Source: Candidatus Aenigmatarchaeota archaeon (lineage in GTDB: Archaea > Thermoplasmatota > Thermoplasmata > Halarchaeoplasmatales > Halarchaeoplasmataceae). Taken from it: 64,000 nucleotides of DNA. Every line of letters begins with the position of its first letter. The first letter of the stretch is position 1. The notes beneath the pieces were generated by a model. That model saw only the letters and a list, made by a program, of their open reading frames with translations, made no database searches and was not told where the DNA came from. The stretch spans positions 1,249 through 65,248 of the forward strand of contig JBKHKA010000007.1 of NCBI GenBank assembly GCA_046537845.1, in the 5' to 3' direction. This document shows, in pieces, positions 1-64,000 of the stretch. A program made the translations under genes and the position numbers.

Positions 1-109
1 CCTCGCTAACACTTTCCTCTTTATTCACTACCTCGCCTCCGACCGCTGCAAGCATGGTGCTGATGATCAGAAGGAGGCTCATGGCGAAGACCGATATTTT
101 CCCCTTCAT
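1..109 (-). CDS. 5' end of a secreted/membrane protein gene that runs off the window (signal-peptide-like N-terminus only)
   Basis: Reverse-strand ATG at 109-107 opens MKGKISVFAMSLLLIISTMLAAVGGEVVNKEESVSE with no stop before the window edge. It has a K-rich n-region and a hydrophobic core. Too short for a family call. Confidence 0.3.
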   Translation of the reverse strand, partial: MKGKISVFAMSLLLIISTMLAAVGGEVVNKEESVSE

Positions 110-592
110 CGAACTCACTCTTCTATGAACTATATTGAAGAGCCTCTAAATATATCTTAGGAAAAGAGGATATTGTCAACTTTTTAGCCTAGCCATAACG
201 TGTTCATTCGCGGACATCTCATAGGTGGGGGATATATAGGCTAAAAAACGAGGACACGATGCCTCATGACAGCACCCATCTACACCTCAGTCTATAGGAT
301 GGGCATAAGCCACGAGGATATAGGCCTCATGGGTAGAAATACAAGCCGATTTTTGCACGTATTTTTCTAAGTAAAGAAATAATTTTCTCTTAATAACATA
401 TGAGGGTGCAGTAAAAAGGTCCCTCTCCATCAACACCCTTCACCAAACGAACTTTTCCTCCAAAAAATCAGGGGTTTCAAAGAGACTTTTAAATTACACA
501 CCAAGACCGAATAATCGAGAACCCGTTCCTAACGGGCCTCTCTTCGATCCCAAGCTCTGCTAACCACAGTTCCATCACCATGTCCTTGTGCT

Positions 593-659
593 CAGATGTA
601 GATATCCTCTTCTATGATGCCGCAGGACCGTTCATCTCCGACATAGATATCTACATCTG
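593..659 (-). terminator. Perfect 14-bp inverted repeat (stem-loop) just downstream of the giant gene stop
   Basis: cagatgtagatatc (593-606) and gatatctacatctg (646-659) are exact reverse complements separated by 39 nt. The structure starts 8 nt after the stop codon at 667-669. Function (terminator or protein-binding site) is inferred. Confidence 0.35.
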
Positions 660-666
660 GAGGTGA

Positions 667-3600
667 CTACAGGTGAAGATATCTCACTTCTTTTTCGCCT
701 TCCACCCTGAGTTCCACGGCACCGATGAGGTGGCGCTCAGGAGAGTGCCGCTCCGCCGCATCCCTCATATGATCTTTCAATCTACTTTTTTCATCCTCTC
801 CCAATTCGACCTCGCCTCTTGCATCGATTATCACCAGGGCTCTTTCACTGTGCACATGCCCTTGTCCCTGGAGCCGGATGAAAAAGTCGTCCATGGTGTT
901 ATCTATCAATCTTTCGAGTTCGCTCTCAGAAAAGTCCTGTGAGACGCTCATGTTGTAGTACCCAATCTGATCATCGATCAACAAGGGCGCTCCCTCGTCT
1001 CCGAAGGGCATCCAATGTGTATCAGAGCCGTCGGAACGGGCGGCGAAGTAAAATGAAGGCAGGTTTTCATAGTTGCCCGAGTTCATCTCCTGGACGAAAT
1101 CAACAAAGTATCTTGAGGAAGAGAGCTCATCCAAGTCCTTTGAAAACTCGTCGATGTCTATCTCGTATTCAGTTTCGTTCAAAGCGGTCGGGGTGAAACC
1201 GTGAGATACGGCGGAACGTACTAAGTCATCTTTAAACATCTCAAGGAGATATTCCAGCGAACCGGCGTCGTCGAGATCTTTTATGCTCCATCCCCTCGCT
1301 TCGGTGAAATCCATCCCCAACTCTTCGCTCAGTGCCTCCACAGCCTCCTTATAACTCATGTTTCCTTCGCCGACCTCTTCAGGAAGTTCGTTCAGAAAAG
1401 TTCGGTTGAAGGAAAGGAAAGCCCTGAACTCTTCCGCCGGCTCGTTATATTCATCTTCGAACCATTCCAGCGCCTGTTCCGTCCGATTTTCTCCCAAAAC
1501 GTCCAGGCTCAGCGCTATCGAACCTTCGCCAAAGGTAGGAAATCCGTCGTGCAGTTCTTTTACCTCTTCCATCTCGTCCCCGGCTCGGCAAGCGGCCAAG
1601 AACAGTTCAGCTCTCTTGGACTCATTAGAGGCAAGAAATTCATCGAGAACTTCCGCTTCTCTCAACACCTGGCTCCTATCCCCTAAACCGTAAAACACTT
1701 CCCGCTTCTCACGATCCACCTTTATTCCGTCCAACACTTCGCCGAACTCCTCCACCGGCCGCAGAGCGTGTTCCACCCTTTCCGGACCGTTGTGATCCTC
1801 CAGGTCATAATACACATAGCCTCCGGTACCGAGTCCGGGATCTCCTAAACCACCTTCACCATCCAGATATATCTCCCCCGTGGTCTGGAACAGAGCCGGA
1901 AAATCAAGAGAAGCGGAGTTGCCCACCAGCCCGCCTCTGCCCGTCATTCTCTGCTGAAAGGTGGACCATGTCTTCTGGTCGAGTTCGGTCCCGCGGCGGT
2001 GTGGAAGCACCTTGACGGGATAAAAATGATTCTGCTCGTCCGAAGCCGCCATGAAGACCGAGACGAAGGGACTCTCCAGCGAAGACCGGTAGCCGCTCTC
2101 GGGCAGATGAGATATCTTAGTTCCGGCCCCTCTAGGGTCGATGACCACTTCTACCCCCTCATCATCTTCAACGTGCGCCGCCGGCCCGCACACACCGGCT
2201 ATCACGTCCCTATATTCGATGAGCTCTTCAAAGCCGACCATGAAGGGGATACCGTCTTTTTCTATCAACCAGGAACTTTTTGGAATCTTATCGAAGAAGT
2301 CGAAGTCGCCGTTGTCCGTATGATCTTCATCCATGGAAAAGGCTCCCACGTATGCCTCACTCTCCCCTCCGAACAGATAGGCCTGCTCGGCACTGGTGTA
2401 TGAAGGGGCGTAAGAAAACAAAGGCTCCCCGGAGGTATATTCTCGTTGAGTGAGATTGCGTGTGTCCGGCATCTGGCTCATCACTATCTCAGACCTCACC
2501 CTCAGCACAAGATGTTCCTCCAAACTTCCCTCCGATGGAAACAGGTCTTCTTCGAGTTCGAATGACATGTTCACTTTTTCTTCCCCGCTCTCCACCTGGA
2601 TGTCCTCCTCGTAAAGTACTGTAGAGTCCGCCATCCCTTCTTCGCTCTTCATGTTCCGATAGCGGTTGTATTCACCCCACACTTCCGGTTCGAGCTTTCT
2701 TTCGCCTCCCGTCTTCACGACTTCTACCGTGAGATCGGTCTCCTCCTCACAACCCAGAACATCGAAACTCAATTCCGACCCTCTCTGGGACTCGTTGAAA
2801 ACGTTGCGGTGGAAGGACACGTTGTCCACTTCATGATCGGCCGCTGAGACCGGTATGTACCTTTTCTCCAGAAGGGGCATGGGAGTGAGCACCTCCGCCA
2901 GAGTGGTATGATCCCGAGGCGCATAACTCCGGCTCATCTCCCCCAGGGTGTACTTTTCAAGGGTGAATACTCTGCTCTCGTTGATATCCACTTTCAGTTC
3001 GATCCCGGACGTGTTGAATTTGGGAAACAAGATGGTGTTGTAGTGATCCTGATGATCCTCCGCAAAGGGGTTGATCCATTCTTTGGTAGATGAGGACGCT
3101 CCCTCGTATCCCCTGATCCCTCTACCAGAGATGTTGTCGATCTCGATCAACTGGTTTTCGCTTTCCAACTCAAGGTCAAGACCTAGAGTATAGGATGTTC
3201 CGTATTCCACAGACCTGTTGCTCCACACCGTCAACCCGCCTAGAGGTAGGTTGCAGATCGGAAGGCTCTTCACTTCGCCTCCCACTTCAAAGATATTGCC
3301 CTGCTTTTTTTCCGTACCGCTTATATTCTCTCCGTAACTCTCCATACGTCCGATTACGCTGTTCAGCGTCATCACCGCGGTCCGATAGAAACTCGCGTCC
3401 CCGAGCCCCTCCATCTCGCCACTGAATCCCTTCTCGGCCAGCTCATCGGCCGTTTCCTTCAGTTCTTCGTTCAATCCTTTCAACGCCCCTATCGAGCGGT
3501 CGAAGCTCTCCTCGACCCACCACGTCTCTATGTCGGAGAGGTCCTCCGAATGTATATCTTCCAGGTCTATATCCAGGGGTTCGATGACGGATCCACTACC

Positions 3601-6075
3601 AAAAATGTGCTCCGAGTAGGGATCGCCCCGGCCCAAAAGTATCTCCCACAATCTACTCATCTCCTCTTCAGGAGCGCCTCTCGAACCCGCTAGATCGAAG
3701 ACGTTCAGGTTCAGCCGCCTGAAAAGATCGTGAGTGTTGGTGTAGTTGAGCGGGAACAAGAACTTCGTCCTCGCATCATCTACAAAGTAACCCAGTGTCA
3801 CGTGCCCCACGGATTCATCCGGATCTTCGGGCGGCACCTCTATATCCTCGCTCAGCCGGTACTCTTCAAGGGTCCAATCATACCTGTCGGTCAATTCGGA
3901 GGAGGATGCGAAGAGAAAATCTTCTATCAGGTCCAAAGCCTCTTCGCTCTCTTTTTCATCCTCCACATCCAGCAAGAAATCGTATACCTCGTACGACCAC
4001 TTGTTCTCGGTAAAATTTTTCTGCATCGTCGTTATGTTCAAAGTGTCGTTCTTAGCGGCTTCACTCCAGCCTTCTATCTTGTTTTCGATCTCACCTTCGA
4101 TATCCTCCAATCGAGAGTAGTTATCGTTCAGCGCGGAGGTTGTGTTCTCTTCCATCTCCTCTTCGAACAGCTCTTCAGCGGACAAGTTTTCCACCAATCC
4201 CCAAGTGATATTGAGGTCCTGCCACACCTCTTCCCATTCATCCCTTTCTACATCGTGGTCCTCCATGGTCTCGTTGTAGTTCTCGATGGACTCTTCTATC
4301 GTCTCGTATTCTTCCTTTCTAGCATCATCGTATCCCTTCCTCTGGCTATCGAGTTCGTTCCTGATCTTCCCCTCGATGAAATCCTGCATCGCCCTGGTGT
4401 TGATTCTCTCTTCCGGGTCGTTCTTCTCGCTCTCCTCGTCGAGCCCCCAATCCGAGAGAAAGTAGGTGTAGTAAAATGGAACGGCACCATCGTTGGAAGA
4501 AGGGGTCTGAAAGCCCAAGGAAACTGACAGATTCCGGGCGGTGTAGAGTATCGATTCCGTCACTTTCTCGACGCCCTCTTCGCCCACCAATCTCGATCCT
4601 TCCATCCAGGGCAGCGGGCCGAGCCGGCTGATGTTCTCTTCCACGTACTCTCTCATCTCCGGTTCGTCGATCTTGAAAGCGTCGAAAGTCATGTCCATGG
4701 AGTTAGAGTAAAGGCTGACTAAAGCTCTCAGGTAACTCCTCTCTGGCCCCACCTCCGGAAGGGGAGTCACCTCTTCGGAGAGTTCTTCGAACTTCCACCT
4801 GCCGCCGTTCTCTTGAGAGAGGAGTTCTCCCTCGAACAGCCTCTTCATCATCCCAAAGGACGTGTTGACCCAATCTTCGTTTTGCTGGACGATGCCCACG
4901 AAGCCGCCTTCCAAAGACCTGTTCAGGAACGACCCGGGAACGCACATGTCCTCTGAAAGGGTGCCTTTCTCCTGGAACAGTTTCAAAACCAGCGCTTCCA
5001 GATTGACCATGTTTTCGACGCCCTGACCCAGATGATCCAGTAAGGTCTCCGAATCTATGTCGAAACTTTCAGCTGTCAGGTCCAAAAAATCTTCATCCAA
5101 TGAACGAAAGACCCGCCCCTGTTCGAGCAGCAGCGCCAACCTGCATATAGCTCTCAGCTCCTCTTCGTTCAATACATCGTGAGTCAATACCTCACCCATA
5201 TCTCTCTCATAGGCCAAAGCGAATGTCTTCCCGCGGTCCTCTTCTTCGTCCCATCCTTCATCCCTGTCCTCGCCGACACCGAAGTCTCCTGAAGTGCCGT
5301 CATAGTCATGCAGCCAGTCCGTTTCGAAGTGCTCTTCAAACGGCACTTCGAACCAGTCACCTTCCTCCCCTAAATTTCCGCCCTGGAATATCTTCATGTG
5401 AACGTACGTGGAAGTCATCAGATTCACGGTCTCCCTCATCCTCTCCGGTCTGAAGCTGTCCATGATTTCGTTCAGGAGAAAAAAGTTGGTCTGCACCGTT
5501 CGGTTTATGGTAAATCTTCTTGTGGAAAAAGTATCGGCCCTCTCGTTCCTTATGTCAGCGTGGACTGTCCTTTCTACGTTGAAGAACCCCGGCAGTTCTT
5601 CCCACCTCATCTCGTCGTTCCTCTTCTCCCTGATGTACAGAGGCATGACTTCTATGTGCGGCTCATCGCTCCGCAGCGGTCTGAGATGAAGGTGTATCTC
5701 GTAGTCGCCAACGTTTTTCGTGCCCTCGTGGTTGTTCTGAAAGTATTCCTCGAAGAGGGCGGTGGTGTTCTCTCCGACTTTCTGCTGAAGTTGAGCGGTG
5801 GTGTAACCCTCGCCGCTGTTCGTTCCCTCCTGCACATCCACGACGGCTTTTTGACCCGCCTCCCAAACCGCACTTTCCAACTCGTTTTTAAGGTCCTCGA
5901 ATCTTGCGTTCAACTCTTTTATCCCTGCGGTATCGGCCACTTCTTCCTGCGCCTGTAGCTGTATCCTGGCAAAATAGGCTCCCGCCGCCAAGGAGAGCAG
6001 CAGTATCACGATCCCTATCAACACGAAGACCATCACGGCTCTCTCATCATCCACGAGTCCATATCGAGATCTCAA
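667..6075 (-). CDS. Giant (~1802 aa) acidic surface protein with a prepilin-like N-terminus; paralog of 28618-32889
   Basis: Uninterrupted ORF 667-6204. I prefer the TTG at 6075, which overlaps the upstream stop as TTGA and follows a GGAGGGG Shine-Dalgarno-like box. This gives LRSRYGLVDDERAVMVFVLIGIVILLLSLAAG, a charged leader plus one hydrophobic helix that parallels RRRLDDRGKIPFALVGVVLIIL of the 1423-aa protein. The two share the block RLALLLEQGRVF / NLALLLEAARLY. Many N-x-S/T sequons. No catalytic motif recognised. Confidence 0.8.
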   Translation of the reverse strand: MRSRYGLVDDERAVMVFVLIGIVILLLSLAAGAYFARIQLQAQEEVADTAGIKELNARFEDLKNELESAVWEAGQKAVVDVQEGTNSGEGYTTAQLQQKVGENTTALFEEYFQNNHEGTKNVGDYEIHLHLRPLRSDEPHIEVMPLYIREKRNDEMRWEELPGFFNVERTVHADIRNERADTFSTRRFTINRTVQTNFFLLNEIMDSFRPERMRETVNLMTSTYVHMKIFQGGNLGEEGDWFEVPFEEHFETDWLHDYDGTSGDFGVGEDRDEGWDEEEDRGKTFALAYERDMGEVLTHDVLNEEELRAICRLALLLEQGRVFRSLDEDFLDLTAESFDIDSETLLDHLGQGVENMVNLEALVLKLFQEKGTLSEDMCVPGSFLNRSLEGGFVGIVQQNEDWVNTSFGMMKRLFEGELLSQENGGRWKFEELSEEVTPLPEVGPERSYLRALVSLYSNSMDMTFDAFKIDEPEMREYVEENISRLGPLPWMEGSRLVGEEGVEKVTESILYTARNLSVSLGFQTPSSNDGAVPFYYTYFLSDWGLDEESEKNDPEERINTRAMQDFIEGKIRNELDSQRKGYDDARKEEYETIEESIENYNETMEDHDVERDEWEEVWQDLNITWGLVENLSAEELFEEEMEENTTSALNDNYSRLEDIEGEIENKIEGWSEAAKNDTLNITTMQKNFTENKWSYEVYDFLLDVEDEKESEEALDLIEDFLFASSSELTDRYDWTLEEYRLSEDIEVPPEDPDESVGHVTLGYFVDDARTKFLFPLNYTNTHDLFRRLNLNVFDLAGSRGAPEEEMSRLWEILLGRGDPYSEHIFGSGSVIEPLDIDLEDIHSEDLSDIETWWVEESFDRSIGALKGLNEELKETADELAEKGFSGEMEGLGDASFYRTAVMTLNSVIGRMESYGENISGTEKKQGNIFEVGGEVKSLPICNLPLGGLTVWSNRSVEYGTSYTLGLDLELESENQLIEIDNISGRGIRGYEGASSSTKEWINPFAEDHQDHYNTILFPKFNTSGIELKVDINESRVFTLEKYTLGEMSRSYAPRDHTTLAEVLTPMPLLEKRYIPVSAADHEVDNVSFHRNVFNESQRGSELSFDVLGCEEETDLTVEVVKTGGERKLEPEVWGEYNRYRNMKSEEGMADSTVLYEEDIQVESGEEKVNMSFELEEDLFPSEGSLEEHLVLRVRSEIVMSQMPDTRNLTQREYTSGEPLFSYAPSYTSAEQAYLFGGESEAYVGAFSMDEDHTDNGDFDFFDKIPKSSWLIEKDGIPFMVGFEELIEYRDVIAGVCGPAAHVEDDEGVEVVIDPRGAGTKISHLPESGYRSSLESPFVSVFMAASDEQNHFYPVKVLPHRRGTELDQKTWSTFQQRMTGRGGLVGNSASLDFPALFQTTGEIYLDGEGGLGDPGLGTGGYVYYDLEDHNGPERVEHALRPVEEFGEVLDGIKVDREKREVFYGLGDRSQVLREAEVLDEFLASNESKRAELFLAACRAGDEMEEVKELHDGFPTFGEGSIALSLDVLGENRTEQALEWFEDEYNEPAEEFRAFLSFNRTFLNELPEEVGEGNMSYKEAVEALSEELGMDFTEARGWSIKDLDDAGSLEYLLEMFKDDLVRSAVSHGFTPTALNETEYEIDIDEFSKDLDELSSSRYFVDFVQEMNSGNYENLPSFYFAARSDGSDTHWMPFGDEGAPLLIDDQIGYYNMSVSQDFSESELERLIDNTMDDFFIRLQGQGHVHSERALVIIDARGEVELGEDEKSRLKDHMRDAAERHSPERHLIGAVELRVEGEKEVRYLHL

Positions 6076-6605
6076 TCTGTCCCCTCCCTCGTTATGAATA
6101 TATGATTTTCGTACCTGGCACCGTCGTTCAAACGCAGCATTATCAATCTTAGATCCCTTTCTCCCGCCTCCAATTCCAGCTCCGGATTCATCTCGTCCCT
6201 CCATTCCATCTCATCCTTCCCTAAAGTACCGCTCTCGTTCATCCCCCCGGGCCCCCATAGGTGTACATCGGCGCCCAAACCCTCTACCGTGTCCCTGCCG
6301 TCCTGCTTCAATCTAACATAACCTTTAGTTATCTGGACGGTGTAAGGATCTCCCCCGACTTCTGGAGGTAGGTAGATACCCTCATTATCTTCATGAAAAG
6401 TGATCCTCTGGACCATCTCATCCGCATCGGTATTCTCCATGTCGGTTATTATCTGAGAGAGCTTCCGAGCTCGATTCTCCAATTCCTCCTGCTCGAACTG
6501 ATCCATCTGATGATAGAAAAAACCCGTGACAGAGGAGACCAATATGATCACCACGGCTATGAGGACTATCTTCGATTGGAGCCATTGTAATATATTCATG
6601 GGCAC
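6072..6605 (-). CDS. Small N-terminally anchored protein (177 aa), pilus-accessory/pilin-like; paralog of 36568-37080
   Basis: N-terminal helix SKIVLIAVVIILVSSVTGFF. Blocks shared with the 170-aa protein: LQWLQSKIV/LDWALSKII, KLSQII/SLSQEI, VHLWGP/VHLWDP and the C-terminal HIFI/HTFIF. Stop overlaps the start of the giant gene. Confidence 0.7.
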   Translation of the reverse strand: MPMNILQWLQSKIVLIAVVIILVSSVTGFFYHQMDQFEQEELENRARKLSQIITDMENTDADEMVQRITFHEDNEGIYLPPEVGGDPYTVQITKGYVRLKQDGRDTVEGLGADVHLWGPGGMNESGTLGKDEMEWRDEMNPELELEAGERDLRLIMLRLNDGARYENHIFITREGTD

Positions 6606-6725
6606 TTCACTCAGAGATAGGAGATGAAAAGGATATATGCTTTTTATGTTTTGCGGTGTATACTTAAAGATCGTGAAAATATAAAAATCACGAAACCTTT
6701 TCTAGGTCCAAAAAAGGTGATAGAG

Positions 6726-7238
6726 ATGGATTCAAAAAAGAAAAACAATGTCTTCATCACGGGACCGCCCAGGAGCGGTAAAAGTACCTTGATCAGCGAA
6801 GTCATAGACGAGTTAGATCTAAAAGCTGAAGGCCTGCGCACGCCAGAGGTCAGAGAAGGGGGAAAAAGGAAAGGCTTCAAGCTGTTAGATGTTAAAACAG
6901 GAGAGGAAGGGATCTTGGCGCACGTCGACCTTGAAGAGGGACCGGAAGTGAGTAAATACACCGTGAACAAGACCGACTTGGAGAGGTTCACCGAGAAGTC
7001 CTTGAACAGCGTGTCTCAAGATTGCGATATAGTGGTGATAGACGAGATAGGCACCATGGAGCTGTTCTCCACCAAATTCAAGGATGCGGTGGAAAATTTG
7101 TTGAAAAACGAAGTCCCGGTGCTCGCGGTACTCCATAGAAATCACACCGACGAGTATGGAAAATCCGGCGAAATATTGGATCTGGGTAAAGAAGATTACG
7201 CCGGCGTGAAGAAAAAAGTGAAAGAGATTTTGAGTTAG
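6726..7238 (+). CDS. Nucleoside-triphosphatase, THEP1/MJ1559 family (170 aa)
   Basis: P-loop ITGPPRSGKST and Walker B VVIDEIGTMEL. Size and layout are typical of the archaeal NTPase_1 family. Start moved to ATG 6726 (MDSKKK). Confidence 0.75.
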   Translation: MDSKKKNNVFITGPPRSGKSTLISEVIDELDLKAEGLRTPEVREGGKRKGFKLLDVKTGEEGILAHVDLEEGPEVSKYTVNKTDLERFTEKSLNSVSQDCDIVVIDEIGTMELFSTKFKDAVENLLKNEVPVLAVLHRNHTDEYGKSGEILDLGKEDYAGVKKKVKEILS

Positions 7239-7246
7239 GGCCGGTT

Positions 7247-8779
7247 TCACTCCGCCTTTTCCTCGTCTTTCAACCAGACAGTCCGCTGCGGGAACGGTAT
7301 GGTCACCTCCGCCTCTCTGAATTCACTGTCGATCTTGTTCCTGATATCGCTGGCCACGTCCCACTGCTTCATGTAATGGTCCACCCAGAACCGGACGGTG
7401 AAGTTGAGGCTCGAATCGCCGAATTCACTGAACCGGACGATGGGTTCGAATCCTTCCTCATGCATGATGTCGTCGTGGTCTTCCAAGACCTCGTACAGTA
7501 TCTTTTTGACCCCCTTTATGTCGGACCCGTAGGCGACACCGACGTTGACCACCACCCTTATCATCGTGTCCGGTTCCGCCACGTTGACTATCTTTTGGTT
7601 CGCCAAGGTGTTGTTGGGTAGAACTATCATCTCGTGATCGCGTATGTTGTACAGCCTGGTACTCCTCATACCTACATCTTTCACTCTGCAGAACTCTCCA
7701 GTCTCGAGCTGCAGTACGTCTCCAACCGTGAAGGGTCTATCCAGCAGGAGATGTATGCCGCTGAAGAAGTTGGAAAGCGTGTCCTGCGCAGCGAAGGCGA
7801 CGACCAAACCGAGGACTCCCGCACCCGCCAAAAGTGCGGTCACCTGTATCCCCATTATCCTGAGGCCTATGATCAGTCCTCCTAGGAGTATGACGATCGC
7901 TCCGATCTTCTCGAAAACGGGTTTCAATATGTTGGCGAAGGGGGTACTCTCTCCACCACGCTTGACCGATATCTCTTGGAGGACCCCGTGAAGTATCTGA
8001 TAGGCCACGTAGACACCGATAATGAGCACCAGCAGAGAATAGACCCTATAGAGTGTTGCTCTTACATTGAAAGATATGTTCAATCTGAGGATAGAATGTA
8101 TCAGCCCGTACAAAAATACCAAGATGAGAATAGGCCTCCTTATCATCTTTACGAGCAGATCGTCCAGGTCGGTCTCGGTTTTTTTGGTCAGTTGATAAAT
8201 TATGGGCGTGACCATGAAAAAGATGAGAAACGCTATACCCAACCATATCGACACATTCAAAAGAAAAGCGCCTGCAGGTCCATCCAAAGGCGCTGGAAGG
8301 GGATTTTCAAAACCTCCGACTATGGTGTTCTCGGACTCCACCGGGGGAAGGCCCGTGATATCTATCCTGGCGTGTTTCGTTTCTTCGAACCACGGCTCTT
8401 CCTCGTCCAACCGGCGGAACGAAAAAGATATATCACCTTCTTCCACCCTCCGCTCAGGGGATTCGGAAAGTCTGATCTTCAAGGTGACGACCTTGTACTT
8501 CGTATCTTCATCCAATATGAAAAATTGTGGAGAAACGCTTTTCTCGCAGTTACCGAACCCCTCCACGTTCACCCTGACCGCAACTTCCCCTGATACGTTC
8601 TTGTAAACGGTCCAGTTGAAGTTCGTTTGGCCTCCGACCTCCACCTCTTTCGCGTAGTCGTCGTCTTCACCGATGAAGGGTCGGCCGTCCTCCTGTCCGG
8701 CGGAAAGAGGGAGTGAAAAGGCAAAACTTAGGAGTAGTAAGATCACCGATATCGAGATCGCTCTATCCCATCTAATCAT
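7247..8779 (-). CDS. MscS-family mechanosensitive channel with a large N-terminal extracellular domain (510 aa)
   Basis: Signal/TM N-terminus, several TM helices, then the MscS core LSNFFSGIHLLLDRPFTVGDVLQLETGEFCRVKDVGMRSTRL...IVLPNNTLANQKIVN. Confidence 0.85.
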   Translation of the reverse strand: MIRWDRAISISVILLLLSFAFSLPLSAGQEDGRPFIGEDDDYAKEVEVGGQTNFNWTVYKNVSGEVAVRVNVEGFGNCEKSVSPQFFILDEDTKYKVVTLKIRLSESPERRVEEGDISFSFRRLDEEEPWFEETKHARIDITGLPPVESENTIVGGFENPLPAPLDGPAGAFLLNVSIWLGIAFLIFFMVTPIIYQLTKKTETDLDDLLVKMIRRPILILVFLYGLIHSILRLNISFNVRATLYRVYSLLVLIIGVYVAYQILHGVLQEISVKRGGESTPFANILKPVFEKIGAIVILLGGLIIGLRIMGIQVTALLAGAGVLGLVVAFAAQDTLSNFFSGIHLLLDRPFTVGDVLQLETGEFCRVKDVGMRSTRLYNIRDHEMIVLPNNTLANQKIVNVAEPDTMIRVVVNVGVAYGSDIKGVKKILYEVLEDHDDIMHEEGFEPIVRFSEFGDSSLNFTVRFWVDHYMKQWDVASDIRNKIDSEFREAEVTIPFPQRTVWLKDEEKAE

Positions 8780-8838
8780 CGTCTTTTGGTAAGGTTGTTC
8801 CTATTAATAAATTTAATCGGCTCGAGAGGATCGAACGA

Positions 8839-10146
8839 TCATCCCTTCCCTATGCCCAAGTAGGTCACGTCTTTGTCCAGTTCTTCTTCATCCAATATCC
8901 TTCTAGCATCGACTACGACTTTATTTTTCATCTTGGCGAAGTCCTCGCCGCTCAGAGCTTTGAACTCCAACCAGTCGTTCTGGATCATGCAGGCGTCGGC
9001 ACCTTTCAAAGCATCTTCCACGCTGTCGGCGTAATCCACTCTTTCAACGAGGGCCGAAAAATTCTTCATGCCCATGGGATCGTAAACGGTCACATCCGCA
9101 CCTTCTTTCAGCAGCTTTTGGACCATGGGAAGAGCCCTCGTCCTTCTGACGTCGTCGGTACCGCCTTTGAAAGTCACACCGAGCACCACTATCTTTTTAC
9201 CTCGAAGCTCCCCGAGTTCCTCCTTCAAGAGCTCCACGCTGTGAAGAGGCTGTTCTTCGTTCACTTCGAGGACGGCGTCCAATATTTTGGTCTCTATGCC
9301 TTCCGTTTTAGCCAGAGATCTCAAGGCTCTGACGTCCTTGGGGAAGCAGCTCCCGCCGAAACCGCATCCCGCGTTCAAGAAATCTCTGCTTATCCGGTGG
9401 TCCATACCCACTCCTTCCATCACATCGTAAACGTCTATACCCTTTTTTTCGCACAGCCACGATATCTCATTGGCGAAGGATATCTTCGCGGCTAAAAGAG
9501 CGTTGGATGCGTACTTTATCATCTCCGCGGTCCGCATGTCCGTGACCAGTATCGGCGCCTGAAAAGCCACATAGGCTTCCCTTATGATCTCCCGACTACT
9601 CTGGTCGATGCCCCCTATGACTATCCTGTCGGGGTTCAAGAAATCTTTCAAAGCGGCGCCCTCTCTCAAGAATTCCGGGTTCATGCCCAGTCCCAGGTCT
9701 TCACCGACCGTCTTACCGCTCTCTTCCAAGATCGGCTGGACCTTTTCGTCAGTCGTTCCCGGGGTAACGGTGCTCTTCACGCAAACTACGTGGTATTCTT
9801 CTTTCTTCTTCAGAGCTTTTGCGATATCTCTCGCTGCCTTTTCCACGTAAGATGTGTCCACGCCTCCGTCCTCACCAGACGGTGTACCGACACAGATGAA
9901 AGTCAACTCGGTATCCAGTACCGCCTCTTCGGTGTCCGTGGTGGCCGACAACTTTCCGGCGGAAACCACTTTCTGGAGCATATCTTCTAGACCTTCCTCG
10001 TATATCGGGGGTTCCGCCGCATTGATCTTCTTCACTTTCTCCTCGTCTATATCAACGCAGGTCACTTCGTGACCGTGGTGTGCAAAACCCACTCCGGTCA
10101 CCAGACCCACATATCCCGTCCCGATTATACTTATCTTCATGGTCAC
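8839..10146 (-). CDS. ugd: UDP-glucose 6-dehydrogenase / nucleotide-sugar dehydrogenase (435 aa)
   Basis: Rossmann N-terminus KISIIGTGYVGLVTG and catalytic-Cys motif GFGGSCFPKDVRAL, with the three-domain length of the UDPGDH family. Confidence 0.8.
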   Translation of the reverse strand: MTMKISIIGTGYVGLVTGVGFAHHGHEVTCVDIDEEKVKKINAAEPPIYEEGLEDMLQKVVSAGKLSATTDTEEAVLDTELTFICVGTPSGEDGGVDTSYVEKAARDIAKALKKKEEYHVVCVKSTVTPGTTDEKVQPILEESGKTVGEDLGLGMNPEFLREGAALKDFLNPDRIVIGGIDQSSREIIREAYVAFQAPILVTDMRTAEMIKYASNALLAAKISFANEISWLCEKKGIDVYDVMEGVGMDHRISRDFLNAGCGFGGSCFPKDVRALRSLAKTEGIETKILDAVLEVNEEQPLHSVELLKEELGELRGKKIVVLGVTFKGGTDDVRRTRALPMVQKLLKEGADVTVYDPMGMKNFSALVERVDYADSVEDALKGADACMIQNDWLEFKALSGEDFAKMKNKVVVDARRILDEEELDKDVTYLGIGKG

Positions 10147-10241
10147 CGATTTGAAAGGATATTCTTATTTTTTATCCCCCCGCTCGCGGCTTCACAGTAA
10201 AGTTAAATAATCAGTATCTAATTTAGCCCTTGCGTGAGAAG

Positions 10242-10844
10242 ATGACAGGGATAGAGAATTTAGTCGAGAAAGCTAAGGAGTATAAAGAGAAGGGACTCTC
10301 AGAGAAGGACATAGCCAACGAACTCAATATTTCGCCGGATACCGTCACTTGGCTCTTGACCCGTGACGTGAAGAAAGATGAGAAACCTCCCACCGACGTG
10401 AAGATAGGGTGGAGATCCATAGGAGTTTACGGGGGAAGACTCGGGCTGCTCGCCGGGCTTTTTTCAGACATCATAATGGAAGAGATGGAGCGGATGGATA
10501 CTGATTTTGAAACCGTTGTAGGTATCGCCATAAACGGCATACCGCCGGCGGTCATGGTATCAGACCAGCTGGGAAAGGAATTGGCCGTCTACAGGCCGCC
10601 GAGTGAGGAAAATAAAGACGTCGGTGGCTCCCTCGCGTCGAATTACGCCGGAGTCACTAACAAAAAATTGGTTATCGTCGACGATGTCATCAACACGGGA
10701 GAGACGATCCGCGGCGCTGTAAATGATCTGGAGGATAAAGGTGCCGAAGTCGTACTCTGCACAGTCACTGTGAACAAGAACGGTCGAGATGATGTTTTAG
10801 GAGTCCCACTGCGTGCACTCGTGAGAGCTCAGATAATAGGCTGA
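10242..10844 (+). CDS. gfcR: Orotate phosphoribosyltransferase-like regulator (GfcR/PyrE-like, HTH + PRTase) (200 aa)
   Basis: N-terminal HTH (GLSEKDIANELNISPDTVTWLL) followed by a PRTase fold with the PRPP-binding loop LVIVDDVINTGETI. Length matches the archaeal PyrE-like family. Start moved from TTG 10230 to ATG 10242. Confidence 0.7.
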   Translation: MTGIENLVEKAKEYKEKGLSEKDIANELNISPDTVTWLLTRDVKKDEKPPTDVKIGWRSIGVYGGRLGLLAGLFSDIIMEEMERMDTDFETVVGIAINGIPPAVMVSDQLGKELAVYRPPSEENKDVGGSLASNYAGVTNKKLVIVDDVINTGETIRGAVNDLEDKGAEVVLCTVTVNKNGRDDVLGVPLRALVRAQIIG

Positions 10845-10851
10845 AGGTAGG

Positions 10852-12360
10852 ATGCATTGGGCGGACGTAGAAGCGGAAGATCTGGGCCCCGAACCTCTTA
10901 TAGCCACGGGTGAAGCTCCCTCTGGACCCATCCATGTGGGTCATATCAGGGAAGTCCTAACGGGGGAAGCGATAGCTAGAGCCTCCGGAGGAGACTTAGT
11001 ATTGATAGTGGATTCTATAGACCCGTTGAGAAGACTCTATCCTTTTTTAGACGATCATTACGAAGAACACATCGGCAAACCCCTCAGCGAGATACCCTGC
11101 CCGTGCGGTGAACATGATAACTACGCCGAGCACTTCATGGAACCTTTTTTGGCATCTTTAGATGAGTTAGGAGCCGATCTAGAAGTCAAATACGCTCACG
11201 AGATGTACGCTTCAGGAGAGTATGAAAAGGCTACGAGAAGGATCATCAAGCACAGAGATGATGTGGCTGAGATAATAGAGAGCGCATCGGGAAGAGAACT
11301 ACCGGACGATTGGTTCCCCTACACCCCGATTTGCTCTGATTGTGGACGGCTAGATAACACGACCGTACGGGGTTTCGAAGATCCCTTTGTAAAGTACGTG
11401 TGTGAATGCGGACACGAAGGCAGAGCCGATATAAGGAGTGATGACGGAAAGCTACCTTGGCGCTGTGACTGGCCCGCTAGATGGTGGATTTTAGGGGTGG
11501 ACTGCGAACCTTTTGGTAAAGATCATGCAGCCTCAGGAGGTTCCTGGGACACTGGGAAAAGGATGATCGAAGAGATATTCGATAGAGAAGCTCCACACCC
11601 TGTCATCTACGAGTGGATCCAGCTCAAAGGAGAAGGTCCGATGTCATCTTCCTCGGGTGTTTCTATAAAGACCGAGGAGATGCTGGATATGATCTCCCCT
11701 GAGATCGTGAGATTCCTTATCATGCGATCGAAGCCGAACACTCATATCGATTTCGATCCAGGACTCGGCCTATTGGATCTTGTGGATGAATACGACAAGT
11801 ACGAGGAGGTATATTTTGAAGATGGTGATGAAGATAAGGCCCGCACCTACGAACTGTCTCAAGTTGACAGCGTACCGGAAAGAGAGCCGCAGAGGATCCC
11901 TTACAGGCATCTCGTCAATTTGGTCCAGATCTATGACGAAAAAGAAAGGATCTGGAAAGTGGCTAAAGATACTGGTCTTATCGAAAAAGATGATGAGGAA
12001 GATTTCCAAAGGTTCGAAGAGCGGGCGGAGAACGTCAGATTCTGGCTCGACAACTATGCGCCCGACATGGTGAAGTTCTCACTGGAAGACGAACTCCCGG
12101 ATGTGAAGCTCGAAGAGGATGAAAAAGAATTTTTACGATCTTATTCCAAAGGTCTAGCAGGAACTCCATGGAAAGCTGAAGAACTGCACCAGCTGGTGCA
12201 CGAATCCGCCGAAAAAAACGGGATCAACAAGGGCAGAGCTTTCCGATCTTTTTACAAGATCCTATTGGGCAAAAACAAGGGGCCTAGGCTGGGAAGGTTT
12301 TTGAGCCAGCTCGATGAAGACTTCGTCAAAGAGAGGATCGATGAAGCGCTCAAGGATTGA
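10852..12360 (+). CDS. lysS: Lysine--tRNA ligase, class I (archaeal type) (502 aa)
   Basis: HIGH-type motif SGPIHVGHIRE, KMSKS-type motif GPMSSSSG, and Cys cluster CPCGEH...CSDCG typical of class I LysRS. Confidence 0.9.
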   Translation: MHWADVEAEDLGPEPLIATGEAPSGPIHVGHIREVLTGEAIARASGGDLVLIVDSIDPLRRLYPFLDDHYEEHIGKPLSEIPCPCGEHDNYAEHFMEPFLASLDELGADLEVKYAHEMYASGEYEKATRRIIKHRDDVAEIIESASGRELPDDWFPYTPICSDCGRLDNTTVRGFEDPFVKYVCECGHEGRADIRSDDGKLPWRCDWPARWWILGVDCEPFGKDHAASGGSWDTGKRMIEEIFDREAPHPVIYEWIQLKGEGPMSSSSGVSIKTEEMLDMISPEIVRFLIMRSKPNTHIDFDPGLGLLDLVDEYDKYEEVYFEDGDEDKARTYELSQVDSVPEREPQRIPYRHLVNLVQIYDEKERIWKVAKDTGLIEKDDEEDFQRFEERAENVRFWLDNYAPDMVKFSLEDELPDVKLEEDEKEFLRSYSKGLAGTPWKAEELHQLVHESAEKNGINKGRAFRSFYKILLGKNKGPRLGRFLSQLDEDFVKERIDEALKD

Positions 12361-12370
12361 AAGGTACAAC

Positions 12371-13357
12371 ATGTCAGATATAGAAAAGATGCGGGATGAA
12401 CGGGACGTCGAAGGTCTGATCGAATCTATAAAGGAGGGAGAGAAAAAGGAGAGGGCGGTGGGAGCTCTTCGCAACGTTATAGAACAGCGCCACGACGACG
12501 TCCCAGTAGAACCTTTGATAGACCTTTTGAAGGACGACCTTTACGTGGCCTATTTCGGCATGATGATAGTCGAGAGGCTGGCGAGCAAAGGCAGGGACGT
12601 CTCTGAATGTATAGGTGCGCTCAACGAACTGGTAGATGACCAGGTCAGAGAGGTACGAAGAAAGGCGGTCGACACGCTCAGCGTGCTCACGGAGAGAGGT
12701 TTTTACTCCCCTTCCTCTATAAGCCACCTTACGGAAAGGCTGGACGAAGATGACAAAGATATCAGGCTGGATGCGGTATGGACCCTCTATCTTCTGGCCA
12801 AGGAAGGTATAGGCAAAAAATCTTCGATCCCTTCAGTGAACGAGCTTATAGAGGACGAAGATAAAGAGGTCCGTTCATGCGCCATACTGACCCTGGCGGA
12901 GCTCGCCGAACACGACATCTACCGCCGGTCGTCGATAGAGCCGTTGAATAAAGCTCTAAAAGATGATTCAGATGAGGTCAGAAAACATGCGACCTTCGCT
13001 TTGGGTATCCTGGCCTCTAAAGAAGTCCACGATATTTCATCTTTAGACCCGCTGATAGAGCTTTTGAAAAACGAAGATTCTAAAGCTCGTTACGACGCCC
13101 TTTTCGCTCTAGGAGTCATGGCGGAACACGGACTCGGGTGCGAATCGTCGATCTCGATCTTACACGAGCTGCTGAAAGACCCTGATGGAGCGGTACGTAA
13201 GAACGCCGCTCTGACTTTGAACGAGCTGGCTATAACCGGGATCTTCAGAAAAAAGTCCGTCGAGAAGCTGAAGCCTCTTTTAGACGATAAGACCGAGGAC
13301 GTCAGGAAGGCGGCTTCAAGGGCGATGATGACCATCAGAGCTAGAACGTCCGACTGA
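12371..13357 (+). CDS. HEAT-repeat protein (PBS-lyase HEAT-like repeats) (328 aa)
   Basis: At least seven ~31-aa repeats of the form D(D/E)xxxVRxxAxxaLgxla (e.g. DQVREVRRKAVDTL, DKDIRLDAVWTL, DKEVRSCAILTL, SDEVRKHATFAL, DGAVRKNAALTL, TEDVRKAASRAM). Start moved to ATG 12371. Confidence 0.8.
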   Translation: MSDIEKMRDERDVEGLIESIKEGEKKERAVGALRNVIEQRHDDVPVEPLIDLLKDDLYVAYFGMMIVERLASKGRDVSECIGALNELVDDQVREVRRKAVDTLSVLTERGFYSPSSISHLTERLDEDDKDIRLDAVWTLYLLAKEGIGKKSSIPSVNELIEDEDKEVRSCAILTLAELAEHDIYRRSSIEPLNKALKDDSDEVRKHATFALGILASKEVHDISSLDPLIELLKNEDSKARYDALFALGVMAEHGLGCESSISILHELLKDPDGAVRKNAALTLNELAITGIFRKKSVEKLKPLLDDKTEDVRKAASRAMMTIRARTSD

Positions 13358-13364
13358 GAAACGC

Positions 13365-13703
13365 TCATGACTGGAGATTTATTATCGCTTCCGCGGGTTC
13401 ACCGTCCGATTCTTCCAAGGCCTTCTTAGCTTCTTCCTTTGAAACTCCTGCTCTCTCAGCGACCATCTCTATATCTTCATCGGGTATCAAAACCTGACCT
13501 TCGAGAGCCTCTTCAGTGGGTTCGCCGACTACCTGATACATCTTCTGGCCTTTCATGTTCATCTCTACCACTTGGGGTGCATCGAAGACCAACTTCTTTT
13601 CGGAGGTCTCTATTATCACTTTTTCCGCGTCAATATCCTCGCTCTCCAACCCCATCTTTTTCATCATGCGTTTCATCTGTCTTGGATTTCCACCGGGCAT
13701 CAT
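13365..13703 (-). CDS. nac: Nascent polypeptide-associated complex protein (NAC + UBA) (112 aa)
   Basis: MMPGGNPRQMKRMMKKMG leader, NAC beta-barrel region, and a C-terminal UBA-like VAERAGVSKEEAKKALEESDGEPAEAI. Confidence 0.9.
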   Translation of the reverse strand: MMPGGNPRQMKRMMKKMGLESEDIDAEKVIIETSEKKLVFDAPQVVEMNMKGQKMYQVVGEPTEEALEGQVLIPDEDIEMVAERAGVSKEEAKKALEESDGEPAEAIINLQS

Positions 13704-13961
13704 GGTTCTCTACCTACTCCAACAGAAAACGGAGATTATAAAATGCTTTCGGAGTCAATTGACAAAAAAGGATTTCGAAGGGGTTTTGGTTCCTTCACAG
13801 ATCACTCGAAGACTACACTGATCAATTCGATCTCGTAGTAGGTGTCTTCATCTCCCACCCTCATGTATGCTGGTACTGTAGGCTGGGAACGAAAACGGTG
13901 TAAAAGTCGTCACTCAAAAAAGATTTATTTGAGAAATACGTTTGGCAGATGGGTATCAGAT

Positions 13962-14807
13962 ATGTTGATCAAAGGCCCCGCTTCCACCGACCTGTGCGAT
14001 AAGATCGCGGAAAGAACTGGAGTGGACACCGTCGGAGTGAAGACGAAGATCTTTCCCGACGGAGAGGTCTACGTGAAATTGCAGGAAGATGTGGAGGGCG
14101 AAAGGTGTACTTTAGTTCAGACTACCTATCCAAACCAGCACCTCCTTGAACTCTACATGATACAGGACGCCTTGAGGGAGAACGGAGCAGAAACCATAGA
14201 GGTCGTAGTGCCTTATTACTCCTACGCAAGACAGGACCAGTTGTTCGAAAAAGGAGAACCTATCAGTGCTAGAGCGTTCGCCAAAATGATCGAGCTCGAT
14301 GCGGACAGGTTTTACAGCATAGACCTCCACTCCGAGAAGATCGTCGACTTCTTTGATATAGAGGCAAAAAATCTTTCCGCCATGCCCTTACTGGCTAGGC
14401 ATTCTAAAACTAAGGATCCGGATTTTCTGATATCCCCAGATGAAGGCGGTATAGAGCGGGTGAAAAAAGCCGCCCAAGAGATCGACCTGGGATGGGATTA
14501 CCTGGAAAAGAAGAGGATAGATGCTAAAACAGTGAATATAGAACCCAAGAGTATAGATGTAGAAGGGAGATCCGTGGTCATACTCGACGATATCATCTCG
14601 ACAGGAGGGACGATGAAAGAAGCCGCCGAGCAGTTGAGAGAGGAAGGCGCTGAAGAAGTACACGCGGGCTGCACACACGGTCTCTTCGCCGAGAACGCAT
14701 TAGAAAAGCTGGAGAAAGTCTGTGACTCCGTCTTCTGCACCGATACCATAGAACAGGAAAGCAGCGAGATCTCGGCAGCTCCTTTGCTGTCAGATATCGT
14801 GAAGTAG
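13962..14807 (+). CDS. prs: Ribose-phosphate pyrophosphokinase (281 aa)
   Basis: FPDGEVYVKL, PYYSYARQD and PRPP loop VVILDDIISTGGTM. Start moved to ATG 13962 (MLIKGPAS). Confidence 0.88.
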   Translation: MLIKGPASTDLCDKIAERTGVDTVGVKTKIFPDGEVYVKLQEDVEGERCTLVQTTYPNQHLLELYMIQDALRENGAETIEVVVPYYSYARQDQLFEKGEPISARAFAKMIELDADRFYSIDLHSEKIVDFFDIEAKNLSAMPLLARHSKTKDPDFLISPDEGGIERVKKAAQEIDLGWDYLEKKRIDAKTVNIEPKSIDVEGRSVVILDDIISTGGTMKEAAEQLREEGAEEVHAGCTHGLFAENALEKLEKVCDSVFCTDTIEQESSEISAAPLLSDIVK

Positions 14808-14811
14808 TCCT

Positions 14812-15474
14812 TCAAGATTTATAGGGGAGATCCAAAAAATCCGCGACCTCCTTTATCCCTTCGCCGTCTTTTGCATTGGTCTTCAATAAAGTTCCGTGGG
14901 GATTCACTTCTCTGTAGTCTCTCTCTATGACTTCAAGGTCAACGTCCATGGGTTCAGCTAGATCGATCTTGTTCAGTACGGTAAGGTCCGACCGTGAAAA
15001 GATCAAGGGGTGCTTCCTTATCATGTCGTCTCCTTCCGTGACTGAGATCACCACCACGTCTCTCTCGGTCCCCAGGGGAAAATCTACCGGACAGATCAGG
15101 TTGCCCACGTTCTCGATGAAAAGTATATCTATGCCCCCTAAATCTATATTTTCGTCCTCTAGAGCGTGGCTGACATAGTGGGCGTCGAGGTGGCAGTCCT
15201 TCCCGGTATTGATGGTGACGGAAGGCATGCCTTTCTTTTTGAAACGCTGGCTGTCGTCTTCTCCGGCCAGGTCTCCAGCTATAGCCCCCACCTTTTTTTC
15301 GACCATCCCTTCCTTTAAGCTCTCTATCAGCGTGGTTTTACCGGATCCTATAGCTCCCAAGACGTTGAAAGCCCTCACGTTTTTGCTTTCGAAGAGCTCT
15401 CTGTTATCTTGGGCCAGCTTCTCGTTTTCCTCAAGGATGTGTTTCTCCATATCTACGTCGGTGATCTTGTGCAT
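14812..15474 (-). CDS. hypB: HypB-type nickel-binding GTPase (hydrogenase/metallocentre maturation) (220 aa)
   Basis: P-loop GAIGSGKTTL, the HypB signature ENVGNLICPVDFPLG, and the NKxD motif LNKIDL. Confidence 0.8.
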   Translation of the reverse strand: MHKITDVDMEKHILEENEKLAQDNRELFESKNVRAFNVLGAIGSGKTTLIESLKEGMVEKKVGAIAGDLAGEDDSQRFKKKGMPSVTINTGKDCHLDAHYVSHALEDENIDLGGIDILFIENVGNLICPVDFPLGTERDVVVISVTEGDDMIRKHPLIFSRSDLTVLNKIDLAEPMDVDLEVIERDYREVNPHGTLLKTNAKDGEGIKEVADFLDLPYKS

Positions 15475-15503
15475 GGGGATCGTTCAACTGATAGGCGAAG
15501 GGA

Positions 15504-17429
15504 TTATAAAGTTTGTTCCGTTGCCCGTGAAAAAAATCCTTCGATGCTTTCACACGCGTCCTCTACAAGCTGGAGCCCTTCCAGATAACTCTTGAAGTGA
15601 ACGGCTCGTTCATCTAATATCACCGAGACACCGACATCGTCCTCGCTCCTTATCAACCTGCCAGTGGCCTGCAGGACTTTTCTCACCGCCGGCGCCTTCA
15701 CCGTGTACTCCCAACCCTTGTTGAATTTCATGTCGTAGTAGTGCTTCAAGCCTTTCTGTCTGGCTGTGGGCTTAGGGTAAGGTATTCCAACCACCACCGC
15801 CACCTCCAACTGCTCGCCTGGAAAATCCATCCCTTCGCTGACCCTGCCCCCAATAACCGAGAACAAGACACCGCCCTCGTCTTTGAACCTGTTCACCATA
15901 TCCATGAGCGCGGGCTGATCCATCGACTGCGTCTCAAAAAATAGATCCTTTCTCTCCGCCGAGATATTTTTGGTTATCTTCTCCATCAACCTGTAGCTCG
16001 GGAAGAATATCACCATGTTTCTATCTACGTTCTCGATGATATCGCTGAGTTCTTCTTTCAGCTTGACGAGCATGTCTCCGCTGCGCTGAAACTCCTCGTA
16101 ACGGGTGGTAACACCTTCGAGGTAAAAGAGCGCCTTATTTTCAGATGGGAAGGGACTCGTGTATATCTCGCTTTTGGTTCCACTGGGCAGACCGATAGAA
16201 TCTCTATATTCATCAAGAGGTTCTAGGGTTGCGGACTGATGTATACTGGAATGGCACTCATTAAGAACAGAAGTGACGTTACTGGGATCTAAGCAAAAGG
16301 CTTCCAAACTCGGATTCTCCCCGCTGTTCGCCAACTTTATGTAATCTTCTCTTTTGATGGAGAACCAGGATTTAAGGAAAGAAGAGAGAGAATTTATGTA
16401 AGACCGTGGAAGTTTTTTCTCCTCTCGCCTTTTCTCCTGAACTATCTCCCCCTGAACTTTCAAGTCCTTTATTATACCCTTCAGCTGATTAGTATTCATA
16501 CCCAGTGAGTGCAAAAGTTCTGTCTTCAGTTCACTCGGCGGTATCAATCCATCTTCCTCGATGACGAATTCATCCACTATATCGAGCATTATGGCTTCGA
16601 AGAGCTGGCAGAAGTCAGAGATCGTCCTGTCGTTTTGGAGCACAGGATCACCGAACTCCCGGCTCTCACTTTTAGCTCTCTCTATTGTGACTTTCGTTAT
16701 CTCCGAAGTGGAGAGGTCGCGTGCATAATCCGGAAGGTTATGGGCTTCATCCACCACGACGATCAGGTCTGAAAGTTCGACGTTCATCCATTCCAAAAGC
16801 TGCCTCCTGATGAAAGGAAGGAAGAAATAGATGTATGGTGCGGTAACGAGTTTTGCTTCTGGTATCAAAGCTTTGGTCAGCTCGTAAGGGCATATCTCTT
16901 TTTTTTCGCAGTTATGCAGGGTCTCGTCAACCGTGGGTACCTCCCGTTTAAACCACTCTTGTAATTCATCGAGGTCGGACTGGAGGAGGCCCGCATAATA
17001 GGGGCAGGATGTCGGCTCTCTGTCCTCATTCAAAGCGGTCCGGACTTCCTTCTTCCGGTCGCTGCAGTACTTGGAGAGTTCTTCGGCACTCCCTTCCTTC
17101 AACTCCTCATCTTCTTGGGCCAATAGACAGGTATTGTTCCTCCCTTGAAGACCTAAACCGTAATGACCACCTATCTCCCGAAGTTCAAGTAAGACCTGCC
17201 GCTGCTGGCTGTTGGTCCTGGTCAAGTAGAGGATTTTTTTATCGTTCTTTCGGGCGAAATCCAGGGCGGCCGTGAGAGTGCAGACCGTCTTGCCGGAGCC
17301 CGTGGCTGCTTGATATATTAGTGACTCGCCGTCTTCGAGAGAGTTCCGAATCTCCTCCATCATCTCTCTCTGATTTTTACGCTCGTTGTAGGGAAAGAGT
17401 TCCTGCATCTTGTAATCCGATACGCTCAT
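15504..17429 (-). CDS. xpd: XPD/Rad3-family (DEAD_2) 5'-3' DNA helicase with FeS-type Cys cluster (641 aa)
   Basis: Walker A AATGSGKT and DEAH box VVVDEAHNL. Cys residues inserted between them (NNTC, KYC, TSCPYY, ICPYE) and a Helicase_C_2-type C-terminus (QATGRLIRSEDD). Confidence 0.85.
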   Translation of the reverse strand: MSVSDYKMQELFPYNERKNQREMMEEIRNSLEDGESLIYQAATGSGKTVCTLTAALDFARKNDKKILYLTRTNSQQRQVLLELREIGGHYGLGLQGRNNTCLLAQEDEELKEGSAEELSKYCSDRKKEVRTALNEDREPTSCPYYAGLLQSDLDELQEWFKREVPTVDETLHNCEKKEICPYELTKALIPEAKLVTAPYIYFFLPFIRRQLLEWMNVELSDLIVVVDEAHNLPDYARDLSTSEITKVTIERAKSESREFGDPVLQNDRTISDFCQLFEAIMLDIVDEFVIEEDGLIPPSELKTELLHSLGMNTNQLKGIIKDLKVQGEIVQEKRREEKKLPRSYINSLSSFLKSWFSIKREDYIKLANSGENPSLEAFCLDPSNVTSVLNECHSSIHQSATLEPLDEYRDSIGLPSGTKSEIYTSPFPSENKALFYLEGVTTRYEEFQRSGDMLVKLKEELSDIIENVDRNMVIFFPSYRLMEKITKNISAERKDLFFETQSMDQPALMDMVNRFKDEGGVLFSVIGGRVSEGMDFPGEQLEVAVVVGIPYPKPTARQKGLKHYYDMKFNKGWEYTVKAPAVRKVLQATGRLIRSEDDVGVSVILDERAVHFKSYLEGLQLVEDACESIEGFFSRATEQTL

Positions 17430-17460
17430 GATTCAAAAAATCTACGGTTAAAAAATCAGA

Positions 17461-17470
17461 TGTCGGGGAC
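17461..17470. repeat. 10-nt copy of the tRNA 3'-end core (tgtcggggac)
   Basis: Identical to the first 10 nt of the 17-mer found at 18258-18274 and 18405-18421. A 10-mer alone could occur by chance. Confidence 0.3.
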
Positions 17471-17546
17471 TCACGCTTTTTTGCCCGTAAAAAGTTTTAA
17501 ATTTATAATTTTTCATAGAGAAACTTTTCTAGATACATACCGAACC

Positions 17547-17559
17547 TTTTAAATATATA
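17547..17559 (+). promoter_or_regulatory. TATA-box-like element for the MNT/HepT cassette (leaderless-type spacing)
   Basis: ttttaaatatata is centred ~27 nt upstream of ATG 17580. No Shine-Dalgarno sequence lies between them. Confidence 0.4.
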
Positions 17560-17579
17560 CAAAATCATCTTTAAACTGT

Positions 17580-17903
17580 ATGAGTGAGAGTAACACAAGT
17601 GAGTTGGATGAAGAAAAGATAATAGATATGATCGAAGAAAATAGAGAAAAAATACGTTCTTTTGGAGTTGAGAAATTAACACTTTTCGGTTCTTATGCTG
17701 AAAAAGAAGCATCGGAAGGGAGCGATTTGGATTTTTTAGTGGAATTCGAAGAAGGTAGAGGCGGTTTTAAAGATTATATCCATCTTTTACAATATTTAGA
17801 GGACCTATTTGATAGGGAGATAGATCTAGTAAAACGACACTTGATAAAAGATGAATTGAAGCCCTATATCTTAGGAGGAAAAAGGATTGAAGCGAGAGTA
17901 TGA
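17580..17903 (+). CDS. mntA: Nucleotidyltransferase (MNT-type antitoxin) (107 aa)
   Basis: Minimal NTase motif LFGSYAEKEASEGSDLDFLVEF. Overlaps the downstream HEPN gene by 17 nt. Confidence 0.85.
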   Translation: MSESNTSELDEEKIIDMIEENREKIRSFGVEKLTLFGSYAEKEASEGSDLDFLVEFEEGRGGFKDYIHLLQYLEDLFDREIDLVKRHLIKDELKPYILGGKRIEARV

Positions 17904-18222
17904 GGTCAATCTTAAAGACGTATTGAGACGTGTTGAGATCATCAAAGAAAATACAAAAGGTATGGACTATGAGGAGTTTAAGAACAGTGAATGGGATGTT
18001 AGTGCCGTTGTTAGGAACCTGGAAGTGATCGGAGAAGCGGTGGCTAATTTACCCGATGATTTTAAAAAGGCACATCCCGAAGTCGAATGGAGAGATATTA
18101 AGGGATTCAGAAATTTAGCTATACATCAATATTGGAATGTAGACAAAGAGATAGTATGGGAGATAGTACAGGATGAATTAAATCCATTACAGCAGAAAAT
18201 AGAAAAGATCCTTGAAAGTTAA
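17887..18222 (+). CDS. hepT: HEPN/DUF86 toxin (HepT-type) (111 aa)
   Basis: R-x4-H HEPN motif in RNLAIHQYWNVD. Typical size and pairing with the MNT gene. Start is TTG 17887 and is uncertain. Confidence 0.8.
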   Translation: MKREYEVNLKDVLRRVEIIKENTKGMDYEEFKNSEWDVSAVVRNLEVIGEAVANLPDDFKKAHPEVEWRDIKGFRNLAIHQYWNVDKEIVWEIVQDELNPLQQKIEKILES

Positions 18223-18257
18223 ATATGGGCCTATCTCATATTAGGAACAAAATAGTA

Positions 18258-18274
18258 TGTCGGGGACGGGGTTT
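18258..18274. repeat. 17-nt exact duplicate of the tRNA 3' end (candidate att remnant)
   Basis: tgtcggggacggggttt occurs at 18258-18274 and again at 18405-18421, inside the tRNA acceptor/T arm. Confidence 0.7.
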
Positions 18275-18404
18275 TAGTCGGAAATCAAAAAAGATTTCCA
18301 ACAACTCACAAATCGCAGGAAACAAGGGTTTCTGAAGATGAGGGGGACGAAGTCCTATGAAATCAGAGATTTGTTCGTGAACCCGCTTTAAAAGATAGAT
18401 AGAG

Positions 18405-18513
18405 TGTCGGGGACGGGGTTTGAACCCGCGACCTCTAGATTTCTCAGGTCTGCTCGGGTGGAGCATAAACTTCCCTATGAGTCTAGCGCTCCGCCAGGCT
18501 GAGCTACCCCGAC
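18405..18513 (-). tRNA. tRNA with CAU anticodon (elongator Met or Ile2) carrying a 35-nt intron after position 37
   Basis: Hand-folded. Acceptor GTCGGGG/CCCCGAC, D arm GCTC-AGCCTGGCG-GAGC, anticodon stem CTAGA/TCTAG, loop CTCATA|intron|A. Variable loop AGGTC, T arm GCGGG-TTCAAAC-CCCGT, discriminator A, no encoded CCA. Intron = 18441-18475. Mature length 74 nt. It has G1:C72 and lacks the three G:C pairs in the anticodon stem, so it is not an initiator. Confidence 0.85.
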
Positions 18514-18534
18514 AAAAAGTTTCTTCGTTTTGTT

Positions 18535-19452
18535 TCACTCGTGTAGAGCTTTGTAGATCGTTTCCGAGACCGCTTCACCTATACCTTTTACTTCGGTGAG
18601 CTCCTCCTGTGAGGCCTCTCTTAATTCCTGTATAGAGTGATAACCGCCTTCATAGAGCTTCTCAGCCGTCGTGGGGCCGACGCCTTTTATCTCCCTGAAG
18701 TGTTCGATGACTTCCGGTTTGCTGGGCATCTCGGCTTCTTCCTCCTCCTCTTCTTCAGCTTCTTCAGCTTCTTCAGCCTCTTCAGACTCATCCTCAGCCT
18801 CTTCTTCCATCTCTTCTTCCGTGATTATCTTAACGTCGATCTCTTCCTGGTCTGGGACGGAAACCACTTCCGATTTCTTGATCTCGACCTGTTTCAAGGG
18901 ATAAACGACTTTACATTCATTAGCTAGCTTTTTCGGTAGTTCTCCGAACAACATCTTCTGTGCGAGTTCTCCAAGTCTCGAATTCTTAGCCTCTTCACGT
19001 ATGATCTCATGCTGCTTTTTTCTCAGTGACCTTTTAATGGATGAACTGATCCTTTTGCTCGTGATCGATAACGGTTTTACCCTCACTCTGTAGCCCTCTT
19101 TGGTCCTTACAGTAAATACGGCTTCCAACTTGGATTGCCTTCTCCGGGTCAGCCTTCTCACGTAATCGGAAGTCATGTCGTGGCCCACGAATCTGGTCTT
19201 GCATTCTCCTCCTCTGACGCCGTTGACTTTCAACTTTACTTTGATGTGGGTTCTGGAAAAATCTCCCGTTAGGTCCTGAAGGCTTATCTCCGAGACTCTT
19301 CCCAGCAAAGATTCTGGGTCTGAAGCTACAGTTTCACCTACTACGGCCCCGTCGAATATCTCTGGAGCGACGATCCTGTACCAGCTCTTACTCTTCCACT
19401 TATCTTTTACACGTCTGCCAGCACGCCTAGATTTCTTAGCCATCGTACTCAC
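18535..19452 (-). CDS. rps3ae: Ribosomal protein eS1 (S3Ae) fused to an acidic linker and a C-terminal (HhH)2 module (305 aa)
   Basis: The N-terminal ~215 aa are canonical S3Ae (KDKWKSKSWYRIVAPEIF...). Then EEMEEEAEDESEEAEEAEEAEEEEEEEAE, followed by two helix-hairpin-helix motifs IKGVGPTTAEKL and VKGIGEAVSETI. Confidence 0.88.
   Translation of the reverse strand: MSTMAKKSRRAGRRVKDKWKSKSWYRIVAPEIFDGAVVGETVASDPESLLGRVSEISLQDLTGDFSRTHIKVKLKVNGVRGGECKTRFVGHDMTSDYVRRLTRRRQSKLEAVFTVRTKEGYRVRVKPLSITSKRISSSIKRSLRKKQHEIIREEAKNSRLGELAQKMLFGELPKKLANECKVVYPLKQVEIKKSEVVSVPDQEEIDVKIITEEEMEEEAEDESEEAEEAEEAEEEEEEEAEMPSKPEVIEHFREIKGVGPTTAEKLYEGGYHSIQELREASQEELTEVKGIGEAVSETIYKALHE
18751..18786. repeat. Four tandem 9-nt units (ttcttcagc x3 + ctcttcaga) encoding (EEA)n in the eS1 linker
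   Basis: Direct reading of 18751-18786. The units are in frame (9 nt). Confidence 0.9.
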
Positions 19453-19512
19453 TTGAATGTTTGAGATTTATAGATGTTATAACTACTTTTTGGTTTATTA
19501 TTCTTGCCATCA

Positions 19513-21042
19513 TCACATCAGTTCTATACCTTCAGGCATCTCCCCAAAATACCTTTTGAATGGCTCGGGCCAATAGTCCGGATCTAAGCCTTTTTGAGCG
19601 AGAAAAGCCACCGCCCATCTCTCTATGCCTATCCCGGTACAGCCAGAGAGGAGCTTTTCTTTTTGACTCTGGCTTTTTATGTTGAAAGCCTCGGTGTACT
19701 TGCTGAATATGGACAGATTACCGAATTCCAGCCAATCGCTCTGGTCTCTAGGACCTCTGAATGGAAGGTAAGCTTCAAAGTCAATGGTACCCAGACCTTC
19801 CTCTTCTTCGTCTTCACCACCCCCTGATTGCTGAAGGTAAAAGGGCTCTACTTGGGCCATCCTCCACTCTATGTCCATGATCTCATTGAAGATGTGTTTG
19901 TATCTCAAGATCAATTCCTCTTTCAGCTCCAAAAGCTGTTCTTTCGTTCCGATGTAAACGGGTTCGACTCGATGGAACTCGTCTACCCTTTCCATACCCT
20001 GTCTTCCACCTGACTCGTATCTAGTGCTTGGGACCGTCTTTTCGTATACCAGCAGTGGAAGGCTCTCCTCAGCTATGGTTTCATTCCGCAAGGACCAGTA
20101 TATCGGTGGGCACTGAGCGTAACATATGCCGGCCTTGGGTGTCTCGGTCATCCCGGCCAACTTCTCTTCAGGCACTTCCCGGGTGATCTTGATCTCGTCT
20201 ATTATATCCTCCCATTCATCCGGATCCCTCGTGACGGGTTCCGAAACATAATAGGCCTCGTTGGGTATCCCTTCCATGTGTCCCGTATCTATCCAGACAT
20301 CGAAAGGTACCATCATGGATTCGATGACTTCTTGAAAACCGAGGGGTTCTAAAACTTCTTCCACGGCTATCTTCTCGAAGGTTTTCAGCAGCTTCGCAGC
20401 CTCGGGCCTATAAAACCATTTTCCTTTGGTAGGCCCCCTCTTTATCCATCCTTGCTCTTCCATCTTTTCCGTCGGATTCTCATCCCAAACCATCTCTTTT
20501 TCTTCGGACCGCCATATCATTTCCCACATCTCTTCCTTCCCTTGATAGTATTGGGCGTCGACCTTTTCTTTCACCCTGTTTATGATCCTGTCCACGTAAT
20601 TCTTTGAGAGCTGCTCTTGAGTGAGCCCCGATATATCTAGTTCACATCTTTTTCCGTCAAAGTCAACTCTATCCACATAGGGCAGGGTTATATCCTCTTT
20701 AGCTTCAACATCTAAGTAGAATACGATATTGTAATCTTCGACTTCGATCTCTCTCACGCCGACGTGAAACTTCGGGCCTAACTCCTGATTCAACTGCTTT
20801 TTCAATCTCAAGAGAGCGTCGTGAGCTCTAACGTATCTGTCCGACACCACCTCAAGAGAGAGATGTTCTCTTTCCACGGAGTGTTCTACAACGCGTGCTC
20901 CTCCATCCTCGACATCTTTGGGCAGTCCTCTTTTCAAGTAGTCCTCGTTGCCCTTCTCGAGGATGCTTTCGATGGAAGCTTTCGCTTCCTCTATATCATC
21001 ACTGAACCTCAAGGCGGCCTTCAAGTTCAATTCCATTGTCAT
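19513..21042 (-). CDS. serS: Serine--tRNA ligase, methanogen-type (type 2) (509 aa)
   Basis: Class II core with GICYAQCPPIYW, ESGGRQGMERVDEFHRVE and SGCTGIGIERWAVAFL. The N-terminal domain (MELNLKAALRF...DRYVRAHDALLRLKK) is unlike the coiled-coil arm of bacterial-type SerRS. Start moved to ATG 21042. Confidence 0.7.
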   Translation of the reverse strand: MTMELNLKAALRFSDDIEEAKASIESILEKGNEDYLKRGLPKDVEDGGARVVEHSVEREHLSLEVVSDRYVRAHDALLRLKKQLNQELGPKFHVGVREIEVEDYNIVFYLDVEAKEDITLPYVDRVDFDGKRCELDISGLTQEQLSKNYVDRIINRVKEKVDAQYYQGKEEMWEMIWRSEEKEMVWDENPTEKMEEQGWIKRGPTKGKWFYRPEAAKLLKTFEKIAVEEVLEPLGFQEVIESMMVPFDVWIDTGHMEGIPNEAYYVSEPVTRDPDEWEDIIDEIKITREVPEEKLAGMTETPKAGICYAQCPPIYWSLRNETIAEESLPLLVYEKTVPSTRYESGGRQGMERVDEFHRVEPVYIGTKEQLLELKEELILRYKHIFNEIMDIEWRMAQVEPFYLQQSGGGEDEEEEGLGTIDFEAYLPFRGPRDQSDWLEFGNLSIFSKYTEAFNIKSQSQKEKLLSGCTGIGIERWAVAFLAQKGLDPDYWPEPFKRYFGEMPEGIELM

Positions 21043-21149
21043 CCGAGAGACATCTACAGGGAAGTATAAATATTTTGGACTTGGACATTTAATTTCATTG
21101 GAAAACATTTAATACGATGAGTTCCCTTCTATCTTCTAGGTAGAAATAT

Positions 21150-21722
21150 ATGGAGGACGAGGAGAGATTCAGAGGCCATGAAGTCTTGGTGCAGGATGTG
21201 ATGTCCAAGAATCCAGTGGTGATCAACGAAAACGAAACCGTGGAGAGAGCAGCAAACTTGATGAAAGAGGCCGATATCGGCAGTCTCGTCGTGGTCGACG
21301 ATGACCAAAACATCTCAGGGATCATCACTGAGATGGATATAGTAAAAAAGATCGTCGCCGAAAACTTACCCTCCGATGATGTGCGTATAAAAGAGGTGAT
21401 GTCAAAACCCGTCCACACCATAGACGTTGATAGGTTGGTACAGGAGGCGGCTGAAACCATGGCCGAAAAAAACATCAGGAGATTACCGGTCATGGAAAAT
21501 GGCGAGATGATCGGAATAATCACTGAAAACGATGTTCTAGAGATCTCGCCCACCCTCATCGACATAACTAGAGAGTACGAAAGGATCCGAGGGCCCAACG
21601 ATCTCGAAAAGTATGAGGAACACATGAGGAGAGAGTCTTCAGGGTATTGTGAAAGCTGTGGAGTATATTCAGACAGATTGGTGCCAAAGAACGGTCAACT
21701 CCTCTGCCCGGAATGTGAATAG
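21150..21722 (+). CDS. CBS-pair protein with a C-terminal zinc ribbon (190 aa)
   Basis: Two CBS repeats (VMSKNPVVINENETVERAANLM...; VMSKPVHTIDVDRLVQEAAETM...RRLPVMENGEMIGIITENDV) and a terminal CESCG-x14-CPEC. Confidence 0.85.
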   Translation: MEDEERFRGHEVLVQDVMSKNPVVINENETVERAANLMKEADIGSLVVVDDDQNISGIITEMDIVKKIVAENLPSDDVRIKEVMSKPVHTIDVDRLVQEAAETMAEKNIRRLPVMENGEMIGIITENDVLEISPTLIDITREYERIRGPNDLEKYEEHMRRESSGYCESCGVYSDRLVPKNGQLLCPECE

Positions 21723-21808
21723 AGCAGTCACCTCACCCTACATGCATAATCCTTCCTCGATTCATCATCCTCAAAGTTAAATAGGTGAGTTGTATTAGCG
21801 TAAAAAGG

Positions 21809-22222
21809 ATGCGATTTGTAAAACTCTCTGATGAAGATATAAAAAATATCTCCCGCTTTTATCAAAACATGATCGGGGATGCTAGAGAGATTTTACTCTA
21901 CCTGTGGGGTAAAGCGGTTGGTGAGAATATAATTGATCAGCTTTCCAACGATAGTAAACCGCTCAAAAGAGCGAGCAACATGCTCAAAGGTAGAGGGTGG
22001 GCGGAAGAGATCATCTTGGAAAAGAAATCAGCTATCGTAAAAGGAAGCATCGAGATCGATAAATCACTCGATACACCTTCTTGTAACATAATCAGAGGAA
22101 TCCTGAGCGGCATATATGAGGGCGCAACAGGAGATCTGGTTGAAGTAGAAGAAGTAAAATGTGAAAGTATAGGTGACGAGCATTGTGAGTTTGAAATAAA
22201 GAAGAAAGAATTTGAGGGATAA
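21809..22222 (+). CDS. V4R-domain protein (137 aa)
   Basis: C-terminal GILSGIYEGATGDLVEVEEVKCESIGDEHCEFEIKK fits the V4R (4-vinyl reductase) small-molecule-binding domain pattern with a conserved Cys pair. Start moved to ATG 21809. Confidence 0.6.
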   Translation: MRFVKLSDEDIKNISRFYQNMIGDAREILLYLWGKAVGENIIDQLSNDSKPLKRASNMLKGRGWAEEIILEKKSAIVKGSIEIDKSLDTPSCNIIRGILSGIYEGATGDLVEVEEVKCESIGDEHCEFEIKKKEFEG

Positions 22223-22223
22223 T

Positions 22224-22580
22224 ATGGCAGATGAATTTGGAGATGTGCTTGAAAATCTGAAACGAAAGGGAGTGTACGGCTCCGCGATAATAGACAGAGA
22301 AGGTGGTATAATCACCTCTGATCTTCCGCAAGAGGTGCACGAAGAAACTTTCGGTATAATGTGTGCCACCATAATCGGTGCGTCGAACAGTGCCAATTCC
22401 GAATTGGAACGAGGAAGCGTGAAAAGGATAATAGTGGATTCAAAAGAGGGTAAGATGATAATCAGCAACCCCGGGAAGGATATCATACTTTCCGTGGTGG
22501 TGGATACCTCGGGGAAATTGGGGGCCCTGTTCGAGGAGATAAATAAAACCGTGGAGAATATAAAGGCCAGGATCGATTGA
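22224..22580 (+). CDS. Roadblock/LC7 (MglB-like) domain protein (118 aa)
   Basis: GVYGSAIIDREGGIITSDLP...ETFGIMCATIIGASNSA...MIISNPGKDIILSVVVD matches the Roadblock/LC7 alpha-beta-alpha pattern. The ATG lies 1 nt after the upstream stop. Confidence 0.7.
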   Translation: MADEFGDVLENLKRKGVYGSAIIDREGGIITSDLPQEVHEETFGIMCATIIGASNSANSELERGSVKRIIVDSKEGKMIISNPGKDIILSVVVDTSGKLGALFEEINKTVENIKARID

Positions 22581-22599
22581 TATCATCAGGGCTTTTGTC

Positions 22600-23574
22600 T
22601 TACTCCCCCTGATGCTCTATTATCCATTCTAGGGCCTTTTCTGAAGTCTGTTTTTTCACATCCCGTCTGTCCCCACCAAAATTGAACAACCTGTTCTCCG
22701 TCTTTTCGGCGGTCGAAAGAGCCATGTAGACCGTGCCAACCGGTTTTTCTTTGCTGCCGCCCCCTGGACCAGCTATCCCCGTGGTGGCCAACCCTATATC
22801 TGTTTGAAGCTTTTTTCTCACCCCTTCCGCCATCTGTTCCGCCACTTCGGCACTCACCGCCCCCTTCTCTTCTATAGCCCCGGGGTTCACACCCAACAGA
22901 TCCACTTTTGCCTCGTTGCTGTAGGTGATCAAGCCCGCGATGAAATAAGCAGACGAGCCCGGAACATCGGTGAGCCTGTTACCGATCAGACCCCCTGTAC
23001 AGGATTCTGCGGTACTTATGGTCATATCATTTTTCGTCAGCAGATGGGCAGCCTGCTTCTCAGTCTCGGATCTCACTCCTATCACGGGTTTCATCCTCTC
23101 TTCCATATCTATCTCCTCCAAATATTCAACAACTGCCTTCGGGACCAGATCTTTCCAATCTCCTCCTTCTCTTATCCTTTTTCTTATCTCGGTCCCAGAA
23201 TATCTATCCCTCTCTATCCGTTCGAGCTCCTGGGTTTCGTAGCCGACCTTCTCGAACAACTTCAGGACGGTGTGAGAATTTCCAAAGACCTTTTGAAATT
23301 CGGGTAGTATCGCTTCCACGTAATAAGGCCAGGCGGGATGGCATTCCAGGTCCGGGATAGGATATATCTCCACATCATCTATCCTCTCCTCCTCTAGGAC
23401 TTTTTTTATCATCGTGATCCTCTCACCACCCGTCAACGGATCCTCCTCTTTTCTGTGCTTCTGGGCACTGCCGACACCGATTATCAAAGAGTCTGAAGCT
23501 CTTAATATCTGTTTGACCGCCGAAAGATGCCCTTTGTGGAAGGGTTGAAACCTGCCGATGAATAAACTTTTCAT
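22600..23574 (-). CDS. Fusion: nicotinamide/nicotinate-mononucleotide adenylyltransferase (NadM-type) + CinA-C/PncC NMN amidohydrolase (324 aa)
   Basis: The N-terminal half has GRFQPFHKGH and SGTEIR (archaeal NMNAT). The C-terminal half has ISTAESCTGGLIGNRLTDVPGSS...TGIAGPGGGS...GTVYMA (CinA C-terminal/PncC). Start moved to ATG 23574. Confidence 0.8.
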   Translation of the reverse strand: MKSLFIGRFQPFHKGHLSAVKQILRASDSLIIGVGSAQKHRKEEDPLTGGERITMIKKVLEEERIDDVEIYPIPDLECHPAWPYYVEAILPEFQKVFGNSHTVLKLFEKVGYETQELERIERDRYSGTEIRKRIREGGDWKDLVPKAVVEYLEEIDMEERMKPVIGVRSETEKQAAHLLTKNDMTISTAESCTGGLIGNRLTDVPGSSAYFIAGLITYSNEAKVDLLGVNPGAIEEKGAVSAEVAEQMAEGVRKKLQTDIGLATTGIAGPGGGSKEKPVGTVYMALSTAEKTENRLFNFGGDRRDVKKQTSEKALEWIIEHQGE

Positions 23575-23803
23575 GGCAGTGGCGATAGAGATCCGTCTCA
23601 TTATAAACATTGTCCTGATTTATAAAGATAAAGAAATAGATAAGTATATATACTTCTGTGAACATAGTATAATGGGACTTTCTCCTCTCTATGAGGGTGA
23701 AGGAGAATTGATGTATAGGATCATTCGTTCCATCACTTAGATTATCTACTCTAAGACCTGTGAGAGCGGATGTTCTCAGTCCTATCGATTTGGAGTTGAT
23801 ACT

Positions 23804-26500
23804 ATGAAAATATTTGATGAGAAAAAAGTTGGAGACAAAGTCGAGAAAGAAATAATACCTGTCAGAAAAAAATTTCTAGAGGGGCCTAATGTATATGCTT
23901 TATTCCCTGTGATGGAAGCTTATATTGATCTAGGTGATTGGGTGGAGACCCCTTCCAACGTTGAGTTTGCTGATAAACTCGTTGAGCTTCTACCCGAACT
24001 GAGGACTCATACCTGTTCAAAAGGCTATCCCGGGGGGTTCATAGAAAGGTTAATGGAAGGAACTTATCCAGCCCATATAATAGAACACGTTGCTCTTTCT
24101 ATCCAGAATACTGTAGGAACCAAAGTGAATTTTGGGAAAAGCAGAAGAGAAGACGGCAGCGTCTACAAGATAATCATGGATTATGAATATCCTTCATTAG
24201 GGGCTCTAGCTTTCGAGGAATCTATAAAGCTAGTGAACAAGCTATTGGCAGGTGAGAAAGACCTGAAGAGTTTCGTGGAGAACGTGTTGAAAGAGGCAGA
24301 ACGGGCATATCTGAAAGAGAAGATAGGGCCCAGCACCTCTGCCATATTGAAGGCCGCCAAAAAGATGGACATACCTTACAAGCGCGCGGGCGAAGAATAC
24401 AGCCTCTTCTCTCTAGGGTGGGGTAAAAATAGGAAGATGATATGGGGGCCTGAGACATCTGAAACTTCGTTGATAGGCTCAGAGATCGGTCAGGAAAAAG
24501 ACATATGCAAAGAACTCCTCCATGATTATGGTCTTCCTGTACCGCGAGGTGAGGTGGCTAACTCTCTAAAAGAAGCCCTGGATATCGCAGAACATATAGG
24601 ATATCCCGTGGTGATCAAACCCGTCAGCGGTCATCACGGCAATGGTGTTTTCGTTAACCTAAAGAATCCAGACGAACTCAGTGAAGCTTATTCACTCTCC
24701 GAAGAGTTTTCGTCACATATTCTAGTAGAAAGATACCTTCAAGGATACGACTACCGTGTTCTGCTCGTCGATCACAAAGTGGTAGCGGTGGCGAAAAGGA
24801 TTCCCGCTCACGTTGTGGGAGATGGTTCTTCGACTATCAGGGAGCTGGTAGAGCTAGCCAACAAAGATCCGAAGAGAGGAGAAGATCATGATTCAGTCCT
24901 GACCAAGATATCCCTTGATGACGAAGCCAGGATCAATTTGGAACGGCAGAATCTGGGTCTTGAATCCGTTCCAGCTAACGGAAAAAAGATATGGTTGAAA
25001 GATACCGCCAATATAAGCACGGGAGGCACCGCTGAAGATCACACCTCGGACATACATCCCACGCTTAAAAAGACACTGGAAAGGACCAGCAGGATCATAG
25101 GGCTGGACCTAATGGGGATCGATCTGATAGCGGAAGATATCTCTCTGCCAGCTGAAAAGATGAATTGGGGGATAATCGAGGTGAATTCAAGTCCGGGTTT
25201 GAGGATGCATATATCCCCTTCTTCCGGAGAACCGCAGCCAGTGGGAAAGAAAATAATAGAACACCTGTACCCCTCCGGGGAAGGAAGGATCCCTCTGGTA
25301 GCTATCACTGGCACCAACGGAAAGACCACCACCTCTAGGATAGTTGAATGGCTCGCGAGAAATCAGGGTCATCATACTGGTTTGGCGGTCACCGGGGGCA
25401 TCTGGTCCAACGGCTTAAAAGTTGCCGATGGTGATACTACGGGGCCTTGGAGCGCAAACGTAGTTCTGCAGGATCCGGAAGTAGACTATGCTGTTTTGGA
25501 GACAGCTAGAGGCGGAATCTTGAAAAGAGGTCTGGGCTTCGACAAGTGCGACGTAGGGGTGGTACTGAATATCCGAGAAGACCACATCGGTCTCGATGGT
25601 ATTGAAGATACAGATGACATATTCTGGGCGAAATCGCTCCTGGTCGAAGTGACCGATAAAGAGGGCTACGCTGTTATAAACGGGAACGACGATTATGCGA
25701 AAAAGTTGATAGAAAGGGCAAAAGGTACGCCCATCCTGTTCGGCGTAGAAAAGAACGACCTGATAAAAGAGCATATAGATAAAGGTGGAGAGGCCTTTGT
25801 AAAGGAGGGAGACGAACTGGTAGCTTACCTGATAAACGGAGGGCGCCAAAAGATAGCGGGTGTTAATGATATACCATACCTTTTGGGCGGGGTAACAATG
25901 CTGGTGGAGAATACGTTAGCGGCCATGGCTTCAGGATACGCTAGCGGACTTAAGATCGACAAATTCAAAACAGCTTTGAAGAAGTTCCAAACCGACGAAG
26001 AAACGACCCCCGGCAGGCTGAACGTGTTCGAGATAGCGGATAGAAATGTCGTACTGGATTATGCCCATAATCCTGACAGCCTTCAGAAGCTGAGTGAATT
26101 CACCGACCGTCTCTCCGACGATAATAACAACATCTTAGTCTTCACAGGGGTTAGTGATAGAAACGATGAAAGTATCCTTGAAAGTGGAAAAGTGGCAGCT
26201 CAGAAATTCGAAACATTGGTATTCACGGAAAGAGACCACCTGAGGCGGGGCAGGAAAAAAGGAGAGATCACTTCCCTCCTCAAAAAGGGTAGTGACTCGG
26301 TGGGAAAAGATCCAGTGATCATAGATGATCCAGATAAAGCTCTGGGCTTCGCTATGAGCCACAGTAAACCAGGAGACATGATAGTCTGCGCGAATCTAGA
26401 TTTTAATTCTGAAGACCTGGTCCAGATATTTGGTCCTAGAAAGATATGTGCTCATACTGGAGAAACGGGTGAAAAAGGTATCGGGACCTTGAGCGTGTGA
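23804..26500 (+). CDS. cphA: Cyanophycin synthetase (898 aa)
   Basis: CphA N-domain (LRTHTCSKGYPGGFIERLMEGTYPAHIIEHVALSIQN), an ATP-grasp middle domain, and a Mur-ligase-like domain with P-loop ITGTNGKTTTSR and DYAHNP. Length is typical of CphA1. Confidence 0.9.
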   Translation: MKIFDEKKVGDKVEKEIIPVRKKFLEGPNVYALFPVMEAYIDLGDWVETPSNVEFADKLVELLPELRTHTCSKGYPGGFIERLMEGTYPAHIIEHVALSIQNTVGTKVNFGKSRREDGSVYKIIMDYEYPSLGALAFEESIKLVNKLLAGEKDLKSFVENVLKEAERAYLKEKIGPSTSAILKAAKKMDIPYKRAGEEYSLFSLGWGKNRKMIWGPETSETSLIGSEIGQEKDICKELLHDYGLPVPRGEVANSLKEALDIAEHIGYPVVIKPVSGHHGNGVFVNLKNPDELSEAYSLSEEFSSHILVERYLQGYDYRVLLVDHKVVAVAKRIPAHVVGDGSSTIRELVELANKDPKRGEDHDSVLTKISLDDEARINLERQNLGLESVPANGKKIWLKDTANISTGGTAEDHTSDIHPTLKKTLERTSRIIGLDLMGIDLIAEDISLPAEKMNWGIIEVNSSPGLRMHISPSSGEPQPVGKKIIEHLYPSGEGRIPLVAITGTNGKTTTSRIVEWLARNQGHHTGLAVTGGIWSNGLKVADGDTTGPWSANVVLQDPEVDYAVLETARGGILKRGLGFDKCDVGVVLNIREDHIGLDGIEDTDDIFWAKSLLVEVTDKEGYAVINGNDDYAKKLIERAKGTPILFGVEKNDLIKEHIDKGGEAFVKEGDELVAYLINGGRQKIAGVNDIPYLLGGVTMLVENTLAAMASGYASGLKIDKFKTALKKFQTDEETTPGRLNVFEIADRNVVLDYAHNPDSLQKLSEFTDRLSDDNNNILVFTGVSDRNDESILESGKVAAQKFETLVFTERDHLRRGRKKGEITSLLKKGSDSVGKDPVIIDDPDKALGFAMSHSKPGDMIVCANLDFNSEDLVQIFGPRKICAHTGETGEKGIGTLSV

Positions 26501-26539
26501 AGATCTATTCAGTCTACGGGCAGATGGACTGCTCAACCC

Positions 26540-27364
26540 TCAACCATGGTTCTCTGGGAACCATGGTTTCCTCTCTTTCAGATCGAATCCGCAGCCGTTT
26601 GAAAGGATATGTACAGTGATCCCCTCCGCATGGAGAGGTGAATCCGTATCTATTTCAGGAACGTTAGTATGCTGGATCTGCTTTCCATCCACCACCACTA
26701 TACTCCTGCTGCCAATCACTCTGAATTCATTTTTTTCCAGGTCCCAGACCGCAGCGGTATCTTCTCCCAGGCCGATCCCCAGACTCACCGGGTTTTCCAC
26801 CACGACGTGGACAAGTCGGGGGAATCTACCTCTCGCAGTGAAATGTGTGTCCAATACAACCGTTGAGAGAAAACCGAGACCGCGGGTCAATTCCACGACG
26901 CCGGTCATCAACGCGTTTTCACTCTCACCGTATGATATCATGAGGTCGGCCATGCAAACAGAGCCAGCGCTTGTCCCTGCTATCAGGGCGCCCTCCTCGT
27001 GTCTTTCTCTTATGGTCTTGAGGATTTCCGTTCCACCCAACAAGGTGGTGATCCTGAGTTGGTTACCCCCTGTAAAAAAGAAAGCATCGGCCTCTGAAGC
27101 TTTTTTAATGAGGTTTTTATCGTTAGACTCGGCTCTGTTCTCAGGGTCTATGATGACGGTTTCGGCACCCAATTTTTTAAAGATTTCAGAATACTTCCCC
27201 GCACTTTTCTCGGGCTCTTGGCTGGCAGTGGGCAGGATCGCTATCACTGGTTCGTTTTCACACCCTCCTCGGGTCAATTCACAAAATTCCTTCAAGATGG
27301 GGCTGTCCTCTGCCTGACTTATGTTTCCACCGATGGTCATCAACAAGCCCTTGGATTTAGACAT
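26540..27364 (-). CDS. cphB: Cyanophycinase (peptidase S51) (274 aa)
   Basis: FFTGGNQLRI and nucleophile motif IAGTSAGSVCMAD. Size and order of blocks are typical of CphB. Convergent with cphA. Confidence 0.85.
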   Translation of the reverse strand: MSKSKGLLMTIGGNISQAEDSPILKEFCELTRGGCENEPVIAILPTASQEPEKSAGKYSEIFKKLGAETVIIDPENRAESNDKNLIKKASEADAFFFTGGNQLRITTLLGGTEILKTIRERHEEGALIAGTSAGSVCMADLMISYGESENALMTGVVELTRGLGFLSTVVLDTHFTARGRFPRLVHVVVENPVSLGIGLGEDTAAVWDLEKNEFRVIGSRSIVVVDGKQIQHTNVPEIDTDSPLHAEGITVHILSNGCGFDLKERKPWFPENHG

Positions 27365-27517
27365 GATGTTTACCTTTTTGTTAAAGGAGAAAGTTCTTTA
27401 CTTTTAAGTTTTCGCACCTCCATCAATGGTTTTGAGTCATTTTGACCCCGACTTTGTGAGAAAGATTTATATTCAAAATCCTTTTTTATATGAGTGCGAG
27501 TTAGAGAGCAGAAATGT

Positions 27518-28006
27518 ATGAAAAGAAAAATTGACGACCGAGGTGTCGTAGGTTTTTACGAAGATGTACCCGCCCTTCTCATCGTCGTAGTTGCAACTGT
27601 TATATTTTTGGGCAGTATGTATTCTGCGGTACAGAGACACGGCCAAAAGAGTTCGGTCTCTGACTTCGAAAGAGATGCTATCGAATTCGCCGAGGCAGTG
27701 AAAGCTTCGCCGCTCCTCTTATACGAAAGCAATGTAGGACAGTTCGACGCCACTAAAGTTCAGTATATAGGTTCTGAAAATTTAACACAATCTCTCAACT
27801 ACCCCGATTTCTATTATAGAATCACCCTTGCCGATGTGAGCAATTATTCTATACGATACAACCAGACATGGTCCAGGGAGCCCGATTTTAATTTTACTGA
27901 GGAACATTATGAAGAGGGGAGAAAGGTGATCAATCTTTCGGTGAACATAGTGGTCGACAGCGATGAAATACATCCTGCTCGACTGCGGGTGGAGGTGTGG
28001 AAATGA
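27518..28006 (+). CDS. Small pilin-like protein (162 aa) with a charged leader and one N-terminal hydrophobic helix
   Basis: MKRKIDDRGVVGFYEDVPALLIVVVATVIFLGSMY. The DDRG motif is shared with the 1423-aa protein. The body is beta-rich with N-x-S/T sequons. Start moved from GTG 27494 to ATG 27518. Confidence 0.65.
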   Translation: MKRKIDDRGVVGFYEDVPALLIVVVATVIFLGSMYSAVQRHGQKSSVSDFERDAIEFAEAVKASPLLLYESNVGQFDATKVQYIGSENLTQSLNYPDFYYRITLADVSNYSIRYNQTWSREPDFNFTEEHYEEGRKVINLSVNIVVDSDEIHPARLRVEVWK

Positions 28007-28527
28007 GACTTTTGGTCAGATCAAATAAGGGTCAATCGAGTCTTTTAGACGCATTGATATTTTTCAGCATCGCATTGATCGCTTCCGCGATCTTGATCTT
28101 CGCACCATTCCCTGGAAGCTCTCCGGAAACGAAGGAAGTGATGAGACTTTACGGTGAGAGTACTCTCGATTCTTACCTTCACTCGACTCTCAACCACACC
28201 TCCTACGAATACCAAAATGAAACGATCCATCTCGACGATAGAACGGTATCTGAATTGGTGGTGGAGAACCTATATCTGAGAGATAACACAGATGTGAATA
28301 ATGGCAGTTTGAGAGAGGGTATAGAGAGAGATCTCAATGAAACATTAGATGCTCTGGTCATATCACAATATGATTACAATTTTACCGCCTGGTCTTCTGA
28401 AAACGCTTCTTTCGGGTACGGCCAACAGACCAAAGGTGTGGATGAGATGAACTCCTTTTCACAAGATTTACACACACCGGATCAAAACGCGACCTATACT
28501 GCGAACCTCAAGATCTGGCTGGCGTGA
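28003..28527 (+). CDS. Small pilin-like protein (174 aa) with a class III signal-peptide-like N-terminus
   Basis: MRLLVRSNKG|QSSLLDALIFFSIALIASAILIFA has a basic leader, a G-Q junction and a hydrophobic helix. Its ATG overlaps the upstream stop as ATGA. Confidence 0.7.
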   Translation: MRLLVRSNKGQSSLLDALIFFSIALIASAILIFAPFPGSSPETKEVMRLYGESTLDSYLHSTLNHTSYEYQNETIHLDDRTVSELVVENLYLRDNTDVNNGSLREGIERDLNETLDALVISQYDYNFTAWSSENASFGYGQQTKGVDEMNSFSQDLHTPDQNATYTANLKIWLA

Positions 28528-28617
28528 GGATCGAACGTGAACCAAGATTCACCACCTAAAAGCGGAATACATAAATAATCATCCCAACAATTATGATATA
28601 ATAAAAGAGGTATAGTT

Positions 28618-31600
28618 TTGACCCGTAGAAGATTGGATGATCGCGGGAAGATACCCTTCGCCCTTGTAGGAGTCGTTCTTATCATACTTTCAACCACCGC
28701 TTTTGCCATGATAGGACAGGTCGAGAGATCTGACCGGGATGTATCTGTATATGATCCAAATCGTCAGACTTCAGAGGCCGCCGAAGAAGCTCGAAACGAT
28801 CTAGCCAAGAGAGCACATCACCTGGTACTTCAAGAGATACATGAATCGACCAAAGAGCGAGACCCGGATATGAGCTCTCTTCAAACAAATGTGGAGGAAT
28901 CTTTTGAAGGATATATCAACGCCACCTATCCCTCTAAAGCGAGTAACAGTATAGTTTATATCGATGATTGGTCCCTCCAGATAGTATCTGACGCTAGGTC
29001 CACTCCAGAAACGAAAGACCATTTCCACTCCCAGGGAGAATCGGTAGAGCCCTTCCAGGCATCCTCATTGTATGAAGGGGATCACAGGAACAGGACACAA
29101 TATGGGGATGAAAGAGCTCCTCTCTACGGCAGGGTCATGGGCGAACTAGACATGTCTGTGTACAGCGAGGGGTCTGGACACACCGTGAACTACACCAAAC
29201 GATTTCACGAGAACGTGTATTCACCTGTATTCTACTTGAAGGGGCGGTTCAGAGAGTTCAAAAGCGAATCACGAGACCCGTTCGGAGAAGTCGGAAAGTT
29301 GATCCGGTATCAGTTATCCACCATCACTCAGACTAGAACTCTCTTCGGTAATGCTAGCGGAGGCTACGGAGAGAACGAGGGAGATATAGAAAGTTTGCTT
29401 AGTAAAGAGGATGTGGAGATCGCTGTGAATCTAGCTCTGTTGTTGGAAGCGGCCAGACTGTACGGAGATTATGACCGTGAGATAGCGGAAGAGATGGGCG
29501 TGGATTCTGAATTAGAAGATTATGCCGATAACGGGACTATAGATTCCGCGGATGTTTATATCATGCATAGGAATGTTAATAACCAAGAAGTCGACGCCGG
29601 GAAGGTGCTGGCACAGGCGATCTATCCTTATGGAGAGGATTTCGTTCTCGACCTTTACGAGCTTTTTTGGGGCGGGGAGATAGTAGATCCTACTCTTTCC
29701 GAACCTGTGGTCGATTGGGATGCCATGGAAGATAAAGGGGAAGATTGGGCCGAAGAGCAGGTGAGGACTTGGTTGGAGGTATATAGAGAATGGTTAGATA
29801 TCCCGGAACAGCTGGATTCCCAGCAGGCTTCCGCTACCATAGAGACCATGGAAGGAAGCATGTCTCCATACGAGTGGGAATGCTATTCTACAGATCCCCC
29901 TCATCCCGTCGGAGGACGATACTATGTGTTCAGCCGAGGTCCATATGATTATTCATCTGGAACCTGGAATATGGAAGCGGAGGAAGTTCCAGATACTATA
30001 GACCTCATCCTTGGAGACCCTGACAATCAGGATATGGACCCTGAACCCTATGTACTCAATTTCGATTCGGATTTCAGCAACGTCGGGAGCAGAAGTATCG
30101 AGTATTATCTTGTGGAAGAATCGCTGATCGCCAAGCATGACCAGGGCCGTAATACGCCTTATTACGACACCTTGGAGTACATCCTGAAGACCATCAACCG
30201 AAGCATAAGACAGCGATCAGAAAATGTAGACGGTGAAGAAGAAAAGGGATTCATGGACACGGTCAGTCACAATATGGCCGAAACGATAGGCACGAAAGGA
30301 TTCGATTACGAGATAGATCCAGAAGATAACAGATCCGTGTTGACCAACGGTACTGATTTTATGATCCAAAATGATGATGGAGCGATCCAAGAAGGGTTGA
30401 AAGAATTTGAGGATGAAGCTCAGGACTTCAATAAAAGGGACGATTGGTGGAGTGAAGGGGCCTATAAGCGGGAATATGAGGACGATTTTCTATACCACTT
30501 GACGAGCGAATCCGTGGACCTTTGGTATGAAGCCGTAGTCAATCTTTATGACGGAGGGGTCGAAAGGCAGGATAATCCAACTGGTTCAGTTTCGTTGAGC
30601 ACACCGGACGAAGAGCAGAGAAGCGATGGTGAATCTTCAGAAGGAACCTTCGCCTTCCGCCAGGATGCGATGGAAGATGTCAATGAAAGGGTTAGAGACA
30701 TAGCTGTACCTAGGAGAGATTCATTTAAAGACGGAGGGTGGCAGACCACGATCGCCCCGCCCTGCTGGAGCTGTCCCGAATGCCAGAACTACAGGAACAA
30801 CATAATCCCAGGGGACGCACAGGCCACTTGGACCGATCAAGCTATATGGGACAGATTGTGGAACAACATCCAAGATGCGACGGAACAGGTGGTGGGTGAG
30901 CAGGGACTCATATCTCAGAACCAGATATCCCAGCAGTTGAAGGAAGATATGGATGAGACCACCGATACCGGCGAGTACGAGGGAGAGCGTTCCGGAGAGG
31001 GGAACTTCTACGATTTCGTTCTGGAGAATGTAGCGGTCAGGACTATAGGCGAACAGGGTGAAAGAGAAAATATGCTTTTGAACCTCTCACAGTCCGAGGG
31101 TTGGCTCCAGCATAAATTCCAGGAGAGAACTTTGCGCGACATCCAAAGGAATACGTACGTGAATCAGGAAGAAGTCTTTTTGGCCACGAACTTAACGCAG
31201 CCTAGATACAATTGGCGTGTCAACCGCACCTACGACCGAGAGAGGCAGAGGATACTCAACGAGAGTTATGAGGTCGAATTTTCCAATTATCTGAGTGAAG
31301 ATGGCGACCTTTCCATAGAGATAGACTATCCTGAGGAGGGTCAGCACTTTGTGGACGTGCAGGATAGGTATGCTGAAGAACCGGAACTCCGGACCAACAT
31401 GTCTTGGAGCTCTTTCCAAACCGCCATAGAGGTCTCCATAAAAGGTAATCTAGATGTCAACACTACCACGGACCGAAGGAACACGCCTATAGGTGTCCAT
31501 AAACCGACTTGGTACAACGGCACACTAGAACTCGATTACAACTACACTTTACCCCTACACACCGCCCAGCCCCTTGAATCAGGGTGGAGAACCGGCGATA

Positions 31601-32889
31601 TAGATTATAAGATGACTAGGAGTTATTTCGGCCTCGATGAAGACGAAACTGTACAATCGGATAGACCCCTGAAAGAAGATGCTATATACATATCTCGACC
31701 TATGATGAACCTTTCCCGGGCCCAGAGTGATGTTCTTTCAAGGTCGACAAATACCATGGACTCGCTCCGCGGACATATCAGAGGGTATCCTCATTCTGTC
31801 CTTCCTTCAGTGTATAATACCAGTTCCGATCTGACACTGCTGATGAGCACTATAGATGATGTGTATTATGAGAACTACAACGATACCGACTATTTCCAAT
31901 TCATGGACGATCAGGAGCAGATAATCAGCAGAGAAAGCGAAGACAAGAGTGTCTTTGAATACCCATACATGGGCTATTCCTTGGATTACGACTTGGAAGA
32001 TGACCCGTTGAAGCCTAATTACCGATGCAACCGGACGGATATCTCCTTTGAGTTGGCTGACCAGGAATTCAGCTTCGAAGCTCAGCGTTGGGGAAGTATG
32101 GACTTAAAAGTAGATGTGGATCCATCCCGAGATGAAAGATTGGTGATAAAGGCATACAAGAACACAACGGACGATAATTTCACCCTTGAGACGAGCTATC
32201 CTCCCAAACGCCTCTCAGCCGATGAAATGAGTTTATACGATGTAGAATCTAGATTTTTCTCAGACATAACTCTGCCAGCTCTGGGGCACAACTACTCAGT
32301 GGACGTAGGTATCCAAGCAAGAGAAGGTGACCTTCCCGCTGATATCGAGGGATGGTTCGAAAAGGCGGTAGAAGGAAAAAATGATTCCTACGACGGTTTG
32401 GTCCGTTTCAGTAAGGACCTACTCAAGCAGATGCATGAAGATCCTGAGGTCTTCGAAGAGACGGAGATAGAAGATATAGGTATCTACTTCCACGTGAATC
32501 GTAGTATAGATCGAGATGAAGATATGGAAAAGCGTTTCATATATTGGACCAACCGTACCTCCGGCCAAGAAATAATCCGATACTCTAGACTCCTCATCAA
32601 CGACATGAGATCTATAGGAAGAAAGTTAGGTGAAGAATATCCCGCTCCGTCCCTTTACAGACGTGCTGATAAAGACATGATGAGCAATTATTCCTTTGAA
32701 GCAGTAGAAGTAAGGTCTGATGGTAACTACTCTAAAGGAAATCTAGCCTGGTGGGCCTCTGCAGAACCTTCCATAGGTGTGGGGCGGAAAGGGGAATACT
32801 TCAAGGCGGAACTCGGAAGAGCTGTCTTCGAGCACGAAGAAAAATACGGGATAAAAAGATATCAGAAGTACGGGTCGTTTGGGAATTAG
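28618..32889 (+). CDS. Giant (1423 aa) acidic surface protein with a prepilin-like N-terminus; paralog of 667-6075
   Basis: TTG start 8 nt after an agagg box. N-terminus TRRRLDDRGKIPFALVGVVLIILSTTAFAMI. Shares NLALLLEAARLY with the 1802-aa protein. Many N-x-S/T sequons and one CWSCPEC motif. No catalytic motif recognised. Confidence 0.8.
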   Translation: MTRRRLDDRGKIPFALVGVVLIILSTTAFAMIGQVERSDRDVSVYDPNRQTSEAAEEARNDLAKRAHHLVLQEIHESTKERDPDMSSLQTNVEESFEGYINATYPSKASNSIVYIDDWSLQIVSDARSTPETKDHFHSQGESVEPFQASSLYEGDHRNRTQYGDERAPLYGRVMGELDMSVYSEGSGHTVNYTKRFHENVYSPVFYLKGRFREFKSESRDPFGEVGKLIRYQLSTITQTRTLFGNASGGYGENEGDIESLLSKEDVEIAVNLALLLEAARLYGDYDREIAEEMGVDSELEDYADNGTIDSADVYIMHRNVNNQEVDAGKVLAQAIYPYGEDFVLDLYELFWGGEIVDPTLSEPVVDWDAMEDKGEDWAEEQVRTWLEVYREWLDIPEQLDSQQASATIETMEGSMSPYEWECYSTDPPHPVGGRYYVFSRGPYDYSSGTWNMEAEEVPDTIDLILGDPDNQDMDPEPYVLNFDSDFSNVGSRSIEYYLVEESLIAKHDQGRNTPYYDTLEYILKTINRSIRQRSENVDGEEEKGFMDTVSHNMAETIGTKGFDYEIDPEDNRSVLTNGTDFMIQNDDGAIQEGLKEFEDEAQDFNKRDDWWSEGAYKREYEDDFLYHLTSESVDLWYEAVVNLYDGGVERQDNPTGSVSLSTPDEEQRSDGESSEGTFAFRQDAMEDVNERVRDIAVPRRDSFKDGGWQTTIAPPCWSCPECQNYRNNIIPGDAQATWTDQAIWDRLWNNIQDATEQVVGEQGLISQNQISQQLKEDMDETTDTGEYEGERSGEGNFYDFVLENVAVRTIGEQGERENMLLNLSQSEGWLQHKFQERTLRDIQRNTYVNQEEVFLATNLTQPRYNWRVNRTYDRERQRILNESYEVEFSNYLSEDGDLSIEIDYPEEGQHFVDVQDRYAEEPELRTNMSWSSFQTAIEVSIKGNLDVNTTTDRRNTPIGVHKPTWYNGTLELDYNYTLPLHTAQPLESGWRTGDIDYKMTRSYFGLDEDETVQSDRPLKEDAIYISRPMMNLSRAQSDVLSRSTNTMDSLRGHIRGYPHSVLPSVYNTSSDLTLLMSTIDDVYYENYNDTDYFQFMDDQEQIISRESEDKSVFEYPYMGYSLDYDLEDDPLKPNYRCNRTDISFELADQEFSFEAQRWGSMDLKVDVDPSRDERLVIKAYKNTTDDNFTLETSYPPKRLSADEMSLYDVESRFFSDITLPALGHNYSVDVGIQAREGDLPADIEGWFEKAVEGKNDSYDGLVRFSKDLLKQMHEDPEVFEETEIEDIGIYFHVNRSIDRDEDMEKRFIYWTNRTSGQEIIRYSRLLINDMRSIGRKLGEEYPAPSLYRRADKDMMSNYSFEAVEVRSDGNYSKGNLAWWASAEPSIGVGRKGEYFKAELGRAVFEHEEKYGIKRYQKYGSFGN

Positions 32890-32914
32890 AATAGAATGGT
32901 GAGGATACTCTTTT

Positions 32915-35900
32915 TTACTCTTCTTCATCCAGGTCGGCACCGCAGGCCCAACACTTATCCGCCCCGGGTTCTAGTTTATTATTGCAGACAGGACATTTTA
33001 TTTTCTCTTTCTCTTCAACTTCACCCTCAGTTTTTTCTTCAGACCCCGGCTGCTCTTCTTGGTCAAGTCCTGACCCTTTGTGGCTCCATATGCCTCCCGA
33101 GGAAACCTTATCAGACTCGGATTCTTCTTCCAGCATCTTCGTCACTTCATCCTCTAATTCCTCTTCACCTTCGCTCTCTTCATCATCCAATGCTGGGCCA
33201 ACGGGTTCAGATCCCACTTCTGATCCCGTGAAAGAGCTATCTGGTTTCTCCGTGGTGACGCCTTCTTCACTGAAAGATCTTACTTCCGCATAATCTCTTC
33301 CGCATCCTAGACACTCTCCTTCGACCATGAGACAATCGTTGTGGTAAGCATTTCCACACTGGCATTCTAAGCTGCTCTCGGGATCTATCGGGCTGTTGCA
33401 GATATCACAGTCTTTTGATGGCTTAGGCCGTGATTTGGAGGAATATATACCCATACCAGCAGCACCAGCCCTAGCCGCTCCGCTCTCACCCATATAGTTC
33501 CCGTCTTGAGGCCTAGGCGGTGAAGACCTTGATGAAGATGCCCTAGACGTAGAGACTCTAGTCGGTCTAGTCGATCTCTTTTTCTTTAGTGATTTCAATT
33601 TTTCGCCTTTTTTCTGCCTGATCTTGGAAAATTTCGATTCTTTAACCGGAAGCAGTTTTTCTTGTTCCTCCCGTCGCCTTTTCCAGTAAACGAATAACCC
33701 TATCAATATAACTGCGATAGGTATCGGGAGGAGATACCACCAATTTATCCCAACGGGGCCAACTTTGGTTTCTGACTGGTATTCGTTACCGGCGGCATCT
33801 TCTACAACGATCTGGTAATCCACATCACTGAATCCCACATCATCCCCTGATATAGTCGCCTTATACTCCCCACCGGCTCTTTTCATCTCCTTTTCTTTCC
33901 AACCGTCATCCTCTTCATATCTGAGGATAACTCTCTCTACGGAGCTCGCTCCACTGTCTATAGAAGCTGTCACGGTCATCTCGTTTTTCCAAACCGTATC
34001 CGAGGTGTCAAAGTCTTTCAAAGAGGGTGTGGTCAGATCTATCTTCAGCCACTCTGTTTTTCCTTCTTCGTTCAGGTTTCCCGCATTATCAAGTGCTCTT
34101 ACACCAAGATAGAACTGGCCTTCTCTATCGATCATAAAACTCCCTTGATATTCCTCCCAATCTCTATCTTCGCCCAATCTATACTGCAGTATCCTTACTC
34201 CTGATCCCCCTTCATCGTCAGCATATATCTTCACCTCGGGAGGAGCGTTATACCACCCGTTGCTATCGGGCTCGGAGATTTCGTATTTGATCTCAGGCTC
34301 CTGTGTATCTACTTTAATCTGAGATGTGTCGGCATTTTCTTCATCTGAGCTTTTCAGACCTGCATTGTTCTCGGCTAGATATTCTACGGTGTGTTCGCCG
34401 TTCTCAAGTTTTATCTCCACCACGTCAGATTCGGCTTTTTGCCATTCACCTGTTTCATCATCACTGATTATCCTGTACTTTATCGAAGACACTCCCGAGT
34501 TACCGTCCTCCGCGCTTATGTTGACCGCTGGCTCCTCTATATGCCAATCGTTTTCCCCCCCTGGGTTTGGAGAATTGAGTTCTACAGATGGAGCTGTTTT
34601 ATCAATCCTTATCACCTGGAGTTTTTCTTCTTCCACATTCCCTGCGGTGTCTACAGCCCTGTAATACAGACTGTTCTCCCCCTCTTCTCCTATGGTTATG
34701 CTTCCACCGTCACCCTCTATTTCCTCCCATCCCTCGCCTACTCGATATTCTATATGATCTACTCCTGAATAGCCGTCTTCAGAACTAAAGCTCACCTCTA
34801 CATCCCCTATGTACCAGCCATCTTCTCCCTCGGGGCCGTCCAAAGCCACATGAGTAGTGGGTTCGATAACATCTATCTTGAAGCTTTCATCATTTATATC
34901 TTCTTGATTTCCTCCATTATCTATGGAATAGAACTGAACCTCGTGGGTTCCGGAACCTGAAACAGTGGTACCGCCGCTGGCACCATCGATCTCCTGCCAC
35001 TCCCCATCGTCTATCTTGTACAATATACTGTCGACTCCTGAATGGGCGTCCTCCGCACTGAACTGTAGCTCGACATCGCTCCTGTACCAACCGTTCTGAG
35101 GACCCTCGCCTTGTAATGTAAGGGAAGTATCCGGCGGATCTTTATCTATGGTAAAGGAGTATTGATTGGATTTCTCTTCGTTCCCAGCCACGTCTACCGC
35201 ATATATGTAATACTCCACCTCGCTGCCTGCGTCCTGATCAGGGATATCACCGCTGTACTCGTCACCAGTTGTAGAATTCATTGGGCTGGCCTGCCAAACA
35301 CCTCCGTCGACCCTATACCTCACCTCGAGTGAATTCTCGTCGACCCCGCTGTGCTGGTCGGTTATCCTCGCCGTGATCGTATATGGGCCATAACCTTCCC
35401 ACCCTTCGACAGGATCGTGTTCTATCTCGGGAGAATATGTATCCTCCATGTATTCCACATTGACCTCGCTCAAAGAGGGCGTGATCTGCCCGTTCGATGT
35501 TTCAAAGGTGGCTCTGTACTGTATGTATCTGTCCACTGGACTCGGCACCTCACCACCGTTCGAGGCCTCTGCCCAATCTGACCAGCTGTTACCGTCGGGA
35601 GATGTCCTGGTCTCCATAGTGAGTGAAGTACCTGAAGGTTCATCCGCATCCCAGTGGATGGTACCCCAATCATACATCCCATCTCCGGTATCATAAACGC
35701 TTGATACTAAGGTTCCAGAATCCTCGTGGGTTTCGACTATCGCCTCCATGGTCGTTATCACATCGTCATCCGCCCAATCCATAGTTTGCGGACTCGTTGT
35801 GATCTCCCCATTATAATAGTATTGACCATTTTCTCCAGTGAAACCTACGGTGCTCAGATCTCCCAGTGTATATTGACCCAACTTGTCACCTCCCTGTACA

Positions 35901-36451
35901 GGGATGGGGAGTTGATCACTACTAGTATCCCAAGTCTTGATGGTCCAAGATTCTGGATCAAAGGTTTCAGTTTCAGCTGAAAAATATTCATCTTGGTTAC
36001 CTGTTGGGCGTAATATCTTGAGCTTGAAAGCAGAATGGCGGTCGGCACAGGTAACCGTGAATTCGATTATCTCACCACCTCGGTCGATATTGAAATCATC
36101 TCGACCTGGAAAAGTAGTATATCCAGGATCCCAATAATAATCGTCGTTAGGCGACTCCGCCGCTCCCACCTGAAACTCATACGTATCCAGCATCACTTCG
36201 CCTGAAGAAGTTGTGGTATCCAAATTTGTTAAGTCACCGGATTCAAAATCGGACTGTGTAGTCTGGGTCCATGTTTCCGTGGATAAGGGTTTCCGAGGTT
36301 TCTCAGCTGTTGGGGATACATTGATAGTTGAATTCTCCTGAGGAGTCGAAGCCGAGGAGGGCATGGACATAAAAACGACTAACCCTACAGAAGTCAATAA
36401 GATACCTATGGTTAGGATTATCAAGGATTTTTCGAACGATTTATTTTTCAT
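32915..36451 (-). CDS. Single-pass receptor/adhesin-like protein (1178 aa): signal peptide, N-terminal globular domain, six Ig-like repeats, TM helix, cytoplasmic C4HC3 zinc finger, acidic linker, terminal zinc ribbon
   Basis: Signal MKNKSFEKSLIILTIGILLTSVGLVVF. Repeats follow the consensus D-x-x-x-P...GWY...D-x-x-SGV...Y-R...W...AGN. TM helix WWYLLPIPIAVILIGLFVYW followed by KRRREEQE. Finger CDIC-x11-CQC-x4-H-x2-C-x6-CLGC. C-terminus CPVCNNKLEPGADKCWACGADLDEEE. Confidence 0.85.
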   Translation of the reverse strand: MKNKSFEKSLIILTIGILLTSVGLVVFMSMPSSASTPQENSTINVSPTAEKPRKPLSTETWTQTTQSDFESGDLTNLDTTTSSGEVMLDTYEFQVGAAESPNDDYYWDPGYTTFPGRDDFNIDRGGEIIEFTVTCADRHSAFKLKILRPTGNQDEYFSAETETFDPESWTIKTWDTSSDQLPIPVQGGDKLGQYTLGDLSTVGFTGENGQYYYNGEITTSPQTMDWADDDVITTMEAIVETHEDSGTLVSSVYDTGDGMYDWGTIHWDADEPSGTSLTMETRTSPDGNSWSDWAEASNGGEVPSPVDRYIQYRATFETSNGQITPSLSEVNVEYMEDTYSPEIEHDPVEGWEGYGPYTITARITDQHSGVDENSLEVRYRVDGGVWQASPMNSTTGDEYSGDIPDQDAGSEVEYYIYAVDVAGNEEKSNQYSFTIDKDPPDTSLTLQGEGPQNGWYRSDVELQFSAEDAHSGVDSILYKIDDGEWQEIDGASGGTTVSGSGTHEVQFYSIDNGGNQEDINDESFKIDVIEPTTHVALDGPEGEDGWYIGDVEVSFSSEDGYSGVDHIEYRVGEGWEEIEGDGGSITIGEEGENSLYYRAVDTAGNVEEEKLQVIRIDKTAPSVELNSPNPGGENDWHIEEPAVNISAEDGNSGVSSIKYRIISDDETGEWQKAESDVVEIKLENGEHTVEYLAENNAGLKSSDEENADTSQIKVDTQEPEIKYEISEPDSNGWYNAPPEVKIYADDEGGSGVRILQYRLGEDRDWEEYQGSFMIDREGQFYLGVRALDNAGNLNEEGKTEWLKIDLTTPSLKDFDTSDTVWKNEMTVTASIDSGASSVERVILRYEEDDGWKEKEMKRAGGEYKATISGDDVGFSDVDYQIVVEDAAGNEYQSETKVGPVGINWWYLLPIPIAVILIGLFVYWKRRREEQEKLLPVKESKFSKIRQKKGEKLKSLKKKRSTRPTRVSTSRASSSRSSPPRPQDGNYMGESGAARAGAAGMGIYSSKSRPKPSKDCDICNSPIDPESSLECQCGNAYHNDCLMVEGECLGCGRDYAEVRSFSEEGVTTEKPDSSFTGSEVGSEPVGPALDDEESEGEEELEDEVTKMLEEESESDKVSSGGIWSHKGSGLDQEEQPGSEEKTEGEVEEKEKIKCPVCNNKLEPGADKCWACGADLDEEE
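33310..33347. repeat. 38-nt block identical to 38234-38271 (zinc-finger coding region of the two paralogs)
   Basis: gacactctccttcgaccatgagacaatcgttgtggtaa is present at both positions, verified base by base. Confidence 0.95.
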
Positions 36452-36567
36452 ACGTCCGACTCCTTCTTTCGAATATATAATTTGTCTACGGTGGTAAATT
36501 ATATATGTGTCTTAGACTATATATGTTTTTTGTCCTTTTCGGGCACTTTTGTAAATCTCTATTCTTT

Positions 36568-37080
36568 TCAATCTTCAAAGATGAAAGTATGATATTGGGT
36601 CTCACCGCTGACTATCAATTCGCACCTCATCACTCTGAAACCCTCTCCTGAGACAAGATCAAGATAACGGTGCTCGTCATCGATCTCCGCAAGCTCCGTT
36701 TCGTTGGTGGTATAATTGATCTGTGATGGATCCCAAAGATGTACCCTTTCACTATCTTCAGCGGTGATATCGGATGATGCGAGTTTACCTTGCGCTTCAA
36801 GACTCACCTCACTAGAACTTATCCTGATCTCATATTCTTCCCCATCTATCTCCGATGGTAGTTCCACAGCGGAAGCGTTCTCCCTGAAGGTGAAATAAAG
36901 TGTAGAATTAGAATGGGTGTTAGAAAGTTCATTCACTCTAGAAGAAATCTCTTGAGAGAGGCTCTTTAACCTAGTTTCATCTATATCCTCTCTTGCAGCT
37001 GAAAAAACGAAGATTGAAAATATCACCAAAGCCATGGTGAAGATAGAGACGATGATTTTTGAAAGTGCCCAATCCAACAT
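36568..37080 (-). CDS. Small N-terminally anchored protein (170 aa); paralog of 6072-6605
   Basis: MLDWALSKIIVSIFTMALVIFSIFVF helix. Shared blocks with the 177-aa protein are listed under that feature. Start codon lies 1 nt after the upstream stop. Confidence 0.7.
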   Translation of the reverse strand: MLDWALSKIIVSIFTMALVIFSIFVFSAAREDIDETRLKSLSQEISSRVNELSNTHSNSTLYFTFRENASAVELPSEIDGEEYEIRISSSEVSLEAQGKLASSDITAEDSERVHLWDPSQINYTTNETELAEIDDEHRYLDLVSGEGFRVMRCELIVSGETQYHTFIFED

Positions 37081-37081
37081 C

Positions 37082-37618
37082 TTACCACTCTAATACATCC
37101 AGCTCGACATAGTAATCGTTTTCGACGCCGTCTTCATTCATATCGAAATCCGCGGGCTTTTTAACTATAGATATCCGCTGATTCCCTCCTGGGATTATCA
37201 GGGTATCGTTATCCGGCGAGCACATAGGGATGCCCTTACGACCGTGGGTGACTAATATCGATTTTTCAGGTTCCTCTCTGAGTTGATAATAGATGGCTCT
37301 TGTGTGAACAGAACCGGACAAAGGAGCACCCACCTTTACCTCTTCAGTCTCGGGAGGAAATTCTATTTCTAAAACCGTGCTCGCATTCACACCTTGGATA
37401 TACACGCTCTCCACGGCAGATGCTATCTGATTTACTTCTTGGGAGAGCTGTTCTTCTGCACTGTTAGTGCGGTAGTGAGACAGGGCGGAGAGCATAGACG
37501 GTATAGCTATAGCGAGTACGATAGCTATTATCAAAAGCCGGAAAGGATAATCCATAACTCCTTCTTCGGAGCGTTTCAAGTTCCTTGGATCGCATCTTTT
37601 CTTTTCTATTCCATCCAT
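37082..37618 (-). CDS. Small pilin-like protein (178 aa)
   Basis: Charged leader MDGIEKKRCDPRNLKRSEEG followed by VMDYPFRLLIIAIVLAIAIPSMLSAL and a beta-rich body. Confidence 0.65.
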   Translation of the reverse strand: MDGIEKKRCDPRNLKRSEEGVMDYPFRLLIIAIVLAIAIPSMLSALSHYRTNSAEEQLSQEVNQIASAVESVYIQGVNASTVLEIEFPPETEEVKVGAPLSGSVHTRAIYYQLREEPEKSILVTHGRKGIPMCSPDNDTLIIPGGNQRISIVKKPADFDMNEDGVENDYYVELDVLEW

Positions 37619-37637
37619 CTGATCTCAACCTCGTCTT

Positions 37638-40600
37638 TTATTCCTCTTCATCCAGGTCAGCACCGCAGGCCCAACACTTGTCTGCCCCTGGTTCTAGGTC
37701 GTTATTACATATCGGGCATTTTGTAGGACCTTTATCTTTATCTTCTTCTTCAGTGGATTCCTCCTCGATCGACTCCTTTTCCTCTTCTGACCTTTCATCT
37801 AAGTTTTCTTCGGGTTCTAGGTCTTCTTTGCCCCCTTCCTCTTCCTGCTCTTCATCTATCTCTTCATCCTTATCCTGTTCCATCTTTTCTTCTTGCTCAC
37901 TGACTTCACTCGGTTCTTCTTCCATGTCCTCAGCTTGCTCATCCTGCTCGACCCCCTCCTCCAACTCTTCTTCATCCTCAATCGTCTCGCTCTCTTCGGA
38001 CTCCATTTCATCTGAGGGTTCCTCTTCTTCTTTAGCTATCTCCTTCATCTCCTCTGCTTCTTTTTTGACTTTTTCTTCGGGCTCAGTACTGGTTTCGTCT
38101 GCTAATATCTTTATATCCGCTCCATCCTCGGTTGTCTCTTCGGTCTCCCCCCTCTCTTCCTCCTCAGTGCCTTCATCAGAACCTCCTTCTTCCGTGAAGG
38201 ATTTAACGGCCGCATAATCTCTTTCACATTCAGGACACTCTCCTTCGACCATGAGACAATCGTTGTGGTAAACGTTCCCGCATTCACATTTCAATCTACT
38301 CTCAGGATCGGTCGGGCTGTTACAGATGTCACAGTCTTCTGAAGACGTCTGTGAAAGAGCCGATACAGGCATCGTTTCCCCTCTAGCCCCTGGTGGAGGG
38401 GTGGAGGATCTACCACCGTTCCCTACGTCTGCCGTTCTTTCGGCTCGTTGACTCTTCAATTCTTTCAATTTCCTCCCTCTTTTCTCCCTGATTTTTGAAA
38501 ATTTAGATTCTTTTATAGGCATCAGTTTTTCGTGTTTTTCTCTGCGCTTTTTCCAGAACACAAAGAGAGCTAAAAGCACCACCGCGATGGGTATCGGTAC
38601 AAAGTACCACCAGTTTATGCCGACATCTGCTACCTTTGTCTCCGTTTCCTCGACATTTCCAGCTCCATCTCTCACCACTATACGATAGTCAACATCGCTG
38701 AAGCCCACTTCGCCGCCGGAGATGGTGGCGACATATTCCCCATTTTCTAAGTTCATCTCTTTTTCTTTCCAACCGTCTCCTGAGTCATATTCTAAGATGA
38801 CTCGATCGATGTCGGAGTTATAATCCTTCGCCTCCACAGAGACGGTGAGATCGTTTCTCCAAACCGTAGGACTCGATTCAGCAGATTCTATCCTGGGTCC
38901 TTCAAGATCCATAAGATATTCAAAATCCTCAATATATTCATTCCCCGCCTCGTCTTTTACGTATAATTCTACCTCTAGTTCACCCGACATGCTCACATCA
39001 AAAGTGGTGTTCATTTTACCGATATCACCTGAATTCTCACGTGTCTCATTCTCCCATTCTCCCCTCCTATTTATCCGACAACTCACTTCACTAACGCCGG
39101 ATAATTCGTCCTCGGAGTCCACAGAAATCGTACCTGGAGAATTTACCCATCCTTGCTCATAAGGTGGATCGGTTTCATAATATAGATCGGGAGAAGAGGT
39201 GTCCACTTTGATCTCTTTTTCATTCACCTCGCTTTCCCTACCAGCCTTATCTACACTGTGATATTCTACTGTATAAATACCGTCTTCAAGAGTTATCGTT
39301 TCCTGGTATTCTGACCATTCTTCCTCCCCATCTATCCTGTAATTGATGTGTGATACTCCAGATATATTATCCTGAGCATTCAATTCAACTTCGGGGGCGG
39401 TGACATACCATCCTTTGTTGCCTTCCTCGCCAAGGACCTCGGCAGATGCTTGAGGATCTTCCAGATCGATCTTGATCTGAGTCGTTCCTCTTTCTTCATT
39501 GCCGGCCCTATCGAAACACCGATACTCTAACTGAAACTCACCAGATTCATCCAGATCGATCTCGCTTTCATATGTACGCCATTCTTCTTCACCAAACCTG
39601 TACTCGATGGTTTCGATATCTGAGTTTTCGTCGGTGGCAGATATCTCTACCTGAACATCTTCAAGATACCATCCGTTCTCACCTGAAGGCTCAGGCTTTA
39701 TCACTTCCACCTCTGGTGGAGACATATCGATCTTCACCTCTACCGAGTCGACTCCCTCCTCGTTCCCGACCTGATCATCAGAATAGTATTCCACCTCGTA
39801 TATGCCAGATTGCTGCAGCTCGATGGGCTGAGCGTACTCTTCCCACCCATCATCGAGTCTGTACCACGTGGTACCCACCCCGGAGTCCCCATCACTTGCA
39901 TCCAATTGAACCTCTACTTGACTCGCAAACCACCCGTCGTCCCCCTCCTCGCCGGATAGCACGGGCTCCGTCTCCGGAGATTCCTTATCCACCTTGAAAG
40001 GATAATATTGATCCTCATCAGGAGATGTTGCCACTAACCCGGCTTCATTTTCCGCCTCGATATAGTACCTGACTTCAGTAGAGTGGTTAAGATCTGGTAT
40101 CTCGGTTTCATATAACTCATCACCTACCTGCCCCATGGTCAGTTCATTCCAGCTGCTGCCCTCATCGATGCTGTAGTAGGTGCTTGGGTTTTCGGCCAAT
40201 CCGCTCCCTCCGTCCTGGACACTCGCGGTGATGGTATAACCTCCCTCGGCCTGCCATTCATCCAAAGAGCTGTGCTCTATATCCGGAGGGTCTTCATCCA
40301 CTCGGTACTCTATACGGATGCTGTTCAAAGAAGGCGTTTCTCTGCCAGTTGCAGACGTGAAGGTCGCTCTGTACTGAATATATTGGTGAGTATCATCACC
40401 CGGGACGTTCCCCTCATTCTCAGCTTCCTCCCAGGATGTCCAATCCTGCCCGTTTGCGGAAGTCCTCGTTTCTATAGTCAGGTTCGATCCTTGAGGCACG
40501 TCGGCATCCCAACTTATGCTCTCCCACTCGTACATGTGCTGTCCCGCATCGTGCACGTTTGATTCATGAACGCCCTCGTCACGATGGGTTTCTACTTCAG

Positions 40601-41384
40601 CCTCCAAAGTGGTTATCGCGTCATCGTCGCTGATATGTCCCATCTCCGTAGGAGTACTAGTTACCTCCCCATCATGACTCCAATAACCATTGTTTCCAGT
40701 CAAAGCAACTGCAGCGATGTCGCCAAGTGCGTAAAGACTCAATCGATCTTCTTTTTCTATAGGTATATCCAGCCCGGTCCGTTCATTTATCTGCCCAGGG
40801 TTCAAGTTTGAAAAGATCTCTGATTGAGCCGCATAAAACTCGGCGCTCTCACCAGGGTTAACAGCATCTGGATCGGTGGGCCTGAGAACTTTCAGCTCTA
40901 TGTCTCCAGCTAGATCTGGGTCATCCCCCACATTTATCCTGAACTCTCTGATCTTGCCTCCTCTATCTGCTCTAAAATCATCCCTACAGCCGAGGAAAGT
41001 TGATCCCTTGGGCCAATAATAATATCCCCCTCTGCTCCCCTGTTCAGCCGCTTCAGCCGCCCCTATCTGGATCGTGTCAGTATCCAACTTTACCTTACCC
41101 GGCTCCGAATCGAGGTCTAGATCTTCGCTGTCCCCCTGTTTGAAGTCGCTCTGCGACCACTGCTCCCAAGAAGCTACGCTTTTGACTCCCTCCTCCTCTC
41201 TTGAGGGGAGATCTTCTTCCCTTGAAAAGAATGTTTTCGCTTCGGAGATACCTCCGTTAGCTAAAAAGGGCCCCCAAAACGAGAGCATCAAAAACACGAC
41301 TATGGCCGTGACAAAAATCAATGTGAATACGAAAGATAGTTCGGAAACAAAGCCGTTTTTCATTTTATCATCCATGGAAGCCAC
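37638..41384 (-). CDS. Single-pass receptor/adhesin-like protein (1248 aa), paralog of 32915-36451, with a longer acidic cytoplasmic linker
   Basis: N-terminal anchor LSFVFTLIFVTAIVVFLMLSFW, six Ig-like repeats, TM helix WWYFVPIPIAVVLLALFVFW (about 38553-38615) then KKRREKHE. Finger CDIC-x11-CEC-x4-H-x2-C-x6-CPEC (38226-38333). An ~160-aa E/D-rich tract. Terminal CPICNNDLEPGADKCWACGADLDEEE. Confidence 0.85.
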   Translation of the reverse strand: MASMDDKMKNGFVSELSFVFTLIFVTAIVVFLMLSFWGPFLANGGISEAKTFFSREEDLPSREEEGVKSVASWEQWSQSDFKQGDSEDLDLDSEPGKVKLDTDTIQIGAAEAAEQGSRGGYYYWPKGSTFLGCRDDFRADRGGKIREFRINVGDDPDLAGDIELKVLRPTDPDAVNPGESAEFYAAQSEIFSNLNPGQINERTGLDIPIEKEDRLSLYALGDIAAVALTGNNGYWSHDGEVTSTPTEMGHISDDDAITTLEAEVETHRDEGVHESNVHDAGQHMYEWESISWDADVPQGSNLTIETRTSANGQDWTSWEEAENEGNVPGDDTHQYIQYRATFTSATGRETPSLNSIRIEYRVDEDPPDIEHSSLDEWQAEGGYTITASVQDGGSGLAENPSTYYSIDEGSSWNELTMGQVGDELYETEIPDLNHSTEVRYYIEAENEAGLVATSPDEDQYYPFKVDKESPETEPVLSGEEGDDGWFASQVEVQLDASDGDSGVGTTWYRLDDGWEEYAQPIELQQSGIYEVEYYSDDQVGNEEGVDSVEVKIDMSPPEVEVIKPEPSGENGWYLEDVQVEISATDENSDIETIEYRFGEEEWRTYESEIDLDESGEFQLEYRCFDRAGNEERGTTQIKIDLEDPQASAEVLGEEGNKGWYVTAPEVELNAQDNISGVSHINYRIDGEEEWSEYQETITLEDGIYTVEYHSVDKAGRESEVNEKEIKVDTSSPDLYYETDPPYEQGWVNSPGTISVDSEDELSGVSEVSCRINRRGEWENETRENSGDIGKMNTTFDVSMSGELEVELYVKDEAGNEYIEDFEYLMDLEGPRIESAESSPTVWRNDLTVSVEAKDYNSDIDRVILEYDSGDGWKEKEMNLENGEYVATISGGEVGFSDVDYRIVVRDGAGNVEETETKVADVGINWWYFVPIPIAVVLLALFVFWKKRREKHEKLMPIKESKFSKIREKRGRKLKELKSQRAERTADVGNGGRSSTPPPGARGETMPVSALSQTSSEDCDICNSPTDPESRLKCECGNVYHNDCLMVEGECPECERDYAAVKSFTEEGGSDEGTEEEERGETEETTEDGADIKILADETSTEPEEKVKKEAEEMKEIAKEEEEPSDEMESEESETIEDEEELEEGVEQDEQAEDMEEEPSEVSEQEEKMEQDKDEEIDEEQEEEGGKEDLEPEENLDERSEEEKESIEEESTEEEDKDKGPTKCPICNNDLEPGADKCWACGADLDEEE
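38234..38271. repeat. 38-nt block identical to 33310-33347
   Basis: Same 38-mer as in the paralog. The 3'-terminal ~85 nt of the two genes (32915-33000 vs 37638-37723) are also about four-fifths identical by eye. Confidence 0.95.
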
Positions 41385-41554
41385 CTTTAGGATACCATCG
41401 GCCTCTCTACATTTACCTTAACAATATAGATAGGGAGGTAAATACTTAAAGATTTTGGGATAATGGGTTTTTAGCTGATAGTGCCTTGCTGCCACCTATT
41501 TTCCCTGATATAAAAAATAAAGGGAAAAGAGGTCCCTGTTCTGTCAATAGCACT

Positions 41555-42109
41555 TTAAGGTCTTTCGACCCATATGCTCGTTTGGACTGATTCGGTTCCG
41601 ATCAGACCTTCGTAGGAGGCCTCGATCTCTATCTTGGCGTGGTCCTCGTTTTGGCGCAGTCTGCAACCGTCTAAATCTAATTCCGCCTGACCTGTAGAGT
41701 TCGTCGTAGCAACTGCGCTAGCTCCGGCACCTTCTGCCTCTACGTCAACACCGGCCATCACATTACCGTCTTCATCATATATCGTTACAACCAAATATTC
41801 GTCGTATTCCTTCTCCGGTGGCAAGGTGTTGTCCGAATCATCCGGGTCGGGCCGTTCAGATCCCTTGTAATATGCTCTTCCATCTTCGTATAATTCCTCA
41901 CAGATCACACTTTCATGGGTTTCGTTAGTACCGTGTTGAACCTCGTGCACTCTGACGTCGTCTATCTTCGGCTCCGTTGTCACCATGAATCCCAGTATCG
42001 CCGCTAGGGAGACCGCCGCTATTATCACTATCAGCAGTATGTAGAGAGGTATGCCCATGATCTGGGCGTATTCGTCATCCTCTATTCTTCGGGGGGGTAG
42101 CGAGTCCAT
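41555..42109 (-). CDS. Small pilin-like protein (184 aa) with a beta-sandwich-like C-terminal domain
   Basis: Leader MDSLPPRRIEDDEYAQIMG, helix IPLYILLIVIIAAVSLAAILGFMV, and a C-terminal VVTIYDEDGNVMAGVDVEAEG...TTNSTGQAELDL resembling a CarboxypepD_reg-like fold. Confidence 0.65.
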   Translation of the reverse strand: MDSLPPRRIEDDEYAQIMGIPLYILLIVIIAAVSLAAILGFMVTTEPKIDDVRVHEVQHGTNETHESVICEELYEDGRAYYKGSERPDPDDSDNTLPPEKEYDEYLVVTIYDEDGNVMAGVDVEAEGAGASAVATTNSTGQAELDLDGCRLRQNEDHAKIEIEASYEGLIGTESVQTSIWVERP

Positions 42110-42171
42110 TTTTTCTTACCTCATTATTATCCAATACGGTCAAACAATATATATTTTGCTGTGTATCTCTC

Positions 42172-44196
42172 CTACACCATCCCGCCCAATAAGGACTCAG
42201 TAAATAACAGCGAAATAGTGTAAAGCAGCATAGAGACAGGGAGGATCCTCACCACGTTCATCTTCCGACTGGCCCAATCCTCCCCGCTCTCGATACCGAC
42301 CGTGAAATAAACCGTCAGGAGAACGAGGGTTATGAGGTAGATCCCCACGACCATGGAAAATGTGAAACCCGCTATGGGTACCTCTTCACCTATTATACGA
42401 CCGGCCATCCCGGCCAACGGCCCCTCCAATTCGATCTGAGCGAAATAATTCGAAAGTATTACGTAAAGGACCGCGGTCACCCCCATGACAAGGGGAGCGA
42501 TGAATTGGGCGGTGACTTTCATCATCCCTGTTATCTCCGTCAACCTGCTCTTCATCTCCTCTTCGATGTTCTGAAGTTCGGTCAGGTATCCAGATATCCT
42601 CACCAAAGTATCTCCTGCGGTCTCCGGATCTTTTTTTATCGCCCTAGATATCATGGTAGTTGTAGCTTTGATCATCTGTGAGGGATTCTTTTCCAGAACT
42701 CCTCCTCTACCGAATAACACATCTGAAAGCGATTTCCTCGTGACATGTAGTGAATAAGAGATCTTCTCGAAAAGGACACTGATACTGGAGGAATGTATAC
42801 TCTCAGAAACTTTTTCGAAGGCCCTTTCCGGCGGGTCTCCTCTACTTATATATCCTCCAAGATGAAAGAGGGCGTTCGGAAAGTTGTTCTCCATCTCCAA
42901 TATGTTATCTCTCTGCTTATAAGGGAAGTACGATGTGAAGAAGCAGTATATGGTTATGGCCGCCGCGATGCCCCACAAGGGGAGCAGTGATATCAGATAA
43001 GAGTGATCGGGTCTCAAGTAAAATCCCAAGAAGACCAGAGTGCCCCCTACTCCCAGCGAAGCCCCTATAACGGCATATTTTTCGCGGTCCGTTAGAAGAT
43101 CGGAAAGTGAGAGAGGTGCTCTCATGGTCGGGCGGTATCCCAATATGTGGATCGAATATATCAAAAATCCGAGAGGTATCACCACGTTTAGAACGAAAAT
43201 TATGAGTTCAGCAGCAGTTTCTCCGATCGCCAATACAGGTAAAAGAGCGGCCAACAACAGCGGCAGGATACTCCCCAAAGAAAAGAGGCTCATCGCTGGG
43301 ACGGTCAAAGATTCCGCAAAATTCCTCATCTTATTCTCGGTACCTTTCACGGCTATATCGTTGGCTTTTTCCAAGCTCGCAGTGACTTCCTCCTGCGTCT
43401 CTTTATGGGCTGCGTTCCGCAGCGTGTATAAACTCCTTCTGAACTCTTCACTCCACTTCCCCCATTCATCGGCGAAGGCTATCAGGGAGTCTTCGATCTT
43501 TGTGTGTTTCCTCATCTCTACGTCCCATATTATCCTTCTTAATTCAGAGGACAGAGGTTCTTCGACGCTGTCGGCGGCATACTCTATCGCCCTTGACAGA
43601 TTGGGAGTCAAGGACATAGCCATTACCATGTAATTGATGGCCTCAGGCATGCGCCCTATCGATTTGGCTCTTCTCCTCTTAGCCATATAGTTCGGTATAT
43701 TCATGACCAAAGCGATAGCAAGGATGGGCAAGATTATGACAGGCATCAGGGTGGTCAATTTGAACAGGAAGGGTATGTCCGTGAAAAAGAGGGTGTAAAG
43801 AGAAGCTACCAAGGATATCAAGAAAACTATCATACCCACGAAGTAAGCAAGATATCTGACTTCGAAGGGTTCTGCGTCTATCTGGGCGAACTTTATCGAG
43901 CTCTTGAACTCATCCTTTTCAAGCTTTTCTTTTTCTATCTCGTGGTCTCTTAATGCGAGTTCATAACGCTGTTTCGCCCTTTTAAATATTGGACTACCAG
44001 GAGGATGTTTCTTTCGGATCTCTTTGAACTTCTCCTTTTCCTCCTCAAACTTCCGATCGAGTTCTTTGTCTTTCTCTTTGCGCCTCTCCTGTCTTTCCTG
44101 CCTCTTCTCAGATAGGTCCAATTGAAAAAGGGCGCTCGCAAATTTGCAACCTTTCGTGAAATAACCTTGGCTTTGTGTTTGATCCATCGAAGGCAT
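42172..44196 (-). CDS. Type IV pilus/archaellum-type polytopic platform protein (FlaJ/TadC, T2SS-F family) (674 aa)
   Basis: An N-terminal K/E-rich cytoplasmic segment followed by about 8-9 TM helices arranged as two repeats with cytoplasmic helical bundles. Lies immediately downstream (1 nt) of the ATPase gene. Confidence 0.75.
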   Translation of the reverse strand: MPSMDQTQSQGYFTKGCKFASALFQLDLSEKRQERQERRKEKDKELDRKFEEEKEKFKEIRKKHPPGSPIFKRAKQRYELALRDHEIEKEKLEKDEFKSSIKFAQIDAEPFEVRYLAYFVGMIVFLISLVASLYTLFFTDIPFLFKLTTLMPVIILPILAIALVMNIPNYMAKRRRAKSIGRMPEAINYMVMAMSLTPNLSRAIEYAADSVEEPLSSELRRIIWDVEMRKHTKIEDSLIAFADEWGKWSEEFRRSLYTLRNAAHKETQEEVTASLEKANDIAVKGTENKMRNFAESLTVPAMSLFSLGSILPLLLAALLPVLAIGETAAELIIFVLNVVIPLGFLIYSIHILGYRPTMRAPLSLSDLLTDREKYAVIGASLGVGGTLVFLGFYLRPDHSYLISLLPLWGIAAAITIYCFFTSYFPYKQRDNILEMENNFPNALFHLGGYISRGDPPERAFEKVSESIHSSSISVLFEKISYSLHVTRKSLSDVLFGRGGVLEKNPSQMIKATTTMISRAIKKDPETAGDTLVRISGYLTELQNIEEEMKSRLTEITGMMKVTAQFIAPLVMGVTAVLYVILSNYFAQIELEGPLAGMAGRIIGEEVPIAGFTFSMVVGIYLITLVLLTVYFTVGIESGEDWASRKMNVVRILPVSMLLYTISLLFTESLLGGMV

Positions 44197-44197
44197 T

Positions 44198-46018
44198 TCA
44201 GAAACTCTCCTGGAACCATCTTTCCCAATCTTCTACAAGCTTATCGTAATCCACTGAACCATACTCTTCCAATTGCCATTCCAACATGTGCCAAAATTTG
44301 GTGTTGTATTCAGGCACATAGTCGGCTTCCAACAGTTCCAATCTGCCCTCTTCCCGGGCCCTCTCCACCACAGCGGATTTCACAAGTGCCCTAGCACGGA
44401 TGTTTTCTTCCGCCTCTTCCATCGACATATCCCAATCGTCCGCTATTTTGGTCAGCAGCTCTGAAGACTCTCCAAAGTAGTCTGTCTTTTCCAATGTGTC
44501 ATTTTCGGGAGAGTACAGCATCAGATCGTTGAACAGATCATCACCTCTATCCAAACCTATATCTGCATCTACAGTGGAGGGTACGGCATCTTTTCTCACC
44601 TCGGATATCTGGGTCGTTTTTCTCACCAGCCGGTGTAATCCTTTAGGCCGTCTGTAGTTCACCATTATCACCCCGTCGGTAGCTGCGAAAGATTTCGGGG
44701 GTATATTCAAGTCGTAAACAACTCTTTCGTAAACCGCCTTCGGAGAATCCGCATGGATGGTGCCCATGACGGCACTGCCCGCTGTACCTGCTCTCATAGC
44801 TTCGTACAAAGTCCTAGCTTCTTCACCTCTGACCTCACCCATGACTATGGCCGATTCACCTAACCTCAATGACACGCGCAGCGATTCTTCGGCCGACATC
44901 TCGCCGAGGCCGCCGATTCCGCTGGATTGGACATGCATGGACTGGACTTTGTAACCTTCCTCCTTGAGGGACGAACAAGGCAATTCTAACGTATCCTCTA
45001 TGGTAACGATCCGTTGACTCGGAGGGAATTCAAACATCAAGGCCGCCGCAAGTGACGTCTTACCGGCACTCCTTGGACCCGCGACCAATAAAGTCGCATT
45101 GCCGTCGATCAAGAAGGACAGGAGACCGGCAGATAGGGGTGAAATACTTCCCTGATATATCAATCTCAAAAGTGTCCATGGATTCGGAGAGTGCCTCCTG
45201 AAAGTTATCGAGACCCCTTCAGGCGAGAGAGGTTCGCCTATCACCGTAGCCCTGGTTTTGTACTCCGGAAGACTGCATTCGAGAACCGGTCTAGCCTCGG
45301 AGAACGCTCTGCCGCTCTCATACTGCAGCCTCGATATGATCGAGTCAGCACTGTCTTTTGTCAGAGTTATGTTAGTTACACATTTAGATGGTAGAGATTT
45401 ATCCAGGCCGGTAGAAGAGATTATAGTATATATCTGGCTTTCTTCTACAGGTGCATCTATGTAAACGTCCGTGGTCCTGGTATCTCTCAATAATATCTCG
45501 ACTATCCCAAGACCGACGGTGTATCTTGAAAGGATATTCGATAACATCCTGACCCTCGCCAATTCCTCTGAACGGGTGCGTCCCAGATTGACTCCTTCGA
45601 TGTTCGCGTACTTGTATATCAATCTGTGGCCTTGTTTCTTTGCGTATTCCCTGATGAAAGTGGGCCGATGACCTTTTTCTTTCCCTGGATAATGGTCCAG
45701 TATCTCCTCTCGTGCGAGGGTTATTATTTTTTTCTGGCCGGGCGGCAGAGTGTACTCAAGGGGTTCCACGTGGTAGAGTGTTTCAGTTTCTCCCGGCAGC
45801 CTGTAGAGGGTGATCCGGGTTTCTTCTACCAAATATTCTTTTACCTTCTGGGCACCCGGGGGAGGATTGAGAACAATCCAGGAAGAAGAGAATTTGGGTT
45901 TGACCCGCTGGTACGACTCGAATATGCTGCTGAATTTTCTCTTTAGATCGTGATCGACTTTGCTTTTCACCAGCGATCCTCTATCTGATATCGGGCCGGT
46001 TTCTGCTTCCATTTTCAT
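44198..46018 (-). CDS. Type II/IV secretion-family ATPase (FlaI/PilB/VirB11-like) (606 aa)
   Basis: Walker A LVAGPRSAGKTS, Asp box IVTIEDTLEL, Walker B AIVMGEVRGEEA and His box GTIHADS, plus a long N-terminal domain. Confidence 0.88.
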   Translation of the reverse strand: MKMEAETGPISDRGSLVKSKVDHDLKRKFSSIFESYQRVKPKFSSSWIVLNPPPGAQKVKEYLVEETRITLYRLPGETETLYHVEPLEYTLPPGQKKIITLAREEILDHYPGKEKGHRPTFIREYAKKQGHRLIYKYANIEGVNLGRTRSEELARVRMLSNILSRYTVGLGIVEILLRDTRTTDVYIDAPVEESQIYTIISSTGLDKSLPSKCVTNITLTKDSADSIISRLQYESGRAFSEARPVLECSLPEYKTRATVIGEPLSPEGVSITFRRHSPNPWTLLRLIYQGSISPLSAGLLSFLIDGNATLLVAGPRSAGKTSLAAALMFEFPPSQRIVTIEDTLELPCSSLKEEGYKVQSMHVQSSGIGGLGEMSAEESLRVSLRLGESAIVMGEVRGEEARTLYEAMRAGTAGSAVMGTIHADSPKAVYERVVYDLNIPPKSFAATDGVIMVNYRRPKGLHRLVRKTTQISEVRKDAVPSTVDADIGLDRGDDLFNDLMLYSPENDTLEKTDYFGESSELLTKIADDWDMSMEEAEENIRARALVKSAVVERAREEGRLELLEADYVPEYNTKFWHMLEWQLEEYGSVDYDKLVEDWERWFQESF

Positions 46019-46070
46019 TCATCTCCAATATTCCTCAATATCTAATCGAGCCTTACTTTCCGTTATAAAA

Positions 46071-46703
46071 TCATTCTGTGGAGGATCCAACTCCTATCTC
46101 TCTCATGGTCATCTTATACAGCTTTTCGTACTCCTTTTTCAGATAATCCAAGTCCTCTAGAGTGGAGTAAGTACATTCCTCACATTCTGAATGAGTGTTG
46201 GAAGACCTGTCTATCTCCCGGACCACTCTGTTGAATTCAGCTTCATATTTTCCTATTCCCTGGGTGAATTTAGTGTATAATCTGGAGAACACGTTGGAAG
46301 GATTGAATCTGCATCCGTGACATTTGAGTTTTTTCTTATCTTTGTTATCTAGATAATCAAAGTATTTTTCCACAGGATCTCTCATCGTGAAATCTTCGAT
46401 GCTGTCCATAAAATCCACTAGGTTGTTCAGTACTTCCATGGATGGACCGAAGTACTCCGTATCCTCGTAGTGAGATAACACAACTGTATCGAGTCCCATC
46501 TCTTCTGACATTATCGTGAGGACAGAAGTGAGGCATTCCTGATCGTTCAGGGATGGTGCCTTGTCACAGTCTGTACATTCGAGCACTAATCGTTTTTTCG
46601 AGCCGCTTTGATCTATATGATAATCACATCTGAAGGCTTCTTCTTCTTCATCATCCCCTCCCAACCCGATCAATTCTTTCATACCTTTTGTTTTCTCGGC
46701 CAT
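46071..46703 (-). CDS. Cys-rich hypothetical protein (210 aa), first gene of the pilus-like operon
   Basis: Good ORF with acidic composition. Cys pairs CTDC, CHGC and CEEC plus single Cys residues suggest metal binding. No family recognised. Confidence 0.6.
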   Translation of the reverse strand: MAEKTKGMKELIGLGGDDEEEEAFRCDYHIDQSGSKKRLVLECTDCDKAPSLNDQECLTSVLTIMSEEMGLDTVVLSHYEDTEYFGPSMEVLNNLVDFMDSIEDFTMRDPVEKYFDYLDNKDKKKLKCHGCRFNPSNVFSRLYTKFTQGIGKYEAEFNRVVREIDRSSNTHSECEECTYSTLEDLDYLKKEYEKLYKMTMREIGVGSSTE

Positions 46704-46837
46704 GTTATTACCTAATTAGAAGGTTGTTAATAAATATTTATTTTCTTCTTGATGTTTTTTTACACTTTTTTACACCTGTTATCGACAAGTATATGCAGTA
46801 CAACCTTTATATACCTTTCCAGAGATAACACCAATAT

Positions 46838-47458
46838 ATGGATACCTTCGCCCACATCACCATCCCTCTGCTGATATTGTTAGCACTGAGGGTCCATACC
46901 CGGAAAGTTCTATTGATGCTGCCGTTCACCGTGGTGATGGATCTGGATTTCTTCTTTCCGGGGGCTCACAGGCTCCTGTTTCACAATCTCATCATAGTGT
47001 TAGTGCTGCCCATCTTTATAATCATATATTTGGACAAATATTTCCCCAGATACAGGCAGTACGGCTTGATAGCTTTCTTTTATCTGGTCTCGCATTTCAT
47101 CTTGGATCTAGGCGTGGGGATGGCGATCTTTTACCCTCTCACCACTGACTACTACTTCTTCGAAGCCGAGATGTTCTTCCAGTTTTGGGGCCCACTTCCG
47201 ATCCCGGATCTTTCACTCGATTACGGTATCATGGTGGCTGAAGAGACCCAGATAGTCAGTGAAGGTATGAGTGCGGGTGATACCGCCACCCAATACTCCA
47301 GCGTTTCCAATATATCTTCTGGCCTGTTCCTGACCTTGGTGGTGGCCGCCTTGATGTACTACGAAAAGAGTTTTACATTCTTGAAAGAGATCTGGAAACT
47401 GCTTGTAGATATCAAAGATTTCTTCCTCGAAAAACTCAGGTCCATTTTCAAACTGTAG
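46838..47458 (+). CDS. Membrane-bound metal-dependent hydrolase-like protein (YdjM/DUF457-like) (206 aa)
   Basis: MDTFAHITIPLL N-terminus, HRLLFHN and SHFILDL motifs, 4-5 TM helices. Confidence 0.5.
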   Translation: MDTFAHITIPLLILLALRVHTRKVLLMLPFTVVMDLDFFFPGAHRLLFHNLIIVLVLPIFIIIYLDKYFPRYRQYGLIAFFYLVSHFILDLGVGMAIFYPLTTDYYFFEAEMFFQFWGPLPIPDLSLDYGIMVAEETQIVSEGMSAGDTATQYSSVSNISSGLFLTLVVAALMYYEKSFTFLKEIWKLLVDIKDFFLEKLRSIFKL

Positions 47459-47461
47459 GAT

Positions 47462-48037
47462 TCAGATCTCCCTCGGTTTAGCGACGACCTCTTTCACTTT
47501 CATATCGAAGAAGCGTCTGCTGTTTCTTCCCTCAACCAGCAGAACGGTGTCAGCGCCGTAACCGGTTCCAGCTATGGCGACCACGGGCTCGGGCGGTACC
47601 AGACCTGCGTCGACAGCCATCGAAACGATCTCTACGCAGACCTTGGTTCCCTGTCCGAATAGACGCAGGGTGTCCGCGATCACCGTCGTGGTCATAACGG
47701 TCCCTTTTTCTTTGCGGTAGTAATCGTTCCAGGAGTGGAAAGGCATGGGCCCCGTAAATATCCTTATCCCTTCCTCTTCCATCTTTTTCCTGTTCTCCTC
47801 TTTCAACTCCTGTTCGTCTTCCTCTCTAAAACCGGTTGAATGCGTCACCGCCACCACATTGTATCTTTCTTCGAATATGTCAGCCGCCAATGCTCCGGTC
47901 TCTCCTCGTGTAGTGGCGAGAACGATGTTTTGGACCGCATTCTCCTCTGCATACTCCTTCGCTATCTTCAGGACCTCTTCAGTTTCTAAGGTCGAGGTAT
48001 CTATCATACTATCACCTTTTTGGGGCATTTGAATCAA
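47462..48037 (-). CDS. Pyruvate kinase C-terminal (alpha/beta) domain-like protein (191 aa)
   Basis: IVLATTRGETGALAAD...VVAVTHSTGF...AIAGTGYGADTVLLV resembles stand-alone PK_C-like proteins of archaea. The start is uncertain (alternative ATG at 48007). Confidence 0.5.
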   Translation of the reverse strand: MIQMPQKGDSMIDTSTLETEEVLKIAKEYAEENAVQNIVLATTRGETGALAADIFEERYNVVAVTHSTGFREEDEQELKEENRKKMEEEGIRIFTGPMPFHSWNDYYRKEKGTVMTTTVIADTLRLFGQGTKVCVEIVSMAVDAGLVPPEPVVAIAGTGYGADTVLLVEGRNSRRFFDMKVKEVVAKPREI

Positions 48038-48046
48038 GATGATCGC

Positions 48047-48481
48047 TTAAACCTTAGATTTATCCACTTCCCCCGGGGTTCCTTTCACCATAGCTACGGT
48101 ACATTTGGCGTGTTTCAGTAGGCGGTTAGTCGTGCTGCCTAAAAAGAGTTCTTTGAAGCCCGAGCTGCCGTGAGACGAGATGTATATCACGTCGTCTTCC
48201 TCGGCATATCCAGAGATACGTTTGTAAGGCGTCCCTTTGAATATCTTCGTTTCGAGCTCAACGCCCATCTCGTCCGCCAGTGCTTCCACTTCTTCCAATA
48301 TCTTTTCACCGGACCTTTTAAGGCTTTTCTCCATATCCTCCGGGATATACAGATCGCCCATCTCGATAACGTGGATGGCGGTAGCGGGAACGTCCAAAAA
48401 ACTAGCCAGTTTCATACCTTCCTTGACTGCTTTCATCGATTCTTCCGACCCGTCCGTGGGCAATATGACTCTTCGATACAT
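48047..48481 (-). CDS. Universal stress protein (UspA family) (144 aa)
   Basis: MYRRVILPTDGSEES...ISSHGSSGFKELFLGSTTNRLLKHAKCTVAMV, including the ATP-binding G-x2-G-x9-GS motif. Confidence 0.88.
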   Translation of the reverse strand: MYRRVILPTDGSEESMKAVKEGMKLASFLDVPATAIHVIEMGDLYIPEDMEKSLKRSGEKILEEVEALADEMGVELETKIFKGTPYKRISGYAEEDDVIYISSHGSSGFKELFLGSTTNRLLKHAKCTVAMVKGTPGEVDKSKV

Positions 48482-48619
48482 AGTCTTTCATCGAATAGGG
48501 TTTATTATAGATTTTCGAAAAATCCGCCTAAATCTCACCCGGAACTCATACCATAACTATATATGCGAGGAGGGTGTAGAATGGTCACTAAGCAAAAATA
48601 AAAAGGAGGTGAACTACGT

Positions 48620-48814
48620 ATGAAAGGCGAAGTAAAGTTTTACAACACCATGAAAAACTTTGGATTCATAAAACCTGACGAGGGTGATGAAGATCTTTTC
48701 GTTCACAGAAGCGATATAGAAGGCAATTATCTGAGTGAAGGAGACATAGTCGAGTTCGATACAGAACAGAGCGAAAGAGGTCCTAGAGCTGTCGGTGTTA
48801 AAAAGATCGAATGA
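48620..48814 (+). CDS. Cold-shock domain protein (64 aa)
   Basis: RNP1/RNP2-like motifs KNFGFIKPD and DLFVHRS. An aggaggtga box lies ~8 nt upstream of the ATG. Confidence 0.9.
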   Translation: MKGEVKFYNTMKNFGFIKPDEGDEDLFVHRSDIEGNYLSEGDIVEFDTEQSERGPRAVGVKKIE

Positions 48815-48944
48815 ACGTTCTTCACTTGTCGACCCGTTCAATTTTTGATTTGAACCTACTTACATCTTTTTTATTTTTATAATTTATATGACAAACAGAA
48901 CTTATAAATATTTTTCAGACCATCGACTCTAGAGGACAACGAAG

Positions 48945-50423
48945 ATGGATGGAAAGACCCTGGCGGAGCACGCCGTGGAGTATGGTTTGTCCAATGGAGC
49001 GGATTACGTTGAGGGCCGGTTCATAGATTCTGTGAGTGAAAATTATTTTTGCCGCAACGGAAAATTTTTGAGCATACAAAAAAGGCCCACCAGCGGTATG
49101 GGGATAAGAGTTTTGAAGGATGGAAGCCTCGGCTTCGGCTCGGTGAGCTCGCTCAGAAAAAAAGAAGTGGAGGATAGGATAAACTCCTTGATGAAGATGG
49201 CACAGATGAGCGAAAGAAAAGAACCCATCCGATTCTCGGAAGAAAGACCGGTGGAGGATAGTTGGACCGTACCCGTGAACATGCCTTTCGAAGACGTGTC
49301 TCGCGAGGAGAAACAGGAGTTCATCAAAAGTTTAGATAAAAATATCAAGAGCAGCGGTTCTAAAGGACTCTCTTTGCGCAGCAAGATAAAGAACAGGATA
49401 CTCTTTTTTCACACCGATTCATCTAAAAAATACATCGTCACTTCTGACGGCTCTAAGGTCGAATCCGACGAATCCTTCATCTCCATATACTGTGTGATGA
49501 ACGCCAAGGTCAAAGCCGAGAAGGAGCAGAGACTATTGGGCCTCGGAGGTGCCTCAGGGTGGGAATGGCTGGAGGAGAAAAACGTGTGTGACGTGATAAC
49601 CAGGGAGAGCGAAAAACTCGTCGAAACGGTCCAAAGATCTGAGAGTATGGATTTCCATGACCCTATTGATGTTATCGTAGGTCCAGAAGTTTCCGGGATC
49701 ATGGCTCACGAGAACGTTGGGCACCCGAGCGAGAGCGATAGGATAATGGGCCGGGAGGAAGCACAGGCCGGGGGTTCCTTTTACAAGGAGCTTTTAGGGT
49801 TAGAAGAAGAGGGAGAGTTCAAAGGGATAAAAGAGGCGGACATCAAGATGGGATCCGAAGCGGTCTCGGTTATAGACGACCCGACCCTCAAAGGAAGTCC
49901 GGGTTTTTATCTGTATGACGACGAGTGCGTAGAAGCTAAACAGCGGTACCTGATCAAGGAGGGCCGCCTCAACGAGCTTCTGCTGAACCGTGAGTTCGCT
50001 TCCAGGTTCGGAACTTGTTCCAATGGAGCCGCACGCTCGGCGGGATACAGCAGAGAACCGATACCTAGGATGTCCAACACTTTTTTCGAGCCGAAGGATC
50101 ACAGCAAAGAGGAGCTGGTGGAGGATGTTAGCCAAGGGCTGTTGATAGAGAGTTTCACCGAATGGAACATAGACGATAGGAGGTATCACAGCAAGTACGT
50201 TGGGTTGGAAACCTACCTTATAAAGGACGGAAGGATAACCGACAAGATGGTGAAGCGTCCCGCACTGGAACTGACCACGCCCGCGCTTCTGGACAGCATA
50301 GATGCGGTTTCAGACGATTATGAATCCCGGATGAATTTCTGTGGAAAGAGCGATCCCATGCAGCCGGTCAGCGTATCCACAGGAGGGCCTTACCTCAGGA
50401 TCAAAGATGTACGAGTGGAGTGA
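48945..50423 (+). CDS. tldD: TldD-family metalloprotease (492 aa)
   Basis: HExxxH motif in MAHENVGHPSE, a GxC region and overall TldD/PmbA fold length. Paired with a PmbA-like gene. Confidence 0.8.
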   Translation: MDGKTLAEHAVEYGLSNGADYVEGRFIDSVSENYFCRNGKFLSIQKRPTSGMGIRVLKDGSLGFGSVSSLRKKEVEDRINSLMKMAQMSERKEPIRFSEERPVEDSWTVPVNMPFEDVSREEKQEFIKSLDKNIKSSGSKGLSLRSKIKNRILFFHTDSSKKYIVTSDGSKVESDESFISIYCVMNAKVKAEKEQRLLGLGGASGWEWLEEKNVCDVITRESEKLVETVQRSESMDFHDPIDVIVGPEVSGIMAHENVGHPSESDRIMGREEAQAGGSFYKELLGLEEEGEFKGIKEADIKMGSEAVSVIDDPTLKGSPGFYLYDDECVEAKQRYLIKEGRLNELLLNREFASRFGTCSNGAARSAGYSREPIPRMSNTFFEPKDHSKEELVEDVSQGLLIESFTEWNIDDRRYHSKYVGLETYLIKDGRITDKMVKRPALELTTPALLDSIDAVSDDYESRMNFCGKSDPMQPVSVSTGGPYLRIKDVRVE

Positions 50424-50428
50424 CTAAA

Positions 50429-51889
50429 ATGGCAGGAAAAAGATTTGATAGAGATTTTTTGAAGATCGCCGTCGAGACCGCTGTGAAGTCGGGAGCGGAC
50501 GAAGCCATAGCCAAATTGGTGGAGGAAAAAAAACACCAGATACGATTTTCCAATTCGTCCATAGACGTGAACAAAGAATGGGAGAACTTTACTTTAGATA
50601 TTTTCATATCTAAAAAGCCGCGTCTTTCTCTCACCAGGAAGATAGATACTTTGTCGATACAGGACCCTGAAGAAGAAAAAATAAAAAAGAGAGTGAAAGA
50701 GAAGGTCAAGCTCTTGGACGCTCTACCCAAAAGCAAACTCTACTGGGGCATGGACGAAAGTTCTCACCGGTCCTATCCCTCTCTAGACCTCTATGACAGC
50801 AGGATGGAAGGCTTCCATAAAAGTGGGCCGAAACTGGTCAAAAAGATGATAGATTCTGCTTTAGATTCCGGTGCTAAGAAGGCAGCCGGGGTCCTGCACT
50901 CTGGAGTGCAAAAAATCGGACTGCTCACCAGCCGTGGGAACGGAGGGTCTTACAAATCTTCGTTCTGCCGCGGGACCATCAGGGCTTTTCACGACGACGA
51001 GAGCAGCGGTCAGGGTTTGGTGGTCACCAGGGACCTCTCCCGTATAGAAAAGAAATTTGAAAAGGCCGGCAAAAAGGCGGGCAGATTGGCCGAGCGGAGT
51101 GTGGGGCCCGAACAGGGCGATCCCGGGACTTACGATCTGATAATGAGTCCGACCGTAGCGGCCAACTTGTTCGGCAACCTTCTGAACGGCACGAACCCGA
51201 TAATGATGATCAGTGGGATGAGCTGCCTGAAAGGAAGGATGAACGATAAGATAGGGCCGGAAGAGTTGAGCATCACGGACGATCCATTGATAGAAGAGGG
51301 GCTCAACAGCAGACCCTTCGATGACGAGGGTACTGCCTCCAAGAGCACCAAATTGGTGGAGGACGGCGAGTTCACAGGTTTGATCCACAACACATCAACG
51401 GCCAAATTTTGGAGATTCCTCAAAACGATAAAGCTGAGATTTTGGGAGAGACCGGAAACCACGTCCAATTCCACTCTGACTCAGATGGGCATGACCGATA
51501 CGGAGGAAAATCCAAAGGTCCTTTTACCGACTCCCTCTAACTACCGTTTCGAACCCGGCTCTTACAGCCTAAAGGAGATGATCTCTGAGTCCTCCCGACC
51601 GACTATATATCTCACCTCCAATTGGTACACCAGATTCACCAACATGGCCGAGGGAGAATTCTCTACAGTTCCGAGAGATGCGGCATTTTTGATAGAGAAC
51701 GGGGAGATCAAAAAGCCGATAAGGAATCTTCGGTTGAAAGGGAACTTGGTAGATTTGTGCGAGAATATGACCGCTCTAGGAAAAGATGTGAAACAGGTGA
51801 AATGGTGGGAGGTCAATACCCCTACTTTCATACCACACATCAAAACGAGTGGATGTGAGTTCACCAAAGCTAAAGAAAAAGGCAGTTAA
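50429..51889 (+). CDS. pmbA: PmbA/TldE-family protein (486 aa)
   Basis: TldD/PmbA-family layout without HExxxH, immediately downstream of tldD. Start moved from GTG 50420 to ATG 50429. Confidence 0.7.
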   Translation: MAGKRFDRDFLKIAVETAVKSGADEAIAKLVEEKKHQIRFSNSSIDVNKEWENFTLDIFISKKPRLSLTRKIDTLSIQDPEEEKIKKRVKEKVKLLDALPKSKLYWGMDESSHRSYPSLDLYDSRMEGFHKSGPKLVKKMIDSALDSGAKKAAGVLHSGVQKIGLLTSRGNGGSYKSSFCRGTIRAFHDDESSGQGLVVTRDLSRIEKKFEKAGKKAGRLAERSVGPEQGDPGTYDLIMSPTVAANLFGNLLNGTNPIMMISGMSCLKGRMNDKIGPEELSITDDPLIEEGLNSRPFDDEGTASKSTKLVEDGEFTGLIHNTSTAKFWRFLKTIKLRFWERPETTSNSTLTQMGMTDTEENPKVLLPTPSNYRFEPGSYSLKEMISESSRPTIYLTSNWYTRFTNMAEGEFSTVPRDAAFLIENGEIKKPIRNLRLKGNLVDLCENMTALGKDVKQVKWWEVNTPTFIPHIKTSGCEFTKAKEKGS

Positions 51890-52352
51890 AAAGGAAAAGA
51901 AATGGTTTTTGATCGGATACTTAATTTCGCCCCACCATTACATACAACTCGTTAGCGTGTTCGTAACTCGGGTATCCGGTTCTTCTTTCTTTGAATCTTT
52001 TATTTTCCATCATTTTTCTCACGATCATAGTAATGCGGCGGGAGTATTTATATCATTCTTGAAAATAAAAATAGATAAGTGTAATGTTGATGTGAAGAAG
52101 TTCAACCCGGGAGTTGGAAAAGTGTACTGGATAGTTTTTTGCAGAAAATGTAAGGAAACAGTAGAAGGGGTCGGCTCGGTCGAACCCTCAAAGCAGGAGG
52201 TAAAGCAGACACGAACCTATGAGCAGGGGGTTTGATGCCGCGTAAAAACCATCCCTCTACGCTGGCTTTTCTCCCGATAAACTCTTCGACTTTTTTCCAG
52301 GCGAACCAAAGATTGCCGAGCCCTGGGATCCAGCTCTGATAATTTAGGTACA

Positions 52353-52787
52353 TTAGGCCGGTGTCGTCCTCGTCCCAGACGCTAACAGCATTCCGTACCG
52401 CTCGTTGTGCAGGTACGGGTTCTGCCAGCCGCCGTTGGCCACACCGTATTCCTTCTCATACTCCGTCGGCATGCCGTCCCTGGACATGTCCTCTGCATCT
52501 TCGTTCGCTACGCCGTCGCCTGACATGTCGTCGAAGCCGATGGGGTTGCCGTCATCGTCTCGTTCAAGGTGAGGGTCGTTCTTCACCGCCCACGCCAGCC
52601 GTTCGACATAGTAGTCCGAATCCGGATCGATCAGGTCAACATGGTTTATCTTCCCGTCCCCTGTGATGTCATAGTCCTTAGGTATCGGGTCGATGGAATC
52701 GTCCAATCCGGAGAAGTCAGTGTCCGGATTGAGTGGACCTGTACCGTACTCATCCGCCTCCTCTTCATTGGTCAGACCGACTATCAT
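52353..52787 (-). pseudogene. 5'-truncated fragment of a calcium-binding (thrombospondin type 3-like Asp-rich repeat) protein gene with foreign codon usage
   Basis: The ORF begins directly after an in-frame TAG, with no signal peptide, inside D-x-D-x-D-G-type repeats (DITGDGKINHVDLIDPDSD, DDDGNPIGFDDMSGDG). G+C is 121/200 for 52361-52560 and about four-fifths of the last ~70 codons end in G/C, unlike neighbouring genes. A possible frameshifted continuation lies in 52102-52353. Confidence 0.45.
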
Positions 52788-53283
52788 CCTATCCCTATAA
52801 TATATGTGAGTTACCGCATATATAATTTTCGTTTTTTTTAAAAATATTGTATAATAACCTATATCTAGGCTTGAGAGAGCTGATCAGACGGCGCACAAAT
52901 GACAACCCATGATCTTCGCATTTTTCAAGCACGAGCTTAGAATGCCCGGTGAAGTTCACTTCCTCCACTTCATGACGTGTGTGAAGGTGAGGGATACTTT
53001 CATCAGTATCAACAGACAACCTATCACTCCGAGGATCGCAATATTTTTTCGCAAGTGAAGTTTTCAGGTATGAGAAAAAGCAGGATGCCGTAAAATATTG
53101 GCAGTGCACAAAAAGCATGGAAAAGGCCAGAGAATGTGTGATAAAATGAGGTGAGCCAACTGGTGTGAAAAATATGATGATCAAAAAATAACTGAGAGGA
53201 GGAGCTAGAAAGTTAAGGTCCTCTCGATCCGTACAATGATGATAGAGATTTTTCGAAAAAACGGTGAAGAAGCTCTTTCAATG

Positions 53284-53715
53284 TTACTCATCTTTCAACT
53301 CGGTATAATCCCACCTATCCTTGACCTCTTTCACTTTTTTCTTATATATCTTCTCAGATAGATCTCCCGATGCGAGCTTCATATCCAGCTCTTCGATCTC
53401 GTTTTCGGCCCTCTCCACCATGGTACCTTTATACCTCTCCGCGAGTTTATCCAAAGTGTTCATCAATCTTTTTCCTGATTTAGTGAGCTCGTAGACGATC
53501 CTGGGTCTTCCTTCAGGCGGGAATACAGCGTTCCTCTCCACCATCCCCCGATCGTGGAGCAGGATCAGATGTTTATCAACGGCCTGTCTCGTGAGCTCCA
53601 GCTCTTCCGCCAGGTCGTCTGGATGGTCATACCCTTCCCGAAGCATCTCCATTATATCACACCTCGTGTCAGAACAGAAGATGCCTATCATATCTTTGGT
53701 GAAATCTTTCATCAT
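53284..53715 (-). CDS. ArsR-family winged-helix regulator with a SHOCT-like C-terminal motif (143 aa)
   Basis: DIMEMLREGYDHPDDLAEELELTRQAVDKHLILLHDRGMVER...RIVYELT (wHTH). C-terminal LASGDLSEKIYKKKVKEV. Confidence 0.8.
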   Translation of the reverse strand: MMKDFTKDMIGIFCSDTRCDIMEMLREGYDHPDDLAEELELTRQAVDKHLILLHDRGMVERNAVFPPEGRPRIVYELTKSGKRLMNTLDKLAERYKGTMVERAENEIEELDMKLASGDLSEKIYKKKVKEVKDRWDYTELKDE

Positions 53716-53872
53716 CGATACATGCAGCAGGGATTATATAGTTTTTATAGGTTCTAGGCGTTTTTCAACCTGAAAGTTAAAGAAGTTCACTCGAGAGTTA
53801 AAACTATCTAAAATTATATTCAAGATAGATATAAATATAGGCCGGCCTTATACCTGATCAAAGGTGAAAAAG

Positions 53873-54727
53873 ATGAAAAAAGAGATGTTAAAGAAATTGG
53901 ACGCAAGGTTGGCTAAAGGTGAGATCTCTGAAGAGCTCTACAACGAGATCGTGTCGAGGTACGAAGATGAAGAAGAGGACATAGGTGAGGACTTAGAAGT
54001 GGAAGTGGATATAGGAAAAAAGGATGAAGAGGTATCAAAAGACGAAAAGAAGGAGGAAAAAACGAAGCGTGTCAGCATATCTGGCGCCTCAAAGATAGAC
54101 GGATGCAACTGCGAGATCTTCAGCGCCTCCGGCGCTTCCAAGGTCGCAGGTGATCTCAGAGCGGACGATGCAGATGTTTCTGGCGCGACGAAGATAGAGG
54201 GCGACGCATACTTCGGAAAACTGGATTCCAGCGGTTCGCTGAAAGTGATGGGAAAGAGTGAAGGTGAAAAACTCGACCTCAGCGGTGCTGCAAAGTTCGA
54301 GGACGACGTGAAAGTGGACGTGATCGATTCTTCTGGTTCCTTCAAGGCGAAAGGGAACGTAGATTGCTCTTCTATGAGCGCTAGCGGTGCCATAAAGATA
54401 CACGGTGTTTTGAGAGGCGATATAGCGCTCAAGGTCTCAGGCAACTCTAAGGTGAAAAAGATAGAAGGCGGAGACGTTATGGTCGAAAGTGGAGGATCTA
54501 GATACTTTTCCTTCGGCTTCGGAAAATCCGGTTCGCTGGAAGTCGAAAGCATCAGCGGAGACGATATCTATCTAGAGAACACGAAAGCTGAGAGCGTCAC
54601 GGGGGACAAAGTTGTCATAGGTCCAGGATGTAAGATAGAGAATGTGAAAGCCAAGGATCTCAAAGTGCACGAATCCGCGACCGTGGAAAACAAAAAGACC
54701 TTGAAAGAGATAGAAAAGTCATCATAG
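53873..54727 (+). CDS. SHOCT-like N-terminus + beta-helical repeat protein (bactofilin/DUF4097-like polymer-forming candidate) (284 aa)
   Basis: LDARLAKGEISEELYNEIVSRY, an acidic linker, then at least eight ~18-aa repeats carrying SG(A/S)xK(I/V) (SGASKIDG, SGASKVAG, SGATKIEG, SGSLKVMG, SGAAKFED, SGSFKAKG, SGAIKIHG, SGNSKVKK). ATG 53873 follows an aggtg box. Confidence 0.55.
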   Translation: MKKEMLKKLDARLAKGEISEELYNEIVSRYEDEEEDIGEDLEVEVDIGKKDEEVSKDEKKEEKTKRVSISGASKIDGCNCEIFSASGASKVAGDLRADDADVSGATKIEGDAYFGKLDSSGSLKVMGKSEGEKLDLSGAAKFEDDVKVDVIDSSGSFKAKGNVDCSSMSASGAIKIHGVLRGDIALKVSGNSKVKKIEGGDVMVESGGSRYFSFGFGKSGSLEVESISGDDIYLENTKAESVTGDKVVIGPGCKIENVKAKDLKVHESATVENKKTLKEIEKSS

Positions 54728-54776
54728 GAAAATTTCATATCTCTTTATTTCAATATGCGTGTAGAGATGATATGTC

Positions 54777-55214
54777 ATGGATAGGTTGAATGTCTTCGCT
54801 GTCATCGCCTTGCTGATATTGATAGCAGTGGGATCGGCTTTCACGGGATGCATAGAGGAAGATTTCGATCCTAAAGTTGAGATGACTATACCAGAGGCTG
54901 AGATGAAAGAGAAAGACATCGACAACAATCCTCCAGAGGAAGGCCACTTCTTCTTAGACCTCAACGTGAGTTTAGAGAACTCGGGTGAAGACAGGCATCT
55001 ATATCCCGTGCCGAGATATTTCAAACTAGAAAGTGATGCGGGAAAAAATTATACGTGCTACAACGAAAGAGGTATGCCGGATGAGATAGAACCCGGTGAA
55101 ACGAAGAATTTTTGGATCACCTTCGAGATCCCTAAAGATGAGAAAGGGGATATACTTCGTTATGAACCCGATTGGATCAATGAGCCTCTCGAAGCCGAAG
55201 TACCGGGGTATTGA
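54777..55214 (+). CDS. Putative lipoprotein with a DUF4352-like Ig-fold (145 aa)
   Basis: Signal peptide with lipobox-like AFTGC. C-terminal GETKNFWITFEIPKDE is typical of DUF4352-type domains. Confidence 0.5.
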   Translation: MDRLNVFAVIALLILIAVGSAFTGCIEEDFDPKVEMTIPEAEMKEKDIDNNPPEEGHFFLDLNVSLENSGEDRHLYPVPRYFKLESDAGKNYTCYNERGMPDEIEPGETKNFWITFEIPKDEKGDILRYEPDWINEPLEAEVPGY

Positions 55215-55231
55215 GGCGGGTCCTTCAGCCA

Positions 55232-55837
55232 TTATTCTTTGAGGTAGTCGGGCAGCTTCAAGATCAGAACATAAACGAGGGATAAACTGAGGAGTCCAAA
55301 GGCTAGAGAGCTTGCAAATGTGATGGGGTGAGCCTCATAGGTGCTAAAATCAAAAGATCCCGCCGCTATTACTAAAGATCCCAGCAGGGCGATGATAAAG
55401 GACAATACAGAATACCTGAAGAGAGAATCGCCCCACTCTTTCTTGTATCTATCAATTGTTTCTGCAAATGTGCCTTTGTTTTCTCTCAAGAGGATGTCTC
55501 TCCTGACGAGTTCTTCTATGTACACCGCACCGCCGTAAAAAAGGATGAAAAGGACACTGAACAGGGAGATGGTCAGTAGAGAGAGCGGCGTATTTAGATT
55601 ATACATGTAGAATATCCCAGCAGCGAGGACGAGCCCCATATAGATCAAACTTTTCTTTTTATAGAGCACGCCTAGGGCGGAGATGAATCCTCCCATGATA
55701 GTAATGAACCATCCCATAGCGGGATAGAGTAACACCGCTGTGAGCAGGACCAGAAAGCTCAAGACGAAGATGGATTTGACGAGCTCTTTTCTTTCCTTGA
55801 GAAATGCAGGGAAGTTATAAACGAGTTTATAGTTCAT
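55232..55837 (-). CDS. Polytopic membrane protein (201 aa), last gene of the DUF58 operon
   Basis: 5-6 hydrophobic helices. ATG 55837 overlaps the DUF58 stop as ATGA. Confidence 0.6.
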   Translation of the reverse strand: MNYKLVYNFPAFLKERKELVKSIFVLSFLVLLTAVLLYPAMGWFITIMGGFISALGVLYKKKSLIYMGLVLAAGIFYMYNLNTPLSLLTISLFSVLFILFYGGAVYIEELVRRDILLRENKGTFAETIDRYKKEWGDSLFRYSVLSFIIALLGSLVIAAGSFDFSTYEAHPITFASSLAFGLLSLSLVYVLILKLPDYLKE

Positions 55838-57105
55838 CTTCTCATCTGATATCGTTTCACCCCCTCCACAGCGACCTCTAGTGGTTCGTTGGGATCCCAA
55901 TCGATCACAGGTCCGTAATCCCTCAACCGGGCCATCCTATTCATCCTCTCGATCCTCTGCAATTTTTCCGCTAGATCTTCATTCCCTTGTATATGTTTTT
56001 TCTGGAGTTCTAAAGGCGATGGAGATAGTACCGCGATCTCATATCTTTTTCTAGCTAACTCCGCTATAGCTTCCGTTACCTTTTCACTGCTCAGTGGAGA
56101 GATGAAAACCAGCAGACACCTAGACGGGAATATCTTATCCAGGATGTATCTAGCGTGCTCCAGCCGCCAGTAACTCCCGCTCTCTAGGTCCATCAGGTTG
56201 TTCATAATCTCGTACATCTGTTCCTGACCGGATTTGGGATATACCCATCTAACGAAATTTCCTATAACCAATAAACCGACCCTGTTCCTGTCCGCGATTA
56301 TGTCGGAAGCCAAACTCGTAGCGGCTCTAACCGAATGTTTCAACATGTTATCCTCGAAGACACCGACGTTAGACTCGTGGAAAGCGTCGACTATGATCAC
56401 CACGTCCCCGCTCTTTTCGCTTTCATAAGCGTTGCTTTTAGGGTCCAGATACCTGGCGGTGGCTTTCCAGTTGATGTCTCTCATCTCATCCCCCTGCACA
56501 TATTCCCTTATCGAAAAAAAATCTGATCCCACGCCCATCTGCCCCGACTTTATGTTGCCGAGCCAACCCCGGGTATGTTTGGGCCTCAATTTCGTTCTGC
56601 TCAGCTCTTCTATCGGAGGCAGTGCCACCACGCTCAAAGGCTCATCGAATTCCCACTCCCTGGAAAATAATTTTAGCGGATCTGAATACCTGACCTTGAC
56701 CGGCCCTATCCTATAATTTTCCGTCTTCAAGAACTTGATCTTGTATTCTATCTTCTTTTCCTCTTGTGGATCCAAAAAGAGAAGATGATGGTTCGATCCC
56801 TCGATGACTTTTATGTTCTTCGGCAGCTCGTCTTTTATCTCTAGAAAAACCCTTGAATCACTGTGATTTTCAACGGTCAGTCCAACGGTGAACTCCTCTC
56901 CTTCATAGGTGTGGGCCTCCTCCTGCTCCCTTTCAATAACCACTGAATCATCATCAGGGGGGTAGCTCAGATACCCTACGGCGATCAAAACTACAGAAGT
57001 GAACGCCAATATCAAGAGTATCTGAGCGAAGAAAGTGAGACTTATAGCCAAGGAGAAGAGAAAAAATGCGAACAGATAAACAAAATTTTTTGTCCTCATA
57101 CTCAC
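55834..57105 (-). CDS. DUF58-domain protein (vWA-like, normally MoxR-associated) (423 aa)
   Basis: Two N-terminal TM helices and the DUF58 signature FFSIREYVQGDEMRDINWKATAR. Confidence 0.85.
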   Translation of the reverse strand: MSMRTKNFVYLFAFFLFSLAISLTFFAQILLILAFTSVVLIAVGYLSYPPDDDSVVIEREQEEAHTYEGEEFTVGLTVENHSDSRVFLEIKDELPKNIKVIEGSNHHLLFLDPQEEKKIEYKIKFLKTENYRIGPVKVRYSDPLKLFSREWEFDEPLSVVALPPIEELSRTKLRPKHTRGWLGNIKSGQMGVGSDFFSIREYVQGDEMRDINWKATARYLDPKSNAYESEKSGDVVIIVDAFHESNVGVFEDNMLKHSVRAATSLASDIIADRNRVGLLVIGNFVRWVYPKSGQEQMYEIMNNLMDLESGSYWRLEHARYILDKIFPSRCLLVFISPLSSEKVTEAIAELARKRYEIAVLSPSPLELQKKHIQGNEDLAEKLQRIERMNRMARLRDYGPVIDWDPNEPLEVAVEGVKRYQMRR

Positions 57106-57737
57106 GCTTTCTCCCCCTCCTCCTCGATGCGGTACAGTTCTTCCAACTCCTTGATGGCGAGGTCGACCTTTTCATCAAAATCCATAGATGTGTCTTCAAA
57201 ACTCTTTGTTCTCTCCTCTGAGAACAGATCGGTCCCTTCCACTTTATCCGCTGTCTTCAGATCATTAAGATCGACAGCGCTTTTCAGGTACCCGCGGAGC
57301 CTCTCGTTGTCCACTCTTTTCTTCAGTTCTTCGGGGTCGTTTTTCAATGTCTCTATCTCCTCCTCGGATAGATTTTTCTCTCGTCTGAGAGCCCAGTAGA
57401 CCTGTTCTTTTATCCTCTCCTCGATGAGAGCCCGTTTCACCTTCTGCCCTTTTCTCGCTTTCCTCACATCCACCATGTCCTTTTCTAGCGGGAGTCTTGA
57501 AAACTCCTCTCTCTCCTCCGTGCTTGTCCAAAAATCGGGTGCCGCACTGCCAACGTTCATCTTCTCCGCCATCAGCCATATCGGCACCACAACCAGGATG
57601 ATCACCACGGCGGCCCTCAACCCCCTGCCGAACATCACGAGAAACAGGAGGGTCAATATGGCTATGATCTTCATGGACAACATATAAACGGATCCTTCTC
57701 TTTCCAATATCCTATTTACTCCCCTTAACCCTGGCAC
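57102..57737 (-). CDS. Membrane-anchored K/E-rich coiled-coil protein (about 190-211 aa)
   Basis: Two TM helices followed by a charged helical region. 4-nt overlap with DUF58 and 1-nt gap from the DUF4129 gene. Start uncertain (GTG 57737, or ATG 57683/57674). Confidence 0.55.
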   Translation of the reverse strand: MPGLRGVNRILEREGSVYMLSMKIIAILTLLFLVMFGRGLRAAVVIILVVVPIWLMAEKMNVGSAAPDFWTSTEEREEFSRLPLEKDMVDVRKARKGQKVKRALIEERIKEQVYWALRREKNLSEEEIETLKNDPEELKKRVDNERLRGYLKSAVDLNDLKTADKVEGTDLFSEERTKSFEDTSMDFDEKVDLAIKELEELYRIEEEGEKA

Positions 57738-57738
57738 G

Positions 57739-58602
57739 TTATCCGGCCTCTAGTTCTTCTTTTATCTTCTGAAAATTCCTTATCGTTCTCTCACGGTGAG
57801 CTTCTTTCAGAGGATGGTCACTGTATTTCGCCTTTTCGAACAATCTCGTCATCTCATCTATGGTGCTCTCTTCTAGCTGTAATCTTTCTATCGCCTTCTT
57901 CTCTAGCTCTCTTGGGGTGTAAGAAACCTCCTGAGGAACTCCTTCTTCTTCTAGAAAGATACACATCTTCTGGTAATTCCGGATGATCACGTCCCTCACG
58001 TCTTTACCCTGATGGAGTTCTCGGATGGCTTTTTCTGCCGTGGTGGAGATATCTTCCTTTTCATCGGTCTCCTCGTCAGCAGAGGATTTATACATCCTGT
58101 AGAAAAACAACGCTAAGATGAGTGAAAGAACGATGATGATCAACCCTCCAAGTGTGTTCGAACCACCCACTTCAAAGAGGGGTGCGGTTATCTCCTCGGA
58201 AGAGATGTCCGGAATCGGTACCCAATCAAACAAACCCCCTATCTTTGTAAACAATTCCATCATGAAGTACAAAAATACTATTGATAAACCCAGCACCAGA
58301 AATCCCAAAACATACATCCAAGATTTTTTGAGCTCCTTTTTGGACCGGGAGAGAAGGGCGATCACCGCTCCCCCCAATAACACACCCACAAATACATACT
58401 TTATATACTCTGGTACGTGTAAAGATAGAGAACTTCCCCCACCTTCTTCAAACTCCTGCTCAATCGGCTCTTTCTCCATCCAAGTTTCTCCTTCCGATAT
58501 CCAAAAATAGGCCGAAGTGACATTGGCCAAGGTCCAGGCGAGTATCAGCAAGATGATGAGACTTGTGATGAATGTCTCTTTTCTGCTTAAGCGGAGTTCC
58601 AT
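57739..58602 (-). CDS. DUF4129-domain membrane protein (287 aa)
   Basis: TM helices plus the C-terminal pattern YTPRELEKKAIE...LTRLFEKAKYSDHPL typical of DUF4129. Confidence 0.7.
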   Translation of the reverse strand: MELRLSRKETFITSLIILLILAWTLANVTSAYFWISEGETWMEKEPIEQEFEEGGGSSLSLHVPEYIKYVFVGVLLGGAVIALLSRSKKELKKSWMYVLGFLVLGLSIVFLYFMMELFTKIGGLFDWVPIPDISSEEITAPLFEVGGSNTLGGLIIIVLSLILALFFYRMYKSSADEETDEKEDISTTAEKAIRELHQGKDVRDVIIRNYQKMCIFLEEEGVPQEVSYTPRELEKKAIERLQLEESTIDEMTRLFEKAKYSDHPLKEAHRERTIRNFQKIKEELEAG

Positions 58603-58652
58603 CGTTGATCAACTCATATATGGAATGAATTTTAAAGATTGTCGCCCAAAAC

Positions 58653-59882
58653 TCAATTTTCTTTCAAAATAGGCACCACGATACCTCCTTCCAGCAGGAA
58701 GGTCGCTTTGCCCCCAGTTTTTGTTAACGCCTCATCTACCGCCCTTTGCACGCTCTCCTTCGGCTCCATAAAGACCTCTTCCAATGTTGTATCATCAAGA
58801 TCCGTTACAGCCCAAAGAGAGGATCTAGAGCAGAGGTCCACCATCTTGGCCGCCTTGTGATAACCCAACTTGTACTCCTCTTCTATCTTTTTGATCACCC
58901 CTTCGGGGCTGTCTTTCGACGCCATCAGTTCGTAGAAATTTTTCGGCCCGATACCTTCGGGGCACCGGGAGAGCAGTATGAGGATGCCGCCTTCCTTCAA
59001 CGCGAGTTTTCCATTTTCTATCGCCTTATGGCTCTGGTACAGGTTCATATCCATCGGGTGAGCACCGACCACCACGACTTCGGACCTCTGGTCTATCGGC
59101 ACCGCAAAAGTACTCTCGGCCACCTTCGTCTCTTCCATGAATACTTTTTTCATGTCCCCCGCACTAGCACTGTGGATATCTCCATCTTTGTCGAGCGTCA
59201 TGTTGATAGCGAAAATCTCGCCGTCGAACATCTCAAAGGCTTCCATCATGTCCTGGTGAACGGGATTGCCTTCTAACCGCAGTGTTCTAGCATCTTCCTC
59301 CAAGGCGTGTCGATGGTTTTGAGTTATGGTTTCATATGAAGACACGCCAGGTATGAGCGATTTTCTTCCCCCTGTGAACCCCGCAAAATAGTGTGGTTCT
59401 ACTGTATTTATGGCCACCACTCTCTCTACACCGCAGACCTTTTCATTGAACTTCACCTCCGTACCCCTAGAAGTGGTTCCATGGTATACCATCTCATCTT
59501 CCTTCGCATCGTGAACGTGAACTTTCTCTTTAACTCCTTCATACAGGTCTCCAAATATCCACTCTAACTCTTCCTCCGTGGGTCCCCTATGTGAGCCTGT
59601 AGCCACGATGAATTCCACGTCGTGTTCTTCTATCTCATCCTTCACGGTTTCGAGTACTCTAGCAGTCGGCGTGGGCCTCTGAGCGTCGTTCACTATGAAC
59701 AATGAACCGTCGGTCAAAAAATCGGAAAATTTGGGTCTATCTATGGGTGAGGCTAGAGCCTTCTTTATCACTTCTCTTTCGTCCCTCTTTTCCACCTCGT
59801 TCGCTTCCAGAACAGCATCGACTTTGTCGTCCTCCACATCCACAGTCGCTCTTTCTCCTGCATAGGGTATATCGATCCGCAT
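58653..59882 (-). CDS. larA: LarA-family nickel-pincer-dependent racemase/epimerase (DUF2088) (409 aa)
   Basis: NDAQRPTP, ATGSHRGPT and VEPHYFAGFTGGRKSL. The last carries the conserved Lys that tethers the nickel-pincer nucleotide in characterised LarA. Confidence 0.8.
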   Translation of the reverse strand: MRIDIPYAGERATVDVEDDKVDAVLEANEVEKRDEREVIKKALASPIDRPKFSDFLTDGSLFIVNDAQRPTPTARVLETVKDEIEEHDVEFIVATGSHRGPTEEELEWIFGDLYEGVKEKVHVHDAKEDEMVYHGTTSRGTEVKFNEKVCGVERVVAINTVEPHYFAGFTGGRKSLIPGVSSYETITQNHRHALEEDARTLRLEGNPVHQDMMEAFEMFDGEIFAINMTLDKDGDIHSASAGDMKKVFMEETKVAESTFAVPIDQRSEVVVVGAHPMDMNLYQSHKAIENGKLALKEGGILILLSRCPEGIGPKNFYELMASKDSPEGVIKKIEEEYKLGYHKAAKMVDLCSRSSLWAVTDLDDTTLEEVFMEPKESVQRAVDEALTKTGGKATFLLEGGIVVPILKEN

Positions 59883-59968
59883 GGTCCTTCAACTTTTCCG
59901 CAGGCATTTAATCTTTTTCTACGATCGTCGGGAAAGATTTATCATCGGATCGTGTTTATTTAAGAGGT

Positions 59969-60622
59969 ATGGATATCAAAATCGGTAAAAAAATAAGCCC
60001 CCGTATCATCATCTTTACAGCTTTCATCTTAGCTTTCTCGATGCTGAGTGTAGCGGTCATAGCTGGCTGGACACGGGCCCTCGACGAGTATATCTATCTC
60101 GTCCTTTCTGATCAAGTTCAAGGGATCGTTCTTGACTTTTTTGCCTGCTTTACATACCTCGGTTCAGTCTATGTTGTACTTCCCCTCATGATAGGTGTGA
60201 TGTACTTCTTCTACATATCGAAAAAGAGCGATTTGACTCTCAACTATGGGATCATGATGGCCTCGGCTCTGCTGTCTTTCCTGGTAGTCAAATACTTGAT
60301 AGGAAGGCCGCGCCCGGGAGCGGGGATGGAGCATCCCTCCATATCGATCGTTTACGGTTATCCCAGCGGGCACACCACCGGCATGTTCACTCTGCTCCTC
60401 GGATTCTATGTCTTTTACTTTTTGAAGTGGAAAGGGAAGGGGAATGGTTTTATCCTGGCTTTTTGCCTGTTGATCGCTTCGGGAGTGGGATTTTCAAGGC
60501 TCGCAGTGGGAGTCCATTATCTCACGGACATCCTAGGCGGAGTGCTGTTGAGCGGTATATGGGTAACTTTCTTTTACATCTGGATCGGTGAAGAAGAGAG
60601 TGATGGAATTGCAGACGGATGA
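59969..60622 (+). CDS. PAP2-family phosphatase (217 aa)
   Basis: The three PAP2 motifs KYLIGRPRP, PSGHT and SRLAVGVHYLTD. Six TM helices. Confidence 0.85.
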   Translation: MDIKIGKKISPRIIIFTAFILAFSMLSVAVIAGWTRALDEYIYLVLSDQVQGIVLDFFACFTYLGSVYVVLPLMIGVMYFFYISKKSDLTLNYGIMMASALLSFLVVKYLIGRPRPGAGMEHPSISIVYGYPSGHTTGMFTLLLGFYVFYFLKWKGKGNGFILAFCLLIASGVGFSRLAVGVHYLTDILGGVLLSGIWVTFFYIWIGEEESDGIADG

Positions 60623-61787
60623 AGGATCTTTCTCAAAATTCGTAGTGATGGTCCTCCTGCTGATGGGGGCATTAGGAGTCATGGGTGGTGGATTGGTAGC
60701 TCCGGGTCTGCCTACCATCGGGGCGGCTTTTGATGTGCCGGAAGAACAGGTGGGGCTGATCCTCAGCATCTATACTCTTGCGGCGGCGATCAGCTTGCCG
60801 CTTACAGGTTACTTCATCGATTCTATCGGCCGAAGAAAGGTCGGCTTGGCCTGCCTTCTCATCGATGGTTCGGCAGGCTTAGCTATCGTCTTCGCCCCTG
60901 ATTTCTCCACCCTCCTGGTGCTCCGGTTCATACAGGGTATAGGGATAGCCGGTTTGATGCCTGTAGCCATGACCGTTATCGGTGACCTTTTTTCGGGGGA
61001 CCGACGTTTAAAGGTCATGGGATATCTGTCAGGCACTATCTCCCTCGGGGCGGCGGTGATACCACTAGTGGGTGGATTTCTCGCCGCGATCGACTGGAAA
61101 TTGGTCTTTATGGTATATGGATTCTCGCTGCTGCTGGCAGTGTTTCTTTACTTCGTGATCCCGGAAACGGGTTCTGAGTCAAGAGGGACCGAATTCGACT
61201 CTCCTTTAGGATACGCATCATCCCTCTTTTCGGCCTTGAAGATAAAAGATATACGCAACGTGATGATACATTCCCTTGCACTATACTTTCTTCTCTACGC
61301 TTTGGTCACCTATTTGCCGATATTTTTGGTTCGAACACACGGTTTCGACGAGATATTCAACGGCATAGTTCTATCCGGGCAGGCCGTCTTTTCCGCTCTA
61401 TTCGCCTCTAGAGCGACTTTTTTAGCCAATCACTTCAACTGGCGAAAAAGAGCTTTTCTCGGATTCGGAATGATAAGCTTGAGCTTTTTTCTCCTCCCAT
61501 TCTGGCCCATAGGCAGCTACTCGATAAGTTTCAGTTTCATCTTCTTCGGGGTCGGCATGGGGATCGTTTCTCCCACCATCTATAACAGAGTAACTCACTT
61601 ATCTCCACCAGATCTCACCGGCTCGGTCATCTCCATCTTCAACACCATGAAATACGTGGGTATGACCTCCGCTCCCCTCCTGATAGGCCTATCTTTGATC
61701 TTCACCGACCTGAAAATCATCTTCCTTGGAGTTGGAGCGATCAGCGCATCGTGGGCCCTTTTCACCCTGGTCCCGGACTTGCGGTGA
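60603..61787 (+). CDS. MFS transporter (394 aa)
   Basis: Twelve hydrophobic segments and an MFS loop 2-3 motif GYFIDSIGRRKV. Start at ATG 60603 (the ORF track gives GTG 60588). Confidence 0.85.
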   Translation: MELQTDEGSFSKFVVMVLLLMGALGVMGGGLVAPGLPTIGAAFDVPEEQVGLILSIYTLAAAISLPLTGYFIDSIGRRKVGLACLLIDGSAGLAIVFAPDFSTLLVLRFIQGIGIAGLMPVAMTVIGDLFSGDRRLKVMGYLSGTISLGAAVIPLVGGFLAAIDWKLVFMVYGFSLLLAVFLYFVIPETGSESRGTEFDSPLGYASSLFSALKIKDIRNVMIHSLALYFLLYALVTYLPIFLVRTHGFDEIFNGIVLSGQAVFSALFASRATFLANHFNWRKRAFLGFGMISLSFFLLPFWPIGSYSISFSFIFFGVGMGIVSPTIYNRVTHLSPPDLTGSVISIFNTMKYVGMTSAPLLIGLSLIFTDLKIIFLGVGAISASWALFTLVPDLR

Positions 61788-61788
61788 G

Positions 61789-62346
61789 CTAATACTCGTA
61801 CCCTTCCACTTCACCCTTTTCGGCTTCTACACCCAGCCCCAAGGCTATCCGGTTCACGAAGTTGAAATACCCGGTGATAAGAGCTATATTCAAGATGTCC
61901 TGGTCGTTGAAATCCACATCTCTCAATACATCTGCATCTTCTTCTTTCATAGAATCGGGATCTAAGGTCAGTTTTTCAGCAAAGTTCAACATCCGGTCGT
62001 GCTTTTCGCTCAACTCTAGTGAGTTGTGGTCCTCAGCGAGGGCTTTTACCCTCTCCTCGTCTCTCCAGTAGTGGTCCAAAGCTTCCGAGTGATGAGCAAC
62101 GCAGTACTCACAGCCGTTTGCGGCGGAAACCACCACGGCTATCATCTCGCCTTCCTTTCTGCTCAAACTAGTATCTTTGAACATCACCGACATGTAAAGG
62201 TCGAGATGGGCCTTCATCGCCCTTGGGTTCAAACTGTGCACCTTCAGGATGTTGGAGACCTTTCCCCTGCTTTCCTTCAACGTATCATATATCTCTTCGA
62301 GCTCACCTTCAGCTTTTTCAACTTCTATCTCGTCTATCCAGGACAT
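61789..62346 (-). CDS. AhpD-like/carboxymuconolactone decarboxylase-family peroxidase-related protein (185 aa)
   Basis: CxxC motif in NGCEYCVAHH, and a uncharacterised-peroxidase-related layout with a C-terminal ITGYFNFVNRIA. Confidence 0.75.
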   Translation of the reverse strand: MSWIDEIEVEKAEGELEEIYDTLKESRGKVSNILKVHSLNPRAMKAHLDLYMSVMFKDTSLSRKEGEMIAVVVSAANGCEYCVAHHSEALDHYWRDEERVKALAEDHNSLELSEKHDRMLNFAEKLTLDPDSMKEEDADVLRDVDFNDQDILNIALITGYFNFVNRIALGLGVEAEKGEVEGYEY

Positions 62347-62514
62347 ATATCAGAGATAGATCATCGAGCTATTTAAAATAATTCCATCACAAAAAGATTA
62401 TCATGGTGAATCGGGTCGGGTTACTCCGGATGTATGGTTTGGCTATACTCCTTCAAGGGGTCAGAGATATAGATTTTGAAACCAAACTTTTGTGGGCTAG
62501 AAATCCGAGATATT

Positions 62515-64000
62515 CTACAGCAGATAGATAAGCAATTCATCATCCTCTGCCTTTACTCTGAACTTTTTCTCACCTTTTTCGGAGATCCACCATTTTCCAT
62601 CTTCTTCATACAGTTTAGCGTTTTCATCTAGATCGTGATCCTCATCTGCAAAGGCTTCTCTTATCTCCGTGATAAGCCCACTATCAAGAACTTCCTCGGG
62701 ATCTTGGACCTTCACGCTGAAAAGGTGGATGCCTTTCACATCTCCTTCAGCCTCACCTGAAAGTTTTTTCTCACCCTTCATCTTAGATAAAACCAGGATC
62801 AAGATCACCGCTGCGGCGGCTATCGATATCACGAGGGGGAGTATCCATGTCATTTCCCTCTCTTCCTCAACCGAGACCGTGCGCTCGTCCAGGCCCACCT
62901 CGCTGGTTATTACCATTGTATAGTCCCCTTTCTCACCTCCCGTCCAAGTGAATTCATATTCACCTTCAGAAGTTACCTCTTGAGAGTCCTCATGGATCTT
63001 ATTTTCTCTCTCATCGTAGACCAAAAACCTGACGCTTTCCGGTTCTTCGATATCTTTTAGCATAGTCACACTGTATTTTACCGTGACCTCTTCGCCTTCT
63101 TTCACTTCTTCATCAAGATCGATTATCTCCAATTCAAGCACAGGTTCCGGTACTCTGGGCCAGATAGCCTCACCTTGCCATCGTAAGAATGGATAGGTCT
63201 CATCTTCTTTGATATCCCAATCTTCTTCGAAATCCCATCCCGCCTCGGTGAAGGTTCCCTCGTCGGTCATCGCATCCGTTTGAACGCCGATACCGCCGTC
63301 GCTGGAGATCATACCAGTGGTTCCAACGTTCCAGAAACAATCACTCACGTCGCCCCTCACTAACTTCCCCACCAACCCTCCGACAGCACCGGGTTCGCCT
63401 CCTGAAACTTCTCCTACGGAATAGCAATTGATCACTTCTCCTGTTTCGGTATACCCTGTAACCTGTATACCTATCTGGCCCGCTAGACCGCCTATATTCT
63501 CTTCTCCGGTCACATCCCCTGTAGCATAACTGTTCTTGATGAGGCCCCAGATTCCCCCTACAAGTCCGCCGACGGTTCCATTTCCACCGACGCTTGCGGA
63601 GGAGCAAGAGCTGGAGATATTTCCGCTGCTGGTTCCCTGCAATCCTCCCGTGAAATAATTTCCACTTACATTCCCTGTAGAGTACGATCTTTTAATCGTG
63701 CCTGGGCCATGTCCTACGATCCCTCCAACGATATGATCCCCATTCATGTCTCCTGAGACGTGAACATTATCTATCAACCCCAGGTTTGTTCCCGCCAGTC
63801 CCCCGGCCCAGTGGGGTTCATCCTGATACCCTTTGACTTTTATATTTAGGAGAGTTATATCCTTTACTTCGGCATCTTCGCCTATGACGCCAAAAAGACC
63901 CGTGTTCTCTACATCCTCTCGGTCCATATGAAGGCCGTGAATCGCGTAACCGCTGCCGGTCAAGGAGCCTGTAAAGCGATGGTCTGAATCACCTATAGGA
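62515..64000 (-). CDS. GLUG-motif repeat surface protein with a TM helix and short cytoplasmic tail (5' end outside the window)
   Basis: The reading frame stays open to the window edge; the TTG at 63963 is only an ORF-finder artefact. Repeats GGLAGTNLGLIDNVHVSG, GGIVGHGPGTIKRSYSTG, GGLVGGIWGLIKNSYATG, GGLAGQIG. Then a beta-rich region, TM helix WILPLVISIAAAAVILILVL and a ~95-aa tail. Confidence 0.8.
   Translation of the reverse strand, partial: PIGDSDHRFTGSLTGSGYAIHGLHMDREDVENTGLFGVIGEDAEVKDITLLNIKVKGYQDEPHWAGGLAGTNLGLIDNVHVSGDMNGDHIVGGIVGHGPGTIKRSYSTGNVSGNYFTGGLQGTSSGNISSSCSSASVGGNGTVGGLVGGIWGLIKNSYATGDVTGEENIGGLAGQIGIQVTGYTETGEVINCYSVGEVSGGEPGAVGGLVGKLVRGDVSDCFWNVGTTGMISSDGGIGVQTDAMTDEGTFTEAGWDFEEDWDIKEDETYPFLRWQGEAIWPRVPEPVLELEIIDLDEEVKEGEEVTVKYSVTMLKDIEEPESVRFLVYDERENKIHEDSQEVTSEGEYEFTWTGGEKGDYTMVITSEVGLDERTVSVEEEREMTWILPLVISIAAAAVILILVLSKMKGEKKLSGEAEGDVKGIHLFSVKVQDPEEVLDSGLITEIREAFADEDHDLDENAKLYEEDGKWWISEKGEKKFRVKAEDDELLIYLL

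Follow-up and report, generated by a model that had tools for sequence, protein, structure and literature searches.

A second copy of a large surface protein with a conserved zinc-finger tail, encoded among type IV filament genes in a salt-loving archaeon of the Thermoplasmata

Introduction

Eukaryotic PA-TM-RING or transmembrane RING E3 ligases, such as RNF43/ZNRF3 and GRAIL, are built from a signal peptide, a binding ectodomain, a single transmembrane (TM) helix and a cytosolic RING-type finger. For prokaryotic RINGs a C4HC3 configuration has been described (PMC11354881). Metal-binding accessory proteins also occur in archaeal filament loci; in one survey (PMC4858521) these include arCOG07264, with an N-terminal Zn ribbon, and arCOG06883, with a double Zn ribbon, and they are likened to the present case by description only. 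Term searches of PMC4858521 and bioRxiv 10.64898/2026.04.22.720090 found no account of a surface protein that is anchored near its C-terminus and has a RING-like finger and a ribbon on the cytoplasmic side.

Here we describe a gene of this architecture, gene A, and its paralog, gene B, in a 64-kb stretch of DNA (the window). Coordinates are those of the window, and all features lie on the minus strand unless the plus strand is named.

Results

Gene A (32915..36451) is an ATG-start open reading frame (ORF) of 1178 aa for a single-pass surface protein, named by NCBI "OmpL47-type beta-barrel domain-containing protein". Gene B (37638..41375) is the paralog at the ancestral position. Its ORF reaches 41384 and would give 1248 aa from a GTG, but conservation favours an ATG three codons further in, at codon 4, and this, like the NCBI start call, gives 1245 aa. 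When the two proteins were aligned with MAFFT they were 45% identical and colinear end to end; an earlier note had claimed a second receptor-like copy with unchanged domain order, and both the ORF and the order bear this out. MAGs of Ca. Natronoplasma sp. carry gene A in identical or almost identical form, and orthologs of 64% and 61% identity lie at the equivalent position in two further Thermoplasmata MAGs. It is intact in three species-level lineages plus three strains, with an overall dN/dS between orthologs of about 0.1, and so the decay that was to have spoken against the note was not seen. It is thus confirmed that gene A is a genuine, intact second copy of a large surface protein in a salt-loving Thermoplasmata archaeon. 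Since related genomes carry the B-position copy only, gene A is an additional copy specific to its lineage; the ancestor of the three sampled lineages gained it on the downstream side.

The 116-nt spacer next to gene A (36452..36567) carries a candidate promoter. As the note had stated, it is AT-rich (32% GC) with TATA-like runs, ATATATAATTTAC and TTATATATT. The candidate TATA-like box ATATATAATTTAC (36494-36506) and a Shine-Dalgarno sequence AAGGAG (36461-36466) are identical in the three gene-A genomes while the rest of the spacer varies among them, and the exact 13-mer of the box is unique in the window. The proposal that gene A has a promoter region of its own is consistent with these data. 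An oligo-T terminator between the spacer and the upstream co-directional gene was not found. Upstream of gene B, a promoter-like element TCCCAAAATCTTTAAGTATT (41441..41460) is the same in three genomes, one of them the more distant B1Sed10_20, and the unit upstream of this element ends in a terminator-like hairpin followed by a T-run (41511-41537).

The ectodomains of A and B start with a signal peptide and a head of two beta-sandwiches, after which come one Ig-like domain, four repeats of the OmpL47 type and, next to the membrane, a further Ig-like domain; that of gene A spans about 870 aa and is very acidic. At the N-terminus, a segment that is either a signal peptide or a signal anchor (aa 1-35; 36347..36451) reads MKNKSFEKS-LIILTIGILLTSVGLVVFMSM-PSSAS and is hydrophobic over aa 7-25 with Lys residues just before. 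Unlike the neighbouring small proteins, the gene A N-terminus (MKNKSFEKSLIIL...PSSAS) lacks the class III (pilin) [KR]-G motif. A type IV pilin or class III signal peptide protein was considered for gene A and rejected, as no [KR]-[GA] motif is present and a TM helix followed by 250 aa of tail lies towards the C-terminus.

The distal head (aa 59-336; 35444..36277) is all-beta with two beta-sandwich subdomains in an AF2 model that contains strands only (pLDDT 67). No sequence match to it was found in Pfam or PDB, nor a recognisable ligand-binding fold, and the Foldseek matches, of jelly-roll, CBM or lectin-like type, were all weak (TM score at most 0.29). In this region gene A is 74-88% identical to its orthologs and 46% identical to its paralog. 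The second subdomain, with an RYIQYR motif, is a mobile module found also in the proteins P0041 and P0113 (P-numbers denote relatives or matches). The first Ig-like domain (aa 337-437; 35141..35443) scored above the Pfam cutoffs for Big_13 (39 bits) and Big_3_2 (29 bits), the best stretches lying within aa 359-437, and the equivalent region of gene B matched DUF7743 weakly. The four OmpL47-type beta-barrel/Ig-like repeats (aa 438-806; 34034..35140) are stalk-like. NCBIfam NF047446 matched them with 189.2 bits in 4 stretches against a cutoff of 40 (gene B, 183.8 bits), and distant database matches to gene A are confined to this region. They are the fastest-evolving folded part, with 38% identity between paralogs and about 60% between orthologs. 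The membrane-proximal Ig-like domain (aa 807-900; 33752..34033) is the most conserved ectodomain unit (53% between A and B); in the relative P0006 it is DUF7743-like (26.7 bits, cutoff 27).

On the cytoplasmic side, both proteins carry a basic juxtamembrane helix and a RING-like finger, and after these a linker that is acidic and disordered and, at the very end, a zinc ribbon. The TM helix GINWWYLLPIPIAVILIGLFVYW and the basic juxtamembrane helices KRRREEQEKLLPVKESKFSKIRQKKGEKLKSLKKKR (aa 901-960; 33572..33751) were assigned from hydropathy and the positive-inside rule, and AF2 predicts helices here; R927, E928, P935, K937, S939, K951 and L952 are invariant across 10 family members. The finger, a binuclear zinc finger of C4HC3 type (aa 1013-1056; 33284..33415, core 33302-33409), was recognised by motif, family profile and AF2/Foldseek. 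Its spacing, C-x2-C-x11-C-x-C-x4-H-x2-C-x6-C-x2-C, is equal in A and B, as had been noticed. Neither this motif nor the CPxCNN..CWAC ribbon occurs again in the six frames of the window. The zinc ligands C1015, C1018, C1030, C1032, H1037, C1040, C1047 and C1050 are invariant in all of the 10-11 family members, and the finger has the eight-ligand cross-brace pattern of prokaryotic RINGs. On Pfam Prok-RING_1 (PF14446) the finger of gene A scored 16.8 bits, below the gathering cutoff of 29.1, and that of the relative P0043 scored 23.5; the cutoff was passed only by remoter matches to the family profile (P0044, 50.9; P0046, 40.1; P0048, 34.6 bits). The finger is modelled with pLDDT 82-89. RING (E3) domains made up 40 of the 50 Foldseek matches listed, including the first ten, with rmsd 1.6-3.0 A over 40-51 columns and weak E-values (at least 0.046).

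These matches raise the possibility that gene A encodes a transmembrane RING E3-like enzyme, in which an ectodomain ligand would control a catalytic RING that directs a ubiquitin-like modifier (SAMP-type or true Ub) onto cytoplasmic targets, in the style of PA-TM-RING proteins. The predicted fold matches RING E3 domains crystallised with E2 enzymes, the C4HC3 cross-brace is present with the Ile after Cys1 kept (gene B also keeps the Pro after Cys7), and the family finger profile retrieves multi-finger proteins that pass the cutoffs of Prok-RING_1 and zf-RING_2, with scores of 35-51 bits. Prok-RING families are also reportedly tied to Ub-like gene neighbourhoods. However, the ORFs scanned in the window and the related loci include none for an E1, E2, Ub-like or JAB protein, no use of E2/E3 is known for euryarchaeal SAMP systems, the last finger loop has just 6 residues, and even the best Foldseek E-values are about 0.05. 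A catalytic role of this kind therefore seems improbable.

The acidic linker (aa 1057-1150; 33002..33283) is disordered in the AF2 model (pLDDT < 50), except for a helix at residues 172-192 of the tail model. A short helix motif, L-E-x-E-V-T-K-M-L-E-E-E (aa 1099-1110), recurs in the A orthologs, P0005 and P0043. The linker is indeed shorter in A than in B, by about 67 aa rather than the 60 or so first estimated (finger to ribbon, 102 aa in A and 169 in B). The terminal zinc ribbon CPVCNNKLEPGADKCWACGADLDEEE (aa 1151-1178; 32918..33001) was identified by its CxxC pattern and by AF2 (pLDDT 85-87). It scored 16.6 bits on Pfam Zn_Ribbon_1 (PF13240), under the cutoff of 25, with the CxxC-x(10-14)-CxxC pattern present and invariant; the equivalent ribbon is at cutoff in P0043 (Zn_Ribbon_1, 25.6 against 25) and in P0006 (DUF7577 PF24463, 28.0 against 28). 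The last 26 residues are near-identical between A and B, 24 being the same and 2 differing. In sister genomes the B orthologs have two or three zinc ribbons, so the tail architecture is plastic, and the A and B tails may be functionally non-equivalent there.

It can be seen from the Nei-Gojobori values that the two copies have not diverged uniformly, contrary to what would have spoken against the note. The A/B dN is 0.06 in the ribbon, 0.10 in the finger, 0.17 in the TM segment and 0.20 in the juxtamembrane region. For the domains of the ectodomain it is 0.47-0.80, and the S/P-rich segment reaches 0.93. As dS is saturated nearly everywhere (pS 0.58-0.98), dN/dS per domain is not computable for this pair. 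The cytoplasmic module that the note called invariant is not so along its whole length: the finger and ribbon are nearly the same in both copies, and the S/P-rich segment and the acidic linker evolve fastest of the whole protein. The ectodomain does hold fixed differences, with A-type and B-type residues in 9-14% of its columns against 2% in TM/juxtamembrane and finger, but the type-specific conservation lies in the N-terminal head (69-88% identity within an ortholog type, 46-51% between types), and the Ig/OmpL47 repeats drift in orthologs too (about 60%). A head conserved within but not between types would be the signature of two maintained specificities, a reading that these comparisons support in part. 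Hypervariability of the ectodomain was not seen among three or four near-identical strains, which differ by 2-6 substitutions; 6 of the 11 distinct ones fall in the acidic linker.

The likeness of the tails has probably arisen in part by concerted evolution in this genome, via short-tract gene conversion. A probable tract (33308..33349) contains a 38-nt perfect match, the longest exact run in the A/B codon alignment, with 11 identical codons running (permutation P = 0.017), and four orthologous sequences differ at its silent sites. Codon identity is 23/33 in the finger and 181/452 elsewhere (Fisher P = 0.0009), and synonymous codon identity is 70% in the finger and 36% in the ectodomain. The ribbon has exact runs of 20 nt and 14 nt common to both copies, finger and ribbon are raised in synonymous identity, and some residues are common to A and B in this genome only. 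The within-genome finger identity is 77% here and 55-57% in two sister genomes. On these grounds the conserved tail might be a mere by-product of conversion, uninformative on a shared partner, with A a redundant duplicate. Against this, the finger dS of about 1.1 and ribbon dS of about 1.6 indicate that whatever conversion took place was either old or short; all 10-11 family members, those of single-copy genomes included, keep the finger, the juxtamembrane motif and the ribbon; and the tail is equally conserved in genomes without conversion. Moreover, the type-specific conservation of the ectodomain in three lineages indicates that gene A is not redundant. We therefore regard an explanation by conversion alone as quite unlikely. 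The membrane-proximal, TM and zinc modules are kept alike by purifying selection too.

Trees built from the ectodomain and from the tail differ only to a modest degree, with bootstrap values of 58-94% on alignments that are short. In the relative P0041, the same TM/juxtamembrane/finger/ribbon tail is found on an unrelated ectodomain of InlB B-repeats, and C-terminal RING-like fingers are also present on further large proteins whose domains are of adhesion type (FG-GAP, LamG, PKD or NosD).

Genes A and B lie in a type IV filament cluster of Ca. Natronoplasma, which comprises an ATPase, a platform protein, pilin-like proteins and a giant DUF7286 protein. Between B and A are two small pilin-like genes (36568..37618) for proteins of 178 aa (DUF7311-like) and 170 aa (DUF7266-like), both weak Pfam matches. 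Both have N-terminal hydrophobic helices and are 72-81% identical across four genomes, far above A or B. The upstream filament core (41555..46018) consists of the ATPase (44198-46018; Pfam T2SSE, 58.7 bits), the platform protein (42172-44196; T2SSF, 24.2 bits, just under the cutoff of 25.2) and a 184-aa pilin-like protein (41555-42109); its NCBIfam TadA/FlaI/VirB11-like matches are all below cutoff, and its order is the same in loci L002 and L014. The convergent half, on the plus strand (27494..32889), encodes two small class III-type proteins (27494-28006 and 27997-28527) and a 1423-aa protein (28618-32889), which has a Pfam DUF7286 match on its N-terminus and ends 25 nt from gene A. The N-termini of the three include DDRG-VVGF, NKG-QSSLLDAL and DDRG-KIPFALVGVV, and class III-type motifs are carried by the neighbours p170b and p176 and by the DUF7286 protein. 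This trio is a conserved partner of the A/B family in L001, L003, L006/7 and L014. Single-copy relatives in L014, L003, L006/L007 and L011 occupy the B position, followed by two small genes, and the flanks in single-copy genomes are identical (cyanophycin synthetase / S51 peptidase). The ancestral cassette had one B-position protein, two small pilin-like proteins and, convergently, two more small pilin-like proteins with the giant DUF7286 protein.

The proximity to filament genes might still be incidental, or serve the passage of the filament through the envelope, if gene A encodes a general cell-envelope (S-layer-like/glycocalyx) structural protein with a C-terminal TM anchor and a tail tying the envelope to cytoplasmic structures. 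Its large, acidic, Ig-repeat ectodomain, C-terminal TM anchor and 4 N-glycosylation sequons would suit such a role. Thermoplasmatales have no paracrystalline S-layer (PMC12448462), and bioRxiv 10.64898/2026.04.22.720090 proposes that Ig-fold S-layer-like proteins in filament loci prime the envelope. In addition, P0006 and P0041 stand alone, away from filament genes. On the other side, the family is very rare and of restricted range, being found only in Thermoplasmata MAGs (9 loci in the genome collection), with the whole tail module in 6 clusters among 1.84 billion representatives. Its sequences change far more quickly than those next to them (identity to B1Sed10_20 is 40-49% for the family and 72-81% for the neighbours), and its association with the DUF7286/pilin-like cassette is tight, the two being found together in 7 of the 9 loci. 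Known S-layer proteins do not carry a 250-aa tail with two conserved zinc modules. A purely structural role is thus rather unlikely, though it is the alternative to which we give most weight. In the window, in L002 and in L014 the family adjoins the genes for the ATPase and platform protein, and in L003, L006 and L011 no ATPase gene lies next to it; together with the standalone P0006 and P0041, this indicates that the filament link may be to the DUF7286/pilin-like cassette only, or looser.

Discussion

Tentatively, and at somewhat less than even probability, we favour the reading that gene A encodes a type-I single-pass surface protein, the lineage-specific duplicate of a component that is accessory to the type IV filament cassette of Halarchaeoplasmatales-type Thermoplasmata, acting as an adhesin or anchor of alternative specificity. 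A and B would be alternative-specificity binding or adhesion subunits, both held in the membrane beside the filament machinery, whose heads would recognise different surface ligands. A might act alone, or might join B in a heteromer by way of the membrane-proximal Ig/TM/juxtamembrane segment, which is conserved. The RING-like finger and zinc ribbon may be docking modules that have no catalytic activity and bind, in A and in B, the same cytoplasmic protein, for which a cytoplasmic part of the filament ATPase/platform complex would be the most plausible candidate. The receptor role and the one intracellular partner of which the earlier note spoke are putative. A diverged outer part on a near-constant zinc-finger tail in a duplicated surface protein is a pattern worth noting, with a putative function.

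Compared with known systems, the A/B finger resembles Prok-RING_1 (PF14446) as a C4HC3 binuclear cross-brace of about 40 residues whose predicted fold superposes on RING domains, with weak E-values. It differs in that both A and B fall below the Pfam cutoff, in being carried by the cytoplasmic tail of a protein that has an 870-aa ectodomain and is encoded within a type IV filament cassette, and in that no Ub-like neighbourhood was seen around it in the window and related loci. The four repeats match the Leptospira OmpL47 type strongly, but gene A falls short of the OmpL47 equivalog (NF047441; 145.8 bits, cutoff 250), and the repeats form its stalk only; nothing in OmpL47 corresponds to its head, TM helix, finger or ribbon. 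With PA-TM-RING proteins, gene A shares the logic of signal peptide, ectodomain, single TM helix and cytosolic finger, an architectural analogy and not membership. Its ectodomain has no homology to theirs, its finger is C4HC3 with a short last loop and not RING-H2, it has an extra terminal zinc ribbon, and its host is an archaeon in which no E2 was found among the ORFs scanned. As in the archaeal type IV filament loci described by Makarova et al. 2016 (PMC4858521) and bioRxiv 10.64898/2026.04.22.720090, which contain Ig-fold S-layer-like/PilY-like accessory proteins and Zn-ribbon membrane proteins, the large Ig-repeat surface protein of gene A has its gene alongside those for an ATPase, a platform protein and class III signal peptide proteins.

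The A and B genes

Gene A (32915-36451, minus strand) has an ATG start and codes for 1178 aa. Its paralog B (37638-41384, minus strand) encodes 1248 aa from a GTG, or 1245 aa from the ATG at codon 4, which is the start kept in related genomes and also the one chosen by NCBI. The two proteins of this organism, Ca. Natronoplasma sp. (Thermoplasmata, Ca. Halarchaeoplasmatales), can be aligned end to end (MAFFT, 45% identity). Both carry a RING-like zinc finger of the pattern C-x2-C-x11-C-x-C-x4-H-x2-C-x6-C-x2-C and a terminal zinc ribbon with the motif CP[VI]CNN[KD]LEPGADKCWACGADLDEEE, and neither motif occurs again in the six frames of the window. The earlier note had described A as a second copy of B with equal finger spacing, a description that is correct. 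It was also right about a shorter linker (the finger-to-ribbon segment measures 102 aa in A versus 169 aa in B) and about an AT-rich spacer with TATA-like runs before A (36452-36567; 116 nt, 32% GC). Decay of one copy was rejected because A and B are both intact in all lineages.

Ectodomain of A

A begins with a hydrophobic segment preceded by Lys residues, and hydropathy analysis detected one transmembrane helix (aa 902-923) with KRRRE directly after it, which places the 870 aa in the middle outside the cell and the last 255 aa inside. The absence of a class III signal in A and B led us to reject a pilin identity for either. The ectodomain opens with a head (aa 59-336), which is modelled by AlphaFold2 (AF2) as all-beta, with two beta-sandwiches at moderate confidence (pLDDT 67). 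No sequence relative of the head was found in Pfam or PDB, a head profile gave no match among PDB sequences, and a word-index homolog search, taken to be limited for sub-sequences, returned one partial relative. Foldseek matched the head model only to jelly-roll, CBM and phage-baseplate structures; given the low TM scores and the pLDDT of 67, no function was drawn from these matches. The second sandwich (motif RYIQYR) recurs in unrelated contexts in the database proteins P0041 and P0113. The head is followed by an Ig-like domain, for which Big_13 and Big_3_2 score above cutoff, and by four repeats of OmpL47 type (189 bits in NCBIfam, cutoff 40); a second Ig-like domain lies next to the membrane. 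Remoter database matches to A cover the OmpL47-type repeats only.

Cytoplasmic tail

In the AF2 model of the tail, two juxtamembrane helices are followed by a disordered S/P-rich stretch, the finger (well folded, pLDDT 82-89), an acidic linker that is disordered but for one short helix, and the folded ribbon (pLDDT 85-87). RING E3 domains make up 40 of the 50 Foldseek matches listed for this model, the first ten included, and superimpose at 1.6-3 Å over 40-51 columns; the small size of the domain keeps the E-values weak (0.046 and upwards). By sequence, the finger of A scores 16.8 bits on Prok-RING_1, below the Pfam cutoff of 29.1, and it gave only non-significant AN1, RING and PHD matches among PDB sequences. 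A catalytic E3 role for the finger is possible, but no ubiquitin-like context was present among the ORFs scanned in the window.

A word-index search with the segment from transmembrane helix to finger returned nothing, the query protein included, which was taken as a limit of the tool for sub-sequences. When a profile of the transmembrane helix, juxtamembrane region and finger was compared with 1.84 billion representatives, six clusters carried the whole module. In about 70 further proteins the finger alone was present, and several of these score above the cutoffs of Prok-RING_1 and zf-RING_2. Many of the finger-only proteins are large, contain FG-GAP, LamG, PKD, Big_7 or NosD domains and have their finger close to the C-terminus. 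The combination of an adhesion-type ectodomain with a RING-like finger in the cytoplasm thus recurs.

The acidic linker evolves fast except for a short motif, L-E-x-E-V-x-x-M-L-E-x-E (33122-33157, aa 1099-1110 of A), which is predicted to be helical and is found in the equivalent region of relatives. B-type linkers keep DIKILAD(E/K)TSTE..EKVKKEAEEMKE in its place, and both motifs look like candidate docking motifs.

The tail is also plastic: B orthologs of sister genomes have two or three ribbons, and that of the MAG B1Sed10_20 has two. The B-position orthologs with one or two extra ribbons lie at 3-404 of locus L001 and 4962-8804 of L002 (both from sister MAGs with A orthologs) and at 9974-13699 of L014, the B1Sed10_20 locus. 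The extra ribbons, a CxxC..CPSC directly after the finger and a further terminal ribbon, are absent from the window's B.

Divergence between and within the two types

It can be seen that divergence is far from uniform. Between A and B, dN is 0.06 for the ribbon, 0.10 for the finger, 0.17 for the transmembrane helix and 0.20 for the juxtamembrane region, rising to 0.47-0.80 for the folded ectodomain units and 0.93 for the S/P-rich segment. Since pS lies between 0.58 and 0.98 throughout and dS is saturated, dN/dS is not estimable for this pair, per domain or overall.

Among orthologs, the head is 69-88% identical within each type versus 46-51% between types, and the OmpL47 stalk drifts both ways (about 60% for orthologs, 38% for paralogs). 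Fixed differences, counted as columns in which all three orthologs of each type agree among themselves and A-type differs from B-type, account for 14% of the head, 9-12% of the remaining ectodomain units and 2% of the transmembrane/juxtamembrane region and finger. In the head columns outgroups side 15 times with A and 15 times with B. This pattern fits two maintained specificities, both copies having presumably moved.

Overall dN/dS among A orthologs is about 0.1. Near-identical strains differ at 2-6 residues, and six of the 11 distinct substitutions fall in the acidic linker. The ectodomain hypervariability for which the earlier note proposed a survey was not seen at population level in the few genomes available, and with strains 2-6 substitutions apart both hypervariability and a diversity-generating mechanism were rejected.

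Compared with the A ortholog of L001, the head (35444-36277) shows a dS of 0.72, the remaining gene being saturated (pS 0.66-0.9), and ectodomain and tail trees give differing species groupings. These two observations suggest that intragenic recombination between lineages may have taken place.

Probable concerted evolution of the tail

Where A and B share a degenerate residue, the same codon is used at 36% of positions in the ectodomain, 70% in the finger and 58% in the ribbon (finger versus elsewhere, Fisher P = 0.0009). The longest exact run of the whole alignment, 38 nt with 11 identical codons, lies within the finger (permutation P = 0.017), and the second longest, 20 nt, in the ribbon. 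Four orthologous sequences differ at silent sites of the 38-nt run, and no run of this kind is present in the within-genome A/B pairs of two sister genomes. The fingers of A and B are 77% identical in this genome, compared with 55-57% for those of the sister genomes. A falls outside B, L014 and P0005 (a related database protein) in the ectodomain tree and groups with B in the tree from transmembrane helix to finger, with moderate support. Taken together, the codon-use excess, the exact runs, the contrast with sister genomes and the disagreement of the trees point to short-tract gene conversion as a probable source of part of the tail identity, added to purifying selection. The finger dS of about 1.1 indicates that such conversion is not recent, and recent conversion of the whole tail was rejected on a tail dS of 1.1-1.6. 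The finger/tail module is kept in all family members, single-copy genomes included.

The reading of the earlier note, variable ectodomains on an invariant cytoplasmic module, stands in that ectodomain dN is far above that of finger and ribbon; it does not hold for the tail as a whole, which is plastic and owes its identity partly, it seems, to gene conversion. The observation itself was confirmed and its interpretation partly supported.

Genomic setting and origin of A

Both genes belong to a type IV filament cluster, which runs: ATPase (T2SSE), platform protein (T2SSF score slightly under cutoff), a 184-aa pilin-like protein, B, the 178-aa and 170-aa pilin-like proteins, and A. The genes that converge on A encode two small proteins whose N-termini are of class III type, and a DUF7286 protein of 1423 aa. 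The B-178-170-A arrangement is also found in MAGs NA-30cm_bin.11 and T1Sed10_113R1. B1Sed10_20 has the same flanks as this locus, with cyanophycin synthetase and S51 peptidase to one side and the ATPase and platform protein to the other, and a B-position copy only. At the loci of P0005, P0042 and P0043 a single copy is followed by two small genes and the convergent DUF7286 trio. The single B-position copy in B1Sed10_20 and these three loci marks A as an addition to an older six-gene cassette. P0006 and P0041 are solitary, elsewhere in their genomes, and P0041 carries the same transmembrane, juxtamembrane, finger and ribbon tail as A on an InlB B-repeat ectodomain. Members of the family are rare, with 9 loci in 185,579 species genomes, and, save one repeat-only bacterial match, all these loci come from Thermoplasmata.

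The 178-aa and 170-aa genes (36568-37618, minus strand) and their orthologs are 72-81% identical across four genomes, B1Sed10_20 included, against 49% for the B ectodomain compared with B1Sed10_20. Compared with these partners, the surface proteins are thus evolving much faster.

Other features of the window were recorded. A gene resembling cyanophycin synthetase, with Cyanophycin_syn N-domain, ATP-grasp and Mur ligase domains, adjoins the S51 cyanophycinase-family peptidase gene (23804-27364); a cyanophycin pair is uncommon in archaea, and this one keeps its place beside the filament locus in L001 and L014. An 1845-aa acidic ORF with no Pfam match (667-6204, minus strand) has an N-terminus, DDERA-VMVFVLIGIVILL, similar to the class III-type start of the DUF7286 protein, and may encode a second giant pilin-like protein. 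Ribosomal protein S3Ae carries a C-terminal helix-hairpin-helix extension (HHH_5) in a single ORF (18535-19452, minus strand), and a class II aminoacyl-tRNA synthetase (19513-21108, minus strand) has a tRNA_bind_4 N-domain, the architecture of methanogen-type seryl-tRNA synthetase.

Candidate promoter regions

Upstream of A, the block ATATATAATTTAC, 43-55 nt before the ATG, and the block AAGGAGTCGRACGT-ATG at the start are kept in all three genomes, in a spacer that otherwise varies. The 13-mer ATATATAATTTAC occurs once in the window; from its spacing we infer a putative archaeal TATA box, with transcription starting some 20 nt upstream and a leader that contains a Shine-Dalgarno sequence. A conserved hairpin and T-run, then TCCCAAAATCTTTAAGTATT, lie upstream of B. 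A sigma-70 promoter scan gave 15 sites versus 13 expected, the sigma-70 model being uninformative for an archaeon. A putative promoter of its own for A, as the earlier note had claimed, is supported by footprinting in that the TATA-like and Shine-Dalgarno blocks are kept in three genomes. There is no T-run between the 170-aa gene and A, so that transcripts of the B unit may also read through into A.

Possible roles and comparison with known systems

Archaeal type IV filament accessory proteins are poorly understood. On the best-supported reading, A and B would be binding or adhesion subunits of the filament cassette with alternative specificities. The RING-like finger and the ribbon would form a docking module in the cytoplasm that is common to both, and the two proteins would probably also share a membrane-proximal interface. 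A general envelope role for the two proteins is a serious rival.

We consider it very improbable that A and B are true transmembrane signal transducers in a non-Asgard archaeon, in which surface binding by either alternative head would be relayed via the cytoplasmic RING finger, be it catalytic (E3-like, SAMP/Ubl) or allosteric on the filament ATPase. In that case they would represent a forerunner, or an analogue, among prokaryotes of the receptor-type RING ligases of eukaryotes, and would belong to a broader undescribed class of archaeal proteins that join adhesion-type ectodomains (FG-GAP, LamG, PKD and NosD) to a RING tail.

If A and B are indeed alternative subunits of the filament cassette, the pair would be a simple natural experiment, with two heads, one tail and one machine, and could reveal how surface recognition is coupled to the filament apparatus in an S-layer-less, extremely halophilic Thermoplasmata archaeon. 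If A is only a duplicated adhesin, the case would be one of ordinary paralog subfunctionalisation and local gene conversion. The pair also draws attention to further archaeal proteins that combine adhesion domains with a RING finger in the cytoplasm, although their hosts lack a canonical ubiquitin system.

Among the passages retrieved by term search from Makarova et al. 2016 (PMC4858521) and a 2026 preprint (bioRxiv 10.64898/2026.04.22.720090), none describes a membrane-spanning surface protein presenting RING-like and zinc-ribbon modules to the cytoplasm; those passages mention Ig-fold, S-layer-like adhesins and Zn-ribbon proteins in filament loci. A combines known kinds, namely a finger of Prok-RING type and OmpL47 repeats with a putative role as accessory protein of the filament system.

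Follow-up and report, generated by a model that had tools for sequence, protein, structure and literature searches.

A pair of large surface protein genes and their surroundings

The window, by which we mean the whole 64,000-nucleotide stretch of DNA that was analysed, carries two large related genes, A and B, whose host, Ca. Natronoplasma, is a halo(alkali)philic member of the Thermoplasmatota. Gene A is a real gene: its 1248-aa open reading frame corresponds with 100% identity to NCBI protein P0001 of a Ca. Natronoplasma MAG, and since the NCBI call has 1245 aa, translation probably begins with the ATG at 41375. The features of both genes and of their neighbours are as follows (residue numbers refer to protein A).

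27494..32889, plus: convergent companion operon with pilin-like proteins of 170 and 176 aa and a 1423-aa DUF7286 protein (Pfam)
32915..36451, minus: gene B, 1178-aa paralog that shares its architecture and its type IV pilus-like operon with gene A (BLASTP)
32942..32995, minus: predicted zinc ribbon of gene B
33302..33409, minus: finger of gene B
33683..33742, minus: transmembrane helix of gene B
36568..37618, minus: pair of small pilin-like proteins situated between A and B, one DUF7311-like with 178 aa and one DUF7266-like with 170 aa (sub-threshold Pfam)
37638..41384, minus: gene A, surface protein with a predicted cytoplasmic RING-like tail (ORF, NCBI identity to P0001)
37665..37718, minus: predicted C-terminal zinc ribbon CPICNNDLEPGADKCWAC, C-x2-C-x10-C-x2-C, residues 1223-1240 (motif)
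37731..38186, minus: acidic disordered linker (composition ~50% D/E)
38187..38348, minus: RING-type C4HC3 finger with conserved C-terminal extension (G/E)(R/K)DYAxVxSF (motif, profile, AF2, Foldseek)
38439..38552, minus: conserved juxtamembrane helix of basic character on the cytoplasmic side, KKRREKHEKLMPIKESKFSKIREKR..KLKEL (alignment A1, invariant columns)
38553..38612, minus: C-terminal transmembrane helix WWYFVPIPIAVVLLALFVFW (Kyte-Doolittle peak at residues 921-946; helix in AF2)
38625..38897, minus: Ig-like domain nearest to the membrane, residues 830-920 (identity to the paralog 53%; repeat features in sequence)
38898..39986, minus: OmpL47-type Ig-like repeats, four in tandem, residues 467-829 (NCBIfam NF047446, Pfam Big_13)
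39987..40298, minus: first flanking Ig-like domain, DUF7743-like, residues 363-466 (Pfam DUF7743)
40299..41189, minus: N-terminal globular ectodomain, residues ~66-362 (45% identical to paralog B)
41265..41345, minus: N-terminal hydrophobic helix, residues ~14-40 (Kyte-Doolittle peak at residues 10-45)
41555..46703, minus: upstream part of the operon (Pfam; synteny kept in genomes L001 and L008), which includes a cytoplasmic protein of 210 aa with Cys residues and a pilin-like protein of 184 aa
42172..44196, minus: T2SSF/TadC-like membrane protein (Pfam T2SSF, 24.2 bits, cut-off 25.2)
44198..46018, minus: T2SSE-family ATPase (Pfam T2SSE, 58.7 bits)

The pilus-operon setting given in the initial annotation was thus borne out, as the neighbours of gene A include the T2SSE ATPase, the T2SSF-like protein and small proteins whose signal peptides are class-III-like. 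For the pilin-like pair encoded between genes A and B, the N-termini (..SEEG/VMDYPFRLLII.. and MLDWALSKII..) are kept in three genomes. The pilin-like proteins of the convergent operon carry ..KGQ/SSLLDALIFF.., and the arrangement of this operon matches in L008 and L009.

Two segments of protein A are hydrophobic by the Kyte-Doolittle scale (residues ~10-45 and ~921-946). The N-terminal one may represent a signal peptide or a signal anchor, and in the orthologs compared it is followed by the conserved motif PF(L/I)ANGGI(S/A)E; as no Gly is conserved at position -1, the N-terminus contains no obvious class III (prepilin) site. Of the single-pass topology originally assigned to the protein, the C-terminal transmembrane helix stood, while a single pass would require the N-terminal helix to be cleaved off as a signal peptide. 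The globular ectodomain gave no Pfam match and no PDB sequence match; the C-terminal beta-module of this region (residues ~289-353) is common to gene A and to protein P0017, described below. Six Ig-like domains follow, as counted before, but only four of these are of the OmpL47 type, with GW motifs at residues 484, 571, 658 and 745 (repeat period ~87 aa) and matches to NF047446 (four stretches, 183.8 bits, cut-off 40) and Big_13 (40 bits). The other two are flanking relatives, and the first of them matches DUF7743 below threshold (E 0.006), whereas its orthologs exceed the threshold or come close to it. Gene A resembles the Leptospira OmpL47-type repeat proteins (NF047446/NF047441) in its four tandem domains of this type, which score well above the domain cut-off. 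However, gene A is not OmpL47 itself (118.8 bits against an equivalog cut-off of 250) and, unlike the Leptospira proteins, it is archaeal and possesses a C-terminal transmembrane anchor and a zinc-finger tail.

The tail and its C4HC3 finger

In the AF2 model of the whole tail, a single unbroken helix (model residues 12-69) spans the transmembrane segment and the juxtamembrane region. The cytoplasmic location proposed for the tail is consistent with the KKRREKHEK stretch past the membrane helix, and with the order of parts in ~27 relatives, whose fingers without exception come after the last transmembrane helix. The ligand pattern C-x2-C-x11-C-x-C-x4-H-x2-C-x6-C-x2-C was recovered exactly as annotated at residues 1018-1053 (nt 38226-38333), and a six-frame scan of the 64-kb window found it twice only, in genes A and B. 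Its eight ligands are invariant across 70 aligned finger instances from 40+ proteins. Both results set the pattern apart from a chance occurrence.

Several lines of evidence point to a RING-type cross-brace rather than to two independent ribbons, in agreement with the original reading of the motif. The best phmmer match of the finger in the PDB was the RING-H2 domain of gp78 (E 0.004). The profile of all 70 instances matched whole domains of RNF24 (E 6e-7), Arkadia, RNF165, RNF126, EL5 and ZNRF3, while PHD (Pygopus) matches covered part of the domain only. The AF2 finger model (pLDDT 85.6) contains the beta-hairpin and central helix of the RING core, and Foldseek searches with this model returned RING domains as 36 of the 37 best matches, with probabilities of 0.92-1.00 (at least 0.97 for most). 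Based on homology and on this zinc-free model, the finger of gene A is best described as a predicted RING-type cross-brace.

Among the known finger families close to it is Prok-RING_1 (PF14446), reportedly the prokaryotic RING finger family 1 of Burroughs, Iyer and Aravind (2011), which shares the C4HC3 order and the core C-x2-C ... C-x-C-G-x2-(Y/F)-H-x2-C ... C-P-x-C. Relatives of the finger pass the Prok-RING_1 and zf-RING_2 models; for Prok-RING_1, these include P0021 (50.9 bits, the highest score), P0023 and P0024, all found with the tail profile. Genes A and B themselves score 10.2 and 16.8 bits, respectively, less than the gathering score of 29.1; the E-value for gene B is 0.0067. Compared with Prok-RING_1, the finger of the Natronoplasma clade is mostly acidic, has a Glu-Gly signature ahead of ligand 7, and is part of a fixed module that runs from the transmembrane and basic helices through the finger to the disordered linker and the zinc ribbon. 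PHD (PF00628) and RING-CH/RINGv fingers likewise have the C4HC3 order and an aromatic residue before His. Unlike in these, ligands 3 and 4 of the gene A finger are separated by one residue instead of two, and the loop between ligands 6 and 7 has six residues instead of at least 12; moreover, Pfam PHD did not match gene A, PHD matches in the PDB covered only the first half of the finger domain, and one PHD domain occurred among the best 50 Foldseek matches.

The linker, originally described as almost purely E/D, proved to consist of 50-56% D/E. It contains a conserved short motif (nt 38040-38114, IKILADETSTEPEEKVKKEAEEMKE) of the form IKILADxTSTExEEKVKK, which is kept in P0002, P0003, P0004 and P0018, while the linkers of P0019 and P0020 are instead Pro/Gln-rich. 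The terminal C-x2-C-x10-C-x2-C was confirmed by motif scan. The ribbons of orthologs match Zn_Ribbon_1, Zn_ribbon_3 and DUF7577, and that of gene B matches Zn_Ribbon_1. The gene A tail is predicted to bind zinc.

Proteins A and B are 42% identical over 1045 aa (BLASTP). Identity reaches 72% in the transmembrane and juxtamembrane helix, 74% in the finger and 83% in the zinc ribbon, compared to 36-45% in the ectodomain, which indicates that the tail is under stronger constraint than the ectodomain. Since many synonymous differences remain, recent gene conversion alone does not explain their similarity.

Occurrence of the tail in other surface proteins

Protein P0017 carries the same succession of transmembrane helix, finger and ribbon on an unrelated ectodomain with InlB-B repeats, and its gene is surrounded by metabolic genes, with no pilus locus. 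The link to pilus genes, part of the initial interpretation, is therefore not a property of the tail, and the wider finger-tailed proteins examined lie outside pilus loci as well. The tail of genes A and B is a self-contained, portable module. Past the last transmembrane helix, the finger recurs in one to four copies in many giant Thermoplasmatota surface proteins: a transmembrane helix precedes the finger(s) in ~27 of 39 finger-bearing matches and follows them in none. The ectodomains of these relatives are diverse (PKD/NosD, FG-GAP, GH57, DUF2341 with LamG), and all named relatives belong to Thermoplasmatota. Soluble multi-finger proteins and one fusion of FHA with the finger were also detected, a pattern typical of interaction modules.

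Possible role of the tail

As a whole, these observations are best explained if the finger tail is a cytoplasmic docking module on membrane-anchored surface proteins, an explanation to which we assign about an even chance. Outside the cell, the globular head, the four OmpL47-type repeats and the two flanking Ig-like domains would form an adhesin- or envelope-like array. Inside, one transmembrane helix would lead through the basic helix to a zinc-stabilised RING-fold finger, followed by a linker of variable composition acting as a flexible tether, and by the terminal ribbon. Finger and tethered ribbon would most likely constitute a protein-protein docking site, by which surface proteins could be tethered, clustered or sorted via a cytoplasmic partner or via each other. 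According to this model, the tail would be neither a canonical E2-dependent ubiquitin-type ligase nor a pilus-specific coupling device.

Coupling to the pilus machine is nevertheless suggested by synteny, as gene A accompanies small pilin-like genes in 4/4 genomes examined and in three of them (the window, L001 and L008) also follows the ATPase and TadC-like genes, with the conserved 210-aa protein at the head of the operon. The tail might then have its partner in the operon's secretion ATPase, in the TadC-like platform or in the 210-aa protein, so that engagement of the ectodomain would regulate pilus assembly, or the protein might act at the pilus base as a stator or collar. In the census of archaeal type IV pilus loci by Makarova, Koonin and Albers (2016, PMC4858521), Zn-ribbon accessories recur and large proteins with a C-terminal transmembrane helix are proposed to be S-layer-like or adhesin components. 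Gene A is similar to the latter in being large, secreted, anchored at the C-terminus and located beside ATPase, TadC-like and pilin-like genes; as far as it was searched, the census describes no RING-type finger on such proteins, and the gene A tail type is not restricted to pilus loci. Because P0017 bears an identical tail far from pilus genes, gene A lacks an adjacent ATPase/TadC pair in L009 and L004, the wider finger-tailed family shows no pilus linkage and the tail has no enzymatic output domain, we consider such coupling unlikely. The synteny in four genomes leaves room for a pilus-related role of the gene A ectodomain, and it is reasonable to hypothesize, as the initial annotation did, that the tail may take part in outside-in signalling or recruit a cytoplasmic partner. 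A membrane-anchored RING E3 ligase, which would recruit an E2- or E1-like enzyme charged with a ubiquitin-like, SAMP or Urm1-like protein and modify nearby proteins as an archaeal counterpart of the transmembrane RING-H2 ligases RNF13, RNF24, ZNRF3 and gp78, is also rather improbable. The best sequence and fold matches of the finger are indeed active RING-H2 E3 domains (zf-RING_2; RNF24, Arkadia/RNF165, gp78/AMFR), with full-domain profile matches at E 6e-7 to 1e-3 and Foldseek TM-scores of 0.5-0.6 (rmsd 2-3 A). Several derive from membrane-anchored ligases (RNF24, gp78/AMFR, ZNRF3, RNF13, synoviolin, plant RMR1), and two E2-contact positions, the Ile/Val of C-x-I-C that comes behind the first Cys and the Pro of C-P-x-C, are conserved, so that some E3-like activity is still conceivable. 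PA-TM-RING and other transmembrane RING-H2 ligases (RNF13, GRAIL/RNF128, ZNRF3/RNF43, plant RMR1), of which RNF13, ZNRF3 and RMR1 were among the profile matches, even share the overall plan of signal peptide, ectodomain, transmembrane helix and RING. However, their PA domain is unrelated to the Ig/OmpL47 array of gene A, and we have no evidence for common descent of the whole architecture or for ligase activity.

In contrast to RING-H2 domains, ligand 4 of the gene A finger is Cys, the C-x-C pair is shifted relative to C-x-H, the central helix is four residues shorter, the Natronoplasma clade invariably has Glu where Arkadia-type RINGs have their E2-binding Trp, and Gly or Glu takes the place of Arg at the linchpin position past the last Cys. 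As many as 4-5 fingers stand in tandem in one protein, which is unusual for E3s, and no ubiquitin system was seen near gene A, as E1, E2, Ubl and JAB genes were absent from the six gene-annotated neighbourhoods examined and from the window genes scanned (L008 and L009, represented by ORF lists alone, stand outside this set). E2 enzymes are not known in archaea outside Aigarchaeota and Asgard. The tail is thus probably not a canonical E3. Very unlikely, in our opinion, is a lipid-binding finger comparable to FYVE, C1 and some PHD domains, which would bind inner-leaflet head groups and, for very large ectodomains, make the anchor stiffer or orient it: weak C1_1 matches in multi-finger relatives, profile matches to Raf-1/PKC C1 domains and the slightly basic character of the wider-family finger (mean net charge +1) speak for it, but in the Natronoplasma clade most fingers are strongly acidic (of ten instances, eight have net charges of -6 to -9 and two have +1), the finger lies ~70-90 residues from the membrane past a disordered linker, and soluble multi-finger proteins exist. 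We find it hardly credible that the tail is a generic Cys-rich one with two sequential mononuclear sites of the zinc ribbon or LIM-like kind; an earlier AF2 run on the whole tail gave a pLDDT of only ~40 in the finger region, and the six-residue loop between ligands 6 and 7 fits this as well, but the full-length RING-H2 matches, the confident second model with the RING order of secondary structures and the almost uniformly RING Foldseek matches contradict it.

The initial annotation knew of no described archaeal system of this architecture, yet the NCBI name of the ortholog P0002 is "PHD finger domain-containing protein", the finger class is already present in Pfam as Prok-RING_1, and the C4HC3 ligand order is reported to be typical of prokaryotic RINGs (PMC11354881).

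Architecture and uneven conservation of the paired surface proteins

Gene A, the surface-protein ORF at 37638-41384 on the minus strand, encodes 1248 aa. Protein A is 100% identical to a 1245-aa NCBI entry (P0001 here) of a Candidatus Natronoplasma MAG, and the true start of gene A, judged from this match, is probably the ATG at 41375. In NCBI, the product name of P0001 is only 'OmpL47-type beta-barrel domain-containing protein'. Natronoplasma is assigned to 'Ca. Halarchaeoplasmatales', a halophilic order of Thermoplasmatota represented solely by MAGs (PMC11332174).

The order of parts proposed in the initial annotation (N-terminal anchor, globular region, Ig-like repeats, transmembrane (TM) helix, cytoplasmic C4HC3 finger, acidic linker, terminal zinc ribbon) was correct overall, but some of its details had to be amended. 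Instead of six repeats, we found four OmpL47-type repeats of ~87 aa each between two related Ig-like domains, and the linker, described as almost purely acidic, has an Asp+Glu content of 50-56%. With the NCBIfam model of the OmpL47-type domain (NF047446, domain cut-off 40 bits), A scored 183.8 bits in 4 stretches, which identifies the domain, and its paralog B scored 189.2 bits in 5 stretches. No PDB sequence match and no Pfam match was obtained for the N-terminal globular domain of A.

Membrane segments and zinc motifs of protein A
Residues 10-45: first of only two hydrophobic segments
Residues 921-946: second hydrophobic segment, with KKRREKHEK directly C-terminal to it
Residues 1018-1053 (38226-38333, minus strand): C4HC3 finger, C-x2-C-x11-C-x-C-x4-H-x2-C-x6-C-x2-C
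Residues 1223-1240: terminal C-x2-C-x10-C-x2-C

No tandem repeats are present in the DNA of the acidic linker of A, indicating that it is not a recent microsatellite-like expansion. Inside this otherwise fast-evolving linker, a short conserved motif, IKILADETSTEPEEKVKKEAEEMKE, is located at 38040-38114 (minus strand). Its form IKILADxTSTExEEKVKK is common to four A-type orthologs (P0002, P0003, P0004 and P0018) and absent from B-type paralogs; it may represent a linear binding motif. Open reading frames antisense to gene A on the plus strand (37585-38217, 38845-39162 and others) are an unsupported Ser/Leu-rich mirror of the acidic coding strand.

Gene B (32915-36451, minus strand) encodes 1178 aa with the same architecture and is 42% identical to A overall. 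Identity between the two proteins is distributed unevenly.

Identity between proteins A and B by region
Ectodomain parts: 36-45%
Membrane-proximal Ig-like domain: 53%
TM and juxtamembrane helix: 72%
Finger: 74%
Terminal zinc ribbon: 83%

Identity is highest in the TM and juxtamembrane helix, the finger and the terminal ribbon, and these conserved regions still carry many synonymous differences; the tail (TM helix, basic helix, finger, linker and terminal ribbon) is thus the most constrained portion of A and B.

Fold and class of the cytoplasmic finger

When the whole window was translated in six frames, only two occurrences of the C4HC3 pattern were detected, one in A and one in B. Its eight ligands are invariant in 70 of 70 aligned finger instances. 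At the sequence level, the finger is a real one and not a chance pattern. The spacing of the eight ligands is that of the RING superfamily, although classical RINGs have a shorter spacer between ligands 4 and 5 than the x4 of A, which resembles PHD/RINGv. Agreement with the PHD finger (PF00628) extends to the order of ligands but not to their spacing (x1 and x6 versus x2 and at least 12), and no Pfam PHD match was obtained in A or B.

Profile and structural comparisons pointed to RING-H2 domains, the closest in fold. The top PDB match of the single finger was the RING-H2 domain of gp78/AMFR (E 0.004). A profile of all 70 instances matched RING-H2 E3 domains over their full length (RNF24 at 6e-7, Arkadia, RNF165, RNF126, EL5, ZNRF1/3, RLIM, synoviolin and gp78), while PHD fingers (Pygopus, KMT2D) were matched over the first half only. 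Compared with RING-H2 domains, the finger family is devoid of four residues of the central helix. When the finger alone was modelled by AF2 with the 70-sequence alignment, mean pLDDT reached 85.6, and the model contained a two-stranded sheet (model residues 19-21 and 27-29) followed by a helix (30-36); an earlier run, in which the entire 151-aa tail was modelled from 5 sequences, had given a pLDDT of ~40 for the finger. In a Foldseek search of the PDB with this finger model, RING domains (among them RNF125, TRIM21, RNF165, TRIM25, gp78, RNF12 and TRAF6) accounted for 36 of the top 37 matches, with probabilities of 0.92-1.00 (mostly at least 0.97), TM-scores of 0.5-0.6 and rmsd of 2-3 A over ~45 residues. 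The sole PHD domain ranked 37th. Taken together, the profile, AF2 and Foldseek matches support the cross-brace fold claimed initially, predicted here as a beta-hairpin and central helix with putatively interleaved ligand pairs, against two independent ribbons, for which they gave no support. Binding of two zinc ions by the finger, the pairing of its ligands and the topology of A are likewise predicted.

As for family assignment, the gathering threshold of Pfam Prok-RING_1 (PF14446, 29.1 bits) was missed by both A (10.2 bits) and B (16.8 bits); B also gave a weak Zn_Ribbon_1 match. Relatives found with the tail profile scored 34-51 bits, above this threshold, and also passed the gathering score of zf-RING_2. 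Membership of A and B in Prok-RING_1 would thus be supported transitively only, through these relatives. The finger of A, then, has the RING-superfamily pattern and predicted fold, and falls below the Pfam thresholds for Prok-RING_1 and PHD; in function, Prok-RING_1-type fingers are its closest counterparts. One A ortholog is named 'PHD finger domain-containing protein' in NCBI, and the C4HC3 order is reported to characterise prokaryotic RING domains (PMC11354881); we therefore place the finger, as a divergent member, in a known class. A heliorhodopsin preprint considered as related literature deals with other zinc motifs and is irrelevant here.

RING-fold fingers are a hallmark of eukaryotic ubiquitin ligases. 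Prokaryotic ones were reportedly catalogued by Burroughs et al. in 2011 and, to our knowledge, are almost entirely uncharacterised. The overall plan of A recalls the eukaryotic PA-TM-RING family of transmembrane RING-H2 ligases; its ectodomain, however, is unrelated to theirs, and nothing indicates ligase activity of A. A canonical E3 role of the tail would agree with the E2-contact positions in fingers of the Natronoplasma clade, where the Ile of C-x-I-C is conserved in 9 of 10 and the Pro of C-P-x-C in 6 of 10. However, the position equivalent to the E2-binding Trp of Arkadia-type RINGs (by alignment to Arkadia and RNF24) is Glu in 10 of 10, the linchpin position after the last Cys is Gly or Glu, and neither the scanned genes of the window nor six gene-annotated loci outside it yielded any E1, E2 or Ubl gene. 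Given the conserved Ile and Pro, and a gene search covering the window and six loci, we retain this less likely reading as an improbable one. Its more general form, in which RING-H2-like fingers of giant Thermoplasmatota surface receptors or adhesins would catalyse or direct conjugation of Ubl proteins (SAMP- or ubiquitin-like) upon extracellular events, appears to us similarly unlikely; if true, it would provide a prokaryotic precedent for eukaryotic RING E3s of the receptor type, such as ZNRF3, RNF43, GRAIL and RMR.

Genomic context and distribution of the tail

Genes A and B are members of one minus-strand operon, facing a convergent one.

Gene order in the pilus-like locus
Gene 1 (46071-46703, minus strand): Cys-containing cytoplasmic protein, 210 aa
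Gene 2 (minus strand): T2SSE-family ATPase
Gene 3 (minus strand): T2SSF/TadC-like protein
Gene 4 (minus strand): pilin-like protein, 184 aa
Gene 5 (minus strand): gene A
Genes 6 and 7 (minus strand): DUF7311-like, then DUF7266-like protein
Gene 8 (minus strand): gene B
Convergent operon: two pilin-like proteins and a DUF7286 protein of 1423 aa

The ATPase exceeded the Pfam T2SSE cut-off (58.7 bits), and the T2SSF score of its neighbour was borderline (24.2 versus a cut-off of 25.2 bits). A secretion ATPase of the T2SSE/VirB11 family and a TadC/FlaJ-like polytopic protein thus share one operon, and this adjoining pair is kept in two loci elsewhere (L001 and L008). In these two loci, one from GCA_019594385.1 and one from a soda-lake Thermoplasmata MAG, the gene order of the operon recurs; partial versions of the locus without an adjacent ATPase were found in two further genomes. 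By eye, the N-termini of the small proteins are class-III-like (..SEEG|VMDYPFRLLII.., ..KGQ|SSLLDALIFF.. and ..DDRGK|IPFALVGVV..). No prepilin peptidase was detected among the window genes scanned. The operon content and recurring gene order indicate a type IV pilus-like locus, which bears out the pilus context initially assigned to gene A. Protein A itself was rejected as a type IV pilin: the Gly/Ala -1 cleavage site is unconserved among orthologs, and a C-terminal TM segment with a cytoplasmic tail is present. The 210-aa protein heading the operon contains several conserved Cys (..FRCDYH..LECTDC..QEC..). It has no family match and is kept in the same position in L001 and L008; we regard it as a candidate partner, either for the ATPase or for the tails.

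When 1.84 billion representative proteins were scanned exhaustively by HMMER with a TM-to-finger profile, the full tail was detected in only six 50%-identity clusters. Those with a name all derive from MAGs of Natronoplasma or Thermoplasmatota, sampled in hypersaline or soda environments. Across this family, the terminal zinc ribbon is kept and the composition of the post-finger linker varies, being acidic in A and Pro/Gln-rich in P0019 and P0020. One relative, P0017, bears the A/B tail on an unrelated ectodomain of five InlB-B-type repeats and CARDB, and its gene is flanked by metabolic genes, not pilus genes. On this comparison, the tail is a portable module whose function would be independent of the pilus locus. 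Pilus-specific coupling through the tail, as suggested in the initial annotation, is weakened by P0017 and also by the loci that have no adjacent ATPase; for A and B it may still hold, with low probability.

Proteins sharing only the finger numbered ~38 in the same scan. In about 27 of 39 motif-bearing proteins, the finger(s) are preceded by a hydrophobic segment, and in 0 of 39 are they followed by one. The named ones among these 39 belong to Thermoplasmata or Thermoplasmatota. Many of the 39 are giants of 1000-4900 aa with 1-4 fingers in the tail and ectodomains that include PKD/NosD, FG-GAP, GH57-like, DUF2341 with LamG, and He_PIG. The remainder includes soluble proteins with arrays of 3-5 fingers and an FHA-finger fusion. 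No pilus, E1, E2 or JAB genes were found in three of their neighbourhoods. The tail of A and B is one clade within a broader practice among Thermoplasmatota, in which 1-4 fingers follow the membrane anchor of giant surface proteins. On a JGI metagenome contig (L013, 1321-13073), two finger-tailed giants adjoin, of 2197 aa (DUF2341, LamG, PKD) and 1690 aa (FG-GAP, LamG), both with Prok-RING_1-type fingers. In another locus (L012), a finger-tailed DUF2341 giant is followed ~4 kb downstream by a 1060-aa protein (18119-21301) that matches CarboxypepD_reg-like and double zinc-ribbon (DZR) domains, a hint that surface proteins with zinc-ribbon tails are likewise more widespread in Thermoplasmatota.

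Several other genes of the window deserve mention. Cyanophycin metabolism is unusual in archaea; here, a cyanophycin synthetase-like gene (23804-26500, plus strand; Cyanophycin_syn N-domain, ATP-grasp, Mur ligase M/C domains) adjoins a Peptidase_S51 (cyanophycinase-like) gene (26540-27364, minus strand). A seryl-tRNA synthetase-like gene (19513-21108, minus strand) bears the tRNA_bind_4 N-domain typical of methanogen-type SerRS, and ribosomal protein S3Ae (18535-19452, minus strand) carries a fused helix-hairpin-helix (HHH_5) domain at its C terminus. A 109-nt tRNA detected by Rfam (18405-18513, minus strand; 53.5 bits) and unreported by ARAGORN is probably an intron-containing archaeal tRNA. 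The 1845-aa ORF at 667-6204 (minus strand) gave no Pfam match at E<=1e-4 and contains no C4HC3 finger pattern.

Proposed role of the tail and its significance

Proteins A and B combine the logic of ectodomain-TM-tail topology, a predicted RING fold, a selectively conserved portable tail and lineage-wide recurrence. The tail is a real module of archaeal surface proteins, rare as well as tightly conserved, and is an interesting architecture rather than a new system. Most economically, the finger would offer a docking surface, stabilised by Zn, on the cytoplasmic side of the membrane, assisted by the terminal ribbon on its flexible tether; together, they might tether, cluster or sort TM-anchored surface proteins. 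The ectodomains of A and B would give an adhesin- or envelope-like function to the pilus-type locus, in agreement with earlier proposals for large C-terminal-TM proteins of archaeal type IV pilus loci (PMC4858521).

The module of TM helix, basic helix, RING finger, linker and zinc ribbon joins large archaeal surface proteins to the cytoplasm. Its partner, once found, would reveal how surface proteins are organised, tethered or turned over in these archaea, a question made more pressing by the fact that many Thermoplasmatota have no rigid wall. The partner would also tell whether the eukaryotic 'ectodomain-TM-RING' E3 plan has a functional counterpart in archaea. The tail makes both prokaryotic RING fingers and the cytoplasmic anchoring of surface proteins experimentally approachable.
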